From contig JBJKVO010000016.1 of the NCBI GenBank assembly GCA_045562555.1, forward strand, positions 48,474 to 112,473: DNA of 64,000 bases. The letters are read 5' to 3'. Made by a program: the position numbers and the translations under genes. Shown piece after piece: positions 1 to 64,000 of the stretch (positions within the stretch are counted from its first letter, which is position 1; each line of letters begins with the position of its first letter). The notes below the pieces were generated by a model, which saw only the letters and a list, made by a program, of their open reading frames with translations, was not told the origin of the DNA and searched no databases. The DNA is from Dehalococcoidia bacterium. GTDB lineage: Bacteria; Chloroflexota; Dehalococcoidia; Lucifugimonadales; UBA3495.

Positions 1-2
1 CA

Positions 3-278
3 TCAAAAGCGGGATTAGTTGGATTTACCAAAGCATTAGCTAGAGAGGTAGCTTCCAGGAATATAACAGTAAATGCTGTAGCGCCTGGTTTTATTACCAG
101 TGGCGGTATGGTAGATGAGTTGTCAGAAGACGCAAAAAGCAATATTTTAAAACGGATACCCATGGGTAGGTTTGGTACAGTAGAAGAAGTTGCCGAATCA
201 TGCCTATTCCTGTGTAGTCCGCAGTCGAGTTATATAACTGGTCAGGTGTTAACAATGGACGGCGGCATGATCGCTTGA
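3..278 (+). CDS. fabG: SDR-family 3-oxoacyl-ACP reductase (FabG-like), C-terminal fragment; the 5' end lies outside the window
   Basis: Frame 3 is open from the window edge to TGA at 276-278. The translation KAGLVGFTKALAREVASRNITVNAVAPGFI...SYITGQVLTMDGGMIA matches the conserved C-terminal half of FabG/SDR enzymes. It is absent from the ORF track because it has no start codon. Confidence 0.75.
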   Translation, partial: SKAGLVGFTKALAREVASRNITVNAVAPGFITSGGMVDELSEDAKSNILKRIPMGRFGTVEEVAESCLFLCSPQSSYITGQVLTMDGGMIA

Positions 279-335
279 TGTTACGTTCACAAATTGTGAT
301 AATACCGTCAAATATTTGAAGAGAGTTAAATCAAT

Positions 336-1700
336 TTGCAGTCTACAGAATCAGTGAAATTACCATTTGGTATCCACTACAGTTGGCTGATAGTTTTTGC
401 CCTGTCTGTTGTGCAGATTTTCGGTACCTCTATAAGTTTTTCCGCGGGCATAATGGTTGCTCCTTTGACCAACTCTTCGACTGGATTCGGATGGAATGTT
501 GCTCTGGTAGGAGCTGGAATAGGTCTGTATTATCTCACCGGAGCTATCATGGCGCCAATAACTGGGTATTTAGGGGATAGATATGGCGCGAGGAAAATGC
601 TCTTGTGTTCTGCTTTATTGTACTTAATCAGCATGAATTTACTAGGACAGATCTCAGAGATTTGGCATTTCTTTATGATTTTTGGAATGATGTTAGCCGT
701 CACTCAATCTTTGGCTATGGTTCCACTTATGGCGACCATTAGCGGCTGGTTCAGACAGAAACTAGGTATCGGAATTGGTATATTATATGCAGCTGGTGGT
801 ATAGGAGCTGCTTTATTTGCTCCTCTTGTAGGAGGCTCCATAGAAACGTTTGGATGGAATACCACGTTCATGGCATTAGGATGTCTAGGCGGAACAGTGT
901 TATTGTCTTTACTATTTATTGTTCGCAATCATCCTTCAGATTTGGGACTCACTCCATATGGCAGTGAACCAGGACTTGTTTTTAAGAAACCAAGTTCTGA
1001 AGATAAAGAACTTAATAAAATTAATGCTAAGATATTTAATAGGGAAGTGCGCAAAACTTCTCCGTTTTGGTATTTACCCATGATTCATGGTTTTGGGTGC
1101 GCAGGGCACGGAGTAATATTAATTTATATATTGCCATTTGCAATATATAAAGGCGCATTTGAATCTTTGGGTGCTGCGGGAACAATATTGACTGTGTTGT
1201 CATTGGTAAGCATCGTTAGTAGATTAACAGCCCCTATTTTAGCCGAGTCATTTGGTACTCGGAAAATGATGTTTCTAAGTCTCACTATTCAAGGTTTGAC
1301 CGTATTTTGGCTAATGTTCGCAGTAGACCCATGGGCCTTTTATGTGTTTGCTGCGGTATTCGGCTTAGGGTTTGGAGCTGAATGGACTGCATATATAGTA
1401 ATAAATAAACAGTATTACGGTGATGGGCCTATGGGACACGTGTATGGGGTTGAACAGGCTGGAGCATTATTAGGTCATGCAGTTGCGACTATTTTATGCG
1501 GGATGTTGTTAGGTTTGTTCAATTTGTTTTTTAATGAAGGCATTTCATTTTTAATGATTTTTGTAGTGTCAATTTTGTTCAATGTTTTCGGCTTAGTGTT
1601 TATATTGCTCTTGCAAGATACAAGCAAGGTGATAATTCCGGATTGGAAATCCGAAGCAACACCAAATAATATTAATGCAGTTAATGAAGGCGCAGACTAG
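336..1700 (+). CDS. MFS transporter
   Basis: 454 aa with about 12 hydrophobic helices. An MFS-like loop motif (GYLGDRYGARKM) follows TM2. TTG start. Confidence 0.8.
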   Translation: MQSTESVKLPFGIHYSWLIVFALSVVQIFGTSISFSAGIMVAPLTNSSTGFGWNVALVGAGIGLYYLTGAIMAPITGYLGDRYGARKMLLCSALLYLISMNLLGQISEIWHFFMIFGMMLAVTQSLAMVPLMATISGWFRQKLGIGIGILYAAGGIGAALFAPLVGGSIETFGWNTTFMALGCLGGTVLLSLLFIVRNHPSDLGLTPYGSEPGLVFKKPSSEDKELNKINAKIFNREVRKTSPFWYLPMIHGFGCAGHGVILIYILPFAIYKGAFESLGAAGTILTVLSLVSIVSRLTAPILAESFGTRKMMFLSLTIQGLTVFWLMFAVDPWAFYVFAAVFGLGFGAEWTAYIVINKQYYGDGPMGHVYGVEQAGALLGHAVATILCGMLLGLFNLFFNEGISFLMIFVVSILFNVFGLVFILLLQDTSKVIIPDWKSEATPNNINAVNEGAD

Positions 1701-1701
1701 T

Positions 1702-2343
1702 ATGAAGGATCGATTGGACCAATTTGTGCGTGACTGTTTAGAATCCGGTCAATCCAAAGATGAAATTAATAGAGTACTCGAGGAAGCAGGTTGGAATAGA
1801 GATGCTATCGCCCATGCTCTAGAATCATATTCTGACGTCACTTTCGTCGTTCCTGTGCCAGCACCTAAGAGCGAATTTCATGCTAAAGAAGCCTTTCAAT
1901 ATCTGGTGTCATTTATAACGTTATACATATCTGCTTTTAGTTTTGGGGCATTACTTTACTCGTTCATTGATATAGCGTTTTATGATTCATCTGATTTTGG
2001 GGTTCCTGGAGCCGGCATCCCGATGTCTATTGCGGCATTGATTGTTGCATATCCGATTTATGTGTATTTCACTTGGAGGTTATTCAAGGAAGAAAGACAA
2101 GATTATTCTAGAAATATGTCTAGCGTGGGAAGATGGCTTACTTATTTAACCCTAGTGGTAACAGCCTCAGTAATCATAGGGGATTTGATAGCATTGATAT
2201 TCTCATTTATAACCGGAGGATTGGCCCTTACATTTGTACTCAAAGTCCTTGTAGTCCTTCTGATAACAGGAACTATATTCTTGTTTTATAGATGGAGACT
2301 GAAAAAAGGAGAAGAACGTGAAAGTCTCAGTATTTCGAATTAA
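1702..2343 (+). CDS. Membrane protein with a soluble N-terminal domain and 4 TM helices (DUF5671-like by recollection)
   Basis: The ORF 1675-2343 has an in-frame ATG at 1702, just after the upstream stop. Hydrophobic helices fill the C-terminal two thirds. No catalytic motif recognised. Confidence 0.55.
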   Translation: MKDRLDQFVRDCLESGQSKDEINRVLEEAGWNRDAIAHALESYSDVTFVVPVPAPKSEFHAKEAFQYLVSFITLYISAFSFGALLYSFIDIAFYDSSDFGVPGAGIPMSIAALIVAYPIYVYFTWRLFKEERQDYSRNMSSVGRWLTYLTLVVTASVIIGDLIALIFSFITGGLALTFVLKVLVVLLITGTIFLFYRWRLKKGEERESLSISN

Positions 2344-2773
2344 TCCTAAGACTCTGAGTATTATAATTAGTAGCCTCGTAGTATTGAGCATAGCCTACGG
2401 AATTTTCCTGAGTGAACCTTGGCAAAGCAGAGCTGTGAATAATGATATGGAACGAATCGATGATTTGTCTGATATCGATTACAAAATAAAAGAATACTGG
2501 AATGTAAAAAGGCGATTACCTCTCGATTTGACCGAATTAAATTCTGGTTCATATTTTCTTTCTGACGAACAAAAAACTGATAGTGCCGGATTAGAATACT
2601 CTTATCGTATAGTAGACAAGGACACTTATGAATTATGTGCTGTGTTCAATCTAAGTTCTGACGAAGGCTTTTTTGAAGACTGGAGAGGTGATCAATGGAA
2701 CCATCCAGAAGGACCTCATTGCTTTATATTAGATGATTTAGAACCTTTTACTGAGATGGTTGATCCACGCTGA
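2318..2773 (+). CDS. Hypothetical N-terminally anchored or secreted protein
   Basis: 151 aa with a GTG start preceded by GGAG. One N-terminal TM/signal anchor (IIISSLVVLSIAYGIFL). It overlaps the upstream gene by 26 nt. Confidence 0.5.
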   Translation: MKVSVFRINPKTLSIIISSLVVLSIAYGIFLSEPWQSRAVNNDMERIDDLSDIDYKIKEYWNVKRRLPLDLTELNSGSYFLSDEQKTDSAGLEYSYRIVDKDTYELCAVFNLSSDEGFFEDWRGDQWNHPEGPHCFILDDLEPFTEMVDPR

Positions 2774-4259
2774 ACCCTGTTCTCAAGACTTCGGAGCAAA
2801 ATAGGAGAGCCATACTTCCACTGCGATCATCCTGCCCGGTGACAGCAGGTCTGAGATAGTAGGATTCTAAGTCTGGTTGCAATCCAGTGTTGAAACAAGC
2901 GTCTGTGACATTGCCGCGGGTATCTATTCGATTCTTCAAGAAATACCATGCGCCGTGAATCAATTCATCGACAGAGTCGTTGAGGATACCCAGATATTTC
3001 CCACGCAGTGCTGCGAACCCAATGATACAGGTGGAAGTAAATTCAATATATGTTGCCGGGATATCAATGATTTCATGAAACCCTCCTGAAATGTCTTGGT
3101 ACTTGGAGATCGTTTGAAAGAAGTTAACAAATTGCTCGCGGATAGTATTGTATAAATAGCGATCAGATGGCACATACGTCAGGTATTGACTTAACCCAAG
3201 GATTGCGAAACCGTTACCACGACTCCAGTAATATGGAGAGGTCTTAGAATGCCAAAATAATCCGTTGTCTTGTTGTAAATCTACCATTTCGTAAAAAGCA
3301 TCCAACATGTCTAGATACGAGGAATGCCCATGTTGTTCGAAAGCCCTGCCCAGCACTGCGGCTGAATAGAACATGTCCTCTGTTCTCACTATAGGGTCAC
3401 ATGGAATAGGCGGTAAACTCGGATCCGGGTTAATTTTGTACATGTTTGCCGCAACATCTAATAAATGGTTCCATTTATCAGAGTTTAAATGCTTGCTTAA
3501 CTCGTAAGCCCATATTGATGAAGCTAAGTTAGCTCCTGTAGGATTTTCTCCGAAAGGGTTTTCAACACTTAAAGGCCCTTGTGACAATGCTGAATCTAGT
3601 TCTCTGCCTACCTCTGAAATTGAATTTAGTTGTTCTGCAATAAGAAGATGGCCATAAATACCTACCCCCTGAGTATAATTCACTAGAGTTAAATCTCGGC
3701 CGTATGAGTTTGTTATTTGTTCTACCAGTTCAACAGAGCTGCGCTTGGCTTTAGAGTACAATTCTTTCCTGCACTCTGATCTTGGCGATGTAAGCGATGT
3801 TTGCACTTGTACTATAACTTGTGATTCATCCTTAAAGCACAAGTGAACCGGTACGCCGGCTATTGACTGTATAGATAGTTTTGAGTCAGATAAAATTATT
3901 ATAGCGTCAGGTGCGTTGTTCAGGACCTGCTTGGTTAGGTATTTCTCGGATATGTTGTCTCCATAATAAAAGTCTGTTAAAGGGGTAGAAAAATCTGAGC
4001 GAATGGTGGACGCAGGTGTTACTAGCAGTCTTATAACTAGCGGGTTTACGTGCTGTCTAAATAGCTCAGCGGAGGTAATTAGGAGGTTTTCTACAGAATT
4101 TTGTAGATTCTCGTCTATTAATATAATCAACGAAGTTTCAAGTCCGGTCTCATAACGATGTGTTTTGTAAAGCCAGCCTTTTAACGGATTCAATGCCTCA
4201 TCAGCGCCCCAATCTATAGGCTCCCATGCTTTTAGTTTTACTGAATGTAGATTACTCAT
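2748..4259 (-). CDS. Glycoside hydrolase family 88/105-like (alpha/alpha-toroid) domain protein
   Basis: 503 aa. The C-terminal half carries YYWSRGNGFAILGL, resembling the WxRGNGW signature of unsaturated glucuronyl/rhamnogalacturonyl hydrolases. GGAG RBS before the ATG. Confidence 0.5.
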   Translation of the reverse strand: MSNLHSVKLKAWEPIDWGADEALNPLKGWLYKTHRYETGLETSLIILIDENLQNSVENLLITSAELFRQHVNPLVIRLLVTPASTIRSDFSTPLTDFYYGDNISEKYLTKQVLNNAPDAIIILSDSKLSIQSIAGVPVHLCFKDESQVIVQVQTSLTSPRSECRKELYSKAKRSSVELVEQITNSYGRDLTLVNYTQGVGIYGHLLIAEQLNSISEVGRELDSALSQGPLSVENPFGENPTGANLASSIWAYELSKHLNSDKWNHLLDVAANMYKINPDPSLPPIPCDPIVRTEDMFYSAAVLGRAFEQHGHSSYLDMLDAFYEMVDLQQDNGLFWHSKTSPYYWSRGNGFAILGLSQYLTYVPSDRYLYNTIREQFVNFFQTISKYQDISGGFHEIIDIPATYIEFTSTCIIGFAALRGKYLGILNDSVDELIHGAWYFLKNRIDTRGNVTDACFNTGLQPDLESYYLRPAVTGQDDRSGSMALLFCSEVLRTGFSVDQPSQ

Positions 4260-4275
4260 AATGCTCCATAATGGT

Positions 4276-5037
4276 TTATTTTTGAACGATATTGATGTTT
4301 ACGGGACGTTGTGCATGCACGGTGAAAGTAAGTGATACAGAGCCGCCGCCGTCTGTGCTATTAACAACTTCAATGTGTTCTGGTCCCTCTAAATAAGCTA
4401 TGTCACCATCTGTATATGAGAAAGGGCGATCATGTCCTGGATAAAACGTGTTAGATGTGTCGATCATTTTTTCAACACTGTTTTGAGCGTCTTTAACATC
4501 CCAAAAAACATTGTATGGTAGTTTGCGCAGGACAGTGCCACTGTCTGGTAAAGCATCTCCTGCTATCAGAATAGATTCTCCTCCCAAATCTGCAAGGACA
4601 CTAATGTGACCCTTTGTATGGCCTGGAGTTTCCAGGATTTTTACTCCTTCAATGATTTTGTCGCCATCGCTAACTAATTCTAAATTCATTTTTTCTAACA
4701 TGTCTGCTATGTATTTTACAGTTGCATGGTCTTGTGGCTTTGGATTTCGGGCATAGTCATATTCGATAGGGTTAACTAAAATACGAGCGTTCGGAAACAT
4801 GTCTGTGTTTTGACAATGATCCCAGTGCAAGTGAGTCAAGAGTACGATGTCTACATCATCAGGGGTCAAATTTAGATCTGATAATTGTTTGTGGAGAAGT
4901 CCTCTCCTAGAACCAGGACCTGTGTCCACTAATATTCGCGTGTTATCTACAGTGATCAAAGAATTTGTTGAATATCCGAAGGATCCTTGATCAGAGTTGA
5001 GTGCAAATCCGTATGTTAGGACATCTAGATTAATCAT
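4276..5037 (-). CDS. MBL-fold metallo-hydrolase
   Basis: THLHWDHCQN (HxHxDH zinc motif) plus a downstream GHTKGH. AGGAGG RBS 6 nt before the ATG. Confidence 0.85.
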   Translation of the reverse strand: MINLDVLTYGFALNSDQGSFGYSTNSLITVDNTRILVDTGPGSRRGLLHKQLSDLNLTPDDVDIVLLTHLHWDHCQNTDMFPNARILVNPIEYDYARNPKPQDHATVKYIADMLEKMNLELVSDGDKIIEGVKILETPGHTKGHISVLADLGGESILIAGDALPDSGTVLRKLPYNVFWDVKDAQNSVEKMIDTSNTFYPGHDRPFSYTDGDIAYLEGPEHIEVVNSTDGGGSVSLTFTVHAQRPVNINIVQK

Positions 5038-5138
5038 TACTAGCCTCCTTTCTCAATAGGTCGTTATCGTCGGATTATAACACCGTGCTAGTGTTCTATT
5101 GTAGTTTGATAGTCGCAGGAAATAGAGACATTTATATT

Positions 5139-5167
5139 TTTATTTTTTCGGTTTAATGTGATAGAAT
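5139..5167 (+). promoter_or_regulatory. Putative sigma70-type promoter of the pyr operon (extended -10 TGaTAGAAT)
   Basis: TG at 5159-5160, one spacer nt, then TAGAAT at 5162-5167. Only a weak -35 (TTTATT) lies 17 nt upstream. It sits in the divergent intergenic region before pyrB. Confidence 0.3.
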
Positions 5168-5257
5168 CCTTGGTTAGATGGTGAGTAAGTGGCTTCAGTA
5201 GAAGATACATTAAAGATTAAAGCGGAAGTATTTAAAATCAACGTAAATGCGTTGTGT

Positions 5258-5286
5258 AATCCCCTTTTTCAAGGGGATTTTTTTTA
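5258..5286 (+). terminator. Intrinsic-terminator-like hairpin plus T-run in the pyrB leader (candidate attenuator)
   Basis: AATCCCCTT (5258-5266) pairs perfectly with AAGGGGATT (5271-5279) across a 4-nt loop. A run of T follows, ending 4 nt before the pyrB ATG at 5290. Confidence 0.7.
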
Positions 5287-5289
5287 GCC

Positions 5290-6243
5290 ATGACGGGACT
5301 GAATATCAAACATTTGCTAGATCTGGATTTGCTATCCAATTCTGAGATCAAAGAATTGTTAAATTCTGCTGTGAAATACAAAGAAATCCTTAATTCAGAC
5401 ATGAAAAAACAAAATGACCTGAGAGGTAAAATAGTCGTCACTCTTTTCTATGAGGCGAGTACCAGGACTAGGATGTCATTTGAAGAGGCTGGTAAAATTC
5501 TGGGTTCTGACGTGATTAACGTTTCAGGTAGTGGGAGTAGTGTTGAAAAAGGGGAATCTTTAGTTAATACCGCGAAAACCATTGAAGCCATGAATGTGGA
5601 TGTCGTGATAATTAGACATCCACATTCAGGAGCACCTTACATATTGGCTGAACAATTTGCCCATGCATCCGTGATAAATGCTGGAGACGGAACCCACGCC
5701 CACCCCACACAGGCATTATTGGATATGTTCACTATCTTAGAACATGTTAAGACTATAGAAGGCCTCAAAATCGCTATAGTAGGCGATATTATTCATAGCA
5801 GGGTAGCTAGATCTAATATCCATGGTTTCCTTAAATTAGGAGCTGATGTGTGGCTCACAGGTCCGTCCACTTTGTTACCGAACACTACTCCATGGTTAAA
5901 GTATTATGAGTCAGAGGGAAGCCTGACACTAACCACTAATTTAGACGAAGCTCTTAAAGATGCCGACGTGGTGATGACGTTAAGGATGCAGAGTGAACGG
6001 CAAGTATCTGGTTTTATCCCAAGTGAACGAGAATATATTTCGTATTGGCAAGTTAATGGAGACAGGATTCAGAAGAATTGTCCTGATGCTTGGATTATGC
6101 ATCCAGGTCCTATGAACGAAGGTATCGAAATCAGTGAGTCTGTAGCAAAAGGACCTAAATCACTGATTCAAGCTCAAGTAGAAAATGGTGTCGCTATCAG
6201 GATGGCAGTTTTGAATTCTGTATGCTCATCCGGGGGATATTAG
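5290..6243 (+). CDS. pyrB: Aspartate carbamoyltransferase catalytic subunit
   Basis: EASTRTRMSFE, HPTQALLD and HPGPMNEG motifs. 317 aa. First gene of a pyr operon. Confidence 0.95.
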   Translation: MTGLNIKHLLDLDLLSNSEIKELLNSAVKYKEILNSDMKKQNDLRGKIVVTLFYEASTRTRMSFEEAGKILGSDVINVSGSGSSVEKGESLVNTAKTIEAMNVDVVIIRHPHSGAPYILAEQFAHASVINAGDGTHAHPTQALLDMFTILEHVKTIEGLKIAIVGDIIHSRVARSNIHGFLKLGADVWLTGPSTLLPNTTPWLKYYESEGSLTLTTNLDEALKDADVVMTLRMQSERQVSGFIPSEREYISYWQVNGDRIQKNCPDAWIMHPGPMNEGIEISESVAKGPKSLIQAQVENGVAIRMAVLNSVCSSGGY

Positions 6244-7605
6244 ATGGATATGAATAGAATGTTGATCAAGCAAGGCAGAGTTATCGATCCAGGATCTGGA
6301 ATTGATAAAATTTGTGATATTTTACTGGAGAACAATATTATTCTCGAAGTGTCTGACCATATTGAATTAGAAGGTATGTCTGACGGTAAAGAGATAAATG
6401 CGAAAGGCTTAATTGTAAGTCCTGGATTTGTTGATTTACACGCTCATTTAAGAGAGCCAGGGTTTGAACACAAAGAAACGATCCAAACCGGAACGATGGC
6501 CGCTGTAAAAGGAGGTTTTACCTCCGTGTGTGCGATGCCAAATACATCCCCTGCGATAGATACCCCGTCGATGATTGAATTTGTCAAAATGAAAAGTGCA
6601 ACTGAAGGAGTCTGTAGAGTCTACCCGATTGGTGCTGTTACCAAAGGACGTAAAGGTACTTCGATCGTAGATTTTTTGGAATTACATGAAGCCGGTGCTG
6701 TAGCTTTTAGTGATGATGGGGATCCTGTGCACGACTCTGAAATCATGAGACTTTCATTGGAATATGTTGGCCCGTTAGATGTCCCTATAATGAACCATTG
6801 TCAGGACCTAACAATTTCTCCTAACGGTGTGATGGCAGAGGGGGAAGTTTCAGATTTTTTGGGCTTAAAAGGAATTCCTAATTCAGTTGAAGAAATCATG
6901 GTAGCTAGGGATATAGCTTTGTCCAAAGCTACTGGAAGTAAAGTACACATTTCTCATGTGAGTTCTGCTGGATCAGTAGAATTGCTCGCATTGGCAAAAG
7001 AACAAGGACTGAATGTGACTAGTGAAGTATGCCCACATCATCTGACGTTGACGGATGAAAACGTATTGACTGACGGTAACTACTATGCTGCTACTCCGGA
7101 CAGCGCGTACGATACTAATTCAAAGATGTATCCTCCGTTGCGAACCCATTCAGATATAGAATCATTAATTCAGGGGATAGAGTCCGGGATAATTGACTGT
7201 ATCGCCACAGACCATGCTCCCCATGATGTCGTTAGCAAACATACGACTTTTGATGATGCTGCTTTTGGAATTAGCGTGTTTGAGACAGCCGTAGGATCTC
7301 TAATGGGACTAGTACAGCAAAAGAAAATTTCTTTGAATAGATTGATACAAACTATGACATATAATCCGTGCAAAATCTTAGGACAGAACTTTAAAGATTT
7401 TGGCACGCTCCGTAAGGGTTCAGTAGCTGATTTGGTGTTGATAGACCCTGATGCCACATGGATAGTCGATACTGAAAAGTTTGTGTCCAAAGGGAAAAAC
7501 ACCCCTTTGCAAGGTGCAACGCTAACTGGACGTGTCGTGTGTACTATTGTCAATGGTAATGTTGTGTTTGATGAATTGGGATGGACGAAAGGAGAGGTTA
7601 ATTAG
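6244..7605 (+). CDS. pyrC: Dihydroorotase
   Basis: GFVDLHAHLREPG (HxH metal site), MPNTSP and ATDHAPH motifs. It starts immediately after the pyrB stop. Confidence 0.93.
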   Translation: MDMNRMLIKQGRVIDPGSGIDKICDILLENNIILEVSDHIELEGMSDGKEINAKGLIVSPGFVDLHAHLREPGFEHKETIQTGTMAAVKGGFTSVCAMPNTSPAIDTPSMIEFVKMKSATEGVCRVYPIGAVTKGRKGTSIVDFLELHEAGAVAFSDDGDPVHDSEIMRLSLEYVGPLDVPIMNHCQDLTISPNGVMAEGEVSDFLGLKGIPNSVEEIMVARDIALSKATGSKVHISHVSSAGSVELLALAKEQGLNVTSEVCPHHLTLTDENVLTDGNYYAATPDSAYDTNSKMYPPLRTHSDIESLIQGIESGIIDCIATDHAPHDVVSKHTTFDDAAFGISVFETAVGSLMGLVQQKKISLNRLIQTMTYNPCKILGQNFKDFGTLRKGSVADLVLIDPDATWIVDTEKFVSKGKNTPLQGATLTGRVVCTIVNGNVVFDELGWTKGEVN

Positions 7606-7607
7606 TT

Positions 7608-8699
7608 ATGGATCGGTATTTAGTGCTGGAAGATGGATCTGTATTTTCCGGAATTGGTTTCGGAGGACTTTCTGATAACAGTGGGGAAATGGTTTTCAAC
7701 ACTACAATGACAGGATATCAGGAAGTGTTAACTGACCCTTCGTATGCAGGCCAAATAGTTAACATGACATATCCTTTGATCGGTAATTATGGTATCAATT
7801 TAACGGACTCCGAATCTTCGAAAATTCAAGTTGCTGGTATGTTGGTAAGAGAACTATGTGATACGCCGAGTCATACTTTGAGCGTGGAAAACTTAGATAA
7901 TTTCATGAAATCTCAACATATACCTGGGATTAGGCAACTTGATACCCGAGCAATTGCAAAAAGAATAAGAACGTCCGGAGTCATGAGAGGACTCATAACA
8001 GACTCGCCCGATGCGTCTGTAGCATTGAAAACGTTAAAGAACCTGGATGCATATGGTGATATAAATTTTGTGAATGGTGTAAGCACAAATAAGATAAGCC
8101 AAAAAACTCAGATTAATGACACAAATGCTCCAAGAGTTGTCATAAGCGATTGTGGGGTGAAAAATAATATCATCCGTATGCTCTCCTCACGAGGTTGTGA
8201 AGTAATATCAGTTCCCGATGACACAAGCTATAAAGACATTCTCGACTTAAAACCAGATGGTTTGTTAGTTTCTCCCGGACCAGGAGACCCTAATTTACTC
8301 GAATATATAGGAGATAACATCAAAGAATTAATCGGTAAGATGCCAATCATGGGAATATGTTTAGGTCATCAAATAATTGCTGAGAGCCTTGGTGCCAAAA
8401 CATTTAAATTAAAGTTTGGTCACAGAGGAGGCAATCACCCTGTTCAAGATCTAAGAACGAGAAAAGTGTATATCACTGCTCAGAATCATGGATATGCTGT
8501 TGATCCTAAGTCGTTGCCTTTAGATTTGAAAGTGTCTCATGTCAACCTTAATGACGGTACTGTAGAAGGACTGGTTCATGAAACTTTACCATTGTTTACT
8601 ATTCAGTACCATTCAGAGGCAGCTCCTGGCCCTATGGATAATACCTATTTGTTCGATGAGTTTGTTCACACTGTTAAAACAATGAAGGCGATTATATAA
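7608..8699 (+). CDS. carA: Carbamoyl-phosphate synthase small (glutaminase) subunit
   Basis: MTGYQEVLTDPSY at the N-terminus. GICLGHQ catalytic Cys and QYHSEAAPGP at the triad His. Confidence 0.95.
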   Translation: MDRYLVLEDGSVFSGIGFGGLSDNSGEMVFNTTMTGYQEVLTDPSYAGQIVNMTYPLIGNYGINLTDSESSKIQVAGMLVRELCDTPSHTLSVENLDNFMKSQHIPGIRQLDTRAIAKRIRTSGVMRGLITDSPDASVALKTLKNLDAYGDINFVNGVSTNKISQKTQINDTNAPRVVISDCGVKNNIIRMLSSRGCEVISVPDDTSYKDILDLKPDGLLVSPGPGDPNLLEYIGDNIKELIGKMPIMGICLGHQIIAESLGAKTFKLKFGHRGGNHPVQDLRTRKVYITAQNHGYAVDPKSLPLDLKVSHVNLNDGTVEGLVHETLPLFTIQYHSEAAPGPMDNTYLFDEFVHTVKTMKAII

Positions 8700-8702
8700 A
8701 GT

Positions 8703-9101
8703 ATGCTGTTCTCTGAAGTGCTATTAGAACAAGGAGTAGATTTGGAATTGCCTATAAGTATGGATGAATTATTAGGCATTTTAGATGATGAAATACCTTC
8801 CATTCCGATAGATGGTAAGAGGTATCATATAGACAGTGTTAACAGGGCATCATTTGGCAAACAATGGCAAATCAACGTAAACATAACAGATGATGAGAGT
8901 ATCAATTCTGGGGTAGCAATAATCCAGTTAATGGCCCAGGATGAGAATACGGTGTTATTTTCAGTGCCTCCTAGGACTGACCTTGTGGGTTTTGAGTTCG
9001 ATCCTAAGGGGCAGATGTATGGCAGAATGGTTTTTTCTATGCTGAATGCTTTTCAAGAACGAGGATTATTGGATTTGCCAGGGAGATTGCCAATTGAATA
9101 G
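8703..9101 (+). CDS. Hypothetical protein inserted between carA and carB
   Basis: 132-aa ORF starting 3 nt after the carA stop and ending 26 nt before carB. Same strand, acidic, no motif recognised. Confidence 0.6.
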   Translation: MLFSEVLLEQGVDLELPISMDELLGILDDEIPSIPIDGKRYHIDSVNRASFGKQWQINVNITDDESINSGVAIIQLMAQDENTVLFSVPPRTDLVGFEFDPKGQMYGRMVFSMLNAFQERGLLDLPGRLPIE

Positions 9102-9127
9102 ATATTTAGGTTCTAGGGAGTATTAAA

Positions 9128-12100
9128 GTGGTAGAGGCCATGAAAGTTTTGGTTATAGGCTCAGGCCCTATAGTGATAGGTCAGGCAGCAGAATTTGATT
9201 ACGCGGGTACTCAAGCTTGTAAATCATTGATGGAGGAAGGGATTTACACGATTCTAGTTAATTCCAACCCAGCGACAATAATGACAGACGATGGTGTTGC
9301 GGACAGAGTATATGTAGAGCCTTTAAATACAGAAGTTCTTGAAAGAATTATCGACAGAGAACGCCCTGACGGTATATTGCCTACGCTAGGCGGTCAGACA
9401 GGTCTCAATTTGGCTGTTGAGTTACATGAAAAAGGTATTCTGGAGAAATATCAAGTGAAGCTCTTGGGTACTTCTCTAGATACGATCAAAAAATCCGAAG
9501 ACAGAGAGATGTTCAGCACATTCCTAAAAGATATAGGAGAACCTGAACCCCCGAATACTATTGTTAACTCTTTGGAAGATAGTGATAGAGCCTTGAAGTT
9601 GATTGGCTTACCGGTCGTAATTAGGCCTGCGTATACGTTAGGAGGGACTGGCGGGGGCATAGCTACAACAGAGGATGAGTTCTATGAAATAGTGGAAAGT
9701 GGTCTGAGTGCTAGCCCGATAAACCAAGTCTTGATAGAAAGATCTTTGGTCGGATGGAAAGAACTTGAGTATGAAGTGATTAGAGATGCGAATGACAACT
9801 GCATTACTATTTGCAATATGGAAAATCTAGATCCAATGGGAGCTCACACAGGCGACAGTATAGTTGTTGCTCCTAGCCAGACTTTGAGTGATAAAGATTA
9901 TCAAATGCTTAGAAGTGCCAGCTTGCGGATAATCCGTGGCCTAGGTATTGAGGGTGGATGTAATATTCAGATGGCCTTACGACCACATTCTGAGGTTGAA
10001 GCAAATTTAGGTTACGAGTGGCCTCATGATAGTGAATATTACGTGATTGAAGTGAACCCCAGGGTCAGTAGAAGTTCGGCTTTGGCTAGCAAAGCGACTG
10101 GATATCCTATCGCCCGGGTTTCTGCGAAAATAGCTATTGGCAAAACATTGGATGAGATAAGCAACAGAGTCACAGGAAAAACAGGAGCAGCTTTTGAACC
10201 TGCGCTTGACTACTGTGTTGTAAAAATTCCGAGATGGCCGTTTGATAAATTCCCTACCGGAGATCGACGGTTAACGACTCAGATGAAAGCTACTGGGGAA
10301 GTAATGGCTATCGATAGGTCGTTTGAAGGTGCCTTGCAGAAGGCTGTACGGTCATTGGAACTTGATGGTAGAGATATGTTCTGGATGGATCAAACATGGA
10401 TAGATGAGTATAAAAAGACCAAAGATATTAATGCTTTCCCGCTGTATCCTAATGATTTGAGGTTATGGGCGCTAATGGCCTGTGTTCAGGAAGGCTACTC
10501 TACTGCAGAAATCATCAAAGAATGCCATGTGGACCCATGGTTTATTGACTCTCTTCAAAAGATATCAGCATTCAGAGAACAAAGCAGACAAGCTGAACTT
10601 AATGGAGAATTAATCCTAAAAGGGAAGAGATTAGGCTTCAGTGATAAGCAACTGGCAGACGCAACGGGTACTTTTGACACAGAAATTAGAAACCTTAGGT
10701 ACGCTGAGAATATCAGGCCAGTATATAAAATGGTGGATACTTGTGCAGCAGAATTTGAAGCCGTCACGCCATACTATTACAGTACTTACGAAGATGAAAA
10801 CGAGGCAATTTCTTTGGAAGGCCCCAAGGCTGTTGTGATCGGAAGCGGACCAATCAGAATTGGTCAAGGAATAGAGTTTGATTATTGCAGTGTGCATGCC
10901 TCTAGATCTCTTACAGAAGCGGGTATTTCCAGCATAATGATTAACTCTAACCCAGAGACTGTCTCAACCGATTTTGATTCGAGTACACGACTATATTTTG
11001 AGCCTCTCGATGATGAGTCAGTTATGGATATCTTAGAAAATGAAAGAACAACCGAAGGATGTCCTCCTGTTGTAGTCCAGTTTGGGGGACAAACCGCGAT
11101 AAATCTATCCCAATCCTTAGATACTAATGGTTACCAGATTTTGGGATCTACTGCAGAGGCTATTGATATTGCATCAGATCGTGACAAATTCGAGTTGTTT
11201 CTGTCTAATTTGGATATACCCAAACCTCCAGGATCTGCGGTAAATTCGATCAGCGACGCCCTTAAAGTGGCCAAAGATGTAGGATTCCCTGTAGTTGTAC
11301 GACCAAGCTACGTGTTGGGTGGGCGAGCAATGGAAGTTGTTAATACAGAGGGGGAACTACGGCAGTATCTGGCAATAGCATCTGAGGTGAGTCCGGATAA
11401 AAAAGTTCTCATAGATAGGTACGTTGAAGGAAAAGAGTGCGAAGTAGACGCAATATGTGATGGTCAAACCGTGTTGATCCCAGGAGTTATGGAGCATATT
11501 GAAAGAGCAGGGGTTCACAGTGGGGATTCAATGGCTATTTATCCTGGATTGAACCTCACGGAAAATGAAGTTGATACGATCGTTGAATATACTACTAAAA
11601 TAGGATTGGCGCTGGGCGTCAAAGGTCTTATGAATATTCAGTTTGTTATAAGTGGTGGAGCTTCTTACAGGAGTCCGGGCACGGACTTTGGTCCGGTTAA
11701 CGATACCGAAGTGTCCGTGATTGAAGTCAATCCTCGGGCAAGCCGTACCATACCATTTATATCTAAAGTGACCGGTCTTCAAGCCGCGAAAGTTGCTACC
11801 AAAGTTATGACTGGAATAAGTATTGCAGAACAAGGATACAAAGGAGGGCTTTGGCCAAAATCTAAGGTAATTGGGATAAAAGCACCTGTATTCTCAATGT
11901 CGAAATTGGTCGGAGTTGACACGTATTTAAGCCCAGAAATGAAGTCTACAGGAGAGGTTATGGGTATCGATAACAATTTCGAATCGGCCCTTACTAAAAC
12001 TCTACTCGCAGCGAATCTGAATATTCCTAAAAAGTCAGGAATACTGTTAAGCTTATCTGATTCAGACAAGTTAGAATGCACCAATTTGGTCAAAACTTTG

Positions 12101-12439
12101 TCCGATTGTGGCTGTGAGTTGTTCGCAACAGAGGGTACTGCTGAAATGATAGAAAATTCAGGGATACCTGTAACTATGATCACAAAAAAGTTGGGTGAAG
12201 GACACCCTAACGTTGTAGATGTTATTAATGATGGGTATGTGCAGGCTGTGATAAACACCGTCTCGGAATCCAGTAGAGTAATTAGAGATGGATTTTACAT
12301 CAGACGGGCTGCAGTTGAAAAACGAATTCCTTGCTTCACTTCTATTGATACGGCAATGGCTGCGGTAGAAAGCATGTCTGATAATTTAGGTCAATATCAG
12401 GTAAAAACTACAGTGGAATACATTCAATCTACCAGTTAA
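9128..12439 (+). CDS. carB: Carbamoyl-phosphate synthase large subunit
   Basis: 1103 aa with a duplicated ATP-grasp architecture (VLVIGSGPIVIGQAAEFDYAGTQA and VVIGSGPIRIGQGIEFDYC; VNPRVSRSSALASKATG and VNPRASRT) and a C-terminal MGS-like domain. GTG start after AGGGAG; an alternative ATG lies at 9140. Confidence 0.97.
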   Translation: MVEAMKVLVIGSGPIVIGQAAEFDYAGTQACKSLMEEGIYTILVNSNPATIMTDDGVADRVYVEPLNTEVLERIIDRERPDGILPTLGGQTGLNLAVELHEKGILEKYQVKLLGTSLDTIKKSEDREMFSTFLKDIGEPEPPNTIVNSLEDSDRALKLIGLPVVIRPAYTLGGTGGGIATTEDEFYEIVESGLSASPINQVLIERSLVGWKELEYEVIRDANDNCITICNMENLDPMGAHTGDSIVVAPSQTLSDKDYQMLRSASLRIIRGLGIEGGCNIQMALRPHSEVEANLGYEWPHDSEYYVIEVNPRVSRSSALASKATGYPIARVSAKIAIGKTLDEISNRVTGKTGAAFEPALDYCVVKIPRWPFDKFPTGDRRLTTQMKATGEVMAIDRSFEGALQKAVRSLELDGRDMFWMDQTWIDEYKKTKDINAFPLYPNDLRLWALMACVQEGYSTAEIIKECHVDPWFIDSLQKISAFREQSRQAELNGELILKGKRLGFSDKQLADATGTFDTEIRNLRYAENIRPVYKMVDTCAAEFEAVTPYYYSTYEDENEAISLEGPKAVVIGSGPIRIGQGIEFDYCSVHASRSLTEAGISSIMINSNPETVSTDFDSSTRLYFEPLDDESVMDILENERTTEGCPPVVVQFGGQTAINLSQSLDTNGYQILGSTAEAIDIASDRDKFELFLSNLDIPKPPGSAVNSISDALKVAKDVGFPVVVRPSYVLGGRAMEVVNTEGELRQYLAIASEVSPDKKVLIDRYVEGKECEVDAICDGQTVLIPGVMEHIERAGVHSGDSMAIYPGLNLTENEVDTIVEYTTKIGLALGVKGLMNIQFVISGGASYRSPGTDFGPVNDTEVSVIEVNPRASRTIPFISKVTGLQAAKVATKVMTGISIAEQGYKGGLWPKSKVIGIKAPVFSMSKLVGVDTYLSPEMKSTGEVMGIDNNFESALTKTLLAANLNIPKKSGILLSLSDSDKLECTNLVKTLSDCGCELFATEGTAEMIENSGIPVTMITKKLGEGHPNVVDVINDGYVQAVINTVSESSRVIRDGFYIRRAAVEKRIPCFTSIDTAMAAVESMSDNLGQYQVKTTVEYIQSTS

Positions 12440-13385
12440 GGTTTGTGCCTACGTTTCCTTCTAGGGCTTTATCGTATGCTAATTTAGCAGCGGCTACGTC
12501 TGCTACACCTGTGCCCATCACTTTTGCGAGAACGACTTCAGAAGAGGATTCTCTGCCTTGAATGTTGCCCGCAACAATGTGTCTTAACTCTATTAATTGA
12601 CTTACCTGCAAGGATCCTCGGTCCTGGGCCTCGCTTAAGTCTCCCGATTCTATATTTACCTGTTCAATAGAATCTACGACGAATTTGTCACAGCGCTGTA
12701 TGGTTAGATCATCTAGTTCTCTCGCCCTCCAGCTGGTGGGCCCTGCTGCTATTATAGTCGAGCCAGGTTGTATACTCTCACCTTTGATTATGGGGGTCAT
12801 GGTAGCTGCAATACATACAATTATATCGCTAGATGAAACCAATTCCTCAGCTGTAGATACGGCTTTTGAGGATATGCCTAGGTCAGCATCTACGGTTGAA
12901 GCTAGTCTGGTCCTATTTTCTGGTGTCTTACTATAAACTAATACTTCTTTGGGGGTGGTAACCAAGGATAAGGCTTCAATTTGGGTAAATGATTGGTTAC
13001 CTGATCCGATAATTCCTATTGTGGGAGTCTTTTGGGGATTTGCAAGATATTTTGCAGCGATTGCTGTAGTAGCTCCCGTCCTTAATTGTCCTAATCGATT
13101 TGCTTGGGTGTAACAGAGTAACTCTCCTGTATTGGTGTCATACAAACTAACCTGAAATGAGTATTTACCATTAAATACAGTATAAGTTTTGACTCCCATA
13201 ACGTCATCATAAAATAATGCGCCTCCCATAACCGCCAACATTCCGCGGTCACTAATAATTTTCCTTCTTGGTAAATTACCGGCGTTGCCTTTGCCAAATT
13301 GCTTTTGCATAGATTCTATGGAGGTCAGCATATCTTCGGGATTTACTAAAGTTCTTACTTCTTGGTCGCTTAATATAATTGCCAA
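12429..13385 (-). CDS. Ornithine cyclodeaminase / mu-crystallin family protein
   Basis: 318 aa with the Rossmann segment IGIIGSGNQS and family-typical LRTGATTAIAAKYLA. TTG start. Its 3' end overlaps the carB 3' end by 11 nt (convergent). Confidence 0.8.
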   Translation of the reverse strand: MAIILSDQEVRTLVNPEDMLTSIESMQKQFGKGNAGNLPRRKIISDRGMLAVMGGALFYDDVMGVKTYTVFNGKYSFQVSLYDTNTGELLCYTQANRLGQLRTGATTAIAAKYLANPQKTPTIGIIGSGNQSFTQIEALSLVTTPKEVLVYSKTPENRTRLASTVDADLGISSKAVSTAEELVSSSDIIVCIAATMTPIIKGESIQPGSTIIAAGPTSWRARELDDLTIQRCDKFVVDSIEQVNIESGDLSEAQDRGSLQVSQLIELRHIVAGNIQGRESSSEVVLAKVMGTGVADVAAAKLAYDKALEGNVGTNLNW

Positions 13386-13387
13386 TG

Positions 13388-14908
13388 TTAGGTCTCCTGT
13401 TTCTTTTGTGTGTTGCCTTTATATTGAAACATAGCCACCAAACTTCCTGCTAACATTATCCATACCACTGTCAAAGCGGAATTTCGAAAGCCTTGGATGT
13501 AGGATCGTTGAAGTTCAATAATCGAGACTGCGTCAGCTACAATGGGGACGGACAGGCCAACTATAGCGGCTGCGGTTATGGTACCCACTGTATGGCCCAT
13601 CTGCCTAGTTGTTTCTAGCATGCCAGATGCGAAACTACGATCTTGAGGCAGAGTATTCATTACCAGTGCATTATTCGGGGAGTTGAATAGTGCAGATCCA
13701 ATTGAAGCCGGGAATAATAAAACTGGTAGGATATATATCGGTATTTGGTGTGCGAACAGCCCTAAAAGACCAATTCCTATTGCGATTAACAGCAAGGACA
13801 TTGGTCGTAGCCATTTAGGTTGATATCTGTCATAAATCCAGCCAGCGATTATTGGCAGGAATAGTCCCATGGATTGATGAGGGAGTAACACCATCATGGT
13901 TACGCTGGGAGTGTAACCTAATCCTACTTCAATGATTATTGGCATTAATGTTAAGACTGAGAGCATAGATAAGTGGAACGTGGTATTACTAAAAAGGGCC
14001 ATCGAAAAATATGTTTGCTTAAAATACCCAAAGTTAAGGAATGGTTGTTTGGAGACAATTTGGATAACAAAGAAAACCAGGAATAACACTAAGAATATTA
14101 CTAGCATAGATGGATGGTAAATTAAGGCAGCCTCAGTCACGAAAGAGTCAGGACCTGAATCCCACAAAGTATGGAGATGGATGCCCATGAGTATAAATGC
14201 TAATAAGGAGCAAATCATTAAAGAAGGTCCGATTAAACCTAGAGGCTGGGATTCCTCAGAATCTGCTTGTTTAACTAGCGAAAACTTAAACAATGGCCAT
14301 GTCAGCCATAATGCAAAAATACCTATGGGTACAGAAGTTAGGAAGACAACTCTCCATCCAAATGCTGGATGCATATATTCTAATAATAGGCCAAAGATAA
14401 CCAATCCCATCATAGTCCCCATTCTTGCGGACGTGATCGGAATTGCAAATGCCCTGCCACGTTCTGTGTCTCTGAACCCAAGCACTAATAAAGAGTTTAG
14501 ATTAGCGCTGATTAACGCTCCGCCGAATCCCACTCCTGCACTCCATAGGAGCAACTGAAGATAGTATTGAGAGGTTGCGGCCAGTGCGCTAGACAAGGTT
14601 AATACTATGAGACCTATGAAGAAAACTTTGAGAGTTCCGTACCGTTGACCTAATCTGGCTGCTAAAAATACAGTACTGCCTAAAATAAGTAGCCGGATAA
14701 CTACCATCCAGGCTCCTTGAGTGTAGGATATGTCAAAGTGGCGAGCAACCGAAGGTACAGCTATAGTGATTGGTAATTGAGACAACTGCATTAGTAGTTG
14801 AGCAACAGAAAGACACAGTAATATACGTCTTCGTTCAGGGGTGGATCCTAATTCTTTGAATGCTCCGACTATGTTAAGCCGATGGGCTATGGTTCTTAAA
14901 ATATCCAA
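13388..14908 (-). CDS. MFS transporter (14-TM, DHA2-like)
   Basis: 506 aa with about 14 hydrophobic helices. TTG start. The stop lies 2 nt before the downstream gene. Confidence 0.75.
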   Translation of the reverse strand: MDILRTIAHRLNIVGAFKELGSTPERRRILLCLSVAQLLMQLSQLPITIAVPSVARHFDISYTQGAWMVVIRLLILGSTVFLAARLGQRYGTLKVFFIGLIVLTLSSALAATSQYYLQLLLWSAGVGFGGALISANLNSLLVLGFRDTERGRAFAIPITSARMGTMMGLVIFGLLLEYMHPAFGWRVVFLTSVPIGIFALWLTWPLFKFSLVKQADSEESQPLGLIGPSLMICSLLAFILMGIHLHTLWDSGPDSFVTEAALIYHPSMLVIFLVLFLVFFVIQIVSKQPFLNFGYFKQTYFSMALFSNTTFHLSMLSVLTLMPIIIEVGLGYTPSVTMMVLLPHQSMGLFLPIIAGWIYDRYQPKWLRPMSLLLIAIGIGLLGLFAHQIPIYILPVLLFPASIGSALFNSPNNALVMNTLPQDRSFASGMLETTRQMGHTVGTITAAAIVGLSVPIVADAVSIIELQRSYIQGFRNSALTVVWIMLAGSLVAMFQYKGNTQKKQET

Positions 14909-14940
14909 AAATAATTCCTATAGTTTAGAGACAAAACCTG

Positions 14941-15183
14941 TTATTTCTCAAAAAATACTCGATTGATCGCTATGTACTGGTCATATTTAGCTGGTAAGTT
15001 GAAGTGATCGAATATAGCCTGCACTGGACATACAGTCTCACAATAAGCACAGTCTATACAATTGGGAGCATCTATATAGTATTGCTCAGCTTCGTCGTCA
15101 GTATGGATGCAGTCAACTGGGCACACATCTACGCAGCTTGCATCTTTTACGCCTATACATGGTTCGGTTATTACGAATCCCAT
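14941..15183 (-). CDS. Ferredoxin (7Fe-type, [3Fe-4S][4Fe-4S])
   Basis: MGFVITEPCIGVKDASCVDVCPVDCIH plus CIDCAYCETVCP cluster motifs. I prefer the ATG at 15183 over the track's GTG at 15204, because the family starts about 6 residues before EPC. Confidence 0.85.
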   Translation of the reverse strand: MGFVITEPCIGVKDASCVDVCPVDCIHTDDEAEQYYIDAPNCIDCAYCETVCPVQAIFDHFNLPAKYDQYIAINRVFFEK

Positions 15184-15351
15184 ACAACAAATTCCCGTTG
15201 ACACTGTTAGTTATTTAAGGTAGTATCATGTTTCTTGATAATTTCTATAGCAAATATGCATAAATCATGATAATGTCTGATTATTCTCGCTAATATGGCA
15301 ATCTTTGTCAATAGAAATTGTAGTTAAAAATTCGTCCAAGAAAGGTAAAGT

Positions 15352-16266
15352 ATGGAACTGAGGGAAATTATAAGTTTTTATCATGTTGCTCGACTTAAGA
15401 GCGTTTCCAAGGCTGCTAAAAGATTGGAACTTGGCCAGCCTACGGTCACTACTCATTTGAAAAAATTAGAAGAAGAGTTTGACTTGGTGTTATTTGATAG
15501 GATCAAGAGGCCCATTCAATTGACTTCTGAAGGTGGGTCATTTTTAGAACTGGTGACACCAGTCGTAGAATCTATTGATAATTTGAAGAGTTCTATGAAT
15601 TACTCCGAAGGAAGAGGGTCATTCATAGTTGGAGGATACTCTGACTTGGTTTTGCATCACCTCCCCGATTCTGTTCAAGAGTTTAGTGGTCTGTATCCAC
15701 ACGTGCGAATCCAACTTATTCCCGGTCCATATTTTGCTCTGATGGGTCAGCTCAAATCAGGCGAGATCGATATAGCATTGTGTTCATCACCGGTGGTGGA
15801 AGATGGGGCGTTGGATTTTGTTCCCTTGTTCGAATACGACATTCTGCTGCTCACACCACCTGATCACCCGTTGACCTCTACATCATTTCCAGGGCTTTCT
15901 GAAGTTGCAAAATATCCTTTGATATTGAATAGTCCTCACAGTTATAACCGTCAAGTGCTTGATCAAGCTTTTAGAGACCAAGGAGTCACTTACGAATCAG
16001 TCCTAGAAATGGATAACACGGAACTTATCAAAAGATATGTGGAGACCGGTATTGGCGTGGCTCTGTGTCCAGGATATGCTCTGCATCCCGAAGATTATTC
16101 TCATTTAGGAGTAGTAACTATGCCGCACGTCGTCCCTACTGGGTCCATTGGATTATGTACCCTTAAAGGTAAATTTTTAGGCCCCGCTGTCACTAATTTT
16201 ATGAATATTGTAATCAAGCATTTAGAAAATTCTAAACTTCCAGCCTCTAAGATCCTGGATCGGTAA
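15352..16266 (+). CDS. LysR-family transcriptional regulator
   Basis: N-terminal wHTH (FYHVARLKSVSKAAKRLELGQPTVTTHLKKLEEEF) followed by a periplasmic-binding-protein-like effector domain. 304 aa. Confidence 0.9.
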   Translation: MELREIISFYHVARLKSVSKAAKRLELGQPTVTTHLKKLEEEFDLVLFDRIKRPIQLTSEGGSFLELVTPVVESIDNLKSSMNYSEGRGSFIVGGYSDLVLHHLPDSVQEFSGLYPHVRIQLIPGPYFALMGQLKSGEIDIALCSSPVVEDGALDFVPLFEYDILLLTPPDHPLTSTSFPGLSEVAKYPLILNSPHSYNRQVLDQAFRDQGVTYESVLEMDNTELIKRYVETGIGVALCPGYALHPEDYSHLGVVTMPHVVPTGSIGLCTLKGKFLGPAVTNFMNIVIKHLENSKLPASKILDR

Positions 16267-16267
16267 G

Positions 16268-17086
16268 CTAAGCGTTATCTTCGACCACTTTATTAATCTG
16301 CTGTCTTAAAGCTTTTGCTGCAGCCCCTGCAGTAGCTCCGAAAGAGGAAGGGTTTGAGTCAGAGTAGATAATTCCCCTAGAGGAATTAATTAGAAACGCG
16401 CTTCCAGAGGCTATGTGAGGTGAGACAGCTTCTTCTAGGTCTCCTCCCTGAGCTCCGACTCCAGGGATGAGAAAAGGCAATCCTATACATTGTTTTCTTA
16501 TGTTCTCCATTTGCTCGGGGAAAGTGGCTCCAACAACCAAGCCAATATTATTATTTTCGTTTAGCGCTATAGCTATATCAACTACCCGTTCATACAAAGG
16601 TTTCCCTCCATCTTGGACAGCGACGTCCTGTAAATCGCCTGATCCTGGATTAGAACCTTTAGCCCATACAAACACTCCTTTGGATGGATCCGATAAATAA
16701 GGAGCAATGGTCTCCGAGCCCCCCCATGGATTGACTGTTATTGCGTCGAACCCCCAAGATTCGAATAGCGCCCTCGCATAAGCTTCAGCAGATGGGCCAA
16801 TATCCCCCCTTTTTGCATCCCCAATTATAATTGTATTCGGAGCGTAATCTTTTATGTGTTTGATGGTATCTTCCAAAATATGGAATCCCTTCAGTCCTAG
16901 AGCCTCGTAGAACGCGAGGTTAGGCTTGAAGGCGGCAGTCATTTCGTGAGTATGATCGATGATAACCTGATTGAATTGTAAAAGATCTTTAATGGGAACA
17001 CGGGCAGGATCTAGATCCAGTCCTACACATACATTGCTGTTCTTGCTATTGATTACATTGTTTAAAAGGCTGTTAAAATTATCCAT
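16268..17086 (-). CDS. pyrF: Orotidine 5'-phosphate decarboxylase (type 2)
   Basis: VCVGLDLDP, GDAKRGDIGPSAEAY and LIPGVGAQGG motifs. The track ORF extends to 17221. The ATG at 17086 (MDNFNSLL...) gives the family-typical N-terminus and removes the overlap with the divergent gene. Confidence 0.88.
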   Translation of the reverse strand: MDNFNSLLNNVINSKNSNVCVGLDLDPARVPIKDLLQFNQVIIDHTHEMTAAFKPNLAFYEALGLKGFHILEDTIKHIKDYAPNTIIIGDAKRGDIGPSAEAYARALFESWGFDAITVNPWGGSETIAPYLSDPSKGVFVWAKGSNPGSGDLQDVAVQDGGKPLYERVVDIAIALNENNNIGLVVGATFPEQMENIRKQCIGLPFLIPGVGAQGGDLEEAVSPHIASGSAFLINSSRGIIYSDSNPSSFGATAGAAAKALRQQINKVVEDNA

Positions 17087-17136
17087 TAGATACGAAGACC
17101 CCCCGATATGTTGTAAGTATACATTAGGATTCAACG

Positions 17137-17805
17137 ATGACTGCAAGAGCAAAATTACATCAAATGTTTGAGATATTGAACGTGTCATATGACGCGTCTG
17201 ACTGGTGGCAAGAGGAATCACCCTTAGAAGTTATATGTGGTGCAATTCTGGTTCAAAATACCACATGGGGGAATGCGTACACTGCACTGACTCAACTTAT
17301 AAAATCTGAAAAACTGTGTATTAACCAAATTAACGAAATGGAAATCGTGGAATTGGAACAATTAATCCGTTCGTCTGGAACTTACAAGGCCAAGGCTCTA
17401 GCATTGAAAGGGTTAGCAGAGTTGGTTGTAACTACAGATGAGGGCACACTAGATGCTTTTTTAAAAATTAAAACCAGCGATCTTAAAACAGCTCTGATTA
17501 GTGTTAAAGGAATAGGAGATGAAACTGCGGATGACATAATACTGTACGCAGCAAGACGGCCAGTATTTGTTATAGATAAATTCACTAAAAGAATATTAAG
17601 TCGATACGGACTAACTCCAACAAGAAATTCCTATCGATCTTGGCAAGAATTCTTACATCGTAATATTGAAGAAGACACTTTGAAATTTCAGAGTTTTCAT
17701 GCTTTTCTTGTTATGCTAGCTCAACAGTCTTGCAAAACTAAGCCTCAATGCTCTACTTGTGTCCTAAAAGAGAGATGTTTCACAGGATGTAAAGTTCTTT
17801 TATAA
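17137..17805 (+). CDS. HhH-GPD superfamily (endonuclease III-like) base-excision repair protein
   Basis: Helix-hairpin-helix segment SVKGIGDETADDIILYA. C-terminal Cys cluster CKTKPQCSTCVLKERC. Confidence 0.75.
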   Translation: MTARAKLHQMFEILNVSYDASDWWQEESPLEVICGAILVQNTTWGNAYTALTQLIKSEKLCINQINEMEIVELEQLIRSSGTYKAKALALKGLAELVVTTDEGTLDAFLKIKTSDLKTALISVKGIGDETADDIILYAARRPVFVIDKFTKRILSRYGLTPTRNSYRSWQEFLHRNIEEDTLKFQSFHAFLVMLAQQSCKTKPQCSTCVLKERCFTGCKVLL

Positions 17806-17875
17806 ATTTGTGGTTTTTTAAAATTCCCGGTGTATACTCAGGTGATACAACAAATAAACAGTAAAGGATAATACA

Positions 17876-18181
17876 ATGATTTTCATGTGCACATACCAAA
17901 TCGACCGAGAGAAGCAAGCGGATTGCCAAGCATTTTTTGCGACTATGACTGACGAGCAAATCGCCGGCGAATACCCGGATGGGGTCAAACAAGTAGGACG
18001 CTGGCACGACTTACCAAATGGTACAGGCGTGGTAATAGTGGAAACCGACGACCAAGAAGCGTTAAGTATGTGGATAATGGGTTGGTCAGGGTTTGCTACT
18101 TTCCCGATTGTAACACCGGTTGTGGACGACACTGACGGGCGAAAAATTGTTAGTGCAATGCTAGCAGCTCAACAGGGATAG
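17876..18181 (+). CDS. Small conserved protein (DUF3303-like by recollection)
   Basis: 101-aa ORF whose pattern ...VGRWHDLPNGTGVVIVETDDQEALSMWIMGWS resembles that family. Preceded by a TGTATACT extended -10-like element. Confidence 0.5.
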   Translation: MIFMCTYQIDREKQADCQAFFATMTDEQIAGEYPDGVKQVGRWHDLPNGTGVVIVETDDQEALSMWIMGWSGFATFPIVTPVVDDTDGRKIVSAMLAAQQG

Positions 18182-18390
18182 TTCTATGTTCCCGGGCTCT
18201 GAGTGCCCTAATAGTTTGTTGTTTTAAGCTCACGACGAGACTTTAAAAAGTTATAGTGCAACAAGAATACGTTACTGCAAGCAAAAAGACTGTAGGAATT
18301 GATGGAATTGTTGCTCTCTCCAGGTGTATACTTTCTTACAATATTAAAATTATATTGGTATCAAAGATTAAATATAGGAGTGAAAGAGAC

Positions 18391-19539
18391 ATGAGTGTAT
18401 CAAGAAAACTACTAGGGTTAGTTGCCTTAACCCTTCTGACACTGTCTGTTATGGGCTGTATAGGCGGTAGTGAGACAGTTAAAATAGGCATGCTGAGCCC
18501 TCAAACTGGTCCCATAGCTCAATATGCACCTGGCTTTGAGGATGCCGCGAAAATAGCGATATCTGATTTAAATGCTGCCCATGAAGGTGACTTTGAGTTC
18601 GAGTTAATCATGATGGATACAGGTTGCGACGGCACACAGTCTGCTACTTCCGCTCAAACGCTGATTGACAGTGGTGTCTCTGCGATTGTGGGAGCGGCTT
18701 GCTCTGGAGCAACGTTAGGCGCGATTGCTGTCACGGCTCCAGCGGGTGTTCCTATGGTGTCATACGCGAGTACTTCACCTGCTGTAACCACTGCTGATGA
18801 TAACGGACATCTTTTTAGAGTAGTCCCAAGTGATGCTCAACAAGCTGTTGCATTGACTACAGTTGCATCAGCTGCAGGGGTGTCAAATCCTGCAGTGTTA
18901 TACATGACAAATGATTACGGTTCTGGATTGGGAGACAATTTTTCAGCCAATTGGTCAGGTGAAGTTTGCACCTCAGTTGGCTATGATCCAGCAGAAGGAA
19001 AATACAACGCTACTACTCTCGCACAATCTGTTATTGACGGAGGGTGTGATTCAGTTTTGTTAATGTCCTACGCTACAGATGGTGCTGCGATTATGGAAGC
19101 CTTATCTGCTCAAGGATTCGGGGGCCATGTGATTGGAGCTGATGGTGTTGCGGATGCAACATTCACCGAGTCTTTTACAGATGTATCGGCAGTTGATGGG
19201 TTGATTGCTACCCGACCTCGACCTGGTGCAGATTCAAGCGCCAAAAGTGACTTTGATGCGGCGTATGTTGCTGCTGGTGGCGCGGATGGAGCTATTTACA
19301 CGGGAGAGACTTATGATGCCGTGTCAATAGTAGGCGCCGCTATAGTCTCTAAAGGAGACGGTAGTATCATCGATGCCTTGAAATCGGTTGGCGTGAATTA
19401 TGTTGGTGCTAGTGGCACTCACACCTTCGATGCTGCAGGCGATGTTTTGGGCACCGGGTACGAAGTTTGCGAGTTCTCTGGAAGTGATTTCTCATGCTCT
19501 AGGACTTGGACTGCGGACGAAGGTTTGTCTGGAAACTAA
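18391..19539 (+). CDS. ABC transporter substrate-binding lipoprotein, branched-chain amino acid (LivK/type-I PBP) family
   Basis: The ATG at 18391 follows AGGAG. Signal peptide with lipobox LSVMGC. KIGMLSPQTGP and VGAACSGA are typical of Leu/Ile/Val-binding proteins. Adjacent to liv-type permease and ATPase genes. Confidence 0.82.
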   Translation: MSVSRKLLGLVALTLLTLSVMGCIGGSETVKIGMLSPQTGPIAQYAPGFEDAAKIAISDLNAAHEGDFEFELIMMDTGCDGTQSATSAQTLIDSGVSAIVGAACSGATLGAIAVTAPAGVPMVSYASTSPAVTTADDNGHLFRVVPSDAQQAVALTTVASAAGVSNPAVLYMTNDYGSGLGDNFSANWSGEVCTSVGYDPAEGKYNATTLAQSVIDGGCDSVLLMSYATDGAAIMEALSAQGFGGHVIGADGVADATFTESFTDVSAVDGLIATRPRPGADSSAKSDFDAAYVAAGGADGAIYTGETYDAVSIVGAAIVSKGDGSIIDALKSVGVNYVGASGTHTFDAAGDVLGTGYEVCEFSGSDFSCSRTWTADEGLSGN

Positions 19540-19580
19540 CTCAAAACGGTAAAGTTTAAATACACTTAACCATTGTTAAT

Positions 19581-19620
19581 AAACGACCTGCACCTTTCTA
19601 ATAAGTGTGCAGGTCGTTTT
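19581..19620 (+). terminator. Intrinsic terminator between the binding-protein gene and the permease gene
   Basis: AAACGACCTGCAC (19581-19593) pairs perfectly with GTGCAGGTCGTTT (19607-19619), a 13-bp stem, followed by a short T run. Confidence 0.7.
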
Positions 19621-19631
19621 GATATAAACCA

Positions 19632-22550
19632 GTGAGCTTGTGGAGAATATTTGTTGAAAAAAAGGGAAATGTAGTGCAGGAATTGCCAAAACGTTTGATC
19701 TTAGGGAATTCTAATCTACATAAACTATTGATATGTCTGTTAGTTATTGGAGATGCCTATCTGGGATTGCTTTACGGTGGAGGGATTATCCGTTGGAGTG
19801 GTTTCTTCAGAAATGATATAGCGTGGATACTGTTAGCCGCAGAAATGATGATTGGCGGAATGCTATTTCTACGAATTGTTTTGTCCCAGACAAAAGGCAA
19901 GGTACGTACTATAACGTTGCTCCTGATTCCAGTATTGGTGATAGTGTTAGGGCTCGGAATTGTCGAGGTGTTATTAACCGGCTTGGGTAGATCTGCCACG
20001 ATAAACTTGAACTTGTCAGCCGTAGGTCTTAGTGGGCTTTATTGGGCAGCGGTATATTTGAGTATAGGAATCGGGCTCACATTAACTTACAAGGTTCAAG
20101 GTTTTGCAAATTTTGCTCAGGCTGAGATGATGCTCATCGGGTCATATGTGGCACTTATTCTGATGTGGTCTGATAGCTTTGCTTTTTTGTCAGAAGCGCC
20201 GAAAGATGGGGTTTTAAACTGGTCCTTGTTGTTGTGGTCAGGGTTCTGGGCATTTGTGATCGCGGGCCTCGCTGGATGGCTGATTGATCGCTTCGTGTAC
20301 AAAAAACTTCGGGCTCGGAGTGCCACTTTTCAGGTGATGATGATCGCTTCTCTTGGGGTATCCATGATTGTTCGAGCTCTATTGTTTATCAGATTTAGTG
20401 CAAATAACTTTCGTTTCGTACCGGATAAAGACTGGAGACTGACCACATCGGTAATCGAAACTCCAACTCAGACCGTCCAAATTCATCTAGGAGACAGGTT
20501 AGGATTCGGGTTGGTCGAAACTGCCCAGAATGTGGCTCCTTTTGGATTTTCTTACTCAAAGATAGCCTTGATATGTGGTGTAATCGCGTCTCTGATTTTC
20601 CTTCTTGTGATTCTTTATAAAACACGGTTAGGCAGGCAAATGAGAGCAGTCGGAGACAATCCTGGCCTTGCTGCGTCTAGTGGAATAAACCTTGAAAAAA
20701 TTTACGGGAATACATCTTTTTTGTCAGCAGGCACTGCAGGGTTGGGAGGAGCACTTTTAGCTGCCATCCTTCCGATAAATCCAATGGTGGGACTGGCTTT
20801 ACTACTTCCTGCATTTGCTGTGATTGTACTTGGAACAATTGGATCCATTCCCGGTGTGATTTTTGGAGCCTTGATTGTTGGGCTTCTACGTTCTATCTCA
20901 GAACCATTATTAATAGGCATTGGTAATTCTTTGGACCGACCTACAGCTAGTGGATTTGCGGAAGTGGTTCCATTTGTTTTTTTGGTTGGGTTACTTTTGC
21001 TGGCTCCTAGAGGAATAGGTGCTGCGGTACAGGATTGGAATATCAAAAGAATCCGCAATCGAGTCACTGAAGGTAAATTTAAATCTGGGCGCTCGATTGT
21101 TATCCCGATGGCGCGCTTAGGTTTAGATTCTGCAAAGGTTAGCCAAATCAAATATTGGTTGCAATATTTGTGGAATCTGAAAGATTTCTCATTGAGAATC
21201 CTTCAAAGAATATGCAACGTGCTGTCCATACCGTTTTTTATGATAGGACTGAGCGTGCGGTCTCTTTGGAAAACCTTCCTGGCGTTAATCTTAACTATTG
21301 CTAGTGTTATGGGGTTAAAGTGGCAGATTGATGCCGATACTCGGAAAGGATCATGGATACTATTTGTTATCTTGTTGGTAATACTGATTGGGATTGTGTG
21401 GTTGCTTCCTAGTGTTACCGCTCTTACTAAAACGATGCAAATTGCACGTATTGCCACGTTACTGGGGATTTTCGGACTAGCCTCTTTCGCTCTGAATCTT
21501 CATACTGGCATTACCGGGATGACTAATTTCGGGGTTATATTTTTCATTGGAATAGGAGCTGTTACTGTAGGAATTTTGTGCGCTCCAGAAGCCACAAATG
21601 GATATGGATGGTCTCCTATAGCAGCCACGCTTGTTGCTGTTGGGGTTTCTGCTATCGCTGGATGGTTACTGGCGTATCCTACAGCTAGGCTGCGTATGGA
21701 TTATTTTGCCATTGTTACTATCTCGCTGGGTGAAATGCTTAGGATATCATTGCAAGCAGAACCTCTACTCAGAGCGGGGACTGTTACGTCAGCGATTGGT
21801 ATCACTCAATACAGGATGCCATTGGAAGAATGGTGGACTACAGGACCATCACAATATATAGGTAATATATTAGGCTTACCTGTTCCTGCTCCCTATGTGG
21901 TCCTGCTAGCAGGGATGGCTATTGTCTCCCTGGTCGTCGTGTGGCTGTTATTAGATACGGTGTTATCTTCCCCTTGGGGTCGGATTTTGAGATCAATAAG
22001 GGAAGACGAGATTGTGAGCCAGCATCATGGACATAATGTGCTCATCCAAAAGGCAGCCAGTCTTGCTGTGGGCGCTGCGGTTGCGGCCCTTGCAGGTGCT
22101 TTGTGGGCCTGGCTCAATACAAATGTATGGCCTGATTTCATGAATCCTGTACGGACTACATTCTTGATTTGGGCGGCGTATATTGTGGGCGGTAGAGGTA
22201 ATAATAAAGGTATGATTATTGGAGCGTTCGTGATAGTAATCGTTGAGTTTTTATTCAATATAATGGTCGCTTCCCGAGGAGCAGCTAGCATGCCATTGCA
22301 CAACGTTACAAATTTTGCTGACTCTGTATTTTCTTGGATAATGGTAAATATCGGAGGGATTGTGTGGTCAAGTAAATCTCTTACAGAAGTGTTTCCTAGA
22401 GGTGAAGTTTTACTTTCTTTGCCTCATGTGAAGCTGTCTTTAATAGGATTGGTGATCGTGATTGCCTTGATAGCAGCTTCAAAAGGGCTGTTGCCAGAAG
22501 TGCCTAATCGGCCGATTAGGCAAAAAAAATCTGAGGAAGGGGACTTATGA
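19632..22550 (+). CDS. Fused branched-chain amino acid ABC permease (LivH-like plus LivM-like domains in one 972-aa protein)
   Basis: A LivH-like core (about aa 130-470, GIGLTLTYKVQGFANFAQAEMMLIGSY) and a LivM-like core (about aa 600-960, LNLHTGITGMTNFGVIFFIGIGA) share a single ORF. Extra N-terminal helices and a roughly 120-aa linker are also present. Confidence 0.8.
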   Translation: MSLWRIFVEKKGNVVQELPKRLILGNSNLHKLLICLLVIGDAYLGLLYGGGIIRWSGFFRNDIAWILLAAEMMIGGMLFLRIVLSQTKGKVRTITLLLIPVLVIVLGLGIVEVLLTGLGRSATINLNLSAVGLSGLYWAAVYLSIGIGLTLTYKVQGFANFAQAEMMLIGSYVALILMWSDSFAFLSEAPKDGVLNWSLLLWSGFWAFVIAGLAGWLIDRFVYKKLRARSATFQVMMIASLGVSMIVRALLFIRFSANNFRFVPDKDWRLTTSVIETPTQTVQIHLGDRLGFGLVETAQNVAPFGFSYSKIALICGVIASLIFLLVILYKTRLGRQMRAVGDNPGLAASSGINLEKIYGNTSFLSAGTAGLGGALLAAILPINPMVGLALLLPAFAVIVLGTIGSIPGVIFGALIVGLLRSISEPLLIGIGNSLDRPTASGFAEVVPFVFLVGLLLLAPRGIGAAVQDWNIKRIRNRVTEGKFKSGRSIVIPMARLGLDSAKVSQIKYWLQYLWNLKDFSLRILQRICNVLSIPFFMIGLSVRSLWKTFLALILTIASVMGLKWQIDADTRKGSWILFVILLVILIGIVWLLPSVTALTKTMQIARIATLLGIFGLASFALNLHTGITGMTNFGVIFFIGIGAVTVGILCAPEATNGYGWSPIAATLVAVGVSAIAGWLLAYPTARLRMDYFAIVTISLGEMLRISLQAEPLLRAGTVTSAIGITQYRMPLEEWWTTGPSQYIGNILGLPVPAPYVVLLAGMAIVSLVVVWLLLDTVLSSPWGRILRSIREDEIVSQHHGHNVLIQKAASLAVGAAVAALAGALWAWLNTNVWPDFMNPVRTTFLIWAAYIVGGRGNNKGMIIGAFVIVIVEFLFNIMVASRGAASMPLHNVTNFADSVFSWIMVNIGGIVWSSKSLTEVFPRGEVLLSLPHVKLSLIGLVIVIALIAASKGLLPEVPNRPIRQKKSEEGDL

Positions 22551-23323
22551 GCATAAATGCCCTGAAAGTCAGTAATTTGGTGAAAGATTTTGGAGGACTA
22601 ACCGCAGTTAACGACGTCACTTTCGAAGTCCCTGTCGGTTCCATGGTTGGCTTAATAGGTCCCAATGGATGCGGCAAATCTACCACTTTTAATTGTATTT
22701 CTGGCATGCTAGAAGTGACGTCCGGTCAAATTGAAGTACTAGGACGATTGACCACAGGGAAAAGACCTGACGAAATCCAAAAATTAGGTCTTACTAGAAC
22801 TTTTCAACACACACGGCTTTGGAGAGATATGACTGTTATTGAAAATTTGTTGGTTCCTTCAAGGCATCAATTTCAGCCGAATATATTCTTGTCGTTATTA
22901 AAACCAAATTCTCGTCCGGCCGAACACCGTAGAGTAGTGAATGCATACAAGATACTGGATGCCCTTGAAGTTGGGCATATAGCTCACAATTTAGCTAGTG
23001 AGTTATCCGGAGGCCAAAGCAAATTAGTAGACATTGGCAGGGCTTTGATGAGTGATCCGGAATTTTTGCTACTTGACGAACCTGTGGCAGGTGTCGCTGG
23101 CCCGTTGGCAGAAAAGATCTTTAACAACTTGAAGAGTTTGTGCAAAGACGATGGGATCGGCATGTTGATAATCGAACATAACATGGAATTTATATTACGT
23201 AGAGGTGTAGATCATGTCATCGTAATGGACAATGGCAAAGTCCTAGCAGAAGGAACTCCTGATGATATTAGAGAAAGAGATGACGTGGTTGAAGCTTACT
23301 TGGGCACAGGAGCACGAAGTTAG
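22547..23323 (+). CDS. livG: Branched-chain amino acid ABC transporter ATP-binding protein
   Basis: Walker A GPNGCGKST, signature LSGGQSKL, Walker B LLLDEP. The ATG overlaps the permease stop (ATGA). Confidence 0.85.
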   Translation: MSINALKVSNLVKDFGGLTAVNDVTFEVPVGSMVGLIGPNGCGKSTTFNCISGMLEVTSGQIEVLGRLTTGKRPDEIQKLGLTRTFQHTRLWRDMTVIENLLVPSRHQFQPNIFLSLLKPNSRPAEHRRVVNAYKILDALEVGHIAHNLASELSGGQSKLVDIGRALMSDPEFLLLDEPVAGVAGPLAEKIFNNLKSLCKDDGIGMLIIEHNMEFILRRGVDHVIVMDNGKVLAEGTPDDIRERDDVVEAYLGTGARS

Positions 23324-23325
23324 AT

Positions 23326-24042
23326 ATGGATTATGTCTTAGAAACTTCAGACGTAGAGGGTGGGTACGACAAAGTTAAAATTTTGAATGGAATAGACCTC
23401 TACGTCGGACGAGGAGAATTTGTCACCATAATAGGTCCTAATGGATGTGGTAAATCTACTTTTCTCAAGATATTGTTTGGATTAGCTACTCATTATCATG
23501 GCACTATCAAGTATGAAGGGAAAGAAGTTTCCGGATGGCGTACAGATAAGCTGGTTAACTTGGGAATATCTTATGTGCCTCAGGTAGATAACGTGTTCCC
23601 TTCATTGTCAGTGTCGGAAAATCTCCAGATGGGCGCGATTAATCGGTCCTTGCCTCAAATCAGAAATGGTATAAGTAAATCTATTGAAATGTTCCCTGAA
23701 TTGAAATTAAGAATGAACGATGTTGCCGCTTCTTTGTCTGGCGGAGAGAGGCAGATGCTTGCGATATCTAGAGCTTTGATGTCAGAACCTTCATTTTTGA
23801 TGCTGGATGAGCCTACAGCAGCTCTATCTCCTAGGTACCAACAACAAATTCTTGAAAATATCGACGAACTTAGATCTCAAGGAATTTCTATTCTGCTGGT
23901 TGAACAAAATGCACGTTTGTCTTTGGAGAGATCAGATAGAGGTTATGTATTTTCTGGAGGTAGAGTAGTTTACACAGGTGGTGCGGCCTCAATTTTAGAG
24001 AATCCAGACTTGGGAAATTATTTTTTAGGGGTTCAAGACTAG
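23326..24042 (+). CDS. livF: Branched-chain amino acid ABC transporter ATP-binding protein
   Basis: Walker A GPNGCGKST, signature LSGGERQM, Walker B LMLDEP. 238 aa, the second ATPase of the liv-type set. Confidence 0.85.
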   Translation: MDYVLETSDVEGGYDKVKILNGIDLYVGRGEFVTIIGPNGCGKSTFLKILFGLATHYHGTIKYEGKEVSGWRTDKLVNLGISYVPQVDNVFPSLSVSENLQMGAINRSLPQIRNGISKSIEMFPELKLRMNDVAASLSGGERQMLAISRALMSEPSFLMLDEPTAALSPRYQQQILENIDELRSQGISILLVEQNARLSLERSDRGYVFSGGRVVYTGGAASILENPDLGNYFLGVQD

Positions 24043-24089
24043 CACTCAAAATGCTATCATCAAGTATAGGAAAATGTAGGAGTGACGAT

Positions 24090-24440
24090 ATGCAAGTAGT
24101 TAGAATATATTCCGGTGATGACGGAGAATCCCATTTTGAAGAAATTGATCTGCCCTACGAAGCGATCACAGGTGCAGAACGGACCGCTCTACAATCAGCT
24201 TCCAGTATACATTTCAGGAGATATCAGCCTGGTAATTTTCTCGACTTTCATGTTGCCCCAAGACGACAATATGTGATTACTTTGTCTGGACAGGCAGAAA
24301 TTGGTTTAGGAGACGGCACAAAGCGTATTTTTAATGCGGGAGATGTATTGCTCGCAGATGATTTGACGGGCAAAGGACATACAACCGCTGCAGTAGGGGA
24401 TGCTCCTAGAGTCTCTATTGCTATTCCTTTAGAAGAGTAA
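24090..24440 (+). CDS. Small cupin-like beta-barrel protein
   Basis: The ATG at 24090 follows AGGAG. 116 aa. The C-terminal pattern GDVLLADDLTGKGHTT suggests a cupin-type fold. No metal motif confirmed. Confidence 0.5.
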   Translation: MQVVRIYSGDDGESHFEEIDLPYEAITGAERTALQSASSIHFRRYQPGNFLDFHVAPRRQYVITLSGQAEIGLGDGTKRIFNAGDVLLADDLTGKGHTTAAVGDAPRVSIAIPLEE

Positions 24441-24442
24441 AC

Positions 24443-25243
24443 ATGCCTTTCCTTCAGATTGATGAACAACTGAATATGTTTTACGAGGATCAAGATTTTA
24501 GTGAACCGTGGAATGATTCTGAGGTGATATTAATGCACCATGGAAATGCCAAAAATAGCCAGTTCTGGTACGGATGGCTGCCGGAACTTTCCAGGAATTA
24601 TCGAGTTATTAGGGTTGATGGCAGGGGATTCGGAAAGAGTTCAATTCCTTCTAAAAATTATGGATGGTCCCTTGAGCAATTCGCCCAAGATTCCAAAACA
24701 CTTTTAGATTTGCTAAATACACCTAAGGTTCATTTTATCGGCGAGACCATTGGTGGCAGTATTGGGATGGTGTTTGCGGAGATGTTCCCTGAGGCAACCA
24801 AGTCTCTTACTGTTTGTACGTCACCTTATAATTTTTCCGCTGTTGAAACTTATAAGGAATATCATACATTGGTTGGCGTTGAGGGAGTTAGGGCTTGGGT
24901 TGAGAAAACGTCCGGTCAGAGACTTCCAGGGAAAAGCGCCGATCATAATCAATGGTACATTGATCAAATGTCTAACACATCGAAACAGGTTGTAATGGAA
25001 ACCCTTTCATATTTGTCCACGGTTGATCTTACCGATAGGTTGATGAACATTTTATGTCCTACTTTGATAATGGTTGGCGAAAATAGTGCAATGAATACCA
25101 ATGGAAGAGTAGATAGCTTAGCTCAACTAATTTCGGATTCTAAAATTATTAAGGTCGCAGGAGCTACCGGGTACGTTCAACACTCAGAGCCTGAGCAATG
25201 CGCGCAGGAATGGATTCAATTTGCAAGGAGCCTGAGGTCATAA
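24443..25243 (+). CDS. Alpha/beta-hydrolase fold protein (atypical G-E-T-I-G-G nucleophile elbow)
   Basis: HG oxyanion motif (MHHGN), elbow FIGETIGGSIGM and a C-terminal GYVQHSE His. 266 aa. Confidence 0.75.
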   Translation: MPFLQIDEQLNMFYEDQDFSEPWNDSEVILMHHGNAKNSQFWYGWLPELSRNYRVIRVDGRGFGKSSIPSKNYGWSLEQFAQDSKTLLDLLNTPKVHFIGETIGGSIGMVFAEMFPEATKSLTVCTSPYNFSAVETYKEYHTLVGVEGVRAWVEKTSGQRLPGKSADHNQWYIDQMSNTSKQVVMETLSYLSTVDLTDRLMNILCPTLIMVGENSAMNTNGRVDSLAQLISDSKIIKVAGATGYVQHSEPEQCAQEWIQFARSLRS

Positions 25244-25259
25244 AAACGTAGTAGTTTAA

Positions 25260-27809
25260 ATGAGGCGGATAACAGTAGATTTCAGTAACATTATTGAACG
25301 GGTGATTCTTGATAAACGGATAACTCGTGGCATTCTTTTTTCTTTTGGAATAATCACCATCGTGTTCGGCTTGTGCTGGTGGTTGATTGACAACGATCAG
25401 CTGTCTTCCTGGGATCCCCCTGGATCTGATGTTGAATTACAAGATCAGATCAATCGAGTTTTCCCTCAGCGGAATCATGTTGTCGCGTTCCTGCTTGAAA
25501 GTAATTCTGGGAATGTGTTTGAGCCGAAGCTTTTGAAAAACTTGTACTCTAATGAGCTGGAATTACGCAGAGAATTTAAAGAATATCTGGTTGACCAATA
25601 TGATTTCGTTAATGACCGGCAAATATTTGGAATTTTCACAATCGCTGATGCAGTGCAGAAAACGCTGAGAAATTCTCCGGAGAGGTTAGATATATACACC
25701 GCTAGCGACGACGATATCAGGATCGCGTTATTGGACGTATTAAGCAATGACATAGGCGGAGAATTATCAAATTCAATGTCTACTGATTTGAGGATCGAAA
25801 ACAACTTACAAGGAAACGAGAGTTGGGTCACATCAGCTATGACTATATTTGTAAGTTTGGATAATGAGATGTTAGGAGGGGGGAGATCTGCTTTCAGTTT
25901 GAGTTCTGATCCGAAGATTTTGGATAAAGAAACCATTAATCGAGAGGTCCAACGTATATTGAGAGGTCAACAAAAAGAATATTCTCTTTGGGGACTTGCG
26001 ATTGATACGAATTTGGAAGCTTTAGACGAAGGGCAAAAATCTATTCCTTACGTGTTATTCGCTGTGTTTTTAGTAACCTTGGTAGCAGCGATATCGTTGA
26101 GGTCCGTTTTATCTTTTGGAGTGATAGGAATTGGGTTGATTACTTTATTGGTATGGCTAGAAGGGATATCCAACATTTTGTTTCTAAAACAATCAGTCAC
26201 AACCGATCTGATTGTACCCATTGCCATGGTTTCATTGGGAGTTGATTTTTTCATACATTCCGTTAGCCGGTATCAAGAAGGGAAAAAATCTTATCTTGCT
26301 TCACGTTCTGCTTTGTCGTTTGCGATTATTGGAATTTCTGGAGCGCTGACCTTAGCCATGTTGTCCGACGGTATCGCGTTCTTGGCGAATTTAACATCTA
26401 ATATAGATGCTGTCGTAGGATTTGGGTTTAGTGCTGGCGTGGCTGTCGTCTCGTCCTATCTCGTCATGGGATGGATCATGCCTGTGTTACTTGTCGAACT
26501 AGAAGAAGGATTTCAAAAGAAATTCCAAATGAAACCATTATTCCCGGTTAAATTCATCATGCAAGCAGTGTCAGTGTTGTTCTCATCCCTAGAAAAATTA
26601 GTTTTAAGTATCTCATTAAATTTGATAAAAAGGCCTCGTATTTGGGTTTTGTTATTTGCAAGTTCTACTTCAGCTTGTGTGTTAATCTCACTGAATATTC
26701 AGCCAGAATTTGACATAAAAGATTTTTTTGCTTCTGATAGTGACTTGGTGATTGGACTAGATAAATTGGATGAACACATGGATCAGGATCTTTTAGGAGA
26801 ACCGATATTCATATTAGCCGAAGTTGATACTACTTCCGATGACTGGATTGAAGAATTGATGGAGTTAAAAAAGAATTTACGGGAATCTCGATATTTAACT
26901 AAAACTAACGACGGAGAACTGTTTTTGTACTTGCCTTCACTTGATTATGTTATCGAAAAATACCAAGAAAACAGGTACGCGATGTCTTTATATGATGAAT
27001 ATTCTGGAGGTGTCAAATCAAGTCAAACGCTACTTGAGTATTTATACTTCAATGGTGTTATGGTTCGAGAAGGGGTACATTATTTTGAGCCGGACCAAAT
27101 TCAAGAAATTTTGCAGCCGAAATCTGACAAACCAGAAGAGTTTGAAATTCTGTTGAGTGTAGGGGCCTTAGGGACCAGAGAACAAAGTCAAGTTCCGCTC
27201 ATAAAAAAAGAACTGCAAAACATTGTGGATTCGTCTAACGCAAACTCAGGCTTAAACATTATAGGGGTGACGGGGTCACCATTTATCAGGAGTGCAACTC
27301 TCACCCACACCACTGGACTGATGAAAATATCTGTTCCGGTGGCAATTATAGCCTGTTTAATTGTATTGCTAATTTGGATGCGATCTGCGTTGTTTGCTGT
27401 GGCGACGGTGATTCCTGTTGCTTTCGCCGTTTTTTGGATATTAGCATTTATGGTGATTGCGGGGTTAAATGTGAACTTCGTTACCGCTACTATAGCTTCA
27501 GTCACCATTGGAGTTGGCATTGACTTTTCTATCCATATTACTCAAAGATTCAGACAGGAATTACAAAAAGGGAATGACCCTATTCTAGCTATGACTACCA
27601 CCATTGAAGGTACAGGGAAAGCGTTGCTCGGGTCAGCGTTGTCGAGCATGATCGGGTTTAGTGTGATGTTGTTGGCGCCTATGCCTATCATCGCCACTTA
27701 TGGGTTGTTGACTACTATAATGATTTTAATTGCTACCCTGGGGGCTTTATTTATGCTACCAAGCGTACTTATGTTGTGCGAGTCTGCCAGAAAAATAATA
27801 CCTAGATGA
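25260..27809 (+). CDS. MMPL/RND-superfamily transporter
   Basis: 849 aa with two roughly 6-TM bundles (about aa 265-410 and 690-840), each preceded by a large soluble domain. GVDFFIH and GIDFSIH repeat the pseudo-symmetric motif. Confidence 0.75.
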   Translation: MRRITVDFSNIIERVILDKRITRGILFSFGIITIVFGLCWWLIDNDQLSSWDPPGSDVELQDQINRVFPQRNHVVAFLLESNSGNVFEPKLLKNLYSNELELRREFKEYLVDQYDFVNDRQIFGIFTIADAVQKTLRNSPERLDIYTASDDDIRIALLDVLSNDIGGELSNSMSTDLRIENNLQGNESWVTSAMTIFVSLDNEMLGGGRSAFSLSSDPKILDKETINREVQRILRGQQKEYSLWGLAIDTNLEALDEGQKSIPYVLFAVFLVTLVAAISLRSVLSFGVIGIGLITLLVWLEGISNILFLKQSVTTDLIVPIAMVSLGVDFFIHSVSRYQEGKKSYLASRSALSFAIIGISGALTLAMLSDGIAFLANLTSNIDAVVGFGFSAGVAVVSSYLVMGWIMPVLLVELEEGFQKKFQMKPLFPVKFIMQAVSVLFSSLEKLVLSISLNLIKRPRIWVLLFASSTSACVLISLNIQPEFDIKDFFASDSDLVIGLDKLDEHMDQDLLGEPIFILAEVDTTSDDWIEELMELKKNLRESRYLTKTNDGELFLYLPSLDYVIEKYQENRYAMSLYDEYSGGVKSSQTLLEYLYFNGVMVREGVHYFEPDQIQEILQPKSDKPEEFEILLSVGALGTREQSQVPLIKKELQNIVDSSNANSGLNIIGVTGSPFIRSATLTHTTGLMKISVPVAIIACLIVLLIWMRSALFAVATVIPVAFAVFWILAFMVIAGLNVNFVTATIASVTIGVGIDFSIHITQRFRQELQKGNDPILAMTTTIEGTGKALLGSALSSMIGFSVMLLAPMPIIATYGLLTTIMILIATLGALFMLPSVLMLCESARKIIPR

Positions 27810-27844
27810 TATAATAATAGCGAATCTTCAGGAGGCTAGTTTTT

Positions 27845-29014
27845 ATGATAAAAAGATTTTCAGTGTTTTACGTAGGGCAAATCGATCTTGATAATGTTGG
27901 GCATGACGGAACAGCTCCGGATGACCGAAAGTATTCAAATGATCAATTAATCCAAGCGTATTATAACGCCGAAGAGCTCGCTAAACATCTCGATACTCTG
28001 GGATATTATGCAATGTGGGGCGCAGAACATCATTTCCAACGAGAAGGATATGAGTGTTTCCCTAATTTAATACTACTAGGAGTCCATTTAGCCGGTATAA
28101 CTAAAAACTTAAAATTTGGTAATTCGTTCAATATTGTTCCAATGTGGCATCCTTTGCGATTGGCTGAAGACTTTGCAATGGCAGACGTAATGACAAAAGG
28201 GAGAATGATATTTGGTGTTGGTAGAGGATATCAGAGTAGAGAAGTCGAAACCTTTGGGGCTCCTTTGTTGGACAGAGACAAGAACAGAGAATTGTTCGAA
28301 GAACAAATAGAAATAATTTTGAAAGCATTTAATGAGGAAGCCTTCTCACATAAAGGTAAACATTACACTATTCCTGCAGATGTTGAATTCAGAGGTTACG
28401 ATTTAGAAGAAATTACTATGGTGCCTCGGCCCATAAATCTTCCTGTGGAAATATGGCAACCGGTTTCTAGTGGCAATTCGATTAAATTTGCTGCAAGGAA
28501 AGGAATCAAAATCGTGATTGCTTTGACTGGTGAAGCTATAGTGGATCAATTCATGACAGAATATCAGACTGCTGCAGGTGAAGAAGGGTCAAAATTAGAA
28601 TTAGGACAAGACACATGTTTGGGATTCGGGTTTTGTATAGGTGATAGTCTTGAAGATGCAATAGAAAAAGTAAGGCCATACCATGATGAAAGATACAAAT
28701 GGTTCGCTCCTTTCGGTTTTGTGAGATATATGGATGAGCAAGGAAGGATGTGGGGGACCCCAGGGGCTCCTACACGAATGCCTAAGGTGGAAGATGGAGT
28801 CGAACAAAAGGCGTGGTTGTGTGGTACTTCGGACGAGATTGTTGATACACTGAAGCATTTCGAAGAGAAATATCCGGGCTTAGAAGACATTGTCCTGCAA
28901 TGGCCTGAAGGGATGCCATGGACGGAATTTCAGGAACAATTAACTAGATTTGCTAAGGAAGTAATGCCGCAATTTAATACGGTGGACTCAGATGTGGTTG
29001 TGGCGGATGATTAG
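27845..29014 (+). CDS. LLM-class (luciferase-like) flavin-dependent oxidoreductase
   Basis: GAEHHFQREGYE, HPLRLAEDFAMADVMTKGRMIFGVGRGY are typical of bacterial luciferase-like monooxygenases. 389 aa. Confidence 0.82.
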   Translation: MIKRFSVFYVGQIDLDNVGHDGTAPDDRKYSNDQLIQAYYNAEELAKHLDTLGYYAMWGAEHHFQREGYECFPNLILLGVHLAGITKNLKFGNSFNIVPMWHPLRLAEDFAMADVMTKGRMIFGVGRGYQSREVETFGAPLLDRDKNRELFEEQIEIILKAFNEEAFSHKGKHYTIPADVEFRGYDLEEITMVPRPINLPVEIWQPVSSGNSIKFAARKGIKIVIALTGEAIVDQFMTEYQTAAGEEGSKLELGQDTCLGFGFCIGDSLEDAIEKVRPYHDERYKWFAPFGFVRYMDEQGRMWGTPGAPTRMPKVEDGVEQKAWLCGTSDEIVDTLKHFEEKYPGLEDIVLQWPEGMPWTEFQEQLTRFAKEVMPQFNTVDSDVVVADD

Positions 29015-29020
29015 TTAGAT

Positions 29021-29374
29021 TTATTGGAAAGAAGTAAAATTTGGATCCAGCATTAGACAGGGCTCACCCCATTGGGAGGATTCTGAAATGCTCCATGGTT
29101 TATTATCATCTGCCCGCTGTATACGTATTCCTTCTGACCCTCCATATATTAGGAGGATTACCCCATCTCCCGAATCTTCGGCTTGCGCTGCGTACGCAGG
29201 ACAAGGTTGATTGCCTGCTTCCCATCCTGAGACCATATATCTGACAGGCTCGTCTGTTAAGTAGTCTGATTTGAACTGAAAGATTTGTGTAGGTTCTTGC
29301 AGAAGGTTGTACATACGATGAAGGTCGAAAGCGCTATTTTCTCCTTCATTTACTTCTAATTCAATCAATGCCAT
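29021..29374 (-). CDS. Hypothetical protein
   Basis: 117-aa ORF, convergent with the LLM gene across a 6-nt gap. No motif recognised. Confidence 0.45.
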   Translation of the reverse strand: MALIELEVNEGENSAFDLHRMYNLLQEPTQIFQFKSDYLTDEPVRYMVSGWEAGNQPCPAYAAQAEDSGDGVILLIYGGSEGIRIQRADDNKPWSISESSQWGEPCLMLDPNFTSFQ

Positions 29375-29430
29375 CCATCTATTATAATAGATGGTGTCTT
29401 AAAATGACCAGAAACTGATCGAGGTACGAA

Positions 29431-29874
29431 TTGAGCGCAAGCGATTATATATTAATAATGATAACGTGGACCCATAATTTAGGTGCTGTCGTATGGGTGG
29501 GTGGATGCCTGTTTTACTATTTGGTTCTTAGACCAGTATTTACGGACAATTTGGTTGAACAGTCAAATAAAAACCTGATCGCTGATCAATTTAGGCATGT
29601 TATCAAAACAACTATTTGGATTTTGATTTTGACAGGGATTGTTCTAGCAGTGTCTCATGTTGCGATCCAGACCGTTCCTATCATGTACGTATACGTTTTG
29701 GCGATTAAAGTTTGTCTAGCAATAATGATGTTTGTGTTGTACCTATTCAATAAAGGCACTCAGAAATTAATGTTCGAACTATTCGGCGTAAAGGTTTATA
29801 AGACCGATATGATCTTGATTTTAGGTGTGTTGGTTATCGGCCTCTCAGACATATTGAGTGCTTTGGCGAAGTAA
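29431..29874 (+). CDS. Small 4-TM membrane protein (CopD-like topology)
   Basis: 147 aa with four hydrophobic helices. TTG start. The N-terminal THNLGAVVWVGG resembles CopD-type proteins. Functional call is weak. Confidence 0.45.
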   Translation: MSASDYILIMITWTHNLGAVVWVGGCLFYYLVLRPVFTDNLVEQSNKNLIADQFRHVIKTTIWILILTGIVLAVSHVAIQTVPIMYVYVLAIKVCLAIMMFVLYLFNKGTQKLMFELFGVKVYKTDMILILGVLVIGLSDILSALAK

Positions 29875-29888
29875 GTTGAGGAGTAACA

Positions 29889-30068
29889 GTGAATAAAGAT
29901 ATATTGAATGTTTTGGCGTGTCCTGTTTGTAAAAGTGACTTGTCCTTGGAAGATGAACAGATAGAAGCAGGTAAAGTTGTTTCGGGCTATTTAGTTTGTG
30001 GAGGGTGCAGTGAGAGGTATCCTGTTATAGATGGAATCCCTAACCTGCTCCCTCCAGACCTCAGGTGA
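29889..30068 (+). CDS. Trm112-family zinc-ribbon-like small protein (59 aa; below the ORF-track cutoff)
   Basis: GTG at 29889 lies 5 nt after GAGGAG. The translation MNKDILNVLACPVCKSDLSLEDEQ...GYLVCGGCSERYPVIDGIPNLLPPDLR has the CPxC...GIP signature of Trm112/DUF343 proteins. TGA at 30066-30068. Confidence 0.7.
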   Translation: MNKDILNVLACPVCKSDLSLEDEQIEAGKVVSGYLVCGGCSERYPVIDGIPNLLPPDLR

Positions 30069-30614
30069 TTAATAACCTACTGTCAAGGTTCTGATTATTA
30101 TAGGAGCTAGCTCTTCGGCTCTCGCTCTTAAAGTTTCCCTGTCCAGATTTCCGATGGGATGTTGGGTAAATATTGTAGGATAGTTATCGGCTCCCCAGAG
30201 CTTGGCCATTGCGGCTGCGGTTTGGACAAACCTGTCAGTGCAAATCGTAGCGGAAGGGACGCCTTGTTTCTCTGAATGTATTCCGTCGTGCACACTGCAC
30301 GCGCTACAGGATCCTCAATCCCCGATTGCTATTATGATTGCATCTGTAGCTTTAGCTAATTCTTCTAGTTCAGCCGGGTCAGCAGGTTTGGATGCGCTGG
30401 GCTTCTTAAGCCAGGAGATGCTATTTACTTCGTATTTTTCGGTAAGCACTGCAGCGATTTCCTCCAGAAGCACATCAGCATTTCTTTTACTGTCATCTAT
30501 CAAACCTATATTAGCACCGGCGATTGTAGGTATTCTAGGGGCTCCTTCGAAAGCAGGTACTATAGCTTCTGTTGTGGGGTCTACCAATGTGAAAGTTTCT
30601 TTTACGTTGACCAT
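30069..30614 (-). CDS. Predicted selenoprotein, UGSC-type (in-frame TGA at 30317-30315 read as selenocysteine); 181 codons
   Basis: Track ORFs 30315-30614 and 30069-30293 share strand and frame. Only a TGA plus 7 sense codons separate them. Read-through gives ...DAIIIAIGD-U-GSCSACSVHDGIH.... AAGGAG RBS before the ATG at 30614, and none before the second ORF, whose 'M' is an internal GTG. Confidence 0.72.
30287..30301 (-). promoter_or_regulatory. Candidate bacterial SECIS apical hairpin
   Basis: The mRNA sequence CGUGCA-GUG-UGCACG (6-bp stem; the G/U-containing loop can open to AGUGU) begins 14 nt after the UGA. A possible closing helix is GUAGCG (30307-30302) with CGCUAC (30252-30247). Confidence 0.35.
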
Positions 30615-30624
30615 AATTCTCCTT

Positions 30625-31695
30625 CTAAACCTGGAATGATTTGGTTGTAGATGTTGAGGACACTTTAGGACCCCAACTCGGTATCACTGAAGACATATCC
30701 GCTTCTTCTCCTCCGGCGAATACTACCATTATATCGTCTGGATTCTCTATCAAGTGTATAAATTCTCGAGAATCGGATTCAATAATCTCGCCAGGTAATA
30801 CCAAAGCTGTCTTCAAGTCGTATTTTGATTTTTTGATCCGTTTATGTAAGTGACTCTGGATGTCTTGTTTACTCCAGTCGCTCCACAAAGAACTGTGACC
30901 AGCAATTGTAACTACTATTTCGCCCTGCCGTACCCCGGTTTCAGATTTACCCACTGATCCAGATGTTGACATAGAAGTTCCAAGAGAAGAGGCTGCATCC
31001 GCGATACAATGAAGGATAGCCTCAGGTTTTCCAACGGACCTTACTTGTCTGGGCGACTCACCTGCAAATGCCGTAACAGTACTGGTATTTGCAGAGTATC
31101 CTTTCTGTACGCTTAGAGGATCCCAGTGAGTTTCGGTTTGCGCTTCCGCTATACAATATGAATATTTGCCTGGATGACCTATGACTGACCTGTCAAATAG
31201 TCCGGGTATTGCAGCGCAAGCATTCATGAGAATTAATCGAATGCTCCTGCCAATTGTTGCGTTAGCCCGGTTGCCTGGTCCAAAGAGGTTATTTCTCGAA
31301 TTCAATCCTATTTTTTGTACTATCGGTCCGTTGAAAATCAAGAGTATCCCAGCGCCTCCTAAGCTCGAAGATGGTCCTATTAGATTGAACTTAGGATCTA
31401 ATATTGCCTCGGTTGCTGCGATCACCGCAGGGAAATGCTCAGGGAGGCACCCTGCCATTACAGCATTCGCTGCTACTTTATCTAATGTTATGAGTCGCCG
31501 GCGTTCAGGAATCTCGCCAATTACATGGGTTCCTGGCAAGTGAACGCCGCTGAGGAATTCGTTGACTCTTTCGGATGTAGGTGGGACTACAGGAAGTCCA
31601 TCTGTCCACCCAAGTTCATAACAACTCTCTATACCGGATAAAGTATCGTCAAATTCTACTTGGACTGTTTTGGTGTCAGGTTGGCTGTCACTCAT
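30625..31695 (-). CDS. Conserved-looking protein of unknown function (356 aa)
   Basis: Its start overlaps the upstream stop (TAATG at 31695). Its stop overlaps the RBS of the selenoprotein gene. The GWTDGLPVVPPT motif is noted, but I cannot assign a family. Confidence 0.6.
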   Translation of the reverse strand: MSDSQPDTKTVQVEFDDTLSGIESCYELGWTDGLPVVPPTSERVNEFLSGVHLPGTHVIGEIPERRRLITLDKVAANAVMAGCLPEHFPAVIAATEAILDPKFNLIGPSSSLGGAGILLIFNGPIVQKIGLNSRNNLFGPGNRANATIGRSIRLILMNACAAIPGLFDRSVIGHPGKYSYCIAEAQTETHWDPLSVQKGYSANTSTVTAFAGESPRQVRSVGKPEAILHCIADAASSLGTSMSTSGSVGKSETGVRQGEIVVTIAGHSSLWSDWSKQDIQSHLHKRIKKSKYDLKTALVLPGEIIESDSREFIHLIENPDDIMVVFAGGEEADMSSVIPSWGPKVSSTSTTKSFQV

Positions 31696-32642
31696 TATCT
31701 GACTCTGGCGTATTTGGACAGACTCCTCATTTCGCGAGGTTGGTCTAAATGAGAGCCTCTGATTGTGTATGACACTTCAGATACATAGATTGCTCCTGTA
31801 GAGTCTACTGCTATTCCGTGAGGAGCTATAAACTGTCCAGGACCTTCCCCTTCTTCTTTGTCTCCAAAGACACATACTCTATTTCCATCTAAGTCGTAGA
31901 TAGATACACGATGACCCAAACCTGGGGCGTCATCCACTCCACCCATTCCGTTTAGCTCGCCTATGTATATGTGGTTATCCCATAAGACCATGCAGTCGGG
32001 ACGATGAATGTTATTCCACATTGTTATGAAATTACCTTCTACATCAAATATTTGTATTCGATGGCATTCTCTGTCGACTACGTATACACGTTCGTTATCA
32101 TCTATTGCGATGTTATGAGGACGAATGAATTGTCCCGCATCGATTCCGGGCTCTCCCCAGGAAAATTTATATTCTCCGTCTCCAGTGTATACGTGGATTC
32201 TGGAGTTTCCATATCCGTCAGATATGTAAATGTCTCCGTTACTGGGTCTAATAGCAGCGGAAGTAGGCCTGTTGAAAGGTTGTCCACTCCATCTGGGTGC
32301 TGGATGGTTTCGTTCTCCGATTTCCATCAATTTTTCTCCGGAAGTGGAGAATTTTTGAATGGTATGGATACCGTCATCTGCTGCGAGCAATGAATCGTCG
32401 TGAGCGATGTACAAACCGTGTGTTCTGTTTTCGCTGAATTCTCCTTGGCCTATAGATCGTAGGTAATTACCTTCTTGGTCAAATACCATTATTGGTTCCG
32501 GTCCTCTAGTGAGAACAAATACTTGGTCGTTAGAGTCGCATACTACTCCTGGGCATTCTAACAACCTCTTTCCTTCTGGCAATTTAACCCAATCCTCTAC
32601 AAATGTGTATTGGAAATCACCTTGTCCGTATATTTCGCTCAT
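31695..32642 (-). CDS. NHL-repeat six-bladed beta-propeller protein (peptidyl-hydroxyglycine lyase-like)
   Basis: Repeated GxGxGQFxxPHGIAxD-type blades (GQFIRPHNIAIDDNERVYVVDRECHRIQIFD; GQFIAPHGIAVDSTGAIYVSE). GGAGG RBS. Confidence 0.75.
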   Translation of the reverse strand: MSEIYGQGDFQYTFVEDWVKLPEGKRLLECPGVVCDSNDQVFVLTRGPEPIMVFDQEGNYLRSIGQGEFSENRTHGLYIAHDDSLLAADDGIHTIQKFSTSGEKLMEIGERNHPAPRWSGQPFNRPTSAAIRPSNGDIYISDGYGNSRIHVYTGDGEYKFSWGEPGIDAGQFIRPHNIAIDDNERVYVVDRECHRIQIFDVEGNFITMWNNIHRPDCMVLWDNHIYIGELNGMGGVDDAPGLGHRVSIYDLDGNRVCVFGDKEEGEGPGQFIAPHGIAVDSTGAIYVSEVSYTIRGSHLDQPREMRSLSKYARVR

Positions 32643-32653
32643 GTTACTCCTCC

Positions 32654-32677
32654 ATTTTTATTTTTATTTTTATTTTA
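32654..32677. repeat. Hexamer A/T-tract tandem repeat (ATTTTT x4 on the plus strand)
   Basis: ATTTTTATTTTTATTTTTATTTTA spans the GMC gene stop and the gap before the NHL gene. On the coding strand it reads CTA AAA TAA AAA TAA AAA TAA AAA, three in-frame TAA stops. Confidence 0.9.
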
Positions 32678-34265
32678 GTAATGAGTTTCCTTCCCCTTGT
32701 ATATAATCCGCGGTTCGTAGTGCAAGAGCATGAATGGTAGGTGTTGGGTTTATGCAAGCACCAGTTGTGAATACACTGCCATCAACTATAAAAAGATTCG
32801 ATACATCATGGGTTTTGCACCAACGGTCCACTACAGATGTTTCGGGATTTGTTCCCATTTTGGCTGTGCCTAGTAGGTGCCATCCTGTATTACGCCGCTG
32901 ATTGGATAGCATCACATCGTGAGCTCCAGATGCTTCCATAATTTCTTTCGCTCTGGCGACCCCGTGTTTTAACATTTTCTGGGTATTTTCGCTCAAAGTG
33001 TAGTCTATCTTAGGAGCAGGGATTCCGTCACTATCAGTCAGGACAGGATCTAAGGTGACTCGATTATGTTCCTCTGGAAGGTCCTCGGTCATGACAGTGA
33101 TCGTAGCGGTGTGCTGGAATCGCTCTTTGAATTTCGCATGGTGTTGTTCCCCCCATTCGACAGGAATACCTACTAGCCCACCCAATGCTGTGCCAATGGG
33201 TGTAGTAGCTTGGCTGGTTATCTGCAAATCATAACCTCTAAAAAATCCTCTATCTTTGTCTGTTTCGTAAAATTCTTGGCATAGCATCGCACTTCCTCTT
33301 GGTCCTGCTGGAGAGCCAAAATTCTCTTCAAATACTCCTACAACTCCTCCACAAGGGTGATGCATTAAGTTCTTGCCCACTAATCCACTGGAATTCGCTA
33401 GTCCATCTGGGAATTTCGCGCTTTTTGAATTTAATAAAAGTCTAGCGGTTCCAATTCCGTTACATGCAACTATAACTATTTTGGCTGTTATTTGCTTAAG
33501 GTCTCCTGATTGGTCATAGTAAAGAGCTCCAACGGCTTTGCCATCTTTGTCAACAAGGATCTCACGTACCCTACAATTGGTCTTTAGTGTTGCTCCTAAA
33601 GCGATTGCCTTAGGCCAATAAATAATGTCACTACTGGAAAATGACCGTAAAAAAGCTCCTCTGTCGGGCTCTCGTCCATCATAATAAACCGATGAATTCG
33701 CGTTGTCGGAATGCCACCAATGCCACCCTAGTTTGTTGATGCCTTTAGCTAATGCTTCTCCTGCGGCATTCAATGGTAATGGCGGAGTAGGGCGTGTAGG
33801 TTTGTCAGGGTATGCCGGGTCTCCGTTTAGACCTGAAACCCCGTGCATTTGGTCATTGATGTCGTAATAAGGTTCGACTTCCTGGTAGGAAAGGGGCCAG
33901 TCTTCAGCCACACCGTCAGTCGTCTTTACCTTGAAGTCAGAAGGGTGAAATCTTGGTATGTGCGAGCCATAATGAAGGGTGCTTCCTCCAACTCCGTTGT
34001 ACATTAAAGGAGCAATTGGAGAGTTACTGTCGTTAACTGGATAATCTTCCGGTAATTGTCTGATATTTGGATCTGGATGAAATGCGGTTTGCCAATAGAT
34101 AGGAGATATTGGAGATGTAGACGGGAACGCATCGTAAGGGAGCCAGTCCCCTTGTTCCAAGCAAGTTACTCGGATTCCTGCTTTTGACAGAGACCATGTC
34201 ACGGCTGCTCCCGAGGCTCCTCCTCCGATTACCAGAACGTCTGTATCGAGATTGCTAGTTGGCAT
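32670..34265 (-). CDS. GMC-family FAD-dependent oxidoreductase
   Basis: N-terminal DVLVIGGGASGAAV dinucleotide fold. C-terminal GTAKMG...VVD...HDVSNLFIVDGSVF is typical of glucose-methanol-choline oxidoreductases. Confidence 0.88.
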   Translation of the reverse strand: MPTSNLDTDVLVIGGGASGAAVTWSLSKAGIRVTCLEQGDWLPYDAFPSTSPISPIYWQTAFHPDPNIRQLPEDYPVNDSNSPIAPLMYNGVGGSTLHYGSHIPRFHPSDFKVKTTDGVAEDWPLSYQEVEPYYDINDQMHGVSGLNGDPAYPDKPTRPTPPLPLNAAGEALAKGINKLGWHWWHSDNANSSVYYDGREPDRGAFLRSFSSSDIIYWPKAIALGATLKTNCRVREILVDKDGKAVGALYYDQSGDLKQITAKIVIVACNGIGTARLLLNSKSAKFPDGLANSSGLVGKNLMHHPCGGVVGVFEENFGSPAGPRGSAMLCQEFYETDKDRGFFRGYDLQITSQATTPIGTALGGLVGIPVEWGEQHHAKFKERFQHTATITVMTEDLPEEHNRVTLDPVLTDSDGIPAPKIDYTLSENTQKMLKHGVARAKEIMEASGAHDVMLSNQRRNTGWHLLGTAKMGTNPETSVVDRWCKTHDVSNLFIVDGSVFTTGACINPTPTIHALALRTADYIQGEGNSLLK

Positions 34266-34279
34266 ATCTATAGTTCTAT

Positions 34280-35485
34280 CTAACTATGGTTCGCGTTTTC
34301 GAAGACAGCTGAGACTCCTTGTCCTCCACCAACGCACATAGTTTCTAATCCATAACGGTGACCTTCTCGGCGCATTTCGTGGAGCAATGTTGTTAAGATT
34401 CTGGCTCCAGTCGCTGCTATGGGATGGCCGAGAGAAATTCCTGAACCATTGACATTTAATATTTCTTCATTAGGAAGTTTCCATTCCCTTAATACAGCTA
34501 GTACTTGCGCGGCAAAAGCTTCGTTCAGTTCAATTATGTCCATGTCTTCTAATGAGAGACCAAGTTTGGACATCACTTTGTTAGTCGAAGGGACTGGACC
34601 GATTCCCATGGTTGCAGGATGACATCCGGTTACGGCCCATCCTCTTAGATATGCCATAGGTTCTAATCCTAGTTCTTCTAGTTTATCTTCTGCTACAACC
34701 AAGCACATAGAAGCGGCGTCGTTTTGGCTGCTGGCATTTCCGGCTGTAACTGTTCCGTCTTTCATAACTGGTCGAAGTTTTCCAAGGATGTCCATGGTAG
34801 TGCTAGCTCGAGGACCCTCATCTTTGTCAAAAATGATCGGATCTCCTCGTCTTTGGGGGATGGACACAGGCACGATCTCGTCAGAGAATTTTCCAGATTC
34901 CGATGCCTTAACTGCTCTCTGGTGGCTTCTTAGGGCATATTCGTCTTGTTCTTGCCTGCCAATTTCGTATTGTTCGGCAAGGTTTTCCGCTGTCCCCACC
35001 ATTCCCGCTATATGCCCGAATCTCTCTTCCGGTGCTATGGTGACCCTAGCTCGTTCTAGTCTGTCATGAAACTCAACGGTCCCGAAGCGAGCTCCCCATC
35101 TTGACTCGTTCGTATAATATTCCACATTACTCATGCTCTCGACCCCGCCGGCTACGACGACGTCAGCATTGTCAGTTTGAATTAACATAGAGGCGTTCAA
35201 GATTGCTTGCAGTCCGGAGGAACATCTGCGGTCTAGTTGATATCCAGGCACTTCTATTGGCAAATCCGATTTTAAGCCTGTTAGCCTTCCAATTGCAGGA
35301 TTTTCTCCGCTCGGATACCCATGCCCTAAAATCACGTCATCAATTTTGGTTACGTCTAAATTTGTATTGGCAATTATTTGTTTCAGCACGATTGCTCCCA
35401 GGTCTGCTGCAGAGATGGGTTTTAAAGATCCTCCAAATCCGCCAACCGCAGTCCTCAGCGGTGAAACTATTGCTACTCCTCGCAT
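34280..35485 (-). CDS. Acetyl-CoA C-acetyltransferase (thiolase II)
   Basis: Active-site segments RRCSSGLQA (Cys), NGSGISLGHPIAATG (His) and CVGGGQG (Cys). 401 aa. Confidence 0.92.
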   Translation of the reverse strand: MRGVAIVSPLRTAVGGFGGSLKPISAADLGAIVLKQIIANTNLDVTKIDDVILGHGYPSGENPAIGRLTGLKSDLPIEVPGYQLDRRCSSGLQAILNASMLIQTDNADVVVAGGVESMSNVEYYTNESRWGARFGTVEFHDRLERARVTIAPEERFGHIAGMVGTAENLAEQYEIGRQEQDEYALRSHQRAVKASESGKFSDEIVPVSIPQRRGDPIIFDKDEGPRASTTMDILGKLRPVMKDGTVTAGNASSQNDAASMCLVVAEDKLEELGLEPMAYLRGWAVTGCHPATMGIGPVPSTNKVMSKLGLSLEDMDIIELNEAFAAQVLAVLREWKLPNEEILNVNGSGISLGHPIAATGARILTTLLHEMRREGHRYGLETMCVGGGQGVSAVFENANHS

Positions 35486-35565
35486 ACTACACTCCTGTTC
35501 TCTTGGATACGAGCAATTCTACAAGTAAATTAAATGGTTGTCGAATTCAAAAATGATGTTAGGAG

Positions 35566-35594
35566 CTTTCAAAAACTTAAAAAAAATGTATAAT
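35566..35594 (+). promoter_or_regulatory. Putative promoter of tRNA-Ala
   Basis: A perfect TATAAT at 35589-35594 immediately preceded by TG, about 15 nt upstream of the mature tRNA 5' end. The -35 is weak (TTTCAA/CTTTCA). Confidence 0.45.
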
Positions 35595-35609
35595 ATTGTC
35601 CATCGGTAC

Positions 35610-35682
35610 GGGGGTGTAGCTCAGCTGGGAGAGCGCCTGCTTTGCAAGCAGGAAGTCAGGGGTTCGAGTCCCCTCTCCTCCA
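35610..35682 (+). tRNA. tRNA-Ala (anticodon UGC)
   Basis: Manual cloverleaf: acceptor GGGGGUG/CUCCUCC with the G3:U70 alanine identity pair, D arm GCUC-AGCUGGGA-GAGC, anticodon arm CCUGC-UUUGCAA-GCAGG, T arm AGGGG-UUCGAGU-CCCCU, discriminator A. It is followed by CC-G, so CCA is not fully encoded. Confidence 0.95.
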
Positions 35683-35720
35683 CCGAATTTCCTGGTTGTC
35701 GGAAAGGGACCAAGAGTATT

Positions 35721-36314
35721 ATGCCTGATATCAGTATAAGCGATAAGGTTCATACCAAACTTCAAGACATGGCGTTCTTACAAGAACTTACTGTAGACGA
35801 AGTATTGTCTGATGTTCTAGGAATTTCGGAAGTTTCTCGTACCAGAATCAATCCAAATGACATTGGACCAGCAGATCTGTATCAAACATTGGTGTTATTG
35901 GTTGGAGTAGCATACGGCTTGGATCGAGCAGAATTCTCTGGTCTGATAGGGACTGATAAAAAGAATATTACTGTCTCTCGTAAATTTGTGCAGGATCAAA
36001 TTTTTGAGATGCTAGGCTCCTCCTATTTTGTGCATCACAGGGATGAATTACAGAGTGTTTCTCAAGGACTGCCCCGATGGAAGAACAGAATTGGCAACGC
36101 GTTGGCTACCCTAACGAAGAGAGGAATGCTTGAGCATTCAAGAAGTGCCAGCGGTAAGCTGATCCCTGGCAGCTTCGTAGTCACTAAAAAGGGTTATGTG
36201 TATATAATGACCCACTTATTAGACAAAAGTCACCATTCTTATCGTGATATCAGTGTGAAATACCCTAGAGTGTATAGTGGGATAATAAGTTTAATAGACA
36301 AGATAAAACCCTGA
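35721..36314 (+). CDS. Hypothetical protein with a C-terminal Mrr_N-like winged-helix segment
   Basis: The track ORF 35538-36314 reads through the tRNA. The first plausible start is the ATG at 35721 (MPDISISDK...). LPRWKNRIGNALATLTKRGMLE...VVTKKG resembles restriction-system N-terminal wHTH domains. Confidence 0.5.
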   Translation: MPDISISDKVHTKLQDMAFLQELTVDEVLSDVLGISEVSRTRINPNDIGPADLYQTLVLLVGVAYGLDRAEFSGLIGTDKKNITVSRKFVQDQIFEMLGSSYFVHHRDELQSVSQGLPRWKNRIGNALATLTKRGMLEHSRSASGKLIPGSFVVTKKGYVYIMTHLLDKSHHSYRDISVKYPRVYSGIISLIDKIKP

Positions 36315-36412
36315 CATGAATGATTAACTCAGGTTATCAATCACATACATCGGCAATGCTCTGTGAACGTCATTGTTCCGATGGGTACAAATTCTAAGAT
36401 CCGACTAATCTC

Positions 36413-37252
36413 TTATGACCTTTTCGATAACTGTTGGCTGATTCCTGGTTTCAACTGACTGTAATTTGTTTTAGCCGGGAATGATTTATTTGAGACGCTT
36501 ATTTTGAAGTCTTTGAATGCTTGGAGTGAACCTGCGCCTAACTCAGCGAATTTCCCTGCATGTCTGGGAGTGTATTCAATTGATAATCCAAGGATGTCAT
36601 GGGCTACCTGTACCTGGCCACTACAATATGGACCAGCACCTATACCAATCGTTGGGATTGTTAATTCTTCGGTGATTATTTGTGATAATTCCGCGGGTAC
36701 TAGTTCTAGTACCACTGCAAAGGCTCCTGCTTCTTCTACAGCTCTTGCGTCTTCTATCAACGCTTTAGCCCCTTTTAGAGTATTGCCTTGTAATTTGAAA
36801 CCACCTAACGCATGCACAGATTGAGGTGTCAGTCCAATGTGACTCATAACAGGTATTCCGGCTTCAACTAGCGAAGTTATAGTAGAGCAGACAGTTTTGC
36901 CTCCTTCCAATTTTACCGCTCCTGCGCCACCTTCTTGGATAATCCTGGCCGCGTTGACCATAGTCATATCCTGTGCGCCGTGGTACGACATGAAAGGCAT
37001 GTCTGTAACGACCATTGCGTTGCTGCTACCTCTAACTACAGGACGAGTGTGATGAACCATGTCTGAAACGGTAACTTCGACTGTTGAATTATATCCCAGG
37101 ACCACCATGCCTAGGCTATCTCCTACTAATAGAATAGGTATTTCTGCTTGGTCGGCAAGTTTAGCAGTGTGGTAATCATATGCTGTCAACATAGTGAAGG
37201 GCTCTGGAGAACTTTTGAAGTTCATAACGTCTGTGATTGAAATCCGTGGCAT
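36413..37252 (-). CDS. panB: 3-methyl-2-oxobutanoate hydroxymethyltransferase
   Basis: LTAYDY, LLVGDSLGMV and VKLEGG motifs. The ATG at 37252 lies 1 nt after the upstream stop. The track start at 37291 would overlap the upstream gene. Confidence 0.92.
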   Translation of the reverse strand: MPRISITDVMNFKSSPEPFTMLTAYDYHTAKLADQAEIPILLVGDSLGMVVLGYNSTVEVTVSDMVHHTRPVVRGSSNAMVVTDMPFMSYHGAQDMTMVNAARIIQEGGAGAVKLEGGKTVCSTITSLVEAGIPVMSHIGLTPQSVHALGGFKLQGNTLKGAKALIEDARAVEEAGAFAVVLELVPAELSQIITEELTIPTIGIGAGPYCSGQVQVAHDILGLSIEYTPRHAGKFAELGAGSLQAFKDFKISVSNKSFPAKTNYSQLKPGISQQLSKRS

Positions 37253-37253
37253 G

Positions 37254-38117
37254 TTATTGGTCCTCCTGCATTTGTGTAGAACTGGCGTCATCTCGGTTGC
37301 TTATCATTTGCGTGGAATGACGAGTTAAATTCGCGTAGGTTTCTAAAATACTAGGGTCATTTTCTCTTAGCCAATCTATATGGCGGAGCACGGTAGTTTT
37401 ATCGTGACGCGCGGCAGGCCCAGTCAAAGAACTTGCGCCCTGGACAAAATAGTTGTCTATAGTCGTATTTACTATGGTTTTCAAAGCCTCAGTTGATTCA
37501 AGTCTTGTGAGCCCGGCTTTGGTCATGATCGAATTTGATAATTCTAATAAGGTTGTTATGTGCCCACATGCCATAACTGCTGCTATGTGATAAGGCGTCT
37601 TCATCTCGTCAGCGATGTTGATCCAGCACCCATCGAGTAGGGTAGATAGTTGGGATAATGTATTGCGGACCGATTCAAATCGGGAAGTGATCCCGAAGGT
37701 CACACTCGTGAAGATCCCAATATAATTTTCTAAGTTTTGGGTTTTTGATACTGTTTGCAATGGATGGAATATTCCTGTTTTAGCTCCTTGTGTCTCTGCA
37801 TGGTTGAGTATCGATGACTCTAACGTTCCAGAGCAATGGACCACGATGTGTTCGGGGCTCCAGGATAAAGAGTCAGATATTGTGGAAATTTCGGAGTCAG
37901 GGGATGTAATAAAGATTAGGTCTACAGCTTGGAGTAACTCTTCCAGAGATTGGAAATTGATGCAACTAGGAGGTAGGGAATGATCCGGAATGTCACTATG
38001 AGTACCGTTAGAGGCCCCTGTTACTGTTAGTCCTGCGTCTACATAATTCCAAGCAAGGGCTCTTGCGAGTTTCCCGTATCCTATAAATCCAATTCTCAGA
38101 TTAGCAAGTGTTGTCAT
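37254..38117 (-). CDS. Rossmann-fold NAD(P)-binding protein, DUF2520-like; possible PanG-type ketopantoate reductase
   Basis: N-terminal IGFIGYGKLARALA dinucleotide fold and a helical C-terminal domain. Tightly coupled to panB (1-nt gap). The function is inferred from context only. Confidence 0.55.
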   Translation of the reverse strand: MTTLANLRIGFIGYGKLARALAWNYVDAGLTVTGASNGTHSDIPDHSLPPSCINFQSLEELLQAVDLIFITSPDSEISTISDSLSWSPEHIVVHCSGTLESSILNHAETQGAKTGIFHPLQTVSKTQNLENYIGIFTSVTFGITSRFESVRNTLSQLSTLLDGCWINIADEMKTPYHIAAVMACGHITTLLELSNSIMTKAGLTRLESTEALKTIVNTTIDNYFVQGASSLTGPAARHDKTTVLRHIDWLRENDPSILETYANLTRHSTQMISNRDDASSTQMQEDQ

Positions 38118-39031
38118 GAGTTCGACACCGCCGATATTACTGCATCTGCTACCACTTGGACAGCAGCGATTCCTAATTCATCTATATCAAACTCTTTTGA
38201 GGTTTCGCCTGTACCCAGCGCAAACAATGTATCTCCGTCTCTCATGGTATGACAAGGCCTGATAGTTAATGCGAGTCCATCATGGGCTATCCCTGCGATA
38301 TAGTTGGCTTCGGGTTTAGTAATGGCTGCATCGGTAGCAATGATACCAATCGTAGTATTTTCTTGAGATTGTTTTCGGTCAGATTCTACGAAGTGTGTAG
38401 TGTCTAAGGGATTGTAAGTGTCGTCAGCATTCACAGGAATGAGGATAGGATTACCCGTTTTATAATCGAAAATGCTTCCGTAGGAATTCACTGCAATGAC
38501 CGCAGCAACTTGGATGCCTGATGGCAACGTCATAGACGAACATCCAATGCCGCCTTTTTGTCGGTTATTGGATCCATTTGTTTTGGCAACCGTAGCTCCG
38601 GTTCCTGCACCTACGGATCCCACAGGTAAAGGGGCATTTGAAGCTGATTCGCACGCTAGTGCTCCATGTTCTGCAGTTAATACAGTGTTTGACCTGTAAT
38701 TTAAGTCAAACAGGATAGCTGCCGGTATTATGGGTATGATGTTTTCTCCGATTCTGTGCCCGATGGAGAGGTTTCTGAGATATCGAAGTGCCCCATCAGC
38801 AGCTGCAAGGCCAAAAGCGCTACTACCTGCCAGCATAATTCCATGAATATTATTGATACGGCGTTCGGGGGATAGCAGGTCTGTTTCTCGAGTACCGGGA
38901 GAACCGCCTCTAACTGCGACTCCCGCGGATGCTCCTTTAGGGGTTAGGACCACAGTGCACCCTGTTCCTGCGGCTAAGTCAGTGAAGTGACCAGCTGTTA
39001 GGCCTTTAACTGATGTGATTGTGTTATTCAC
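38114..39031 (-). CDS. DmpA/S58 (P1) family aminopeptidase
   Basis: GLTAGHFTD...GTGCTVVL at the N-terminus and GAGTGATVAK are typical of L-aminopeptidase/D-esterase (DmpA/BapA) Ntn-hydrolases. 4-nt overlap with the downstream gene. Confidence 0.75.
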   Translation of the reverse strand: MNNTITSVKGLTAGHFTDLAAGTGCTVVLTPKGASAGVAVRGGSPGTRETDLLSPERRINNIHGIMLAGSSAFGLAAADGALRYLRNLSIGHRIGENIIPIIPAAILFDLNYRSNTVLTAEHGALACESASNAPLPVGSVGAGTGATVAKTNGSNNRQKGGIGCSSMTLPSGIQVAAVIAVNSYGSIFDYKTGNPILIPVNADDTYNPLDTTHFVESDRKQSQENTTIGIIATDAAITKPEANYIAGIAHDGLALTIRPCHTMRDGDTLFALGTGETSKEFDIDELGIAAVQVVADAVISAVSNS

Positions 39032-39199
39032 TATCTCATCCTAGCAGTCGGCAAGGCCCATTGTGTAATGTCGAATTGGTCTCAGTCATAATGATCCAAG
39101 CCATTTGTGCCCATTTCCAAAAAACTCACCTCCACGTCAGCGGTAGATGGTAATCAAATTGTAAAATTGGGTATTTGGATTGTCAAATTTGAAAGTAAG

Positions 39200-40438
39200 T
39201 TATTCTTTTGAATTAACTGAGTTGATTATGCGTTGACCTGCTTCCAAAAAGTCAGTTTCAAGTTCTTGCAGGTCGTTCCTGTTTTGCACGTACAATTCCA
39301 GCGCTTTCATAGGGTCAATCTCTTGAGCGGTCTCAATTGGGATAGATGGTCTTCTTTCTGCTGTGCTTTCATAGGTTATATTGGCTACAAACTGGGATGT
39401 GCTCAAGGAATCCCTGATAATTCTTTCGTCTATCAGAGGGTATAGGTTTGATGGCAGTTTAATTCTCACTCTAACGATTGCTTCCGCAATCTCATGAGTT
39501 GAAAGCTGAAAGGAAATATAGGAATTGGGGTCACCTGTATCTTGGGGCACAGATATATCAATAGTTAGAAATTTTCTCGCATTTACTCGTACAAACTCAA
39601 AGTCAGTTACTCTAGATGTCGCTGAGGCTTTTTCGTCCAATGTGATCACACAGAAGCCCTTATCATCTTTTTCTTCTGAGAAATCGACTCTTTCCAGGCT
39701 GCCAGAGTATACAATCTGGGGATGATTTGAACTGACTATTTGGTGTTTATGGATGTGACCTAAAGCAACATAGTCAATTGCCGGATATTGCAAGCTGCTA
39801 ACTAATAATGTGTGATCGTTACCCATCATCATGGATCGTTCCGATCCAACTGTTGCTCCATTTACCGTGACGTGACCCACTAATATAGCCGGCGTGGAGG
39901 TATCTAAGCTTTCGGCGCAATCCCTAATTCCATTCGTTAGTCTCCGCTCAAGTTCCATTCTGACCTGGTCTATGTTAAGTCCTTTGGTGTCCTCTTTAGA
40001 AAGGAGGGAACCTTTCCGAGGCCACGGGAGGGCAAGTATTTGGATCGGTCCGCTATTTGTGGGGATGGTGTAAGTTTTTATAGTATCCCCGATGTAGATT
40101 CCGTCTACGTTAAGAGTTGGAAATATTTCCACCGCAGTAGCTCTATTTGATGAGTTTGGAAGATCGTGGTTTCCCACCACTACGAAAGTGGGAATGCCTT
40201 CTTCAGTTAACCGTGAAATTCTTTTCGCGAATTCTCTTTGATGGGTTTGAGATGGGTCCCTAGATTTATACACATCTCCAGCTAATATCACTAGGTCTAC
40301 CTGTTGGTTTATGGAATATGACACGAGTTCATCAAAAACCTTGAGGAAATCGTTTAGTCGAGAAGATAATCCTGTGTCAGGGTCAATAGTGCCGTAATTT
40401 TCAACCCCAATGTGGAGGTCAGCAAAGTGAACAATTTT
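39200..40438 (-). CDS. sbcD: SbcD/Mre11-family nuclease (calcineurin-like phosphoesterase)
   Basis: MKIVHFADLHIG, LAGDVY, GNHD and GHIH phosphoesterase motifs. The ATG at 40438 is preferred over the track start at 40465. Confidence 0.85.
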   Translation of the reverse strand, partial: KIVHFADLHIGVENYGTIDPDTGLSSRLNDFLKVFDELVSYSINQQVDLVILAGDVYKSRDPSQTHQREFAKRISRLTEEGIPTFVVVGNHDLPNSSNRATAVEIFPTLNVDGIYIGDTIKTYTIPTNSGPIQILALPWPRKGSLLSKEDTKGLNIDQVRMELERRLTNGIRDCAESLDTSTPAILVGHVTVNGATVGSERSMMMGNDHTLLVSSLQYPAIDYVALGHIHKHQIVSSNHPQIVYSGSLERVDFSEEKDDKGFCVITLDEKASATSRVTDFEFVRVNARKFLTIDISVPQDTGDPNSYISFQLSTHEIAEAIVRVRIKLPSNLYPLIDERIIRDSLSTSQFVANITYESTAERRPSIPIETAQEIDPMKALELYVQNRNDLQELETDFLEAGQRIINSVNSKE

Positions 40439-40543
40439 CATAATACGATTATACATAAAAGACACCTGTAGATTACATAATAAAAACCGCGGAATCTGAA
40501 AGGTTATGGCCCTTTAATGGGTAACTAGTGAATTAACGTGAGA

Positions 40544-40572
40544 TTGACTACAAAATCAAGCTCTGGTACTCT
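40544..40572 (+). promoter_or_regulatory. Putative rnpB promoter
   Basis: TTGACT (40544-40549), a 17-nt spacer, then TACTCT (40567-40572), about 12 nt before the P1 helix of the RNase P RNA. Confidence 0.35.
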
Positions 40573-40584
40573 GATTTCTGGCGA

Positions 40585-40966
40585 TAAATCAAGCTGGGTA
40601 ATCGCCCTCGAAAGAGGGAGGAAAGTCCGGGCTCCGATGAACGTGGCGCTGGGTAACTCCCAGGCACCAGTTTGACTGGTGACGGAAAGTGGCACAGAAA
40701 ATATACCGCCAGCTATTAGTTGGTAAGGGTGAAAACGTACGGTAAGAGCGTACGGCTTTTAGAGGTGACTCTAGAGTGGCTAAACCCCGTCAGGAGCAAG
40801 GCCAAATAGGGAACTGATGAATGTTCATATCGAATGTAGGTTCCGGGTAGGCTGCTTGACCCCAATGGCAACATTCCTAATTGCTAGGATACTATAAAGT
40901 ATGGGGCTAGATAGATGATTACCGCCTCTGATTGAGGTACAGAACCCGGCTTATAGGCTTGATTGT
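40585..40966 (+). ncRNA. rnpB: RNase P RNA, bacterial type A
   Basis: Universally conserved blocks: GAGGAAAGUCCGGGCUC (P4 5'), GGUAAGGGUGAAA, GAGCAAGGCCAAAUAGGG, GGGUAGGCUGCUUGA and ACAGAACCCGGCUUAU (P4 3'). P1 pairs AAUCAAGC (40587-40594) with GCUUGAUU (40957-40964). P2 pairs GGUAAUC with GAUUACC. Confidence 0.93.
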
Positions 40967-41030
40967 CGTCAACAAATTAAGTAACAATAGGATTGCCGAA
41001 TAACCAAAGGCAGGTGGGCAAGGAAGATTC

Positions 41031-41678
41031 GTGTTTATAGATTTGCATAGTCACTCCATCTCTTCAGATGATTCGAGGGCTACAGTCGAACAATTTGTTA
41101 AATGGGTAGGCGTACTGCGAAAAAAAGGTTTCAGTATAGATGGGTTTGTCTTGACTGAACACCGAAAATTTGATGCTGATAAGGATTATAGTGATCTGGC
41201 TGAACAGTACAGTGTCAAAATCTTTAAAGGATCAGAATTAGACACTGCACACGGGCATTTTTTGGTTTATGGTGTTAGTGAATCTTTGACAAAAGCAATA
41301 GACTTTTCTAACGTTAAGATGGATTCCAGGGAATTAATGGACGCAGCAGAATTCCACGGTGCGATAGCTTTCCCTGCCCATCCTGGGAGATTCGGTATCG
41401 GATTAGTGGAATACATGGCAGCTGGCGAAAAATTTCCGCAAGTGAAAATCGTTGAGAAACTGAACGGTGGAGGGAGAGCTGGTGAAAATGAAAGAGCGAT
41501 TGAGCTCTGTGACCAAATGCTCTATTTAGGCACTGGAGGCAGTGACGCCCATTTAGCCAGTCATTTAGGGGCCTGCATGACCAAGTTCGATCAAGAGAAT
41601 ATAGCAAATGAGATGGATTTGGTGAAAGCATTGAACAGTGGTAAGTTCCATCCTGTAAGAATTGAAGAAACTAATTGA
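41031..41678 (+). CDS. PHP-domain metal-dependent phosphoesterase
   Basis: N-terminal DLHSHS motif with later HP and GGSDAH motifs. GTG start. 215 aa. Confidence 0.75.
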   Translation: MFIDLHSHSISSDDSRATVEQFVKWVGVLRKKGFSIDGFVLTEHRKFDADKDYSDLAEQYSVKIFKGSELDTAHGHFLVYGVSESLTKAIDFSNVKMDSRELMDAAEFHGAIAFPAHPGRFGIGLVEYMAAGEKFPQVKIVEKLNGGGRAGENERAIELCDQMLYLGTGGSDAHLASHLGACMTKFDQENIANEMDLVKALNSGKFHPVRIEETN

Positions 41679-41688
41679 GGAGATACAA

Positions 41689-42138
41689 ATGGAGTTTAAA
41701 TTAGAGTATGACAAATCCTTGTATGGGAAAGAACATGTAGCAGGACCTTTCCCAGTCACTGCAGATCTTATTCAAGGGTTTTCTAAAGCCACAGGTGAAT
41801 CTAATCCTGTGTATTTTGATGAAAATGTTGCTAAAAAGGAAGGATATGGAGGAGTTGTTGCCCCTCCGACTTTCTGCACGATGTTTGTGAGGCAGGTAAA
41901 ATTGCCTGATATAAAATTGAAATTTGGTAAAAACCGATTCCATGCTGGACAAAGAGTTTCTGTAAAAGCTTCGATTACGGCTGGTGATACACTCAACGCA
42001 TCATCTCATTTGAAAGAGGTCTATCCTAAAACTGGCCGCAGTGGAACTATGGTATTTATCGTGTGGGAAACCACCTTTACTAATCAAAACGGAAACGTAG
42101 TGGCAGACGTGCAAGAATCCTTTGCCACGAGGGAGTAA
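41689..42138 (+). CDS. Hotdog-fold protein (MaoC/FAS1-like dehydratase N-terminal type)
   Basis: The ATG at 41689 lies 6 nt after GAGGAG. 149 aa. ...NPVYFDENVAKKEGYGGVVAPPTF resembles the non-catalytic partner of two-subunit (R)-hydratases. Confidence 0.65.
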   Translation: MEFKLEYDKSLYGKEHVAGPFPVTADLIQGFSKATGESNPVYFDENVAKKEGYGGVVAPPTFCTMFVRQVKLPDIKLKFGKNRFHAGQRVSVKASITAGDTLNASSHLKEVYPKTGRSGTMVFIVWETTFTNQNGNVVADVQESFATRE

Positions 42139-42142
42139 TAGA

Positions 42143-42577
42143 ATGAGCCAAAAATACTTTGAAGATTTTGAACTTGGAGACGAGATCGGTCCCATGGTTT
42201 TACAAGCCACTGATGATCAAGTCGTAGAATTCTGTGAATTATGGGGAAATAAACCTCCCAATAGATTTACGAGTAAGGAGATTGCTGAACAAACAGGGGT
42301 AGGTGAACCTATAGTTCCCGGTATCATGAGTATGGCGCTTATTGCGGAATTATTTAATGAATGCGGAGGTTCTCAAAACATTGTAGACTTAGACGTGGTT
42401 TTCAGAGCTTCCGTTCCACACAACGCCCCCTTGCATGTGGTTGGTACCATCACCGATACCAGAGAGGACGGAGATTTGAACTTAATCGAATGCGACATTT
42501 TGATGACCGGCCCAGAATCGCAAAGATACGTCATTGGGACAGCGATAGTGAATTTGCCAAAAAAATCAGATTTATAA
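42143..42577 (+). CDS. MaoC-like (R)-specific enoyl-CoA/ACP hydratase hotdog protein
   Basis: The ATG at 42143 lies 4 nt after the upstream stop. 144 aa. Hotdog-fold length and pattern, paired with the preceding hotdog gene (HadAB-like arrangement). Confidence 0.6.
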   Translation: MSQKYFEDFELGDEIGPMVLQATDDQVVEFCELWGNKPPNRFTSKEIAEQTGVGEPIVPGIMSMALIAELFNECGGSQNIVDLDVVFRASVPHNAPLHVVGTITDTREDGDLNLIECDILMTGPESQRYVIGTAIVNLPKKSDL

Positions 42578-42589
42578 GGTGGGTGTTGT

Positions 42590-43438
42590 ATGTATGACCT
42601 GAGTGGTAAAGTAGCAATTGTAACTGGTGCTGGTGGCAGAAATGGAATTGGAAGATCAATTGCGACCAGATTAGCATCCGAAGGTGCAGATGTAGTGGTC
42701 ACCGATATAATTCAATCCTTAGACAGTATTCGGCCAGAAGATGCGCTTGAGGGTTGGGAAGGACTACCTAGTGTAGTGAAGGAAATTGAACAGATGGGAC
42801 GCAAGTCGTTAGGAGTGTACTCAGACGTTTCAGTACAAAAAGACGTTGACGATCTGGTTCAGCAAGTTCTCGGAAAATTCGGAAAAATTGACATATTAGT
42901 CAACAACGCTGGGTCTAGGCCAGGTAAAGACAGAGTTCTGGTAATTGATTTAGAAGAAGAAGCTCTCGACCTTGTGATGAGGGTTAATGTGAAAGGAACG
43001 TTTCTTTGTTCGCAAGCTGTTGTTAAACAAATGATTTCGCAGAAAACGGGCGGAAAAATCGTTGTTATCTCCTCAGGAGCTGGCAAAAAAGGCATAGCCA
43101 AGTATGCGGCCTATTGCGCGTCTAAGTTTGCATTAATAGGGTTCACGCAGTCCCTAGCTAAAGAAGTTGGTGAGTACGGCATCAATGTGAATGCTATATG
43201 CCCTGGGTTAGTGGATACAGAGCGGGTGGATTTTATAGCTGCTGCATTGGCTAACAGCGGAGAATCTGGAGCAGAATATCGAGCTGAAATGATCCAGGAA
43301 AGATCTACTGTAGTCCCTTTGGGTAGGGTTGCTCAAGGAGAAGATATAGCCAATACAGCTGCATTTTTATGCTCCAAAGAATCAGACTATCTCACCGGAT
43401 TGTCGATTAGTGTCTCCGGTGGAAGTGAAATGAATTAA
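42590..43438 (+). CDS. SDR-family oxidoreductase
   Basis: TGAGGRNGIG cofactor motif, NNAG, and the catalytic YxxxK (YCASK). 282 aa. Confidence 0.88.
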   Translation: MYDLSGKVAIVTGAGGRNGIGRSIATRLASEGADVVVTDIIQSLDSIRPEDALEGWEGLPSVVKEIEQMGRKSLGVYSDVSVQKDVDDLVQQVLGKFGKIDILVNNAGSRPGKDRVLVIDLEEEALDLVMRVNVKGTFLCSQAVVKQMISQKTGGKIVVISSGAGKKGIAKYAAYCASKFALIGFTQSLAKEVGEYGINVNAICPGLVDTERVDFIAAALANSGESGAEYRAEMIQERSTVVPLGRVAQGEDIANTAAFLCSKESDYLTGLSISVSGGSEMN

Positions 43439-43447
43439 GGTGTTGGG

Positions 43448-43735
43448 TTGGAAATAAATAACGAACAAGTACGGCATCTAGCATCACTTATTAGAGTTCA
43501 ATTAACGGATGAAGAAATTCAAACATTAGGTGAGCAGCTTAATGGGTTGGTTAACGAATTCAACATTCTTCAAGAAGTTGACACTGATGCGACTGAACCT
43601 ACTGGCCACATTGCTGATTTGAAGACTATATTACGCCCAGATGTAACGAAGGATTCAATACAAGTTGAAGACGTCTTAAGTAATGCGCCCGAAACGGTGA
43701 GTGAATTTATTAGAGTCAAGAGAGTGATTGAGTAA
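43448..43735 (+). CDS. gatC: Asp/Glu-tRNA(Asn/Gln) amidotransferase subunit C
   Basis: 95 aa. [16 protein letters not shown]...L..I...F..L.EVDT pattern. Immediately upstream of gatA. TTG start. Confidence 0.85.
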
Positions 43736-43739
43736 TTGC

Positions 43740-45197
43740 ATGACTGAATTATGGGAATTAAGCGTTAAAGATGCAATGCAGGGTTTACGGGAGAGAACTT
43801 TTTCTTGTGTGGAATTAACTGAATCTAATTTGACACGGGTGCATAATGCAGAACCGAAGGTTCAAGCCTTTATCACTTTGACAGAAGACTCCGCTCGCCG
43901 TGATGCTGCAAAAGCAGATCAAATCTTAGCGTCGGGTAACATGTCAACTTTGACCGGTATCCCAATGCAACTTAAAGACTTATTGTGTACACGAAATACA
44001 CCCACTACCTGTGGGTCGCGGATGTTGGAAAATTTTGTGCCAGTATATGACGCTACCGTGGTACAAAAGTTACAGGAAGCAGGAGCAGTATCACTGGGCA
44101 AAGGCAATATGGATGAGTTTGCTATGGGGTCTTCCTGCGAGAATTCAGCGTTTCATCCGACCTATAATCCTTGGGATTTGGAAAGAGTTCCTGGAGGTAG
44201 TAGCGGAGGCGCAGCAGCTTCAGTTGCGAGCGGGGAAGTAATGTTTTCAATTGGATCTGACACTGGAGGTAGTATTAGGCAACCGGCTGCATTATGTGGC
44301 GTAGTAGGGATGAAGCCTACTTATGGTCTCGTAAGCCGTTACGGTCTCATTGCGTTCGCATCTTCCTTAGACCAAATTGGCCCATTGACTCGCAGTGTGT
44401 ATGACAATGCCCTAGTACTAGATGCCATTTCCGGATACGATCCTATGGACGCTACGAGTGTGGATTCAGGTATTGGTTCCATCTCTGCCAGCTTAACAGG
44501 CGATATCCGAGGACTGAAATTAGGTGTGCCATCGGAGTATTTTGGAGACGGAATAGATCAAAATGTAAAAACTTTAGTAATGAATGCAATTTCAGTATTG
44601 GAAGCACACGGAGCAGAACTTGTTGATGTTTCTTTGCCACACACAAAGTACGCACTATCTTGCTATTATATAATCGCACCTTCCGAATGCTCCTCTAATT
44701 TAGCTAGATATGATGGTGTCAAATACGGACATTCCTTCTTAGACACTGATAATATGTGGGAGGCTATGGAAAGCACTAGAGGTGGAGGATTTGGCCCGGA
44801 AGTCAAACGGAGGATGATGCTTGGCACATATGCCCTTTCCTCGGGATATTATGATGCATATTACTTGAAAGCTCAAAAAGTTAGAACTCTTATCAAAAAA
44901 GAATTTGACGAAGTGTTTCAAAAAGTAGACGCGATTATTTCACCAACTACTCCCACTACTGCATTCAAGATTGGTGAAAAAACAGAGGATCCTCTGTCTA
45001 TGTACTTAAACGATATACTAACCATTCCAGCCAATATGGCCGGCCTGCCAGGAATGTCTGTGCCCTGCGGGTTTGTCGACGGGTTACCGACAGGTCTGCA
45101 AATAATCGGCCCCAGGTTTTCGGAAGCAAGACTTTATGATATTGGCATGGCATATGAACAAAACACAGACTGGATAACACTCCAATCTGAGATTTAG
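43740..45197 (+). CDS. gatA: Asp/Glu-tRNA(Asn/Gln) amidotransferase subunit A
   Basis: Amidase signature [12 protein letters not shown]...[12 protein letters not shown]. The ATG at 43740 is preferred over the upstream TTG at 43728. Confidence 0.93.
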
Positions 45198-45210
45198 GAA
45201 TGTTAAGCTA

Positions 45211-46338
45211 ATGAATCGAATGGAGTTGGAAGGCAAACTCCTTGAATTTCTGTCTGCGGAATCACCTGATTCGGTAATTTGGATCAGTTTGTCTATTTGG
45301 GTAGGTGTTAATTATGATCATATCCCTCCCTGCTCAAAAGATCAGGTTGTTAAATTTGTGCAAGAATCAATAGCTGCAGCGGAAATTCGATTAATGTGCT
45401 TTCGAGACCTTGAGAAATGTTCAGCATTTAATAAGAATTACTCTACACTGGAGATATTGAACGGAGAGCCATTCCGATCTGTGGGACTTGCGAATTTTTT
45501 TGATGAAGATATGTATTCTTGGGTTATCAATGACAGATTGTTGCCAATGCTCGATTTATTTCGTGATGGATTAGATTTACAACTAGGAAGATCCACTGAT
45601 GACGCAAGTTTGTTCGAGTATGCAATCAACGATAAAACCCTTCATCAAATATTTCAGGATTTTGACACGGACACGACTAACAATGCTGTCATTGTAGGAA
45701 ATGATGAGTTTTTGCGAATCCAGGATCCAGCCGGCTTGAACAAGCTTATCCAGATAGCACCACAAATCATTGCCCAAAATGAGAATACTCCTCAAGATAT
45801 TGAAAAGTCTTTGCTGGGCCGGACAGGAATTTTTCATAACGCTAGCTCATCATTGATGATTACCAAATTGTGGTTCATTGACAGACTGATTGGAACAAGT
45901 CAGCTTGGATATGAATGGCATTTCGCTCCTGTATATAATCACATAAATTTTTCGATTAAAAATTCTAAAATTGATGGAATCAAAGATGATCTCGTGTCTT
46001 GTATCCAAAATTCCTCTTTGCTTCCGTTTTATTTAGATTGGATGCTGTACCGAATGGAACAGTATATAAATGGAGCTAGATTAAGATTAAAAAATGGGTA
46101 TGACTCTAGAATTGTGGAATCGATATGTTCTGCATATTATGATTATCTAATTAGCAGAAAGCCAAGAACCCCTGTTCCTACCCCTGTCGATATTGACAGT
46201 GCGGATGCATTGGTCGAGGCATTAAGGATTCTGATAGTACAAGTTTCTCCTCCCTTGGGATTGGTGCTGTTGCAAGGATTAAAACCCGGATTGTTAAGTG
46301 TTGCCGCGAGCAAAGAACAATGGGATATTTGTATTTGA
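45211..46338 (+). CDS. Hypothetical protein (375 aa)
   Basis: Long uninterrupted ORF on the operon strand between gatA and the TPP-enzyme genes. No motif recognised. Confidence 0.55.
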   Translation: MNRMELEGKLLEFLSAESPDSVIWISLSIWVGVNYDHIPPCSKDQVVKFVQESIAAAEIRLMCFRDLEKCSAFNKNYSTLEILNGEPFRSVGLANFFDEDMYSWVINDRLLPMLDLFRDGLDLQLGRSTDDASLFEYAINDKTLHQIFQDFDTDTTNNAVIVGNDEFLRIQDPAGLNKLIQIAPQIIAQNENTPQDIEKSLLGRTGIFHNASSSLMITKLWFIDRLIGTSQLGYEWHFAPVYNHINFSIKNSKIDGIKDDLVSCIQNSSLLPFYLDWMLYRMEQYINGARLRLKNGYDSRIVESICSAYYDYLISRKPRTPVPTPVDIDSADALVEALRILIVQVSPPLGLVLLQGLKPGLLSVAASKEQWDICI

Positions 46339-46393
46339 CTAGAACATGCAAACCAAGTAAAGTACCCATAGAACTAGATATAGGAGTTTTTAA

Positions 46394-46903
46394 ATGACAA
46401 CATATGAGTCTATATTGCACCCGAAATCCCTTGTTGATCAGTTGGTTAAGAATGATGTTACTCACGTGGTATGGCTACCTGACAGTGAGACTAACTTCTT
46501 GTATGAATTGATGACCAGCACGCCATCTTTGGACCTGGTCCCTGTATGCAGAGAAGGGGAAACTATGGCAGTAGCTGCCGGTCTATGGGTTGGGGGCAAA
46601 AAACCAGTAGTACTAATTCAAAACACAGGTATATTCGAGTCGGGAGACTCAATCAGGGGTCTTGGATTAGATATTAATCAACCTTTAGTAATGCTAATTG
46701 GTTACAGGGGATGGTCCAGAAGAGGCCCTACTCCTGATAGTGCAGCTGTATTTATTGAGCACCACTTACACACTTGGGGTATCAACTATTACCTTGTAGA
46801 AAGTGACGCTGATGCTGATAGGATAAGTATAGCGATGGAAGAAGCATATAGAACGAATAAACCCGTCGGTGTACTTGTTGGTACAGAATTCGGCGCGGAC
46901 TAG
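46394..46903 (+). CDS. Split TPP-dependent decarboxylase, alpha (pyrimidine-binding) subunit; sulfopyruvate/phosphonopyruvate decarboxylase-like
   Basis: 169 aa. VTHVVWLPDSETNFLYE...CREGETMAVAAGLWVGGKKPVVLIQNTG matches the ComD-type N-terminal TPP domain, including the catalytic Glu context. Confidence 0.7.
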   Translation: MTTYESILHPKSLVDQLVKNDVTHVVWLPDSETNFLYELMTSTPSLDLVPVCREGETMAVAAGLWVGGKKPVVLIQNTGIFESGDSIRGLGLDINQPLVMLIGYRGWSRRGPTPDSAAVFIEHHLHTWGINYYLVESDADADRISIAMEEAYRTNKPVGVLVGTEFGAD

Positions 46904-46911
46904 GAGAAAAG

Positions 46912-47496
46912 ATGATTAATAATACAGAGGCTGTAAAATTACTTAACAGTAAAAGAGATGACTCCGTCATCGTAGCAACAATGAATGCGGGCAATGCCAG
47001 ATTTGGCCTTCCTACAGTGAGCTCTAACGATTCCTTAGACGTACCGTTGTCCGGAGCGATGGGGAAAGCAGGTAACTTCGCACTTGGTGTAGCTTTAGCT
47101 AATCCAGATAGAAAAGTGATGTGTCTGGATGGCGATGGAAGCTTGTTAATGAACCTGGGAACAATGGTAACTGTTGCTAATAAATCTGTTAAGAATATGT
47201 ACCATTTCGTGTTCGACAATGGGGCATACTGCGTTACCGGAGGACAACCAGTTCCCGGTGCAGGAGTTTTGGACTGGAAAGCTATGGGAGATGCTGCTGG
47301 CTACGCGGCGAGTTTTTCTTTTGACAACCTAGAAGATTTGGTCACAGGAATTGACGAAGTATTCTCTACTGAAGGTCCTGTTTTCATCAGGCTAGCTGTA
47401 GATAAAGAAGTTGAAAACACTCCTGTACAATACAGAGAGAGACCAAGACGTACAATGAAAGACGCAATTATAGAGCTTCCTAAAGCTCTGTCTTAA
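46912..47496 (+). CDS. Split TPP-dependent decarboxylase, beta (diphosphate-binding) subunit
   Basis: 194 aa. GAMGKAGNFALGVALA, then LDGDGSLLMNLG...FDNGAY, the canonical GDG-(x)n-N TPP/Mg motif. Confidence 0.72.
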   Translation: MINNTEAVKLLNSKRDDSVIVATMNAGNARFGLPTVSSNDSLDVPLSGAMGKAGNFALGVALANPDRKVMCLDGDGSLLMNLGTMVTVANKSVKNMYHFVFDNGAYCVTGGQPVPGAGVLDWKAMGDAAGYAASFSFDNLEDLVTGIDEVFSTEGPVFIRLAVDKEVENTPVQYRERPRRTMKDAIIELPKALS

Positions 47497-47514
47497 CCGG
47501 AAAGGTTAACCAAA

Positions 47515-47736
47515 TTGGGTCGACTCATCTTAGGGCAAATAGGGAAAAGGCTACTAGGCTACAGCCTGTTTGCCCTGGGGTGGTACATATTGATGACTCG
47601 ATTCGTACAAGGTGATTGGTTTGTTGGCGTTTTAGGAGGGTTACTTATACCCATTAGCTTAGGATTGATCATAAGAGCCCGAAGACAAATGCTTCAAGAA
47701 ATCAAATCATCCCCTATAGAGGAACGAGATGATTAA
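47515..47736 (+). CDS. Small 2-TM membrane protein (73 aa)
   Basis: TTG start and two hydrophobic helices. It overlaps the next gene by 8 nt and lies inside the TPP-enzyme cluster. Confidence 0.4.
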   Translation: MGRLILGQIGKRLLGYSLFALGWYILMTRFVQGDWFVGVLGGLLIPISLGLIIRARRQMLQEIKSSPIEERDD

Positions 47737-48298
47737 GTCCAGTGACGCAGTGAACGCTATCAACTATCACAGGAATGAGAGTGTCGTTGTATCCACTTCA
47801 CAAACTTTAAAGGATTGGCAATTAGTCTCTGATCAAAGGCATCTTGATATAGATCTCGTAGACTGTATGGATAAGGCTCCCTCTGTCGGGTTAGGTATTT
47901 CATTAGCTTCACAGAATCGAAAAGTATTGGTTCTTGATTGTGATTCCACCATACGCACCGATATCGGATGTCTAACAACAGTAGGAGAGAGTGCTCCTGA
48001 AAACTTCGTGCATTTTGTGTTTAATGATAAAACCTTTCATTCCACTGAAGGGTTGCCAGTGCGAGGGTTTGATCGGATAGATATAGGTGCTATGGCCTTA
48101 GGAGCGGGTTACGAAAAGTCATACTCTTTTTCTAATTTGGAAGACCTGCTGATAGGAATGGAAACCGTAATGCAAGATACTGGTCCAGTGATGGTTGTTA
48201 TAGACGTTGAGTTTGATGGTTACAACGTTAGCTATCCTGACGGTGTCAGCTCCGATAGCTGGGATAGAGTGAGGGAATCTCTTAAGGATCAGGTGTAG
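47729..48298 (+). CDS. Degenerate paralog of the TPP-decarboxylase beta subunit (cofactor motifs lost)
   Basis: 189 aa, collinear with 46912-47496 (FSFDNLEDLVTGIDEVFSTEGPVFI versus YSFSNLEDLLIGMETVMQDTGPVMV). However GAMG becomes DCMD, LDGDGS becomes LDCDST, and FDNGAY becomes FNDKTF. Confidence 0.65.
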   Translation: MIKSSDAVNAINYHRNESVVVSTSQTLKDWQLVSDQRHLDIDLVDCMDKAPSVGLGISLASQNRKVLVLDCDSTIRTDIGCLTTVGESAPENFVHFVFNDKTFHSTEGLPVRGFDRIDIGAMALGAGYEKSYSFSNLEDLLIGMETVMQDTGPVMVVIDVEFDGYNVSYPDGVSSDSWDRVRESLKDQV

Positions 48299-49061
48299 TT
48301 GGGCATACAATTATTTGTTTGGCTACGTCAAATCCCATTGAAACTTCTGAGCTACGTGTAGCTACTCTTAATACTGATATGGTTTCAGCAGACTCTATGG
48401 TGACGACCTCTTCCCCTGGAACTAATATCGAATCTGCTAGATATTTCACTAAGTCCTTTGCTTCTTGGGGTATTCTGATCACTCTATATGGTTGGCCTAT
48501 GTTAGTCTGCGTGAGGTCTATCGCTCCGATTGGAAGTATAGGTTCTCCTGAACCTGGTATAGCCCTGCCAAAAGGGGACCTTGTCGGATAGTCTAAAGTT
48601 TGTGCTAGGTGATGTTGAAACGCTAATGACATACCATGCTCTAATCGGTGGGCTTCTTGGTGTGCGTCAGTGAGGTCCATATTCAGTACACCTACAACAA
48701 GACATTCTGCTAGACGATGTCGCCGAACGATGTCTTCCGCTTCGTTGAAGCCTGAGTCTGTCAAAAGAATCTTCTTGTCGTCACTGAAAGATATGAGGTC
48801 TTGTTTTTGAATTCTTCCGACCATTGCTGTTACTGAAGGCAGGGAAGTTCCTATGCCTTCTGACTCAGGAAGGTCTTTAAGAGACTGGGCTAATTGGGTA
48901 ACTGTAGGAAACAGGTCCTCTTCCCAGAGGGAGTAGATTGCTAACAAGTAATTTTCAGTGCTTTGTGATAGTCTGCTAGCTTCTGTACTTGAGCTAATTC
49001 TGTCAAAATGGCTTAGGCGCATGTGGCAATAGATTTTAGATGTTTTGGGAGTGATATTCAT
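48282..49061 (-). CDS. DtxR/MntR-family metal-dependent transcriptional repressor with a C-terminal FeoA/SH3-like domain
   Basis: STENYLLAIYSL (wHTH start), metal-site region HRLAECL...AHQEAHRLEH, and a C-terminal beta-rich domain. The true start may be the ATG at 49022. 4-nt overlap with the upstream ATPase gene if it starts at 49061. Confidence 0.8.
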   Translation of the reverse strand: MNITPKTSKIYCHMRLSHFDRISSSTEASRLSQSTENYLLAIYSLWEEDLFPTVTQLAQSLKDLPESEGIGTSLPSVTAMVGRIQKQDLISFSDDKKILLTDSGFNEAEDIVRRHRLAECLVVGVLNMDLTDAHQEAHRLEHGMSLAFQHHLAQTLDYPTRSPFGRAIPGSGEPILPIGAIDLTQTNIGQPYRVIRIPQEAKDLVKYLADSILVPGEEVVTIESAETISVLRVATRSSEVSMGFDVAKQIIVCPTTPDP

Positions 49062-50251
49062 ATTACCTCCTCGATAAGTTTATCCATCAAGAATGTTTTT
49101 AGAGTGTGTCCATCTCTAATGCTTATAGATACTGGTTGCCCTGATTGGTATTCAGAGGTGTGAGGCATTAAGCTTCTGAGAAGTGCTCCTGAGTGCAATT
49201 TTACTATATATAAATAGAATGCCCCATAAAATTCTCTGGAAACAATTGTTCCGTGTCCGACTTCAGAGAGTTCAAGCTGGATGCAGTCTGGCCTACTCAT
49301 GAATGCAAGCCCGTTTTTGTCATCCTGTATTTGCTGAACGACGTATGGGTTTTGGACAGATACAGTATTGAATTCCGACTGTAACTGATACCCTCGGAGA
49401 TCGCAAGGAATAAAATCTACCGCTCCCATGAATTCGGCTACGAAACGTGTGCGAGGAGAATGGAATAATTCTTCAGGTGTTCCGTATTGCTCAATGGAGC
49501 CATTATTCATGACGGCTATCGTATCTCCAAAGTACATAGCTTCTTGCTGATCGTGAGTCACAAAAATAGTAGTTATACCCGCGGTTCTGACAATTTGTCT
49601 TACTTCTTCTCGTATTTCTGCCCTTAAGGCTGAATCCAGAGATGAAAATGGTTCGTCCATTAGCAGTAACTCTGGGGAATTAATTAAAGCTCTTCCGAGG
49701 GATACCCTTTGTTGTTGGCCTCCGGATAATTGATTGGGGTATCTGTCTCTCAAATCTGACATGCGTACTACTTCTAACATGTCATCTATTTTCTGTGGGT
49801 TAGGATCTGATTTTGGTAAAGCAAACTCGAGGTTTTGTGCAACTGTCAAATGAGGGAACAATGCTCCATTCTGGAATACCATCCCAATGTTTCGTTGATT
49901 CGCTGGCTTGGAAAATGATTTGTCTGCTATTCGTGTTTGTTCAAGGTAGACTTCTCCGTCCGTTGGGTGTTCAAATCCTGCTATGATGCGTAGAGTCGTT
50001 GTTTTGCCACAGCCGCTTGGTCCAAGTAATGCAATAACCTCTCCGCTTTGGATGTCTAGATTAACTGCATTAAGCGCAGGAAATGTCCCAAACAATTTTG
50101 AAACACGGTGAAGTTTAAGAGCAGGTGGCAGGGGACTAGCAGACGGATAGTCGTTCGAATCTCTCGGCTTTCTTCTCCAGCCTAAGTCCCGGAATACCCT
50201 TCCAGCTCCAGTCCCGCAGAAACTTTTAATGTCGTCCCAGCTTGTGGTCAT
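49058..50251 (-). CDS. ABC transporter ATP-binding protein, Fe(III)/polyamine importer type (FbpC/PotA-like)
   Basis: Walker A GPSGCGKTT, signature LSGGQQQR, Walker B LLMDEP, and a C-terminal TOBE-like domain. The ATG at 50251 is preferred; the track start is 50302. Confidence 0.85.
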   Translation of the reverse strand: MTTSWDDIKSFCGTGAGRVFRDLGWRRKPRDSNDYPSASPLPPALKLHRVSKLFGTFPALNAVNLDIQSGEVIALLGPSGCGKTTTLRIIAGFEHPTDGEVYLEQTRIADKSFSKPANQRNIGMVFQNGALFPHLTVAQNLEFALPKSDPNPQKIDDMLEVVRMSDLRDRYPNQLSGGQQQRVSLGRALINSPELLLMDEPFSSLDSALRAEIREEVRQIVRTAGITTIFVTHDQQEAMYFGDTIAVMNNGSIEQYGTPEELFHSPRTRFVAEFMGAVDFIPCDLRGYQLQSEFNTVSVQNPYVVQQIQDDKNGLAFMSRPDCIQLELSEVGHGTIVSREFYGAFYLYIVKLHSGALLRSLMPHTSEYQSGQPVSISIRDGHTLKTFLMDKLIEEVI

Positions 50252-50454
50252 TCCTTTAAAGTCCTTCACACATATATATATTCCTATTATAACATGAGAC
50301 ACTTATCAAGTTTGTGTTTGCGTCCTTACTTAAATGATAAGTTGGGCTAAGGTGAATAGCATTAGGAGTGATAATCAAAATGACGTACAGAGAAACCTTA
50401 AAAATTAGTAATAGTGTCAATATATAATAGTGCACGCGAATACAATATTTAGGA

Positions 50455-50484
50455 TTGACGTTTATGAGAGTTAGTATATACTAA
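50455..50484 (+). promoter_or_regulatory. Promoter (TTGACG-16 nt-TATACT) overlapped by a perfect 14-bp palindrome TTAGTATATACTAA (candidate DtxR-family operator)
   Basis: -35 at 50455-50460, -10 at 50477-50482, palindrome at 50471-50484. The TTAG...CTAA arms recall the IdeR/DtxR box. It lies 36 nt upstream of the binding-protein ATG, and the DtxR-family gene is in the divergent operon. Confidence 0.55.
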
Positions 50485-50519
50485 GTTAGAAGTCAAGACA
50501 TGTACGGAGGTTTATCGCC

Positions 50520-51683
50520 ATGTCATATAACCAAACCGGCCTTTATAGGTCATTAATATCCGTGATTACAATTGGGGCTATATTAGCTTTAGCCGTGGTA
50601 TTGACCGGATGTAATACACCCGCTACAACAACGGAAGTAGTGGAAACTCAAGTAGTAGTTCCTCAGGAGAAAGTAGTCGAAGTAGCGACTGAAAAAATTG
50701 TTGTGGAGACACAGGTAAAGAAAGTTGAAGTTCCTGGCCCTGTTGTCGACAACACTAAAAGGCAACTAATACTTTATTCCGGCAGAAGCGAAAGCTTGGT
50801 AGCTCCAATAATTGCAAAATTTGAGGCTGACACTGGAATTACAGTAAAAGCAAAATTTGCTAAGAGCGGAGTGATTGCGGCAACCATACTGGAAGAAGGT
50901 GGTAACACTTTCGCCGACGTGTTTTATTCACAAGACCCTGGTTCTTTAGGATTGGTTCAAGATATGTTGCAACCTTTACCTAATGGAATTTTTGCTGGGT
51001 TTGATGAATGGACTTATCCTGCTGACAAAACTTGGGCAGGTATCACCGCTCGAACTAGAAACGTTGTATACAACACAGACGCTGTAGATCCTAAAGATCT
51101 TCCAGACGATATGTGGGGTTATCACGACGCGAAATACAAAGGCAAGATCGGCTGGGCTCCTACCAACTCGTCATTCCAAACGATGGTATTGGCAATGATT
51201 AACGAGTGGGGTGAAGACAAAACAGCTGAATGGCTGCGAGGTATTCAAGCCAACGACCCTGGCGTATATCCAAAAAATACTCCAATTGTTGCAGCAGCAG
51301 CAGCTGGTGAAGTTGAAGTTGGTTTTGTAAACCACTATTACCTACACCGATTCATCGCTGAAGAAGGATTAGGGTTCAAAGCAAGAGGATATCATCCTCG
51401 AGACGGTGGTCCTGGAGCTCTGGCGATGGTATCAGGAGCTGGAGTCTTGGAAACAGCCACAAACGTGGCCGAAGCTCATGAATTCATAGATTATTTGCAA
51501 AAAGAATCTTCTCAGGAATGGTTCGTAGAAAATACCTATGAGTATCCTCTCCTTGATGGCGTCGAGCCAGATCCAAACGCAAGGCCTTGGTCAGAGATCA
51601 AAGTAACTATTGACCGGCCTGATCAATTAGGCGATCTGAGTAGAGCCGTGGCTCTGCTTCAACAGGAAGGCATTCTTCCTTAA
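50520..51683 (+). CDS. Fe(III)-type ABC transporter substrate-binding lipoprotein
   Basis: Signal peptide with lipobox LTGC and a low-complexity linker. The type-II PBP core (LILYSGRSESLVAPII..F...TGI.V) is typical of FbpA/AfuA-like proteins. GGAGG RBS. Confidence 0.8.
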   Translation: MSYNQTGLYRSLISVITIGAILALAVVLTGCNTPATTTEVVETQVVVPQEKVVEVATEKIVVETQVKKVEVPGPVVDNTKRQLILYSGRSESLVAPIIAKFEADTGITVKAKFAKSGVIAATILEEGGNTFADVFYSQDPGSLGLVQDMLQPLPNGIFAGFDEWTYPADKTWAGITARTRNVVYNTDAVDPKDLPDDMWGYHDAKYKGKIGWAPTNSSFQTMVLAMINEWGEDKTAEWLRGIQANDPGVYPKNTPIVAAAAAGEVEVGFVNHYYLHRFIAEEGLGFKARGYHPRDGGPGALAMVSGAGVLETATNVAEAHEFIDYLQKESSQEWFVENTYEYPLLDGVEPDPNARPWSEIKVTIDRPDQLGDLSRAVALLQQEGILP

Positions 51684-51844
51684 AGATCCACTAAGGGCTC
51701 CCGTTTGCATCATCGGGAGTCCTTAACTTGGGCAGGAGCACCTAAAATTCACTTCCTCTCTTCGGTCTATTCTAAGTGCTCCGGTCCTCCTTCCTCCTGT
51801 TGACTTGTGTTGATTACCATATCAAACAATAGTAGGATGGTACG

Positions 51845-53485
51845 ATGTTCTCTAAGGTTCAAAACAGTCTCTATAAAATCCCTGGCATTTCTAAATTTAA
51901 ACCTTCATTTAACAAAGCTATTGGTATCCCCGCCACGGTGTTGTTGATTGGCTTACTAATCCCCCCAACTTACCTCTTTTATAGAAGTCTCTCCGGTGAT
52001 GTTGATGTGTTAAGTTTGATGTCCCGACAAAGCCTGTGGACTTCTCTTTTGAATTCTTTAATATTGATGTTCACTGTCTCCCTTACTTCCATTCTAATTT
52101 CTATTCCTTGCGCATGGATAACAACTAGATCTGGTGTTAAAGGGAGAAGCATTTGGGCTGTTGGTTTTGCGCTTCCGTTGGTTATTCCTACCTACGTAGG
52201 TGGCTTCATTGTTGTCATATTTCTGGGCCCTAAAGGAATGCTTCAACAGGTTTTAGAATGGTGTTGTGGGGTTGACCGATTGCCGGCAATATACGGTCTT
52301 TGGGGAGCTACTTTCACATTGGCTATATTCAGTTATCCTTACGTTTACCTGTCTATAAGGTCTGGATTTTTGAAAATGGATAATTCATTGGTCGAAGTAG
52401 CTGAGTCGCTGGGGCTTAGCAAGATATCTATATTCTTTAAAATTATTCTTCGGCAACTGGTGCCGTCAATACTCGCTGGCACATTATTAGTGTCTTTATA
52501 CGTATTGAGCGACTTTGGGGCCGTGTCACTTCTAAGATATAAAACATTTTCATGGAGTATATTCATACAGTATGGTACTGCGTTGGATCGGAGCGTGGCT
52601 GCAATGTATTCCTCTTTTCTGATCATTGTTGCTGTATCTATAACGATCGGGGAAGCATGGCTCCAAAAGAAAGGGAGATTTGGGACAACCGGCAGCGTGT
52701 CGAATTCATTCCGGATAAGGCAAGCTAACATGGTTAGGAGCATACTCGCGGGCGTGTACGGAACTGTCATTTGTACGGTTTCGGTATGTGCGCCAGTGGG
52801 ATTGTTGATCTATTGGGTAGTCAGAGGAAGTTTGAGAGGAGAAATTTTGAGCATTCCGTGGATTAAAATTTGGAATTCTTTGTATGTAGCTACTCTGGGA
52901 GCACTCTTTGTAACTATTTGTGCGATACCTCTGGTTTATTTCTCATACCGATATAAAGGGTTGATCCCTCGTATCATTTCTTTAGTGGTACCCATAGGAT
53001 TTGCGTTACCAGGTATCTCCGTTGCTCTTGCTTTGGTATTCTTTAGTGCGCAATTACCGAGATGGATATATCAAACAGTCCCTGTCATGATTTTCGCATA
53101 TTTTATTTTATTTATATCGCCTGCCTTCGGGATTGTCCAAAATGGCCTGCGATTAATTAATCCTTCAATAGAAGAAGCATCTTTAAGTCTGGGTAAAAGT
53201 TATTTCACTACTTTTTTCAGGGTTACTTTACCTTTGATGATGCCTAGCTTGACATCTGCTGGCGCCATGGTCTTCCTGTTGATAATGAAGGAACTACCAG
53301 CCACTCTTATATTGGCGCCATTAAATTTTTCGAATCTGGCGACATCTACATGGTCTTACGCAATAGAAGCGTTTTTTGCCAAATCTGCACTGGAAGCGTT
53401 GCTACTTGTTGGATTATCAACAATACCTTTAACTTATCTTATGTATAAAGGTTTCGCTACAGGTGATGTTGACAACCATGTTTAA
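51845..53485 (+). CDS. Fe(III)-type ABC transporter permease (duplicated two-domain FbpB-like)
   Basis: 546 aa with two tandem 6-TM MetI-like halves, each carrying an EAA-type loop (EVAESLGLSK; EEASLSLGKS). Confidence 0.82.
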   Translation: MFSKVQNSLYKIPGISKFKPSFNKAIGIPATVLLIGLLIPPTYLFYRSLSGDVDVLSLMSRQSLWTSLLNSLILMFTVSLTSILISIPCAWITTRSGVKGRSIWAVGFALPLVIPTYVGGFIVVIFLGPKGMLQQVLEWCCGVDRLPAIYGLWGATFTLAIFSYPYVYLSIRSGFLKMDNSLVEVAESLGLSKISIFFKIILRQLVPSILAGTLLVSLYVLSDFGAVSLLRYKTFSWSIFIQYGTALDRSVAAMYSSFLIIVAVSITIGEAWLQKKGRFGTTGSVSNSFRIRQANMVRSILAGVYGTVICTVSVCAPVGLLIYWVVRGSLRGEILSIPWIKIWNSLYVATLGALFVTICAIPLVYFSYRYKGLIPRIISLVVPIGFALPGISVALALVFFSAQLPRWIYQTVPVMIFAYFILFISPAFGIVQNGLRLINPSIEEASLSLGKSYFTTFFRVTLPLMMPSLTSAGAMVFLLIMKELPATLILAPLNFSNLATSTWSYAIEAFFAKSALEALLLVGLSTIPLTYLMYKGFATGDVDNHV

Positions 53486-53858
53486 GATGGATTGGGAAGT
53501 TGGCGATGATATTTTAATAGGGTGGCCTGACCATGGAAGAGCTCCTCAGAAATTTCAACTCGTGGAAGTTCAAATTGAAGGGCCGGTATTTCGGGGACGA
53601 GTGACCGATGGCAACAAAGAAGGTGGATTTATGATAATCGTAAATTGCCCTGATGTTGTCCTAGAACAAATAGCAGATGCAGCTTCTGCTAAAGTGGGAT
53701 TCAAAGTAATAGCTTCGTCGCTAAGATGCTTTGTTGATTCTGAGATATTTAGGAGCTTGGACTATGAATGGTATCCTACTCCAGAATACGCGAATCGCCC
53801 CCGGGATCTGACGACCGCTGTGTGTGAAATAAGTAATGAGATTTTCCCGATTGCATAA
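53463..53858 (+). CDS. Hypothetical protein
   Basis: 131-aa ORF overlapping the permease 3' end. Several possible starts (53463-53487). No motif recognised. Confidence 0.45.
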   Translation: MMLTTMFKMDWEVGDDILIGWPDHGRAPQKFQLVEVQIEGPVFRGRVTDGNKEGGFMIIVNCPDVVLEQIADAASAKVGFKVIASSLRCFVDSEIFRSLDYEWYPTPEYANRPRDLTTAVCEISNEIFPIA

Positions 53859-53922
53859 ATTGAAATTGAGAACTAGCGTGTTATGATAACAGGTATAGAT
53901 AATAGGAATTACAGGAGGATTT

Positions 53923-54285
53923 ATGAAAAAAGTAACAATGAGTGATATACCCCGAACAGAGGCGACTGCGCCATTATTTACTGGTAATGTTGGCAGGCAA
54001 GCTATTTTGAACCCAGAGGACAGTTCTAATTTTAATTTTGGGATTGTAGCTTTTCCGGCAGGCATTAGAAATAAATTCCACAAACACAGTGGCGACCAAA
54101 TACTAATTGTCACCGAAGGTACAGGCACCGTTGCAACCGATAATGAAGAATTAGAAGTCACAGAGGGTGACGTAATATTAATTCCTGCTGGTGAAAACCA
54201 CTGGCATGGAGCACCAGGTAACACAGCTATGGCTCATATAACAATTACCGTGAATGGTAGTGAAACTGAACAAACAGAGGCTTAA
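53923..54285 (+). CDS. Cupin-domain protein
   Basis: 120 aa. The HKHSGDQILIVTEG...GDVILIPAGENHWHGA two-motif pattern is a cupin metal site. GGAGG RBS. Confidence 0.8.
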   Translation: MKKVTMSDIPRTEATAPLFTGNVGRQAILNPEDSSNFNFGIVAFPAGIRNKFHKHSGDQILIVTEGTGTVATDNEELEVTEGDVILIPAGENHWHGAPGNTAMAHITITVNGSETEQTEA

Positions 54286-54290
54286 TGTAA

Positions 54291-54326
54291 TAACTGAGTA
54301 TAGCTCCTAAAAGCTATACTCAGTTA
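54291..54326. terminator. Perfect 15-bp inverted repeat between convergent genes (bidirectional terminator-like hairpin)
   Basis: TAACTGAGTATAGCT (54291-54305) pairs with AGCTATACTCAGTTA (54312-54326) across a 6-nt loop. It sits exactly between the stops at 54285 and 54328. There is no strong U tract on either side. Confidence 0.5.
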
Positions 54327-54327
54327 A

Positions 54328-55236
54328 TCAAGACTTGTCTATGAACTCCGCCATGGTATCTATTGTTTCGTTTAAAGATCGACTTCTGTCCTGACTCTCA
54401 GGGGTCTCGTTTCCTAGCGGGGTATCTCCAATCATTTGGTACATTTCAGATACACCGTTAAAAATGTTTCCGGTCATTCCGAGTTCTTCAAAAGTTGCTG
54501 CGATTTCTTTCATTTCACTGACCCATCTTCTTGCCTTTGCAGGCATTGTAGGGATCCATTTTTCCATCCTAGTGTATGCATCCATTTGCGTAGTTGTAAA
54601 TTCTTCAGCAAGTTGCTCTGAAACACCCATTTGAGAAGCTGCTAACAACAGTTCAGTGTAAAGAGCAGTCGATCCTTTGGTCATCGCGGCATAAGTCATC
54701 TTGATCGCTGACGCTTGGCCTATACTAGATCCAAGATATTTCAGATCTAGACCGAATTCTGTCAAAGTGGAAAAATCTTCAGTGTCTTCCCCACTATAAT
54801 ATATATGGGGACTTTTCCCGGGAATTCCAGATGTTGTGTCACCTCTGGATGGAGGTCCTCCTATTATTGAACCGTCTATGTATGTACATCCAGCGTCTGT
54901 CATTAGGGTTTGTAGATCTTTGGATTTTTGAGGCGAGATTGCGTTGCATTCCGCAAAAATAGGGTAGGATTGTGTTTCTCGGGCCGCTGTTGCTATTTGC
55001 TGGCATACTTCTTCTACAATTTCTGATACCGTGATCGATAGAACCACATCAACGGTCTGGACGAGATCGTTGAATGTTGGCAAGTCTATGATCCCCGCTT
55101 GTTCTGCGAGAGCTTTGGTACGGGAGCTTCTGTTGGCAAGACATGTGTACACGCTCGCTCCATTAGAAATTAGCAACCTCCCTATTGCTGACCCCATGTC
55201 ACCGGGGCTAATAATTGCGATATTGTTCAGGCTCAT
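54328..55236 (-). CDS. NAD(P)-dependent oxidoreductase (beta-hydroxyacid/6-PGDH-like N-domain plus DUF1932-like C-domain), copy 1
   Basis: N-terminal IAIISPGDMGSAIG dinucleotide fold. 302 aa. A tandem paralog lies immediately upstream. Confidence 0.72.
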   Translation of the reverse strand: MSLNNIAIISPGDMGSAIGRLLISNGASVYTCLANRSSRTKALAEQAGIIDLPTFNDLVQTVDVVLSITVSEIVEEVCQQIATAARETQSYPIFAECNAISPQKSKDLQTLMTDAGCTYIDGSIIGGPPSRGDTTSGIPGKSPHIYYSGEDTEDFSTLTEFGLDLKYLGSSIGQASAIKMTYAAMTKGSTALYTELLLAASQMGVSEQLAEEFTTTQMDAYTRMEKWIPTMPAKARRWVSEMKEIAATFEELGMTGNIFNGVSEMYQMIGDTPLGNETPESQDRSRSLNETIDTMAEFIDKS

Positions 55237-55308
55237 GAGTTTCCTCTTTTATAATATTTAAATTATTTTGAATGGCTACATCAGCTATTCAATATATCAT
55301 ACTTCTTA

Positions 55309-56223
55309 TTAATCTTTGTGTTGCTGTATGAAGTCGGCGATGGTATCTATGGTTTCGTCTAAACCACGATTGGGATCTTGGCTTTCTGGTGTTTCATTTC
55401 CAATAGGTGTGCTACCAATCATATGGTACATCTCTGAAACTCCTTTGAATATATTTCCTGTCATTCCCAATTCTTGAAAAGTCGATTCAATCTCTTTCAT
55501 TTCACTGACCCACCTGCGCGCTTTGGCGGGCATACGTGGAATCATTTTGTTCATGCGATTGTAAGTATCCAATTGAGTGGTGGTAAATTCTTCAGCGAGT
55601 TGCTCTGCTATCCCCATTTGGGATGCGGCTAACAATAATTCAGTATAGAGGGCGGTTGTTCCTTTATTCATTGCTGCATATGCCATTTTGATCCCCGAAG
55701 CTTGTCCTATGTGAGGTCCAAGATATTTTAGATCTAACCCAAATTCAGCTAATGAGCAAAATTCGTCAGTCGAAGGTCCACTATAGTACACTCGGGGGCT
55801 TTTCCCTGCCATCCCTGACATGGTTCCGCCTCTGGAAGGAGGGCCTCCTAATATGGAAGCGTCTACGAACTTGGAACCAACGTTCTTCATTATGCCTTCA
55901 AGTTGTTTGCATTTTTCAGGTGAGATTGCATTGCAATCGACGAACACAGGATAACTGTCAGTGCTCCGCATTGCTAAAGCTACTTTTTCACACACTTCGC
56001 CAACGGTGTCTGAGATAGTTATAGATAGCACAATGTGCACGGTATCTATCAATTCTTCTAAGGAAGGTACTTCTATCAGGCCCGCTTTTGCAGATAAGTC
56101 TCGAGTTCTGTCACTTCGGCCTGCGAGGCAGGTATATACTTCCGCTCCGTTAGCAATGAGATACCTGCCTATGTCAGAGCCCATATCCCCGGGACTAATA
56201 ATGGCGATGTTGTTTAGGCCCAT
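55309..56223 (-). CDS. NAD(P)-dependent oxidoreductase, copy 2 (tandem paralog)
   Basis: 304 aa, collinear with copy 1 over its full length. Long identical runs include NNIAIISPGDMGS, ALYTELLLAASQMG, AEQLAEEFTTTQ, MPAKARRWVSEMKEI and GNETPESQD. Confidence 0.72.
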   Translation of the reverse strand: MGLNNIAIISPGDMGSDIGRYLIANGAEVYTCLAGRSDRTRDLSAKAGLIEVPSLEELIDTVHIVLSITISDTVGEVCEKVALAMRSTDSYPVFVDCNAISPEKCKQLEGIMKNVGSKFVDASILGGPPSRGGTMSGMAGKSPRVYYSGPSTDEFCSLAEFGLDLKYLGPHIGQASGIKMAYAAMNKGTTALYTELLLAASQMGIAEQLAEEFTTTQLDTYNRMNKMIPRMPAKARRWVSEMKEIESTFQELGMTGNIFKGVSEMYHMIGSTPIGNETPESQDPNRGLDETIDTIADFIQQHKD

Positions 56224-56235
56224 TTGTTGGTTCTC

Positions 56236-57489
56236 TTAATGATCGTGAGGCCTTTTCCCTATCGGCGTGAATATTATTAGGATTAGTGCCACGACGAAAA
56301 TAGCTGATACGAAATAGAATGTATAAGTGATCCCGTAGTACTCTGATATCCAACCCGATACTAAAATACCGACGAACACCATCCCTGCTCTTGCTGCTCC
56401 TAAGAACCCCATAGTGGTTGCAGCAACGCCTTCTCCAACAATGTCTAATGCGGCGGCTGTAAGAATAGGTTGATCACCAAAGAGGAAAGTGCCTAACAAA
56501 AGCAGTACTGGCACGAGAATTAACAAGTTTCCTCCTGAGAATGGTAGTGCGATACTCGTTATAGCTAACAAAAACAAACCAGGCACCAGGATTTGCTTTC
56601 TCCCGTACTTGTCGGAAAGATAACCTGTAACAGGCGTTGATACAATCCCTGTGGCAAGTAGTAAGCCCATGAGAATTCCTACCACCTCAAAACCTAATCC
56701 CAAGGTTTCCGTTGCATAGATAGCAAAGAAAGTCATTATGCTGACTTGAGCGGTGCCTCTTAGTCCCCCCACTACTGTTATAAACCATAATGCTGGAATC
56801 TTAACTAGTTCTTTCGTAGCTTGAAGTTGCTGTTTGCCGGTTGCTTCTCTGGCTTCAGCCGTGTTTCCAATGTTTTTAAAAGCCCAGTAGACTAAAAGAG
56901 TCAACAAAAGGGGTACTACCACGTAGATTGTTAAAATTTGTTGCCATACTAGGTAGCCCAATAGGAAACCAGTGGCAATCGGCGCCAACACATCTCCTAG
57001 TTGTCCTCCAACTCCGTGGAATGAAAGAGCAGTCCCTCTATGTCCATGACTAAAATGATGAGACAGTGCTGACATCGCTGGCAAGTGCCAGATTGTAGCA
57101 GCAGCCCCGACTAATGCCATTCCTAAAAGCAATAATGGATACATTGGCATCCATCCCGATACTGCCATTACGAGCCATCCGATTCCAAATAAAAACATAC
57201 AGAATGCTAAGACCAGACCCCAATATCTTCTTAAGTAGTCGGTGATGACTCCGCCTGGCAGAGAAATTAGTCCTCCTACAAGCTCTCGGGTTCCTGTAAT
57301 TCCTGCTACTTGTACATCAGTTATCCCAAATGTGGCTTTAACTGCTGGCAACATTATAAAAAAACTTTGACTAAACCAATGAAATATGCCGTGCCCGCTA
57401 GTTAACCCACTTAGTATAAAATTCTTGTTTCCTCTGATACCTGAATCTTCAGCGTGGTGATCTCCGTGTCCGTGTCCGTGTTGACTCAT
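56236..57489 (-). CDS. MFS transporter with a His-rich N-terminus
   Basis: About 12 TM helices. The ATG at 57489 lies 5 nt after GGAGGA, whereas the track TTG at 57501 overlaps that RBS. N-terminus MSQHGHGHGDHHAEDSG. Confidence 0.78.
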   Translation of the reverse strand: MSQHGHGHGDHHAEDSGIRGNKNFILSGLTSGHGIFHWFSQSFFIMLPAVKATFGITDVQVAGITGTRELVGGLISLPGGVITDYLRRYWGLVLAFCMFLFGIGWLVMAVSGWMPMYPLLLLGMALVGAAATIWHLPAMSALSHHFSHGHRGTALSFHGVGGQLGDVLAPIATGFLLGYLVWQQILTIYVVVPLLLTLLVYWAFKNIGNTAEAREATGKQQLQATKELVKIPALWFITVVGGLRGTAQVSIMTFFAIYATETLGLGFEVVGILMGLLLATGIVSTPVTGYLSDKYGRKQILVPGLFLLAITSIALPFSGGNLLILVPVLLLLGTFLFGDQPILTAAALDIVGEGVAATTMGFLGAARAGMVFVGILVSGWISEYYGITYTFYFVSAIFVVALILIIFTPIGKRPHDH

Positions 57490-57607
57490 ATCTTCCTCCA
57501 ATTCGTCGTAATATACACCTTATCCCGATAGTTAGGAAGACATTTCTGACAAGTTTAGACGGATTATATCTGTTTGCTTTGATAAAATTCATCCACAGGA
57601 GTTGCAG

Positions 57608-58195
57608 TTGCGTATCGGTGAAGTTATACAATCTAGTTCGGTGAATTTCATAGCTCAAGGCTATGACCTTAATTCTCCTCCGCCTTTGGGATTGTTTGTT
57701 ACGGCGGGACTGGAAGTTCCAAATACGATAGGAATTGTTCAAAATGTTCGAGTGGAGCCATTTGATCCATCCAGGCCTGTTCTTGCTAGGGGTAAGACCC
57801 TTGAAACCGAGCAAGAGGTATTTAGGGAAAGTCCTCAATTGCTCGACTTGCTTACCATCAGATTCGATTGTTTGATAGTTGGGTACCAAACTGACGCCAG
57901 AATTGTAGAAGGATTAGCAGTAACGCCTCCTATGATCCATTCGTTTGTTGATAGTAGCGACAAACGAATCCAGGAAAAATTGGCCACGAGCCCCAGTTTT
58001 GTCAAAACGTTATTGAATTCCTCTATGGTTGACCCAGACGCATTATTTATAGCTAGTATGAGACAATTGGCGAACACTTTTGAAGAAGAAACCTATAATC
58101 GGTTATGTGTGATTATTCAAGGAAATCTGACACGAGAACTTTCTAGAGACTCTTCCAGGCTGATTAACATTTTGCGGTACATAGGAGCTGTTTGA
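57608..58195 (+). CDS. Small protein resembling a stand-alone HerA N-terminal (HAS-barrel-like) module; function unknown
   Basis: The TTG at 57608 lies 6 nt after AGGAG. The N-terminus RIGEVIQSSSVNFIAQ...LGLFVTAG...TIGIVQNVRVE parallels KIGTVVGGSLSQGTDVKL...GHFITIRG...FFGVVTDISLE of the next gene. Its TGA overlaps the next ATG by 1 nt. Confidence 0.5.
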   Translation: MRIGEVIQSSSVNFIAQGYDLNSPPPLGLFVTAGLEVPNTIGIVQNVRVEPFDPSRPVLARGKTLETEQEVFRESPQLLDLLTIRFDCLIVGYQTDARIVEGLAVTPPMIHSFVDSSDKRIQEKLATSPSFVKTLLNSSMVDPDALFIASMRQLANTFEEETYNRLCVIIQGNLTRELSRDSSRLINILRYIGAV

Positions 58196-59826
58196 TGAAC
58201 CAAGGAATTGGTAGGTATCACGAAGATAAAATTGGCACCGTAGTAGGTGGATCTCTGTCACAAGGTACGGATGTAAAACTAGAGGCTGAGACCTCCGTGG
58301 AAGAAATAAAATCTGGTCATTTTATTACTATTAGAGGCTCAACACGTAGGTTTTTCGGAGTTGTGACTGACATCTCTTTGGAACAAAGCGATCCGTCCAT
58401 ATCCCATCAGGTCACGGGGGATATAGGAGACCACATACTTCAAGCTTTGAAAGGAACAATGACATACGGCAAAGTTTCTGTATCAACCAATTTGGTATTA
58501 CCTCTGGTTGAAGGTTCAGGAGATTCTGTTGAGCCAGCAAAATCTATTCCAGATCAATTCTCTTCTGTACACATGGCTTCCGAGAGAGATATCCAGACAG
58601 TGTTTGGAGAAGAGGACGAAGATCACTTTTGGGTGGGTAGCCCGCTGGACATGGAAACTAAGGTATGTATGGACTTGGATGAATTCGTCAAACGGTCCGT
58701 CGGTGTCTTTGGTAAAAGTGGCACAGGGAAAACCTTTTTAACACGGTTATTACTTGTGGGAGTTCTTCAATACGACAAAGCTTCAGCCTTGATATTTGAT
58801 ATGCATAGTGAATATGGCCAAACGGGACAAGATACTGACAGAAACATGACAGTAAAAGGGCTTAAACAATTATTCCCAGAGAAAGTAAGCGTATTTACAC
58901 TGGACGAGGAAAGCTCACGCCGTAGAAACTCTTCGTACGATGTTGAAGCTAAAATTGGGTATAGCGAGATTGAGCCTGAAGATCTAGAACTACTGAGAGA
59001 AAGTTTGAATTTGTCTGATGTCGCCGTAAACGCAGCATACTTCTTAGAACAAAAATATGGAGCGCGGAAATGGTTCGAACAATTTATTAGTTTGAATGGT
59101 ACTGAAGAAGTGTATGATCTTGCTCAGGAACTAGGAGTGGCACCCCAGGCGTTGAGAGCTTTGTATGAACGACTGAACCGGTTTAAGAGATTTGGGTTCT
59201 TAGTTTCAGATGCGAACCAAAATGTAGCTATGCAAATTATAGAACATGTCGAAAAAGGAAATCATGTCGTCCTGGAGTTTGGCAGATATGGAGACGATCT
59301 GGCTGCTTATATTCTCGTCAGCAATTTGCTATCCCGCAGAGTGCATCGTAGATATGTTGAAATGAAAGAACAGGCAGTTGGGAGCGGCAGTGGAGAACCG
59401 AGACCAGTCATGATTGTGCTTGAAGAAGCCCATAAATTCTTGAATCCCGGTATAGCTAACCAAACCATATTTGGAACCATAGCTAGGGAATTACGGAAAT
59501 ACAACGTTACTATCATGGTAATTGACCAGCGTCCAAGTGCAATTGATAATGAGGTCATGAGTCAATTAGGCACTCGAATGACATGTCTGCTAGATAACGA
59601 ACGAGATGTTGATAGTGTCTTGTCGGGGGTGTCTGGTAGCAGGCAACTCCGAACCGTGTTGGCACGGATGGAACCTAAACAACAAGCTCTTGTATTTGGG
59701 CATGCGGTACCGATGCCGATAGTGCTTAAAACTCGCACTTATGGGACCCCGGAATTTTACGAATCAATTAATAAATCCCCTAATCCTTCCAAGGATTTAC
59801 AGACTGAAATCGACGAATTATTCTGA
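58195..59826 (+). CDS. HerA/FtsK-superfamily P-loop ATPase (DUF87-type)
   Basis: The ATG at 58195 lies 7 nt after AGGAG. N-terminal barrel region, Walker A GVFGKSGTGKTF, Walker B/DEAH-like VMIVLEEAHKF, and downstream VIDQRPS. Confidence 0.8.
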   Translation: MNQGIGRYHEDKIGTVVGGSLSQGTDVKLEAETSVEEIKSGHFITIRGSTRRFFGVVTDISLEQSDPSISHQVTGDIGDHILQALKGTMTYGKVSVSTNLVLPLVEGSGDSVEPAKSIPDQFSSVHMASERDIQTVFGEEDEDHFWVGSPLDMETKVCMDLDEFVKRSVGVFGKSGTGKTFLTRLLLVGVLQYDKASALIFDMHSEYGQTGQDTDRNMTVKGLKQLFPEKVSVFTLDEESSRRRNSSYDVEAKIGYSEIEPEDLELLRESLNLSDVAVNAAYFLEQKYGARKWFEQFISLNGTEEVYDLAQELGVAPQALRALYERLNRFKRFGFLVSDANQNVAMQIIEHVEKGNHVVLEFGRYGDDLAAYILVSNLLSRRVHRRYVEMKEQAVGSGSGEPRPVMIVLEEAHKFLNPGIANQTIFGTIARELRKYNVTIMVIDQRPSAIDNEVMSQLGTRMTCLLDNERDVDSVLSGVSGSRQLRTVLARMEPKQQALVFGHAVPMPIVLKTRTYGTPEFYESINKSPNPSKDLQTEIDELF

Positions 59827-59827
59827 C

Positions 59828-60661
59828 ATGGAAGTAGTCACTCAAATACACCAAGTCAGACGTATCCGTAGTCAATTTAGTCATGGCATTGGTTGTGTTT
59901 TGACTATGGGTGCTATACATGAGGGACACCTTTCTCTTATACGAAGATCAGTACAGGAAAATAATCAAACGATTTGCAGTATATTCGTTAATCCATTGCA
60001 ATTTCCTGATAAAAATGACTTAGCTTTGTACCCTGGGACTTTGGAAAAAGATTTGGGCGAAATGCAGAAAGCGGGTGTTGACGTTGTATTTGTTCCTGCT
60101 TCTGAGGAGATGTATGACGAAGATCCGGTCACAAAAATGTCATTTCCGGGGATAGCAGACGTTTATGAAGGTCGAGATAGGCCTGGGCACTTTGAAGGAG
60201 TAGGAATTGCTGTCACTAAGCTGCTTAATATTATAAGACCGCATATAGCATACTTCGGAGAAAAAGATTTCCAACAGTTAGCCTTGATTAAGGCTTTGGT
60301 TAAGGATCTTAATTTTGATACCCAGATTAGGAGTTGTGAAACTATACGCGAATCGAACGGCCTGGCGATCAGCAGTAGGAACAGCATGTTAAATGAAGAT
60401 GGCAAACGAACGGCTGGCTCACTTTCTAAGATGTTATATATGGCATGTGATTCTAGAGGAAGAGGCCAAGCTTTGAGAGATATTGAATCAAACGCAATCT
60501 ATGAATTGTCCAATATCAGAGGAATTGACGCCGTGCATTATTTTAAGTTCGTTAGCAGGGACACCTTGCGTCCGGTTGATAACAATAAAGAGCCATGCGT
60601 ACTACTTGCTGCTGTCACCGTTCAAGGAGTGAGGCTAATCGATAATTTAATTATCGACTAA
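59828..60661 (+). CDS. panC: Pantoate--beta-alanine ligase
   Basis: TMGAIHEGHLSLI (HIGH-type motif), FVNPLQF and YFGEKDFQQ. The ATG at 59828 lies 1 nt after the ATPase stop. The longer N-terminus in the track is an overlap artefact. Confidence 0.92.
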   Translation: MEVVTQIHQVRRIRSQFSHGIGCVLTMGAIHEGHLSLIRRSVQENNQTICSIFVNPLQFPDKNDLALYPGTLEKDLGEMQKAGVDVVFVPASEEMYDEDPVTKMSFPGIADVYEGRDRPGHFEGVGIAVTKLLNIIRPHIAYFGEKDFQQLALIKALVKDLNFDTQIRSCETIRESNGLAISSRNSMLNEDGKRTAGSLSKMLYMACDSRGRGQALRDIESNAIYELSNIRGIDAVHYFKFVSRDTLRPVDNNKEPCVLLAAVTVQGVRLIDNLIID

Positions 60662-61657
60662 CTTTGAGTTAACTCCCTTACCGTTTCTGTCAATGCAGGC
60701 AGGATATTTTCCCAGTCACCTACTATCCCATACTTGGCATCTTTGAAAATGTTAGCTTCAGGATCTTTATTTATCGCAACGATCACTTTGGATCCAGTGC
60801 ATCCCGCCATGTGCTGACTTGCTCCCGAAATCGCTACAGTAATGTAAACGTCTGGCGTGATTGTCTTCCCGGTAAGACCGACTTGCTGGCTGTGCGGGAT
60901 CCATCCAGAATCAACTGCTGCGCGAGAAGCTCCAACAGCTCCTTCTAAGAGATCTGCGAGTTCTCCGAGTTGTTCAAATGGTTCGGGGCCTCCCAGTCCT
61001 CGCCCGCCCGCTACTACTATTCGAGCGTCTTCTAGCTGAATTCCTTCAGCTTCTTCCGTTACTGTCTCTACCGTTTGCACTTTGATTACATCATCAGGGA
61101 TTTCTATTTCTAGGACTTCTACTTCCCCGGTTCTGTCAGATTCAGGTTCCAATGCCTCATAGGCTTTTGGTCTAATGGCGGCCATTTGGGGATCGCTTTT
61201 GCAGTCCACGATCGCGATAGCGCTTCCTCCGTATACTGGTCGATTTGCAAGCATGCGATTAGTGTCTGTGTCTATTGAAACTTCAAGGCAGTCCTGAGCA
61301 AGTCCAGTGCCTAGTCTAAAAGCTACTCTAGCTGCTAGTTCCCTGCCTTCCATGTTCCTGCTGATTAGAATGATGGCCGGGTCCACTTTGTCAGCAGTGC
61401 ATGTCATTGCATAGACATAAGAATCAGAGTTATATGATGTCAAAATCTCATTCGGGATGAAATAAACTTTGTCTGCCCCTCGATGGAAAACACACCTCTT
61501 GTGCAATTGTCTCGTCTTGTGTGCCTAACACGGCAATACTAACTTTCATTCCATTTTGATTCGCCATTTCAGCCGCAGGGTTCAGTAAGTCGAATCCTGA
61601 AGGCTCCAGGGATCCGTCTTTGATGTAACTGAGAATTAAAATTTCTTGAGAGGGCAT
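60658..61657 (-). pseudogene. etfA: Electron transfer flavoprotein alpha subunit, reading frame broken by an apparent 1-nt insertion near 61487-61496
   Basis: The N-terminal 55 or so residues (MPSQEILILSYIKDGSLEPSG...DETIAQEV) are in ORF 61448-61657. The remainder (FHRGADKVYFI...GASQHMAG...) is in ORF 60658-61506, one frame over. Removing one base from GTGTGTTTT restores ...AQEVVFHRGADKVY.... Confidence 0.85.
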
Positions 61658-61678
61658 TGTTATCTCCTTAATATTGGG

Positions 61679-62479
61679 TCAGATTAGTTTATCTTCTCGA
61701 AGTCTAAGAGCTAGATTTTTTGCCGCTTCTATCTCGTCATTTCCTTCTATAAATTCGCATTCTTGGTTGCTTACTGGGACGAACAAGTCCCTGAGGTGGA
61801 CTTTGGGTTCCAATGTAGAGGTGTCAAGATCTAAATCATTTGTGGTCCACACTGTTGGTTTTTTTCGGGTAGCCGCCATTATTCCTCGTAAGGTTGGGTA
61901 CCTAGGTTGTCCCAATTCGTTGCTAACAGTAACTACGCATGGGAGACTACTTTCCATGACTTCGTAACCTTCTGAGGTTACTCGTTCTACCCGGACTTTG
62001 TCTTTGACGACGTCTACCTTCTTACCTAACGTGATGCAGGGCATTCCTAATAATTCTGCTAGTCCCAGAGGAAGTTGAGCATTATCCCAGTCAGAGGCTT
62101 GTCTACCGCAAATGATCAGGTCGAACCCTCCTAGTTTTTCGATAGAGGATGCCAGTATTGTGGCAATAGAAAATGTATCTATAGTGTTACCAAAAGCCTC
62201 ATCATCTAATAATACTAGCTCGTCCGCTCCCATTGAGAGTGGTTTCTTCATCACATCTAACGCAAAGTTGGTTCCTGATGAGATTACGGTCACTGACGCT
62301 TGTAAAGCGTCTTTAAGTAGTAACGCAGCTTCTACAGCGTTTTCGTCAAATCCATTGACTACTGGGGGAATGGTGCTAGGTGTAGTGACCTGTTTCAGCG
62401 TGTCATCTATTTTGAAGGCTGAGGGGGGCATATCTGGGTCTACCACTTGTTTGGCAAGGACTGCTATCTTTATCGACAA
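61679..62479 (-). CDS. etfB: Electron transfer flavoprotein beta subunit
   Basis: KIAVLAKQVVDPD at the N-terminus and DLIICGRQASDWDNAQ. 266 aa. TTG start 8 nt after AGGAG. Directly upstream of etfA. Confidence 0.9.
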   Translation of the reverse strand: MSIKIAVLAKQVVDPDMPPSAFKIDDTLKQVTTPSTIPPVVNGFDENAVEAALLLKDALQASVTVISSGTNFALDVMKKPLSMGADELVLLDDEAFGNTIDTFSIATILASSIEKLGGFDLIICGRQASDWDNAQLPLGLAELLGMPCITLGKKVDVVKDKVRVERVTSEGYEVMESSLPCVVTVSNELGQPRYPTLRGIMAATRKKPTVWTTNDLDLDTSTLEPKVHLRDLFVPVSNQECEFIEGNDEIEAAKNLALRLREDKLI

Positions 62480-62580
62480 TTTTTTGCTCCTAGCTCTCAG
62501 ATGTGTTTGTTAGAGCTAAGTAATTATTATAAAATATAAATGTAACAATTTCACCTATGTTTAGGAGGATGACTCATCCA

Positions 62581-63447
62581 ATGAACACTATCAAAACATT
62601 TTTCTTTCTGATTATTATGTCTTTTCTGCTATTAATTGCGGGAGCTGCCATAGGAGGAGAAGCAGGTATCATATTTGCTTTGATCTTCGCTATAGCTATG
62701 AATTTCGGAGCATATTGGTTTAGCGACAAAATAGCCTTGAAAATGGCCCATGCGACACAAATACAACGAGAATCATCTCCTGAATTATTTGACCTTGTTG
62801 AAAACCAGGCTACTCGCGCAGAATTGCCCATGCCTAAAGTCTATTTGATTGAAACAGAGATCCCGAATGCTTTCGCCACTGGGAGAAACCCCGCAAATGC
62901 TACAGTAGCGGTTACCGCAGGGGCAATCAAATTATTGGACGAGAGAGAATTAGGTGCTGTTTTAGCTCATGAAATGGCTCATGTTGGTAATCGAGACACA
63001 CTTATTATGGCAGTGGTTGCTACGATTGCAGGTGCTATATCGATGCTTGCGTGGATGGCTCAGATTTCGGCGTTATTCTCCTCGTTTGGGGGGAACAGCA
63101 GAGATGGTAGAGGCGGAAATATCATAGGGTTGCTGTTTGTGGCGATAATCATGCCCCTAGCTGCCACCATCGTACGTATGGCTATTTCCAGATCAAGAGA
63201 ATTTCAAGCGGACTATACTGGGGCTCATACCTCTGGTGATCCATTAGCTTTGGCCAGCGCTTTAGAAAAACTCGACGGGTATGCGCGTTCTACCACAATG
63301 AAAGTATCTGAAAGCGCGTCCCATATGTTTATAGTAAATCCTTTTTCTGGCAAAAACATGGCTAAGCTGTTTTCTACCCATCCTCCTACTGCTGAGCGGG
63401 TTGAGCGACTCAAAGAACTTGAAGAAGGGTGGAGGAAGTTAGTTTAG
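62581..63447 (+). CDS. htpX: Zinc metalloprotease HtpX (M48 family)
   Basis: MNTIKTFFFL N-terminus, NAFATG, and HEMAHV zinc motif with a downstream EFQAD. The ATG at 62581 is preferred over the track start at 62557. Confidence 0.9.
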   Translation: MNTIKTFFFLIIMSFLLLIAGAAIGGEAGIIFALIFAIAMNFGAYWFSDKIALKMAHATQIQRESSPELFDLVENQATRAELPMPKVYLIETEIPNAFATGRNPANATVAVTAGAIKLLDERELGAVLAHEMAHVGNRDTLIMAVVATIAGAISMLAWMAQISALFSSFGGNSRDGRGGNIIGLLFVAIIMPLAATIVRMAISRSREFQADYTGAHTSGDPLALASALEKLDGYARSTTMKVSESASHMFIVNPFSGKNMAKLFSTHPPTAERVERLKELEEGWRKLV

Positions 63448-64000
63448 AATATAGCTATCGGATTCACCGGGGAACCAGTGACCTTATTAAGTTTCAAGGG
63501 GCCTATAGTTAACATAAAGTCGTATTTGTTGGCTTGAGAGCAATATTGTGAAAGTTCTTTTAGGTTACAGTTGTCGATCAACCACAAGCCCATTGTGACC
63601 AAGCACATAATGTGCATAGGCGAAGTAGTCGTTTCGGGGTAATGGGTTGGCCTGATGTCATTTGATGTGTCCGTCCCCAACATTGCGATTCCTCTCTGTT
63701 TGAACCATGGAGCACAGGCAACTTGGCAGGCTGTCATTGGATGTAAATGGTCGACGGCCCCTTCTGCCAGGCGTCTCTCATAATTTCCGGTGTGAACGAG
63801 AAGGATATCTCCTTCTTCTACTCTGACTCCTTGGCGTAATTCAGCCGCCTCCAGATCTTCAGGAAATACAGGTTCGTCAGCATTTAACCACGTTTTTCCT
63901 TTTAGGGCTGCGATATCTAGTAACACTCCTCGGGTAACTAGCCCCGACCCTGTCGCCTCAATAGAATGGCTCTGCGCGCCATCTTTAGATGTTACTAAAT
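63444..64000 (-). CDS. Cyclase-family protein (kynurenine formamidase-like); the 5' end lies outside the window
   Basis: The frame stays open upstream of the track's GTG (63926) to the window edge (...EATGSGLVTRGVLLDIAAL...). RGVLLDI and LVHTG...GIAMLGTD are typical of the putative-cyclase fold. 4-nt overlap with the htpX 3' end. Confidence 0.7.
   Translation of the reverse strand, partial: LVTSKDGAQSHSIEATGSGLVTRGVLLDIAALKGKTWLNADEPVFPEDLEAAELRQGVRVEEGDILLVHTGNYERRLAEGAVDHLHPMTACQVACAPWFKQRGIAMLGTDTSNDIRPTHYPETTTSPMHIMCLVTMGLWLIDNCNLKELSQYCSQANKYDFMLTIGPLKLNKVTGSPVNPIAIF

Follow-up and report, generated by a model that had tools for sequence, protein, structure and literature searches.

The window, i.e. 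the whole 64-kb stretch of DNA analysed here, has a G+C content of 42.5% and is bacterial, because an Rfam scan places a class A RNase P RNA at 40586-40969. On its minus strand the open reading frames 30315-30614 and 30069-30293 lie in a common frame, which runs from an ATG at 30614 to a TAA at 30071-30069 and whose sole interruption is a TGA at 30317-30315 (Table 1). This TGA is followed by seven sense codons (GGA TCC TGT AGC GCG TGC AGT) and then by a GTG. The sequence AAGGAG is found four bases 5' of the ATG and directly 3' of the TAG (30627-30625) of the upstream gene, and no Shine-Dalgarno-like sequence precedes the internal GTG (30293-30291). Read-through of the TGA gives 99 amino acids, one selenocysteine (Sec, U) and 81 further amino acids, in total 181 residues with the sequence ...KATDAIIIAIGD-U-GSCSACSVHDGIHSEKQG...; the stretch that spans Sec reads ...AIIIAIGD-U-GSCSACSVHDGIHSEK or, in short form, ...AIGD-U-GSCSACSVHDG.... 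The initial annotation had described the two frames in these terms, with a ribosome binding site before the first of them alone, and had read them as one selenocysteine gene of 181 codons; the coordinates, the AAGGAG and the continuous translation are confirmed.

Table 1. Features of the UGSC locus and of the genes upstream of it, in window coordinates.
Feature	Position	Strand	Evidence
UGSC-family selenoprotein gene (very probable), complete, 181 codons including Sec, and TAA	30069..30614	-	Translation; NF041046 155.2 bits, PF24696 190.6 bits
Shine-Dalgarno sequence AAGGAG	30619..30624	-	Direct sequence reading
In-frame UGA, very probably Sec, residue 100	30315..30317	-	TGA in 87/87 loci; Cys in 131/134 full-length representatives
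Codons of the U-G-S-C (UxxC) motif, predicted to be redox-active	30306..30317	-	Family column counts; synonymous variation at +1 to +4
Putative bacterial SECIS hairpin	30284..30303	-	Fold; synonymous entropy; pairing; occurrence in distant loci
356-aa partner gene	30625..31695	-	Adjacency in 86/87 Dehalococcoidia loci; fusions
NHL-repeat beta-propeller gene	31695..32642	-	
GMC-type FAD oxidoreductase gene	32670..34265	-	
Thiolase gene	34280..35485	-	

The gene is the last of a run on the same strand that extends upstream over 31695-35485, and a promoter-like site (35544-35516) lies ahead of this thiolase-to-UGSC run. On the other side, a gene for a 59-aa Trm112-like zinc-ribbon protein (29889-30068, plus strand) is convergent with the UGSC gene, so that the two stop codons abut, and is a conserved neighbour in 80 related loci; its product scores 88.5 bits against the archaeal-type model NF038101 (cut-off 77), though the genome is bacterial. 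Elsewhere in the window a pyrimidine biosynthesis cluster (5290-12439 and 16268-17221) encodes aspartate carbamoyltransferase, a dihydroorotase-like amidohydrolase and the small and large chains of carbamoyl-phosphate synthase, with the OMP decarboxylase on the opposite strand. A 972-aa ORF (19632-22550, plus strand) matches BPD_transp_2, the family of branched-chain amino-acid permeases, twice. It has the appearance of a fused LivH/LivM-type permease, and the gene of a periplasmic binding protein (18256-19539) adjoins it. A 375-aa ORF (45211-46338, plus strand) that has no Pfam match at E <= 1e-5 immediately follows an amidase gene (43728-45197). Finally, two tandem paralogs of approximately 300 aa with NAD_binding_2 and DUF1932 domains (54328-55236 and 55309-56223, minus strand) are located beside an MFS transporter gene.

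Profile searches, for which U was written as C in the read-through protein, place the product in a curated family. It reaches 155.2 bits with NCBIfam NF041046 ("UGSC family (seleno)protein"; curated cut-off 125), the NCBI model named in the initial annotation, and 190.6 bits with Pfam PF24696 ("UGSC"; cut-off 25), where the match extends over residues 10-178, thus both halves of the protein. GD-U-GSC of the window protein falls at the family's conserved column after G-D, and the length of 181 aa is within the range of the full-length Cys forms (175-195 aa), many representatives of which are actinobacterial proteins with the NCBI name "UGSC family (seleno)protein". A search of 5.8 billion predicted proteins retrieved 252 relatives, whose hosts are SAR202, Dehalococcoidia, Chloroflexota and Entotheonella. 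Nearly all of these predictions comprise 99-100 residues and end at one column (G-D or G-S). Therefore, gene callers systematically truncate UGSC proteins at the UGA codon, in keeping with the earlier expectation that this gene would be missed or split, and public gene callers predict a 99-aa and a 73-aa product. Taken together with the comparative data below, 30069-30614 on the minus strand is very probably a single UGSC-family selenoprotein gene of a SAR202-type Dehalococcoidia bacterium, and the window should carry one 181-residue selenoprotein instead of two split calls.

A scan of genomes, one per species, found 292 relatives of the gene. The best 80 of the 292 were fetched, all of them Dehalococcoidia or Chloroflexota MAGs, and were combined with seven metagenomic loci into a set of 87 loci (L001-L087) from different Dehalococcoidia species. 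TGA occupies the Sec column in 87/87 loci, with TAA, TAG or a sense codon in 0/87, and TGA is present in Entotheonella too. In an alignment of the wider family with 134 full-length representatives, the UGA column holds Cys in 131. Thus, inspection of homologs for Cys or TGA at this position, a check proposed with the original reading of the locus, found both and bore that reading out. As a separate observation, the Asp codon 5' of the Sec UGA (30318-30320, minus strand) is GAT in 82/82 distinct sequences, compared with GAC 44 times and GAT 39 times at another invariant Asp, a sign that the nucleotide context on the 5' side of the UGA may be constrained.

RNA folding places a hairpin at 30303-30284, which overlaps the codons for (S)ACSVHD(G). 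The stem consists of 8 bp, formed by 30303-30296 with 30292-30287 and 30285-30284, in which the A at 30286 is bulged, and its loop is GUG (30295-30293). In UGA-relative numbering the pairs are C15-G34, G16-C33 and, after the bulged A32, C17-G31 through A22-U26, the loop is G23-U24-G25, and 19 nt lie between the UGA and the loop. A 6-bp hairpin with a G/U loop had already been noted at 30301-30287 as a SECIS candidate; it is present and extends to the 8 bp described here. With its first nucleotide 20 nt after the UGA, the loop falls inside the UGA-to-loop range of the bSECISearch model, 16-37 nt. Among 83 distinct sequences, the synonymous entropy of codons +5 to +10 (GCG TGC AGT GTG CAC GAC) is 0.40 of 9.58 bits, versus 4.99 of 8.17 bits for codons +1 to +4, and later codons are similarly free. 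The pairing is kept as well: in 49 distinct 42-nt sequences, 392/392 cells of the stem are standard pairs, and apart from C-G to U-G in 15 sequences and G-C to G-U in 2, the sole variant is G-C to A-U in locus L010. This last change is compensatory, and the covariation support consists of this single event. An identical hairpin string was found in Entotheonella (L088) and at two further distant loci, with protein identities of approximately 48-53%. In the Cys-form locus L090 the hairpin is absent and a different peptide, CGSCSAATLADG, is encoded at this place. In folding energy, the region 3' of the UGA does not surpass shuffled sequence (z = 0.82 and -0.56); genome comparison, and not energy, therefore carries the argument for the hairpin. 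Rfam scans of the window at the gathering threshold and, permissively, of 30200-30400 found no SECIS-type family. Part of the nucleotide invariance could also reflect selection on the peptide ACSVHD. Nevertheless, frozen synonymous sites and kept pairing lend comparative support to the earlier proposal, and the hairpin is best described as a putative bacterial SECIS under RNA-level selection.

ARAGORN detected no tRNA-Sec in the 64-kb window, where only a tRNA-Ala was seen, or in the fetched flanks of L001-L087, and Pfam searches of 37 window ORFs (seven and 30 further long ORFs) found no SelA, SelB or SelD. The absence of Sec machinery from a 64-kb window is uninformative, and we therefore infer Sec decoding in the source genome from its relatives. 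The BSepDB paper, whose analysis was restricted to genomes that encode two or more of SelA, SelB and SelD, reports 49 selenoproteins for "Dehalococcoidia bacterium UBA1141" and 46 for isolate 10f4566d-..., which are among the richest bacteria in this respect (PMC13326102). L068 and L071 are the genomes listed with 49 and 46 selenoproteins, respectively; in each of them the orthologous gene contains the TGA and the same hairpin. Within the window itself, a scan of other TGA-interrupted ORFs revealed no further credible selenoprotein candidate.

Alternatively, the UGA might be read without Sec machinery, either by a near-cognate or suppressor tRNA that inserts Cys, Trp or Arg, or after reassignment of the codon in this lineage. 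The lack of visible Sec machinery in the window would fit this explanation, as would one metagenomic variant that has CGA (Arg) at the Sec column and an intact hairpin. However, TGA ends 11 of the 53 long ORFs in the window, and UGA is thus not reassigned in this genome. Moreover, the apparent RNA-level selection on a hairpin at SelB-type spacing, which is missing in the Cys form, the published use of Sec by relatives with the orthologous gene (46-49 selenoproteins) and the status of UGSC as a curated selenoprotein family make read-through of another kind improbable. The variant in question (L095, 356-934; P0001, also P0003) reads GAC CGA AGC (D-R-S) and departs from the usual GAT TGA GGN (D-U-G), whereas the SECIS hairpin string is unchanged. 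P0001 stems from a single 1.8-kb contig, and the variant could mean that Sec was lost recently, or be an artefact of assembly.

More improbable still is that the TGA is a real stop and that the locus encodes two small proteins (99 aa, and approximately 74 aa from the GTG at 30293) or is a decaying split pseudogene. TGA does serve as an ordinary stop in this genome, and the 99-aa and 73-aa products predicted by public gene callers would correspond to this view. A mere stop is difficult to reconcile with a column that is always TGA and never TAA or TAG in 87 loci, and with the seven codons from the TGA to the GTG, which are conserved as protein and synonymously variable. Across the loci the amino acids of linker codons +1 to +4 (G, S, C, S) are invariant, yet the numbers of codons in use for them are 4, 6, 2 and 2, and Ser switches between TCN and AGY. 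The linker is thus constrained as protein ahead of any possible internal start and is therefore translated. The GTG at which a second protein would have to begin sits in the hairpin loop and lacks a Shine-Dalgarno sequence. Downstream of the TGA, the comparison of 70 codons in 80 loci revealed no in-frame stops or frameshifts and 2432 synonymous versus 1218 non-synonymous codon differences, third codon positions account for 62% of the nucleotide differences from the window, and the constraint is stronger than in the upstream half of the gene. To judge from these counts, the 70 codons after the TGA are under purifying selection. A lack of conservation behind the TGA, or homologs that exist as separate genes, had been named in advance as findings that would speak against one gene; what is found is the opposite, as the Cys homologs and the fusion proteins described below are single chains with Cys at the column. 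A sequencing or assembly error for TGC or TGT (Cys), for which a single-base difference would suffice, has a negligible probability and is refuted, since TGA recurs in 87 assemblies independent of one another, in 49 distinct 42-nt contexts, and also in a metagenomic copy 99% identical to the window gene.

If the locus is a selenoprotein gene, as we consider very probable, the UGA at 30317-30315 would be recoded to Sec. By analogy with the standard bacterial pathway, SelB with Sec-tRNA(Sec) would bind the putative hairpin 30303-30284 and insert Sec at the UGA. The predicted product has a mass of approximately 19 kDa, and its Sec would lie at the N-terminal end of a helix and be followed, three residues on, by a conserved Cys (U-G-S-C). 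The family columns define this centre further: among the 134 representatives, C occurs 131 times at position 0, G 127 times at +1, S 101 times at +2 and C 127 times at +3. A third Cys at +6 is found in 32/134 representatives, where W (37), A (22) and S (19) also occur. The centre conserved in the aligned sequences is accordingly [U/C]-G-S-C, i.e. UxxC, and not UxxCxxC. The UxxCxxC centre of the initial annotation is present in the window protein and in all Sec forms, where the TGC codon of the third Cys lies inside the putative SECIS stem.

The fold was modelled with AlphaFold2 on a Cys-form homolog (P0012) that is 42% identical to the window protein. In the model (pLDDT 91.8) strands and helices alternate, and strand 92-98 leads straight into the Cys/Sec position, which is located where helix 101-116 begins. 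The closest PDB structures, with TM values of 0.4-0.5, are those of flavodoxin domains, TIR domains and RecJ, and a flavodoxin-like alpha/beta fold is predicted for UGSC. A thioredoxin fold is not supported, since the 50 highest-ranking PDB hits of the model include no protein of that fold. PDB sequence searches with the UGSC protein and the UGSC profile gave nothing meaningful. In the model, the Sec-Cys spacing at the helix start implies thiol/selenol redox chemistry. The placement of Sec/Cys at the helix N-terminus, together with the motif, suggests that U100 and C103 may cycle through a selenenylsulfide.

The gene directly upstream, which encodes a 356-aa protein and ends 10 nt before the UGSC start, is a conserved neighbour. 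This partner gene directly precedes UGSC in 86/87 Dehalococcoidia loci, and the NHL-repeat gene recurs upstream in 79/87. The partner is also found upstream of UGSC in L093 and in Entotheonella, there amid kynurenine-pathway genes. In L090, the actinobacterial locus of the Cys form, UGSC comes first, and its stop codon overlaps the start codon of the partner. The adjacency of the two genes spans three phyla. Locus L090 also encodes a 622-aa protein (18-1886, plus strand), whose gene overlaps the UGSC start and which, by eye, resembles a duplicated family III CoA-transferase. In eight representatives (541-657 residues) the two proteins are fused, with UGSC at the N-terminus and the partner domain, matched at E-values of 1e-31 to 1e-65, at the C-terminus. 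The partner and UGSC are probably co-translated in one operon. At least 7988 homologs of the partner exist, and the motifs GWTDGLPVVPPT, AANAVMAGC and RANATIGR are kept across distant copies; its sole invariant Cys is C83, in the MAGC of AANAVMAGC. Sequence searches of Pfam, NCBIfam and the PDB found no match for the partner. Its AlphaFold2 model is of moderate quality (pLDDT 68, pTM 0.73), and a Foldseek comparison of this model with the PDB returned nothing significant (best E-value 0.12). UGSC and the 356-aa partner, we infer, most likely make up a unit of two proteins in which UGSC is the redox-active one. Leads to the function of the UGSC family are this conserved and occasionally fused partner, the flavodoxin-like model and a faint similarity to GrdB/PrdB that recurs in the family.

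A relation to the selenoprotein B family (GrdB/GrdF/GrdH) had been suggested on the basis of the motif. The comparison models for GrdB/GrdF/GrdH/PrdB were TIGR01917, TIGR01918, TIGR04483 and NF040794. The window protein scores 18.8 bits against TIGR01917 (GrdB), far below the cut-off of 602.2, and the Pfam search, for which GRDB had been named as a target, returned no family besides UGSC at a meaningful E-value for any UGSC member. Membership thus did not stand, but a weak similarity recurs: among 58 UGSC members, mostly Cys forms, sub-threshold matches were obtained to GrdB (19), PrdB (14), TIGR01918 (7) and GrdF (3), and the weak GrdB matches cover the Sec region of GrdB (profile positions 331-398). 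This hints at a distant homology of the UGSC Sec region to GrdB/PrdB, short of membership. With GrdB and PrdB the window protein shares Sec in a UxxC context, the motif listed for PrdB (PMC2398784); the window protein also has UxxCxxC. UGSC is also encoded beside a larger second protein, in loose analogy to PrdA or GrdE. It differs by its size (181 aa compared with 431 profile positions in TIGR01917), by the third Cys of UxxCxxC, which is not conserved across the UGSC family, and by a 356-aa partner without any Pfam or NCBIfam match. Families of the Grd/Prd or thioredoxin systems are absent from the 37 window ORFs scanned. The glycine and proline reductases might serve as a model in which the partner would be the substrate-binding subunit. 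That UGSC and its partner form an uncharacterised two-subunit selenoenzyme, with UGSC as a distant free-standing relative of the GrdB/PrdB Sec domain and a substrate-binding partner, is a speculative and on balance unlikely proposal. If true, such an enzyme could act in the organic-matter metabolism of SAR202.

Sec-Cys pairs of this kind are also known from selenoproteins with a thioredoxin fold and CxxU or UxxC motifs (Trx-like, Prx-like, SelW-like and AhpD-like), in which Sec likewise lies three residues from Cys at a helix start. The difference is in the fold, as the model of the UGSC homolog is closest to flavodoxin-type, TIR and RecJ structures. The hairpin resembles bacterial SECIS elements of the fdhF type and the bSECISearch consensus in being a stem-loop within the coding sequence just 3' of the UGA whose apical loop contains G and U. 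It differs in that it is short (8 bp and a 3-nt loop), does not exceed shuffled sequence in stability and matches no curated RNA family.

The closest known system is UGSC itself. The family, in the literature from 2007-2008 on, was reported by Zhang and Gladyshev as a "UGSC-containing protein", a selenoprotein whose function was not known (PMC1976440). In the Global Ocean Sampling (GOS) data UGSC is among the most abundant selenoprotein families, with 255 Sec forms and 21 Cys forms, and was listed with the motif UxxC, a "likely Trx-like" fold and a fusion to a domain termed "Unknown_1" (PMC2398784). The 356-aa partner may be this "Unknown_1" of 2008. UGSC selenoproteins with UAG-encoded Sec occur in Geodermatophilaceae (PMC5330540), and reviews of 2022 and 2026 list UGSC as NF041046 with its function still uncharacterised. 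A literature search on SAR202 and selenocysteine returned nothing specific. The window gene shares the D-U-G-S-C motif, the length and the UGA at the Sec/Cys column with the family of ABI76733.1 from Hyphomonas neptunium, and its host, which belongs to an aquatic or marine uncultured lineage, fits the abundance that the GOS data show for UGSC (PMC2398784). The window gene and the known family do not differ in kind. As UGSC is already described and curated, the window gene is an ordinary member of a known family and the finding is not new. Little is added biologically, given a family long described and modelled by NCBI and Pfam, and related Dehalococcoidia that are already listed as rich in selenoproteins. 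What these sequence comparisons and models would add to the published descriptions of UGSC is a Dehalococcoidia/SAR202 host, a putative SECIS stem that encodes the third Cys and a predicted flavodoxin-like fold.

Follow-up and report, generated by a model that had tools for sequence, protein, structure and literature searches.

Among the described systems closest to the locus considered here are glycine reductase (GrdB with GrdE) and D-proline reductase (PrdB with PrdA), two-component enzymes recycled by TrxB/TrxA that combine a UxxC selenoprotein with a separate substrate-binding protein; grd operons also carry trxB-trxA. A second precedent is given by the thioredoxin-dependent reductases, such as MsrA/B-Trx fusions, ArsC and Prx-Grx fusions, which have a fused or a dedicated redoxin partner. 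The UGSC-containing protein of Zhang and Gladyshev still had no assigned function in a 2026 review (PMC13188914); a guess in the literature gave the family a thioredoxin-like fold, and a 2008 GOS paper reported 255 selenocysteine (Sec) and 21 cysteine forms as well as UGSC fused to a conserved domain named "Unknown_1" (PMC2398784). Paralogue-rich catabolic islands with FMNO/LLM monooxygenases, SDRs and CoA-transferases have been described in SAR202 bacteria (Landry 2017, Saw 2020, Lim 2023). Selenoproteins, NHL, GMC and thioredoxin are all absent from the main text of Saw 2020 and Lim 2023, and "SAR202" and "selenoprotein" occur together in no paper of the literature searched.

The pair that we describe, a UGSC selenoprotein and a 356-aa protein (U356), shares several traits with these systems. 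As in the GrdB and PrdB systems, a UxxC selenoprotein is proposed to act with a separate substrate-binding protein, and Sec forms are far commoner than Cys forms. Weak matches recur between UGSC members and the GrdB (TIGR01917) and PrdB (TIGR04483) models, in register with Sec, at about 12-19 bits against cutoffs of 300-602. U356 resembles neither the pyruvoyl proproteins GrdE and PrdA nor any Pfam family; equivalents of GrdA, GrdC and GrdD are absent, and, in contrast to Stickland fermenters, the hosts are mostly aerobic marine or soil heterotrophs and haloarchaea. The logic of the thioredoxin-dependent reductases recurs in that U356, which has an invariant Cys, is either fused to a thioredoxin-like CxxC domain or paired with a dedicated U/CxxC protein, with thioredoxin reductase genes close by, although U356 is unrelated to MsrA/B-Trx, ArsC and Prx-Grx in sequence or fold, and its partner is flavodoxin-like rather than of the thioredoxin fold. 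As in SAR202 islands, LLM, thiolase and GMC genes surround the pair, which is not confined to SAR202 and is also found in Proteobacteria, Actinomycetota and Halobacteria. The present picture differs from the UGSC literature in the flavodoxin-like predicted fold, the near-obligate partner U356 and the link to the thioredoxin system. Our best explanation, to which we give a probability of roughly 0.6, is that U356 and UGSC constitute a two-gene module for a thioredoxin-fed, two-subunit, selenol/thiol-dependent reductase set in variable catabolic clusters.

The locus and its genomic background

The window (the whole stretch of 64,000 nucleotides that was analyzed) derives from a streamlined SAR202/Dehalococcoidia genome. 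The features around the pair are as follows.

35516-35544, minus strand: sigma-70-like -35/-10 pair (TCGACA, 17 nt, TAGAAT) upstream of the thiolase gene, possible promoter of the run
34280-35485, minus strand: thiolase (acetyl-CoA C-acetyl/acyltransferase), 401 aa, first gene of the run (NF004853, 634 bits against a cutoff of 551)
32670-34265, minus strand: GMC-family FAD oxidoreductase, 531 aa (Pfam GMC_oxred_N and GMC_oxred_C)
31695-32642, minus strand: six-bladed NHL-repeat beta-propeller, 315 aa (Pfam NHL, 2.8e-18)
30625-31695, minus strand: U356, 356 aa, proposed catalytic or substrate-binding subunit, uncatalogued family
30069-30614, minus strand: UGSC-family selenoprotein, 181 codons, proposed selenol/thiol redox subunit (PF24696, 3e-56)
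29889-30068, plus strand: convergent Trm112-like gene (NF038101, 88.5 bits against a cutoff of 77)
27845-29014, plus strand: luciferase-like (LLM) flavin monooxygenase, 389 aa, candidate accessory (Pfam Bac_luciferase, 1e-43)

The original prediction had joined the five minus-strand genes in one tightly coupled operon, and its gene positions and spacings were all confirmed. The order is thiolase, GMC, NHL, U356 and UGSC, with gaps of 14, 27, -1 and 10 nt: 14 nt separate the thiolase TAG from the GMC ATG, the 27-nt GMC-NHL spacer is AAATAAAAATAAAAATGGAGGAGTAAC, the NHL stop and the U356 start overlap as TAATG at 31695, and AAGGAG stands directly 3' of the U356 stop (as TAGAAGGAGAATTATG), with 10 nt remaining to the UGSC ATG. 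Taking these spacings as signatures of coupling was not borne out, since a rough gene call over the whole window gave a median same-strand gap of 9 nt, with 28 of 39 same-strand junctions at 30 nt or less; the packing is within the genome background and not distinctive. The candidate promoter matches 10 of 12 consensus positions, and promoter-like matches in the region (20) do not exceed the number expected from shuffling (15 ± 4). Between 30069 and 35485, the minus strand has no terminator-like site. At its 3' end, the run is bounded by the Trm112-like gene, whose stop codon abuts that of UGSC with 0 nt between them.

Pairing of U356 with UGSC

The U356 family is large (4,632 clusters at 50% identity) and had no match in Pfam, NCBIfam or PDB sequences. 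Its AF2 model (pLDDT 89.5, pTM 0.90) likewise gave nothing convincing in Foldseek, the top PDB match having E=1.3e-3 and TM 0.25. The view that the system is uncharacterised holds. The previously noted motif GWTDGLPVVPPT is present at residues 29-40, with D32, L34 and P35 conserved, and other conserved features are RANATIGR (R143, R150), CIAE (C181, E184), W191 and AGG (G328) (alignment A1). C83, within NAVMAGC, is kept by all 15 fusions and by at least 90% of the 30 diverse members compared; Cys181 is not universal, being replaced by Val in P0178.

The functional link between the selenoprotein and the 356-aa protein was overwhelmingly upheld by their co-occurrence in other genomes, which makes them an almost obligate pair across bacteria and archaea. 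Of 80 genome loci collected with U356 as the seed, from Chloroflexota, Methylomirabilota, Acidobacteriota, Binatia, Proteobacteria and Actinomycetota among others, about 67, spread over many phyla, have UGSC after U356: 64 have an adjacent UGSC with exactly one TGA, which with few exceptions lies immediately downstream on the same strand, two have a Cys-form UGSC, and in one UGSC is cut by the contig end. The other 13 (e.g., L017 and L019-L023) have no UGSC inside 10 kb. Metagenome loci were seeded with the post-Sec half of UGSC, and U356 lies directly upstream on the same strand in 60 of the 63 evaluable ones (median gap, about 23 nt); a few UGSC genes, such as those of L097 and L119, are solitary.

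Gene fusions tie the two more closely. Among 51 long U356 representatives, 33 carry UGSC pieces, placed either before U356 (UGSC-U356) or after it (U356-UGSC). Most of these fusions have an intact Sec codon, and at least 21 of the 33 are broken exactly there; 8 of the 51 are tandem U356-U356 proteins. For the natural fusion P0178, the AF2 model (pLDDT 91.5, pTM 0.92) argues for a defined inter-domain arrangement, and its UGSC domain matches flavodoxin-like folds. The "Unknown_1" domain of the GOS paper is probably U356.

Selenocysteine, thioredoxin and a proposed mechanism

The UGSC gene of the window is a bona fide family member, above both curated cutoffs (155 bits for NF041046, cutoff 125), and carries the motif GD-U-GSC-SAC, with selenocysteine at codon 100 in the read-through translation. 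Two further features, both on the minus strand, lie within it.

30315-30317, minus strand: in-frame UGA read as selenocysteine, the only in-frame TGA of the UGSC ORF
30285-30303, minus strand: bacterial SECIS-like hairpin, core stem CGUGCA/UGCACG at 30301-30287, apical loop GUG

The homologous position is TGA in 65/65 split UGSC genes adjoining U356 in other genomes, and Cys occupies it in cultured organisms. Sec forms far outnumber Cys forms (65 versus 2 in the analyzed loci), which suggests that the Sec is catalytically important. The hairpin stem begins 13 nt past the UGA codon (16 nt from its U). Over 47 aligned sequences, pairing holds in 87% of cells, pairs 19-29 and 21-27 show compensatory changes, and loop positions G23 and U24 are invariant; the observed covariation was reached by none of 500 shuffles. 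The third Cys of the UxxCxxC motif is not a family feature. Members have C, G or S there, a choice that covaries with H or L at the next-but-two residue, since the SECIS stem includes both codons.

Several organisms connect the pair with the thioredoxin system. Five long representatives have an N-terminal thioredoxin-like domain (CxxC or CxxS) fused to U356, above the Pfam AhpC-TSA cutoff in P0205, P0255 and P0263, as a weak Pfam match in P0226 and by alignment only in P0191. Gene orders include trxB-trxA-U356-UGSC in Arthrobacter, reminiscent of the glycine reductase operon, trxB-SBP-SDR-U356-UGSC in Variovorax, U356-UGSC-trxB in Roseovarius and UGSC-U356-TrxR-like in Haloterrigena (TIGR01292, 1e-68). 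Proximity of TrxB is a minority trait (4/12 annotated plasmid regions and 5/160 MAG or metagenome loci).

U356 and UGSC probably form a thioredoxin-fed redox enzyme, and the suggestion that the selenoprotein serves as a thiol/selenol redox partner is plausible. We propose the following scheme: (i) Sec would be inserted at the UGA with the aid of the hairpin starting 13 nt past that codon; (ii) the two proteins would form a complex, with the Sec-x-x-Cys center at a helix N-terminus of the flavodoxin-like UGSC domain; (iii) this center would be the redox or nucleophilic center for a reaction carried out on U356, whose invariant Cys83, Arg143, Arg150 and Asp32 suggest a small anionic (carboxylate) substrate; and (iv) the Se-S bond between Sec100 and Cys103 left after turnover would be re-reduced by thioredoxin and thioredoxin reductase, with electrons from NADPH.

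The pair could instead be stable with a chemistry not driven by thioredoxin, with U356 as, for instance, an isomerase, lyase or hydrolase that depends on Cys, and UGSC as a structural, regulatory or sulfur/selenium-handling subunit. About 3-5 fusions (P0182, P0241, partly P0220, and divergent Vibrio and Sporomusa proteins) have lost U/C-x-x-C yet keep Cys83, so the UGSC domain may also, or instead, be structural; the Vibrio and Sporomusa fusions adjoin aconitase-X/DUF126 dehydratases and enolase, and 5-oxoprolinase-like genes adjoin the U356 of L019, which has no UGSC nearby. In the same direction point the NifU-like C-terminal extension of the Arthrobacter UGSC, the DsrE, TusA and cysteine desulfurase genes near the pair in Paracoccus, and U356 Foldseek matches to hydro-lyases and amidohydrolases, which at a TM of about 0.25 are, however, not meaningful. 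We consider this reading unlikely, given that more than 95% of uncultured members keep Sec despite the cost of the Sec machinery, that U356 is alternatively fused to thioredoxin-like CxxC domains and that trxB/trxA are embedded in the same operons.

Neighboring genes

The original prediction went further and, as one reading, made thiolase, GMC, NHL, U356 and UGSC a single-operon pathway that oxidises, processes and then reduces. The thiolase translation has the catalytic motifs (Cys in RRCSSG, His in GHP and Cys in CVGGG), and the nearest solved proteins to the GMC enzyme are FAD-glucose dehydrogenase alpha (6a2u, 6e-60) and the fructose dehydrogenase large subunit. Such a unit would fit the co-directional run with its short gaps, its one upstream promoter-like site and no terminator-like site between the genes, the same order in SAR202 relatives at 62-85% identity, and the CoA-ester enzymes in the pair's broader contexts, with which thiolase and GMC agree in theme. 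As a unit, however, it is not supported, and we regard it as quite improbable: only U356 and UGSC travel together across bacteria and archaea, while GMC and thiolase occur solely in SAR202, next to pair orthologues that are 62% identical or more (L001-L016, L087, L089), often with 1-3 kb of other genes between. They are missing from 70/70 more distant genome loci, bar two distant opposite-strand thiolases, and from 78/80 metagenome loci; Variovorax has two GMC genes about 5 kb off, but these are only remotely related (6e-9). In relatives other genes intervene: L004 has a lipase on the opposite strand between GMC and NHL, and L007 has gaps of 1.3-2.5 kb. The unrelated opposite-strand Trm112 and CopD-like neighbors show the same degree of conservation, so vertical synteny suffices to account for the order, and the tight spacing is the genome-wide norm. 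GMC and thiolase are lineage-specific neighbors brought close by genome streamlining, outside any conserved system, though both may contribute to the same organic-acid/CoA-ester theme.

The NHL propeller fared better. A paralogue 39% identical to it lies just downstream of UGSC in six loci (L064, L076, L080, L085, L086, L143), and this paralogous Dehalococcoidia cluster, in which it adjoins a 36-38%-identical U356/UGSC pair, modestly extends the co-occurrence beyond this genome; NHL recurs as an accessory of the pair, in Dehalococcoidia only. The description of the propeller as PAL-like stands insofar as PAL (3fvz) matches at E=4e-16, but this is one match of many, with TRIM71 and Thin at about 1e-29. 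The LLM monooxygenase at 27845-29014 had not been included in the predicted gene set. Its homologues (47-49% identity) stand beside U356-UGSC in L026, L064, L076, L086 and L143, the gene recurs in the paralogous Dehalococcoidia cluster as NHL does, distant LLMs occur in haloarchaeal U356/UGSC operons, and its recurrence with the pair is wider than that of GMC or thiolase. Among the accessories in this SAR202 lineage, a functional tie to the pair is most likely for the NHL propeller and the LLM monooxygenase.

More broadly, the neighbors of the pair are overwhelmingly catabolic or transport genes (CoA-transferases, SDRs, LLMs, and TRAP, TTT and ABC transporters) with LysR or IclR regulators, and the clusters also hold CoA-ester lyases and hydratases; Dehalococcoidia genomes have several paralogous U356/UGSC copies each (L011 and L085 share one genome, L009 and L081 another). 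A general antioxidant or thiol-repair role (peroxidase, sulfoxide or disulfide reductase), which the fused AhpC/TSA-family domains, the nearby thioredoxin-system genes and the redox-defence role of most marine selenoproteins (PMC2398784, PMC13188914) might suggest, is highly improbable, since those domains have a TlpA/ResA-type D-C-P-T-C and lack the peroxiredoxin PxxxTxxC, the neighbors are overwhelmingly catabolic and transport genes, and multiple paralogues per genome are typical of substrate-diversified catabolic enzymes. The thioredoxin-fed pair is best read as a portable redox core in variable organic-acid/CoA-ester catabolic clusters. With U356, the long-orphan ocean selenoprotein UGSC gains a testable partner.

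The five-gene run and its genomic setting

The minus strand of the window carries five co-directional genes between 30069 and 35485, listed here with the RNA genes of the window.

Genes of the run and RNA genes (coordinates, strand, assignment)
34280-35485, minus: thiolase (NF004853, 634 bits, cutoff 551)
32670-34265, minus: GMC flavoprotein (Pfam GMC N- and C-terminal domains)
31695-32642, minus: NHL-repeat protein (Pfam NHL)
30625-31695, minus: U356, a 356-aa protein without a Pfam or NCBIfam match
30069-30614, minus: UGSC-family ORF with one in-frame TGA (PF24696, 3e-56; NF041046, 155 bits, cutoff 125)
35610-35684, plus: tRNA-Ala(TGC), close upstream of the thiolase gene, in divergent orientation
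40586-40969, plus: bacterial class A RNase P RNA (262 bits)

The junctions within the run are, in order, 14 nt, 27 nt (AAATAAAAATAAAAATGGAGGAGTAAC), a TAATG overlap and TAGAAGGAGAATTATG, and a check of ORFs and junctions confirmed this arrangement as the original prediction had described it. The same prediction had read the junctions as coupling signatures, but they represent the normal state of a compact genome: in a rough gene call over the whole 64 kb, the median same-strand gap was about 9 nt and 28 of 39 same-strand junctions measured 30 nt or less, and tight spacing was therefore dropped as a sign of function. A sequence scan for promoter-like and terminator-like sites gave no enrichment over shuffles, a level at which such scans cannot settle operon structure; it placed one good -35/-10 pair (35544-35516) ahead of the thiolase gene and, within the run, no terminator-like site. 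A single transcript across the five genes is plausible on this reading of the sequence and, even if true, would not alone show a functional link. What looks like an attractive five-gene "operon" owes its appearance mostly to genome compaction in a streamlined SAR202 lineage.

Compaction is extreme in this genome, with start and stop codons often overlapping and a G+C content of 40 to 46%; in higher-G+C Dehalococcoidia relatives, several additional genes are inserted among the five in the syntenic block. A plus-strand Trm112-like gene (29889-30068) abuts the UGSC stop codon (30069-30071) with 0 nt between the convergent stops, leaving no space for a terminator. Its best NCBIfam score is to an "archaeal" model, in a bacterial genome; the window is bacterial because it contains a class A RNase P RNA, and an archaeal origin, prompted by the Trm112_arch match, is refuted by that RNA together with the SAR202 homologues. 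The tRNA-Ala gene is the sole tRNA in the 64-kb window, and a mechanically called 258-aa ORF (35538-36314, plus strand) spans it; the real gene downstream probably starts after the tRNA.

The thiolase, of the acetyl-CoA C-acetyltransferase family (NF004853/TIGR01930), exceeds the NF004853 cutoff and has the catalytic Cys, His and Cys motifs (RRCSSG, GHP and CVGGG). The GMC protein scores above the cutoffs of PF00732 and PF05199, carries the FAD motif GxGxxG as VIGGGASG, and is nearest to the catalytic subunits of FAD-dependent glucose and fructose dehydrogenases (6a2u, 6e-60, full length); no ORF for a partner small (TAT) subunit or cytochrome c subunit was evident at 30-36 kb, the neighbors there being the thiolase and NHL genes. 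The NHL protein gave NHL-domain matches over its full length (PF01436, 65 bits, cutoff 20), while its match to PAL (3fvz, 4e-16) covered residues 50-202 alone and ranked below the NHL domains of TRIM71 and Thin.

The proposal that the five genes form an "oxidise, process, reduce" pathway found no support as a conserved system, since GMC and thiolase genes occurred only beside close orthologues, at least 62% identical (L001-L016, L087 and L089 of the loci compared). They were often separated from the U356-UGSC pair by other genes (gaps of 1.3, 2.5 and 2 kb in L007), and in L004 GMC and NHL are parted by an opposite-strand lipase gene, U356 and UGSC by a DUF1326 gene. Conservation in the loci with GMC and thiolase extends to Trm112 and CopD-like genes on the opposite strand, and inherited synteny explains the GMC/thiolase pattern. 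The thiolase and the dehydrogenase do fit the general metabolic theme of organic-acid/CoA-ester catabolism. An NHL gene 39% identical to that of the window closely follows UGSC in a paralogous cluster of Dehalococcoidia (L064, L076, L080, L085, L086 and L143), where U356 is only 36-38% identical, and in L096, L105, L148 and L166 the pair is flanked, in other orientations, by NHL genes of more distant relationship. Luciferase-like flavin monooxygenases (LLMs) 47-49% identical to a plus-strand window gene (27845-29014) are present in the paralogous cluster and in Methylomirabilota L026, with distantly related ones in haloarchaeal U356/UGSC operons; the closest solved relatives of the window protein are luciferase alpha chains only (1e-17). 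Roughly 1 kb separates the window LLM gene from the UGSC gene; the LLM gene was absent from the set originally considered. Both NHL and LLM appear to be accessories specific to Dehalococcoidia.

The U356-UGSC pair

Sequence comparison indicates that the U356-UGSC pair is a conserved unit, and it does so by three independent lines: (i) UGSC pieces are present in 33 of 51 long U356 representatives, with a break at the Sec codon in at least 21, the UGSC domain being N-terminal to U356 in P0178, P0182, P0210, P0220, P0224 and others, its first half C-terminal to U356 and ending exactly at the Sec position in P0135 and P0139, and its post-Sec half preceding U356 in P0153 and about 17 more; (ii) in 80 genome loci seeded with U356, from Chloroflexota, Methylomirabilota, Acidobacteriota, Binatia, Poribacteria, Alpha-, Beta- and Gammaproteobacteria and Actinomycetota, UGSC adjoins U356 in 64, carries a single interrupting stop there and almost invariably follows U356 closely on the same strand, with the Cys form in two of the 80; and (iii) in metagenome loci seeded with the post-Sec half of UGSC, U356 lies directly upstream on the same strand in 60 of the 63 that were evaluable.

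The pair is also present in cultured organisms and in Archaea, in the order UGSC-U356 in Natrinema and U356a-UGSC-U356b in Halorientalis and Halalkalicoccus, the latter order matching eight tandem U356-U356 fusion proteins. Two U356 paralogues flank UGSC in this way on the haloarchaeal plasmids L178 (3334-5996) and L179 (3294-5993), and bacterial tandem fusions of about 710 aa are found in P0123, P0130, P0132, P0136, P0140 and P0215. This haloarchaeal order and the bacterial tandem fusions suggest a (hetero)dimer as the working form of U356.

Each partner can also occur alone. U356 is present without UGSC in L017 and L019-L023; in L019 (10001-13800), the U356 orthologue is 61% identical with no UGSC nearby, and, from translations, it is followed by genes resembling 5-oxoprolinase subunits (LamB/YcsF-like PxpA and KipI/KipA-like) and preceded by genes resembling MBL-fold, cupin, glyoxalase and RidA proteins. 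Stand-alone Sec-type UGSC genes are rare (L119, 5671-6225, and L097), and no U356 lies in the sequence available upstream (about 5.7 kb and 1.6 kb, respectively) or downstream of them; from these genes, UGSC may have a second partner or act in trans.

Unbiased clustering of neighbors in the 80 genome loci and annotated plasmid regions recovered SDRs (20 loci), NHL proteins (14 loci), LLMs (13 loci) and, across both kinds of region, family III CoA-transferases (14 loci). Other recurring neighbors were Opp/Dpp-type ABC systems, MFS transporters, TPP enzymes, CoA-ester lyases and hydratases, TRAP, TAXI and TTT binding proteins, and LysR or IclR regulators. The setting of the pair thus surveyed appears to be variable and catabolic. 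Individual loci show further associations. The Cys-type UGSC of the Arthrobacter sp. ERGS1:01 plasmid (L167, 8045-8860) is extended at its C-terminus by about 90 aa that weakly resemble the NifU C-terminal domain and include a CxxC, and phosphosulfolactate synthase (ComA-family) genes lie near the pair in L167 and in Natrinema zhouii (L168). Divergent UGSC plus U356 fusions of 561 and 574 aa, from Vibrio europaeus (L172, 6368-8053) and Sporomusa termitida (L173, 6281-8005), adjoin aconitase-X/DUF126 dehydratase genes in these two unrelated genomes, with an enolase near one and an FAD oxidoreductase and an MFS transporter near the other; the aconitase-X/DUF126 neighbors may be a substrate clue.

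Selenocysteine, SECIS element and protein folds

The window UGSC protein scores above the curated cutoffs of its families (PF24696, 190.6 bits, cutoff 25; NF041046, 155.2 bits, cutoff 125) and contains the UGSC motif with an in-frame UGA (GD-TGA-GSC, TGA at 30315-30317); PDB searches by sequence and profile gave no match. The homologous Sec codon is TGA in 65 of 65 related UGSC genes, and Sec forms outnumber Cys forms by 65 to 2 in the loci compared and by 255 to 21 in GOS (PMC2398784). A selB gene is located near the pair in Paracoccus ferrooxidans. Two full-length homologues 51-53% identical to the window protein, P0270 and P0272, have Arg at the Sec position (GD-R-SSC), a residue that may reflect a TGA-to-CGA change, a sequencing error or mis-translation at the source.

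A SECIS-like hairpin (30301-30287), with the core stem CGUGCA/UGCACG and a GUG loop, begins 13 nt downstream of the UGA codon and has the expected form of a stem-loop shortly after UGA with a GU(G/U/C/A) apical loop. Over 47 distinct sequences, 87% of cells were paired and loop positions G23 and U24 were invariant, with compensatory changes at pairs 19-29 (U-A to A-U, G-U or C-G) and 21-27 (C-G to G-C); the observed covariation was reached by 0 of 500 shuffles. Single-sequence folding of the region was uninformative (z = 0.41), the hairpin being visible by comparative analysis alone. The third residue after the UGSC cysteine covaries with the third residue further on (Cys/His, Ser/Leu or Gly/Leu), and the codons concerned face each other in the stem (UGC/CAC, AGC/CUC and GGC/CUC; window 30287-30310, S-A-C-S-V-H-D). 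Since the third Cys and His codons occupy opposite SECIS strands, this Cys is RNA-constrained rather than a conserved protein feature, and the UxxCxxC motif, proposed as a three-residue redox center, loses its third member to stem pairing. The RNA structure here constrains the protein sequence, with an outcome that mimics a "CxxC" motif.

U356 belongs to a family of at least 8,000 clusters at 90% identity and 4,632 representatives at 50% identity (E ≤ 1e-3). Among the matches listed, the closest relatives are SAR202/Dehalococcoidia MAG proteins, and members are annotated as "hypothetical protein" throughout, RefSeq plasmid records included. No Pfam or NCBIfam model matched U356, even at E ≤ 5 over 30 diverse members; a lenient Pfam scan of 30 diverse members returned no consistently recurring family, and PDB searches by sequence and profile found nothing. 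In an alignment of 30 sequences, D32, L34, P35, G82, P89, G123, R143, G149, R150, W191 and G328 are invariant and C83, C181 and E184 nearly so. The AlphaFold2 model is confident (pLDDT 89.5, pTM 0.90), and a Foldseek search of the PDB with it gave at best E = 1.3e-3 and a TM of 0.25; U356 therefore has no real structural neighbor among solved structures, and matches to class I fumarase alpha and "Toblerone" amidohydrolases (TM about 0.25) were rejected as noise.

The AlphaFold2 model of the natural fusion P0178 (561 residues) is likewise confident (pLDDT 91.5, pTM 0.92), in favor of a fixed arrangement of the domains. The UGSC domain in this model is predicted to be a three-layer beta-alpha-beta sandwich, with the C(U)GSC motif directly following strand 90-96 and opening helix 99-114. 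Foldseek matches of this domain are flavodoxin-like (azoreductase, lumazine synthase, flavodiiron Fld domain and PurE) and weak (E 1e-4 to 1e-2). The thioredoxin fold guessed in earlier literature was set aside on the predicted topology, these matches being weak.

A candidate thioredoxin-linked reductase

Several observations connect the pair to thiol redox chemistry. In five long U356 representatives, UGSC is replaced by an N-terminal thioredoxin-like domain with a DCPTC-type motif, which exceeds the Pfam AhpC-TSA cutoff in P0205, P0255 and P0263, is weak in P0226 and has no Pfam match in P0191. Thioredoxin-system genes adjoin the pair in a minority of loci, as trxB-trxA-U356-UGSC in Arthrobacter, trxB-SBP-SDR-U356-UGSC in Variovorax, U356-UGSC-trxB in Roseovarius and UGSC-U356-TrxR-like (TIGR01292, 1e-68) in Haloterrigena, with TrxB also in five MAG or metagenome loci; the 64-kb window holds no trx gene. 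Against this connection, some fusions have lost the redox motif yet kept U356 Cys83.

The comparison with GrdB and PrdB, the selenoprotein subunits of glycine and D-proline reductase, yields both likeness and difference. UGSC shares with these systems the UxxC motif (U-G-S-C) and, in other genomes, thioredoxin-system genes in the operon, and the weak matches of UGSC members to GrdB/PrdB lie in register with Sec. However, the window protein reaches 18.8 bits against GrdB (TIGR01917, cutoff 602) and other members 11-14 bits against GrdB or PrdB (TIGR04483), below cutoff; these scores all lie far below the cutoffs and are therefore a lead, not membership, and an attempt to prove homology gave sub-threshold matches alone. 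The partner also differs, U356 having no Pfam/NCBIfam match and not qualifying as a pyruvoyl proprotein like GrdE or PrdA.

From sequence and models, the best-supported reading is that U356-UGSC would be a portable two-subunit selenol/thiol-dependent oxidoreductase, most likely a thioredoxin-recycled reductase, which would act on a small anionic substrate within organic-acid/CoA-ester catabolism. We give a little over one chance in three to the more specific proposal that U356 and UGSC constitute a previously unrecognized class of Sec-dependent reductase, in which a catalytic subunit of new fold follows a glycine/proline-reductase-like logic for the reductive C-X cleavage or reduction of a carboxylate or CoA-linked metabolite in aerobic marine and soil bacteria and haloarchaea. 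The Sec nucleophile would form an Se-S bond, to be recycled by Trx/TrxR.

UGSC itself is already known as a family of unknown function (PMC1976440, PMC2398784, PMC9312934 and PMC13188914). A "UGSC/Unknown_1" fusion was noted in 2008 by Zhang and Gladyshev (PMC2398784), and "Unknown_1" is probably U356; besides that note, the UGSC literature consulted gives no function for UGSC. The SAR202 literature searched makes no mention of selenoproteins, nor did any text searched pair SAR202 with "selenoprotein". As a putative Trx-linked two-component thiol/selenol oxidoreductase, U356-UGSC is of a kind already known, and there is a real chance that its catalytic subunit defines a new enzyme class.

Three results make the question of UGSC function testable: (i) UGSC gains a defined partner, being nearly always encoded with, and often fused to, one very large family that spans Bacteria and Archaea in about 4,600 clusters at 50% identity; (ii) this partner family is an annotation gap, with no Pfam/NCBIfam model, solved structure or convincing fold match; and (iii) Cys-containing versions exist in the cultured, tractable Arthrobacter, Paracoccus versutus, Roseovarius, Variovorax, Haloterrigena and Natrinema, with a thioredoxin system in the same operon in several of these hosts. 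The reading as a Sec-dependent reductase, if true, would account for the place of UGSC among the most abundant selenoproteins of ocean metagenomes.
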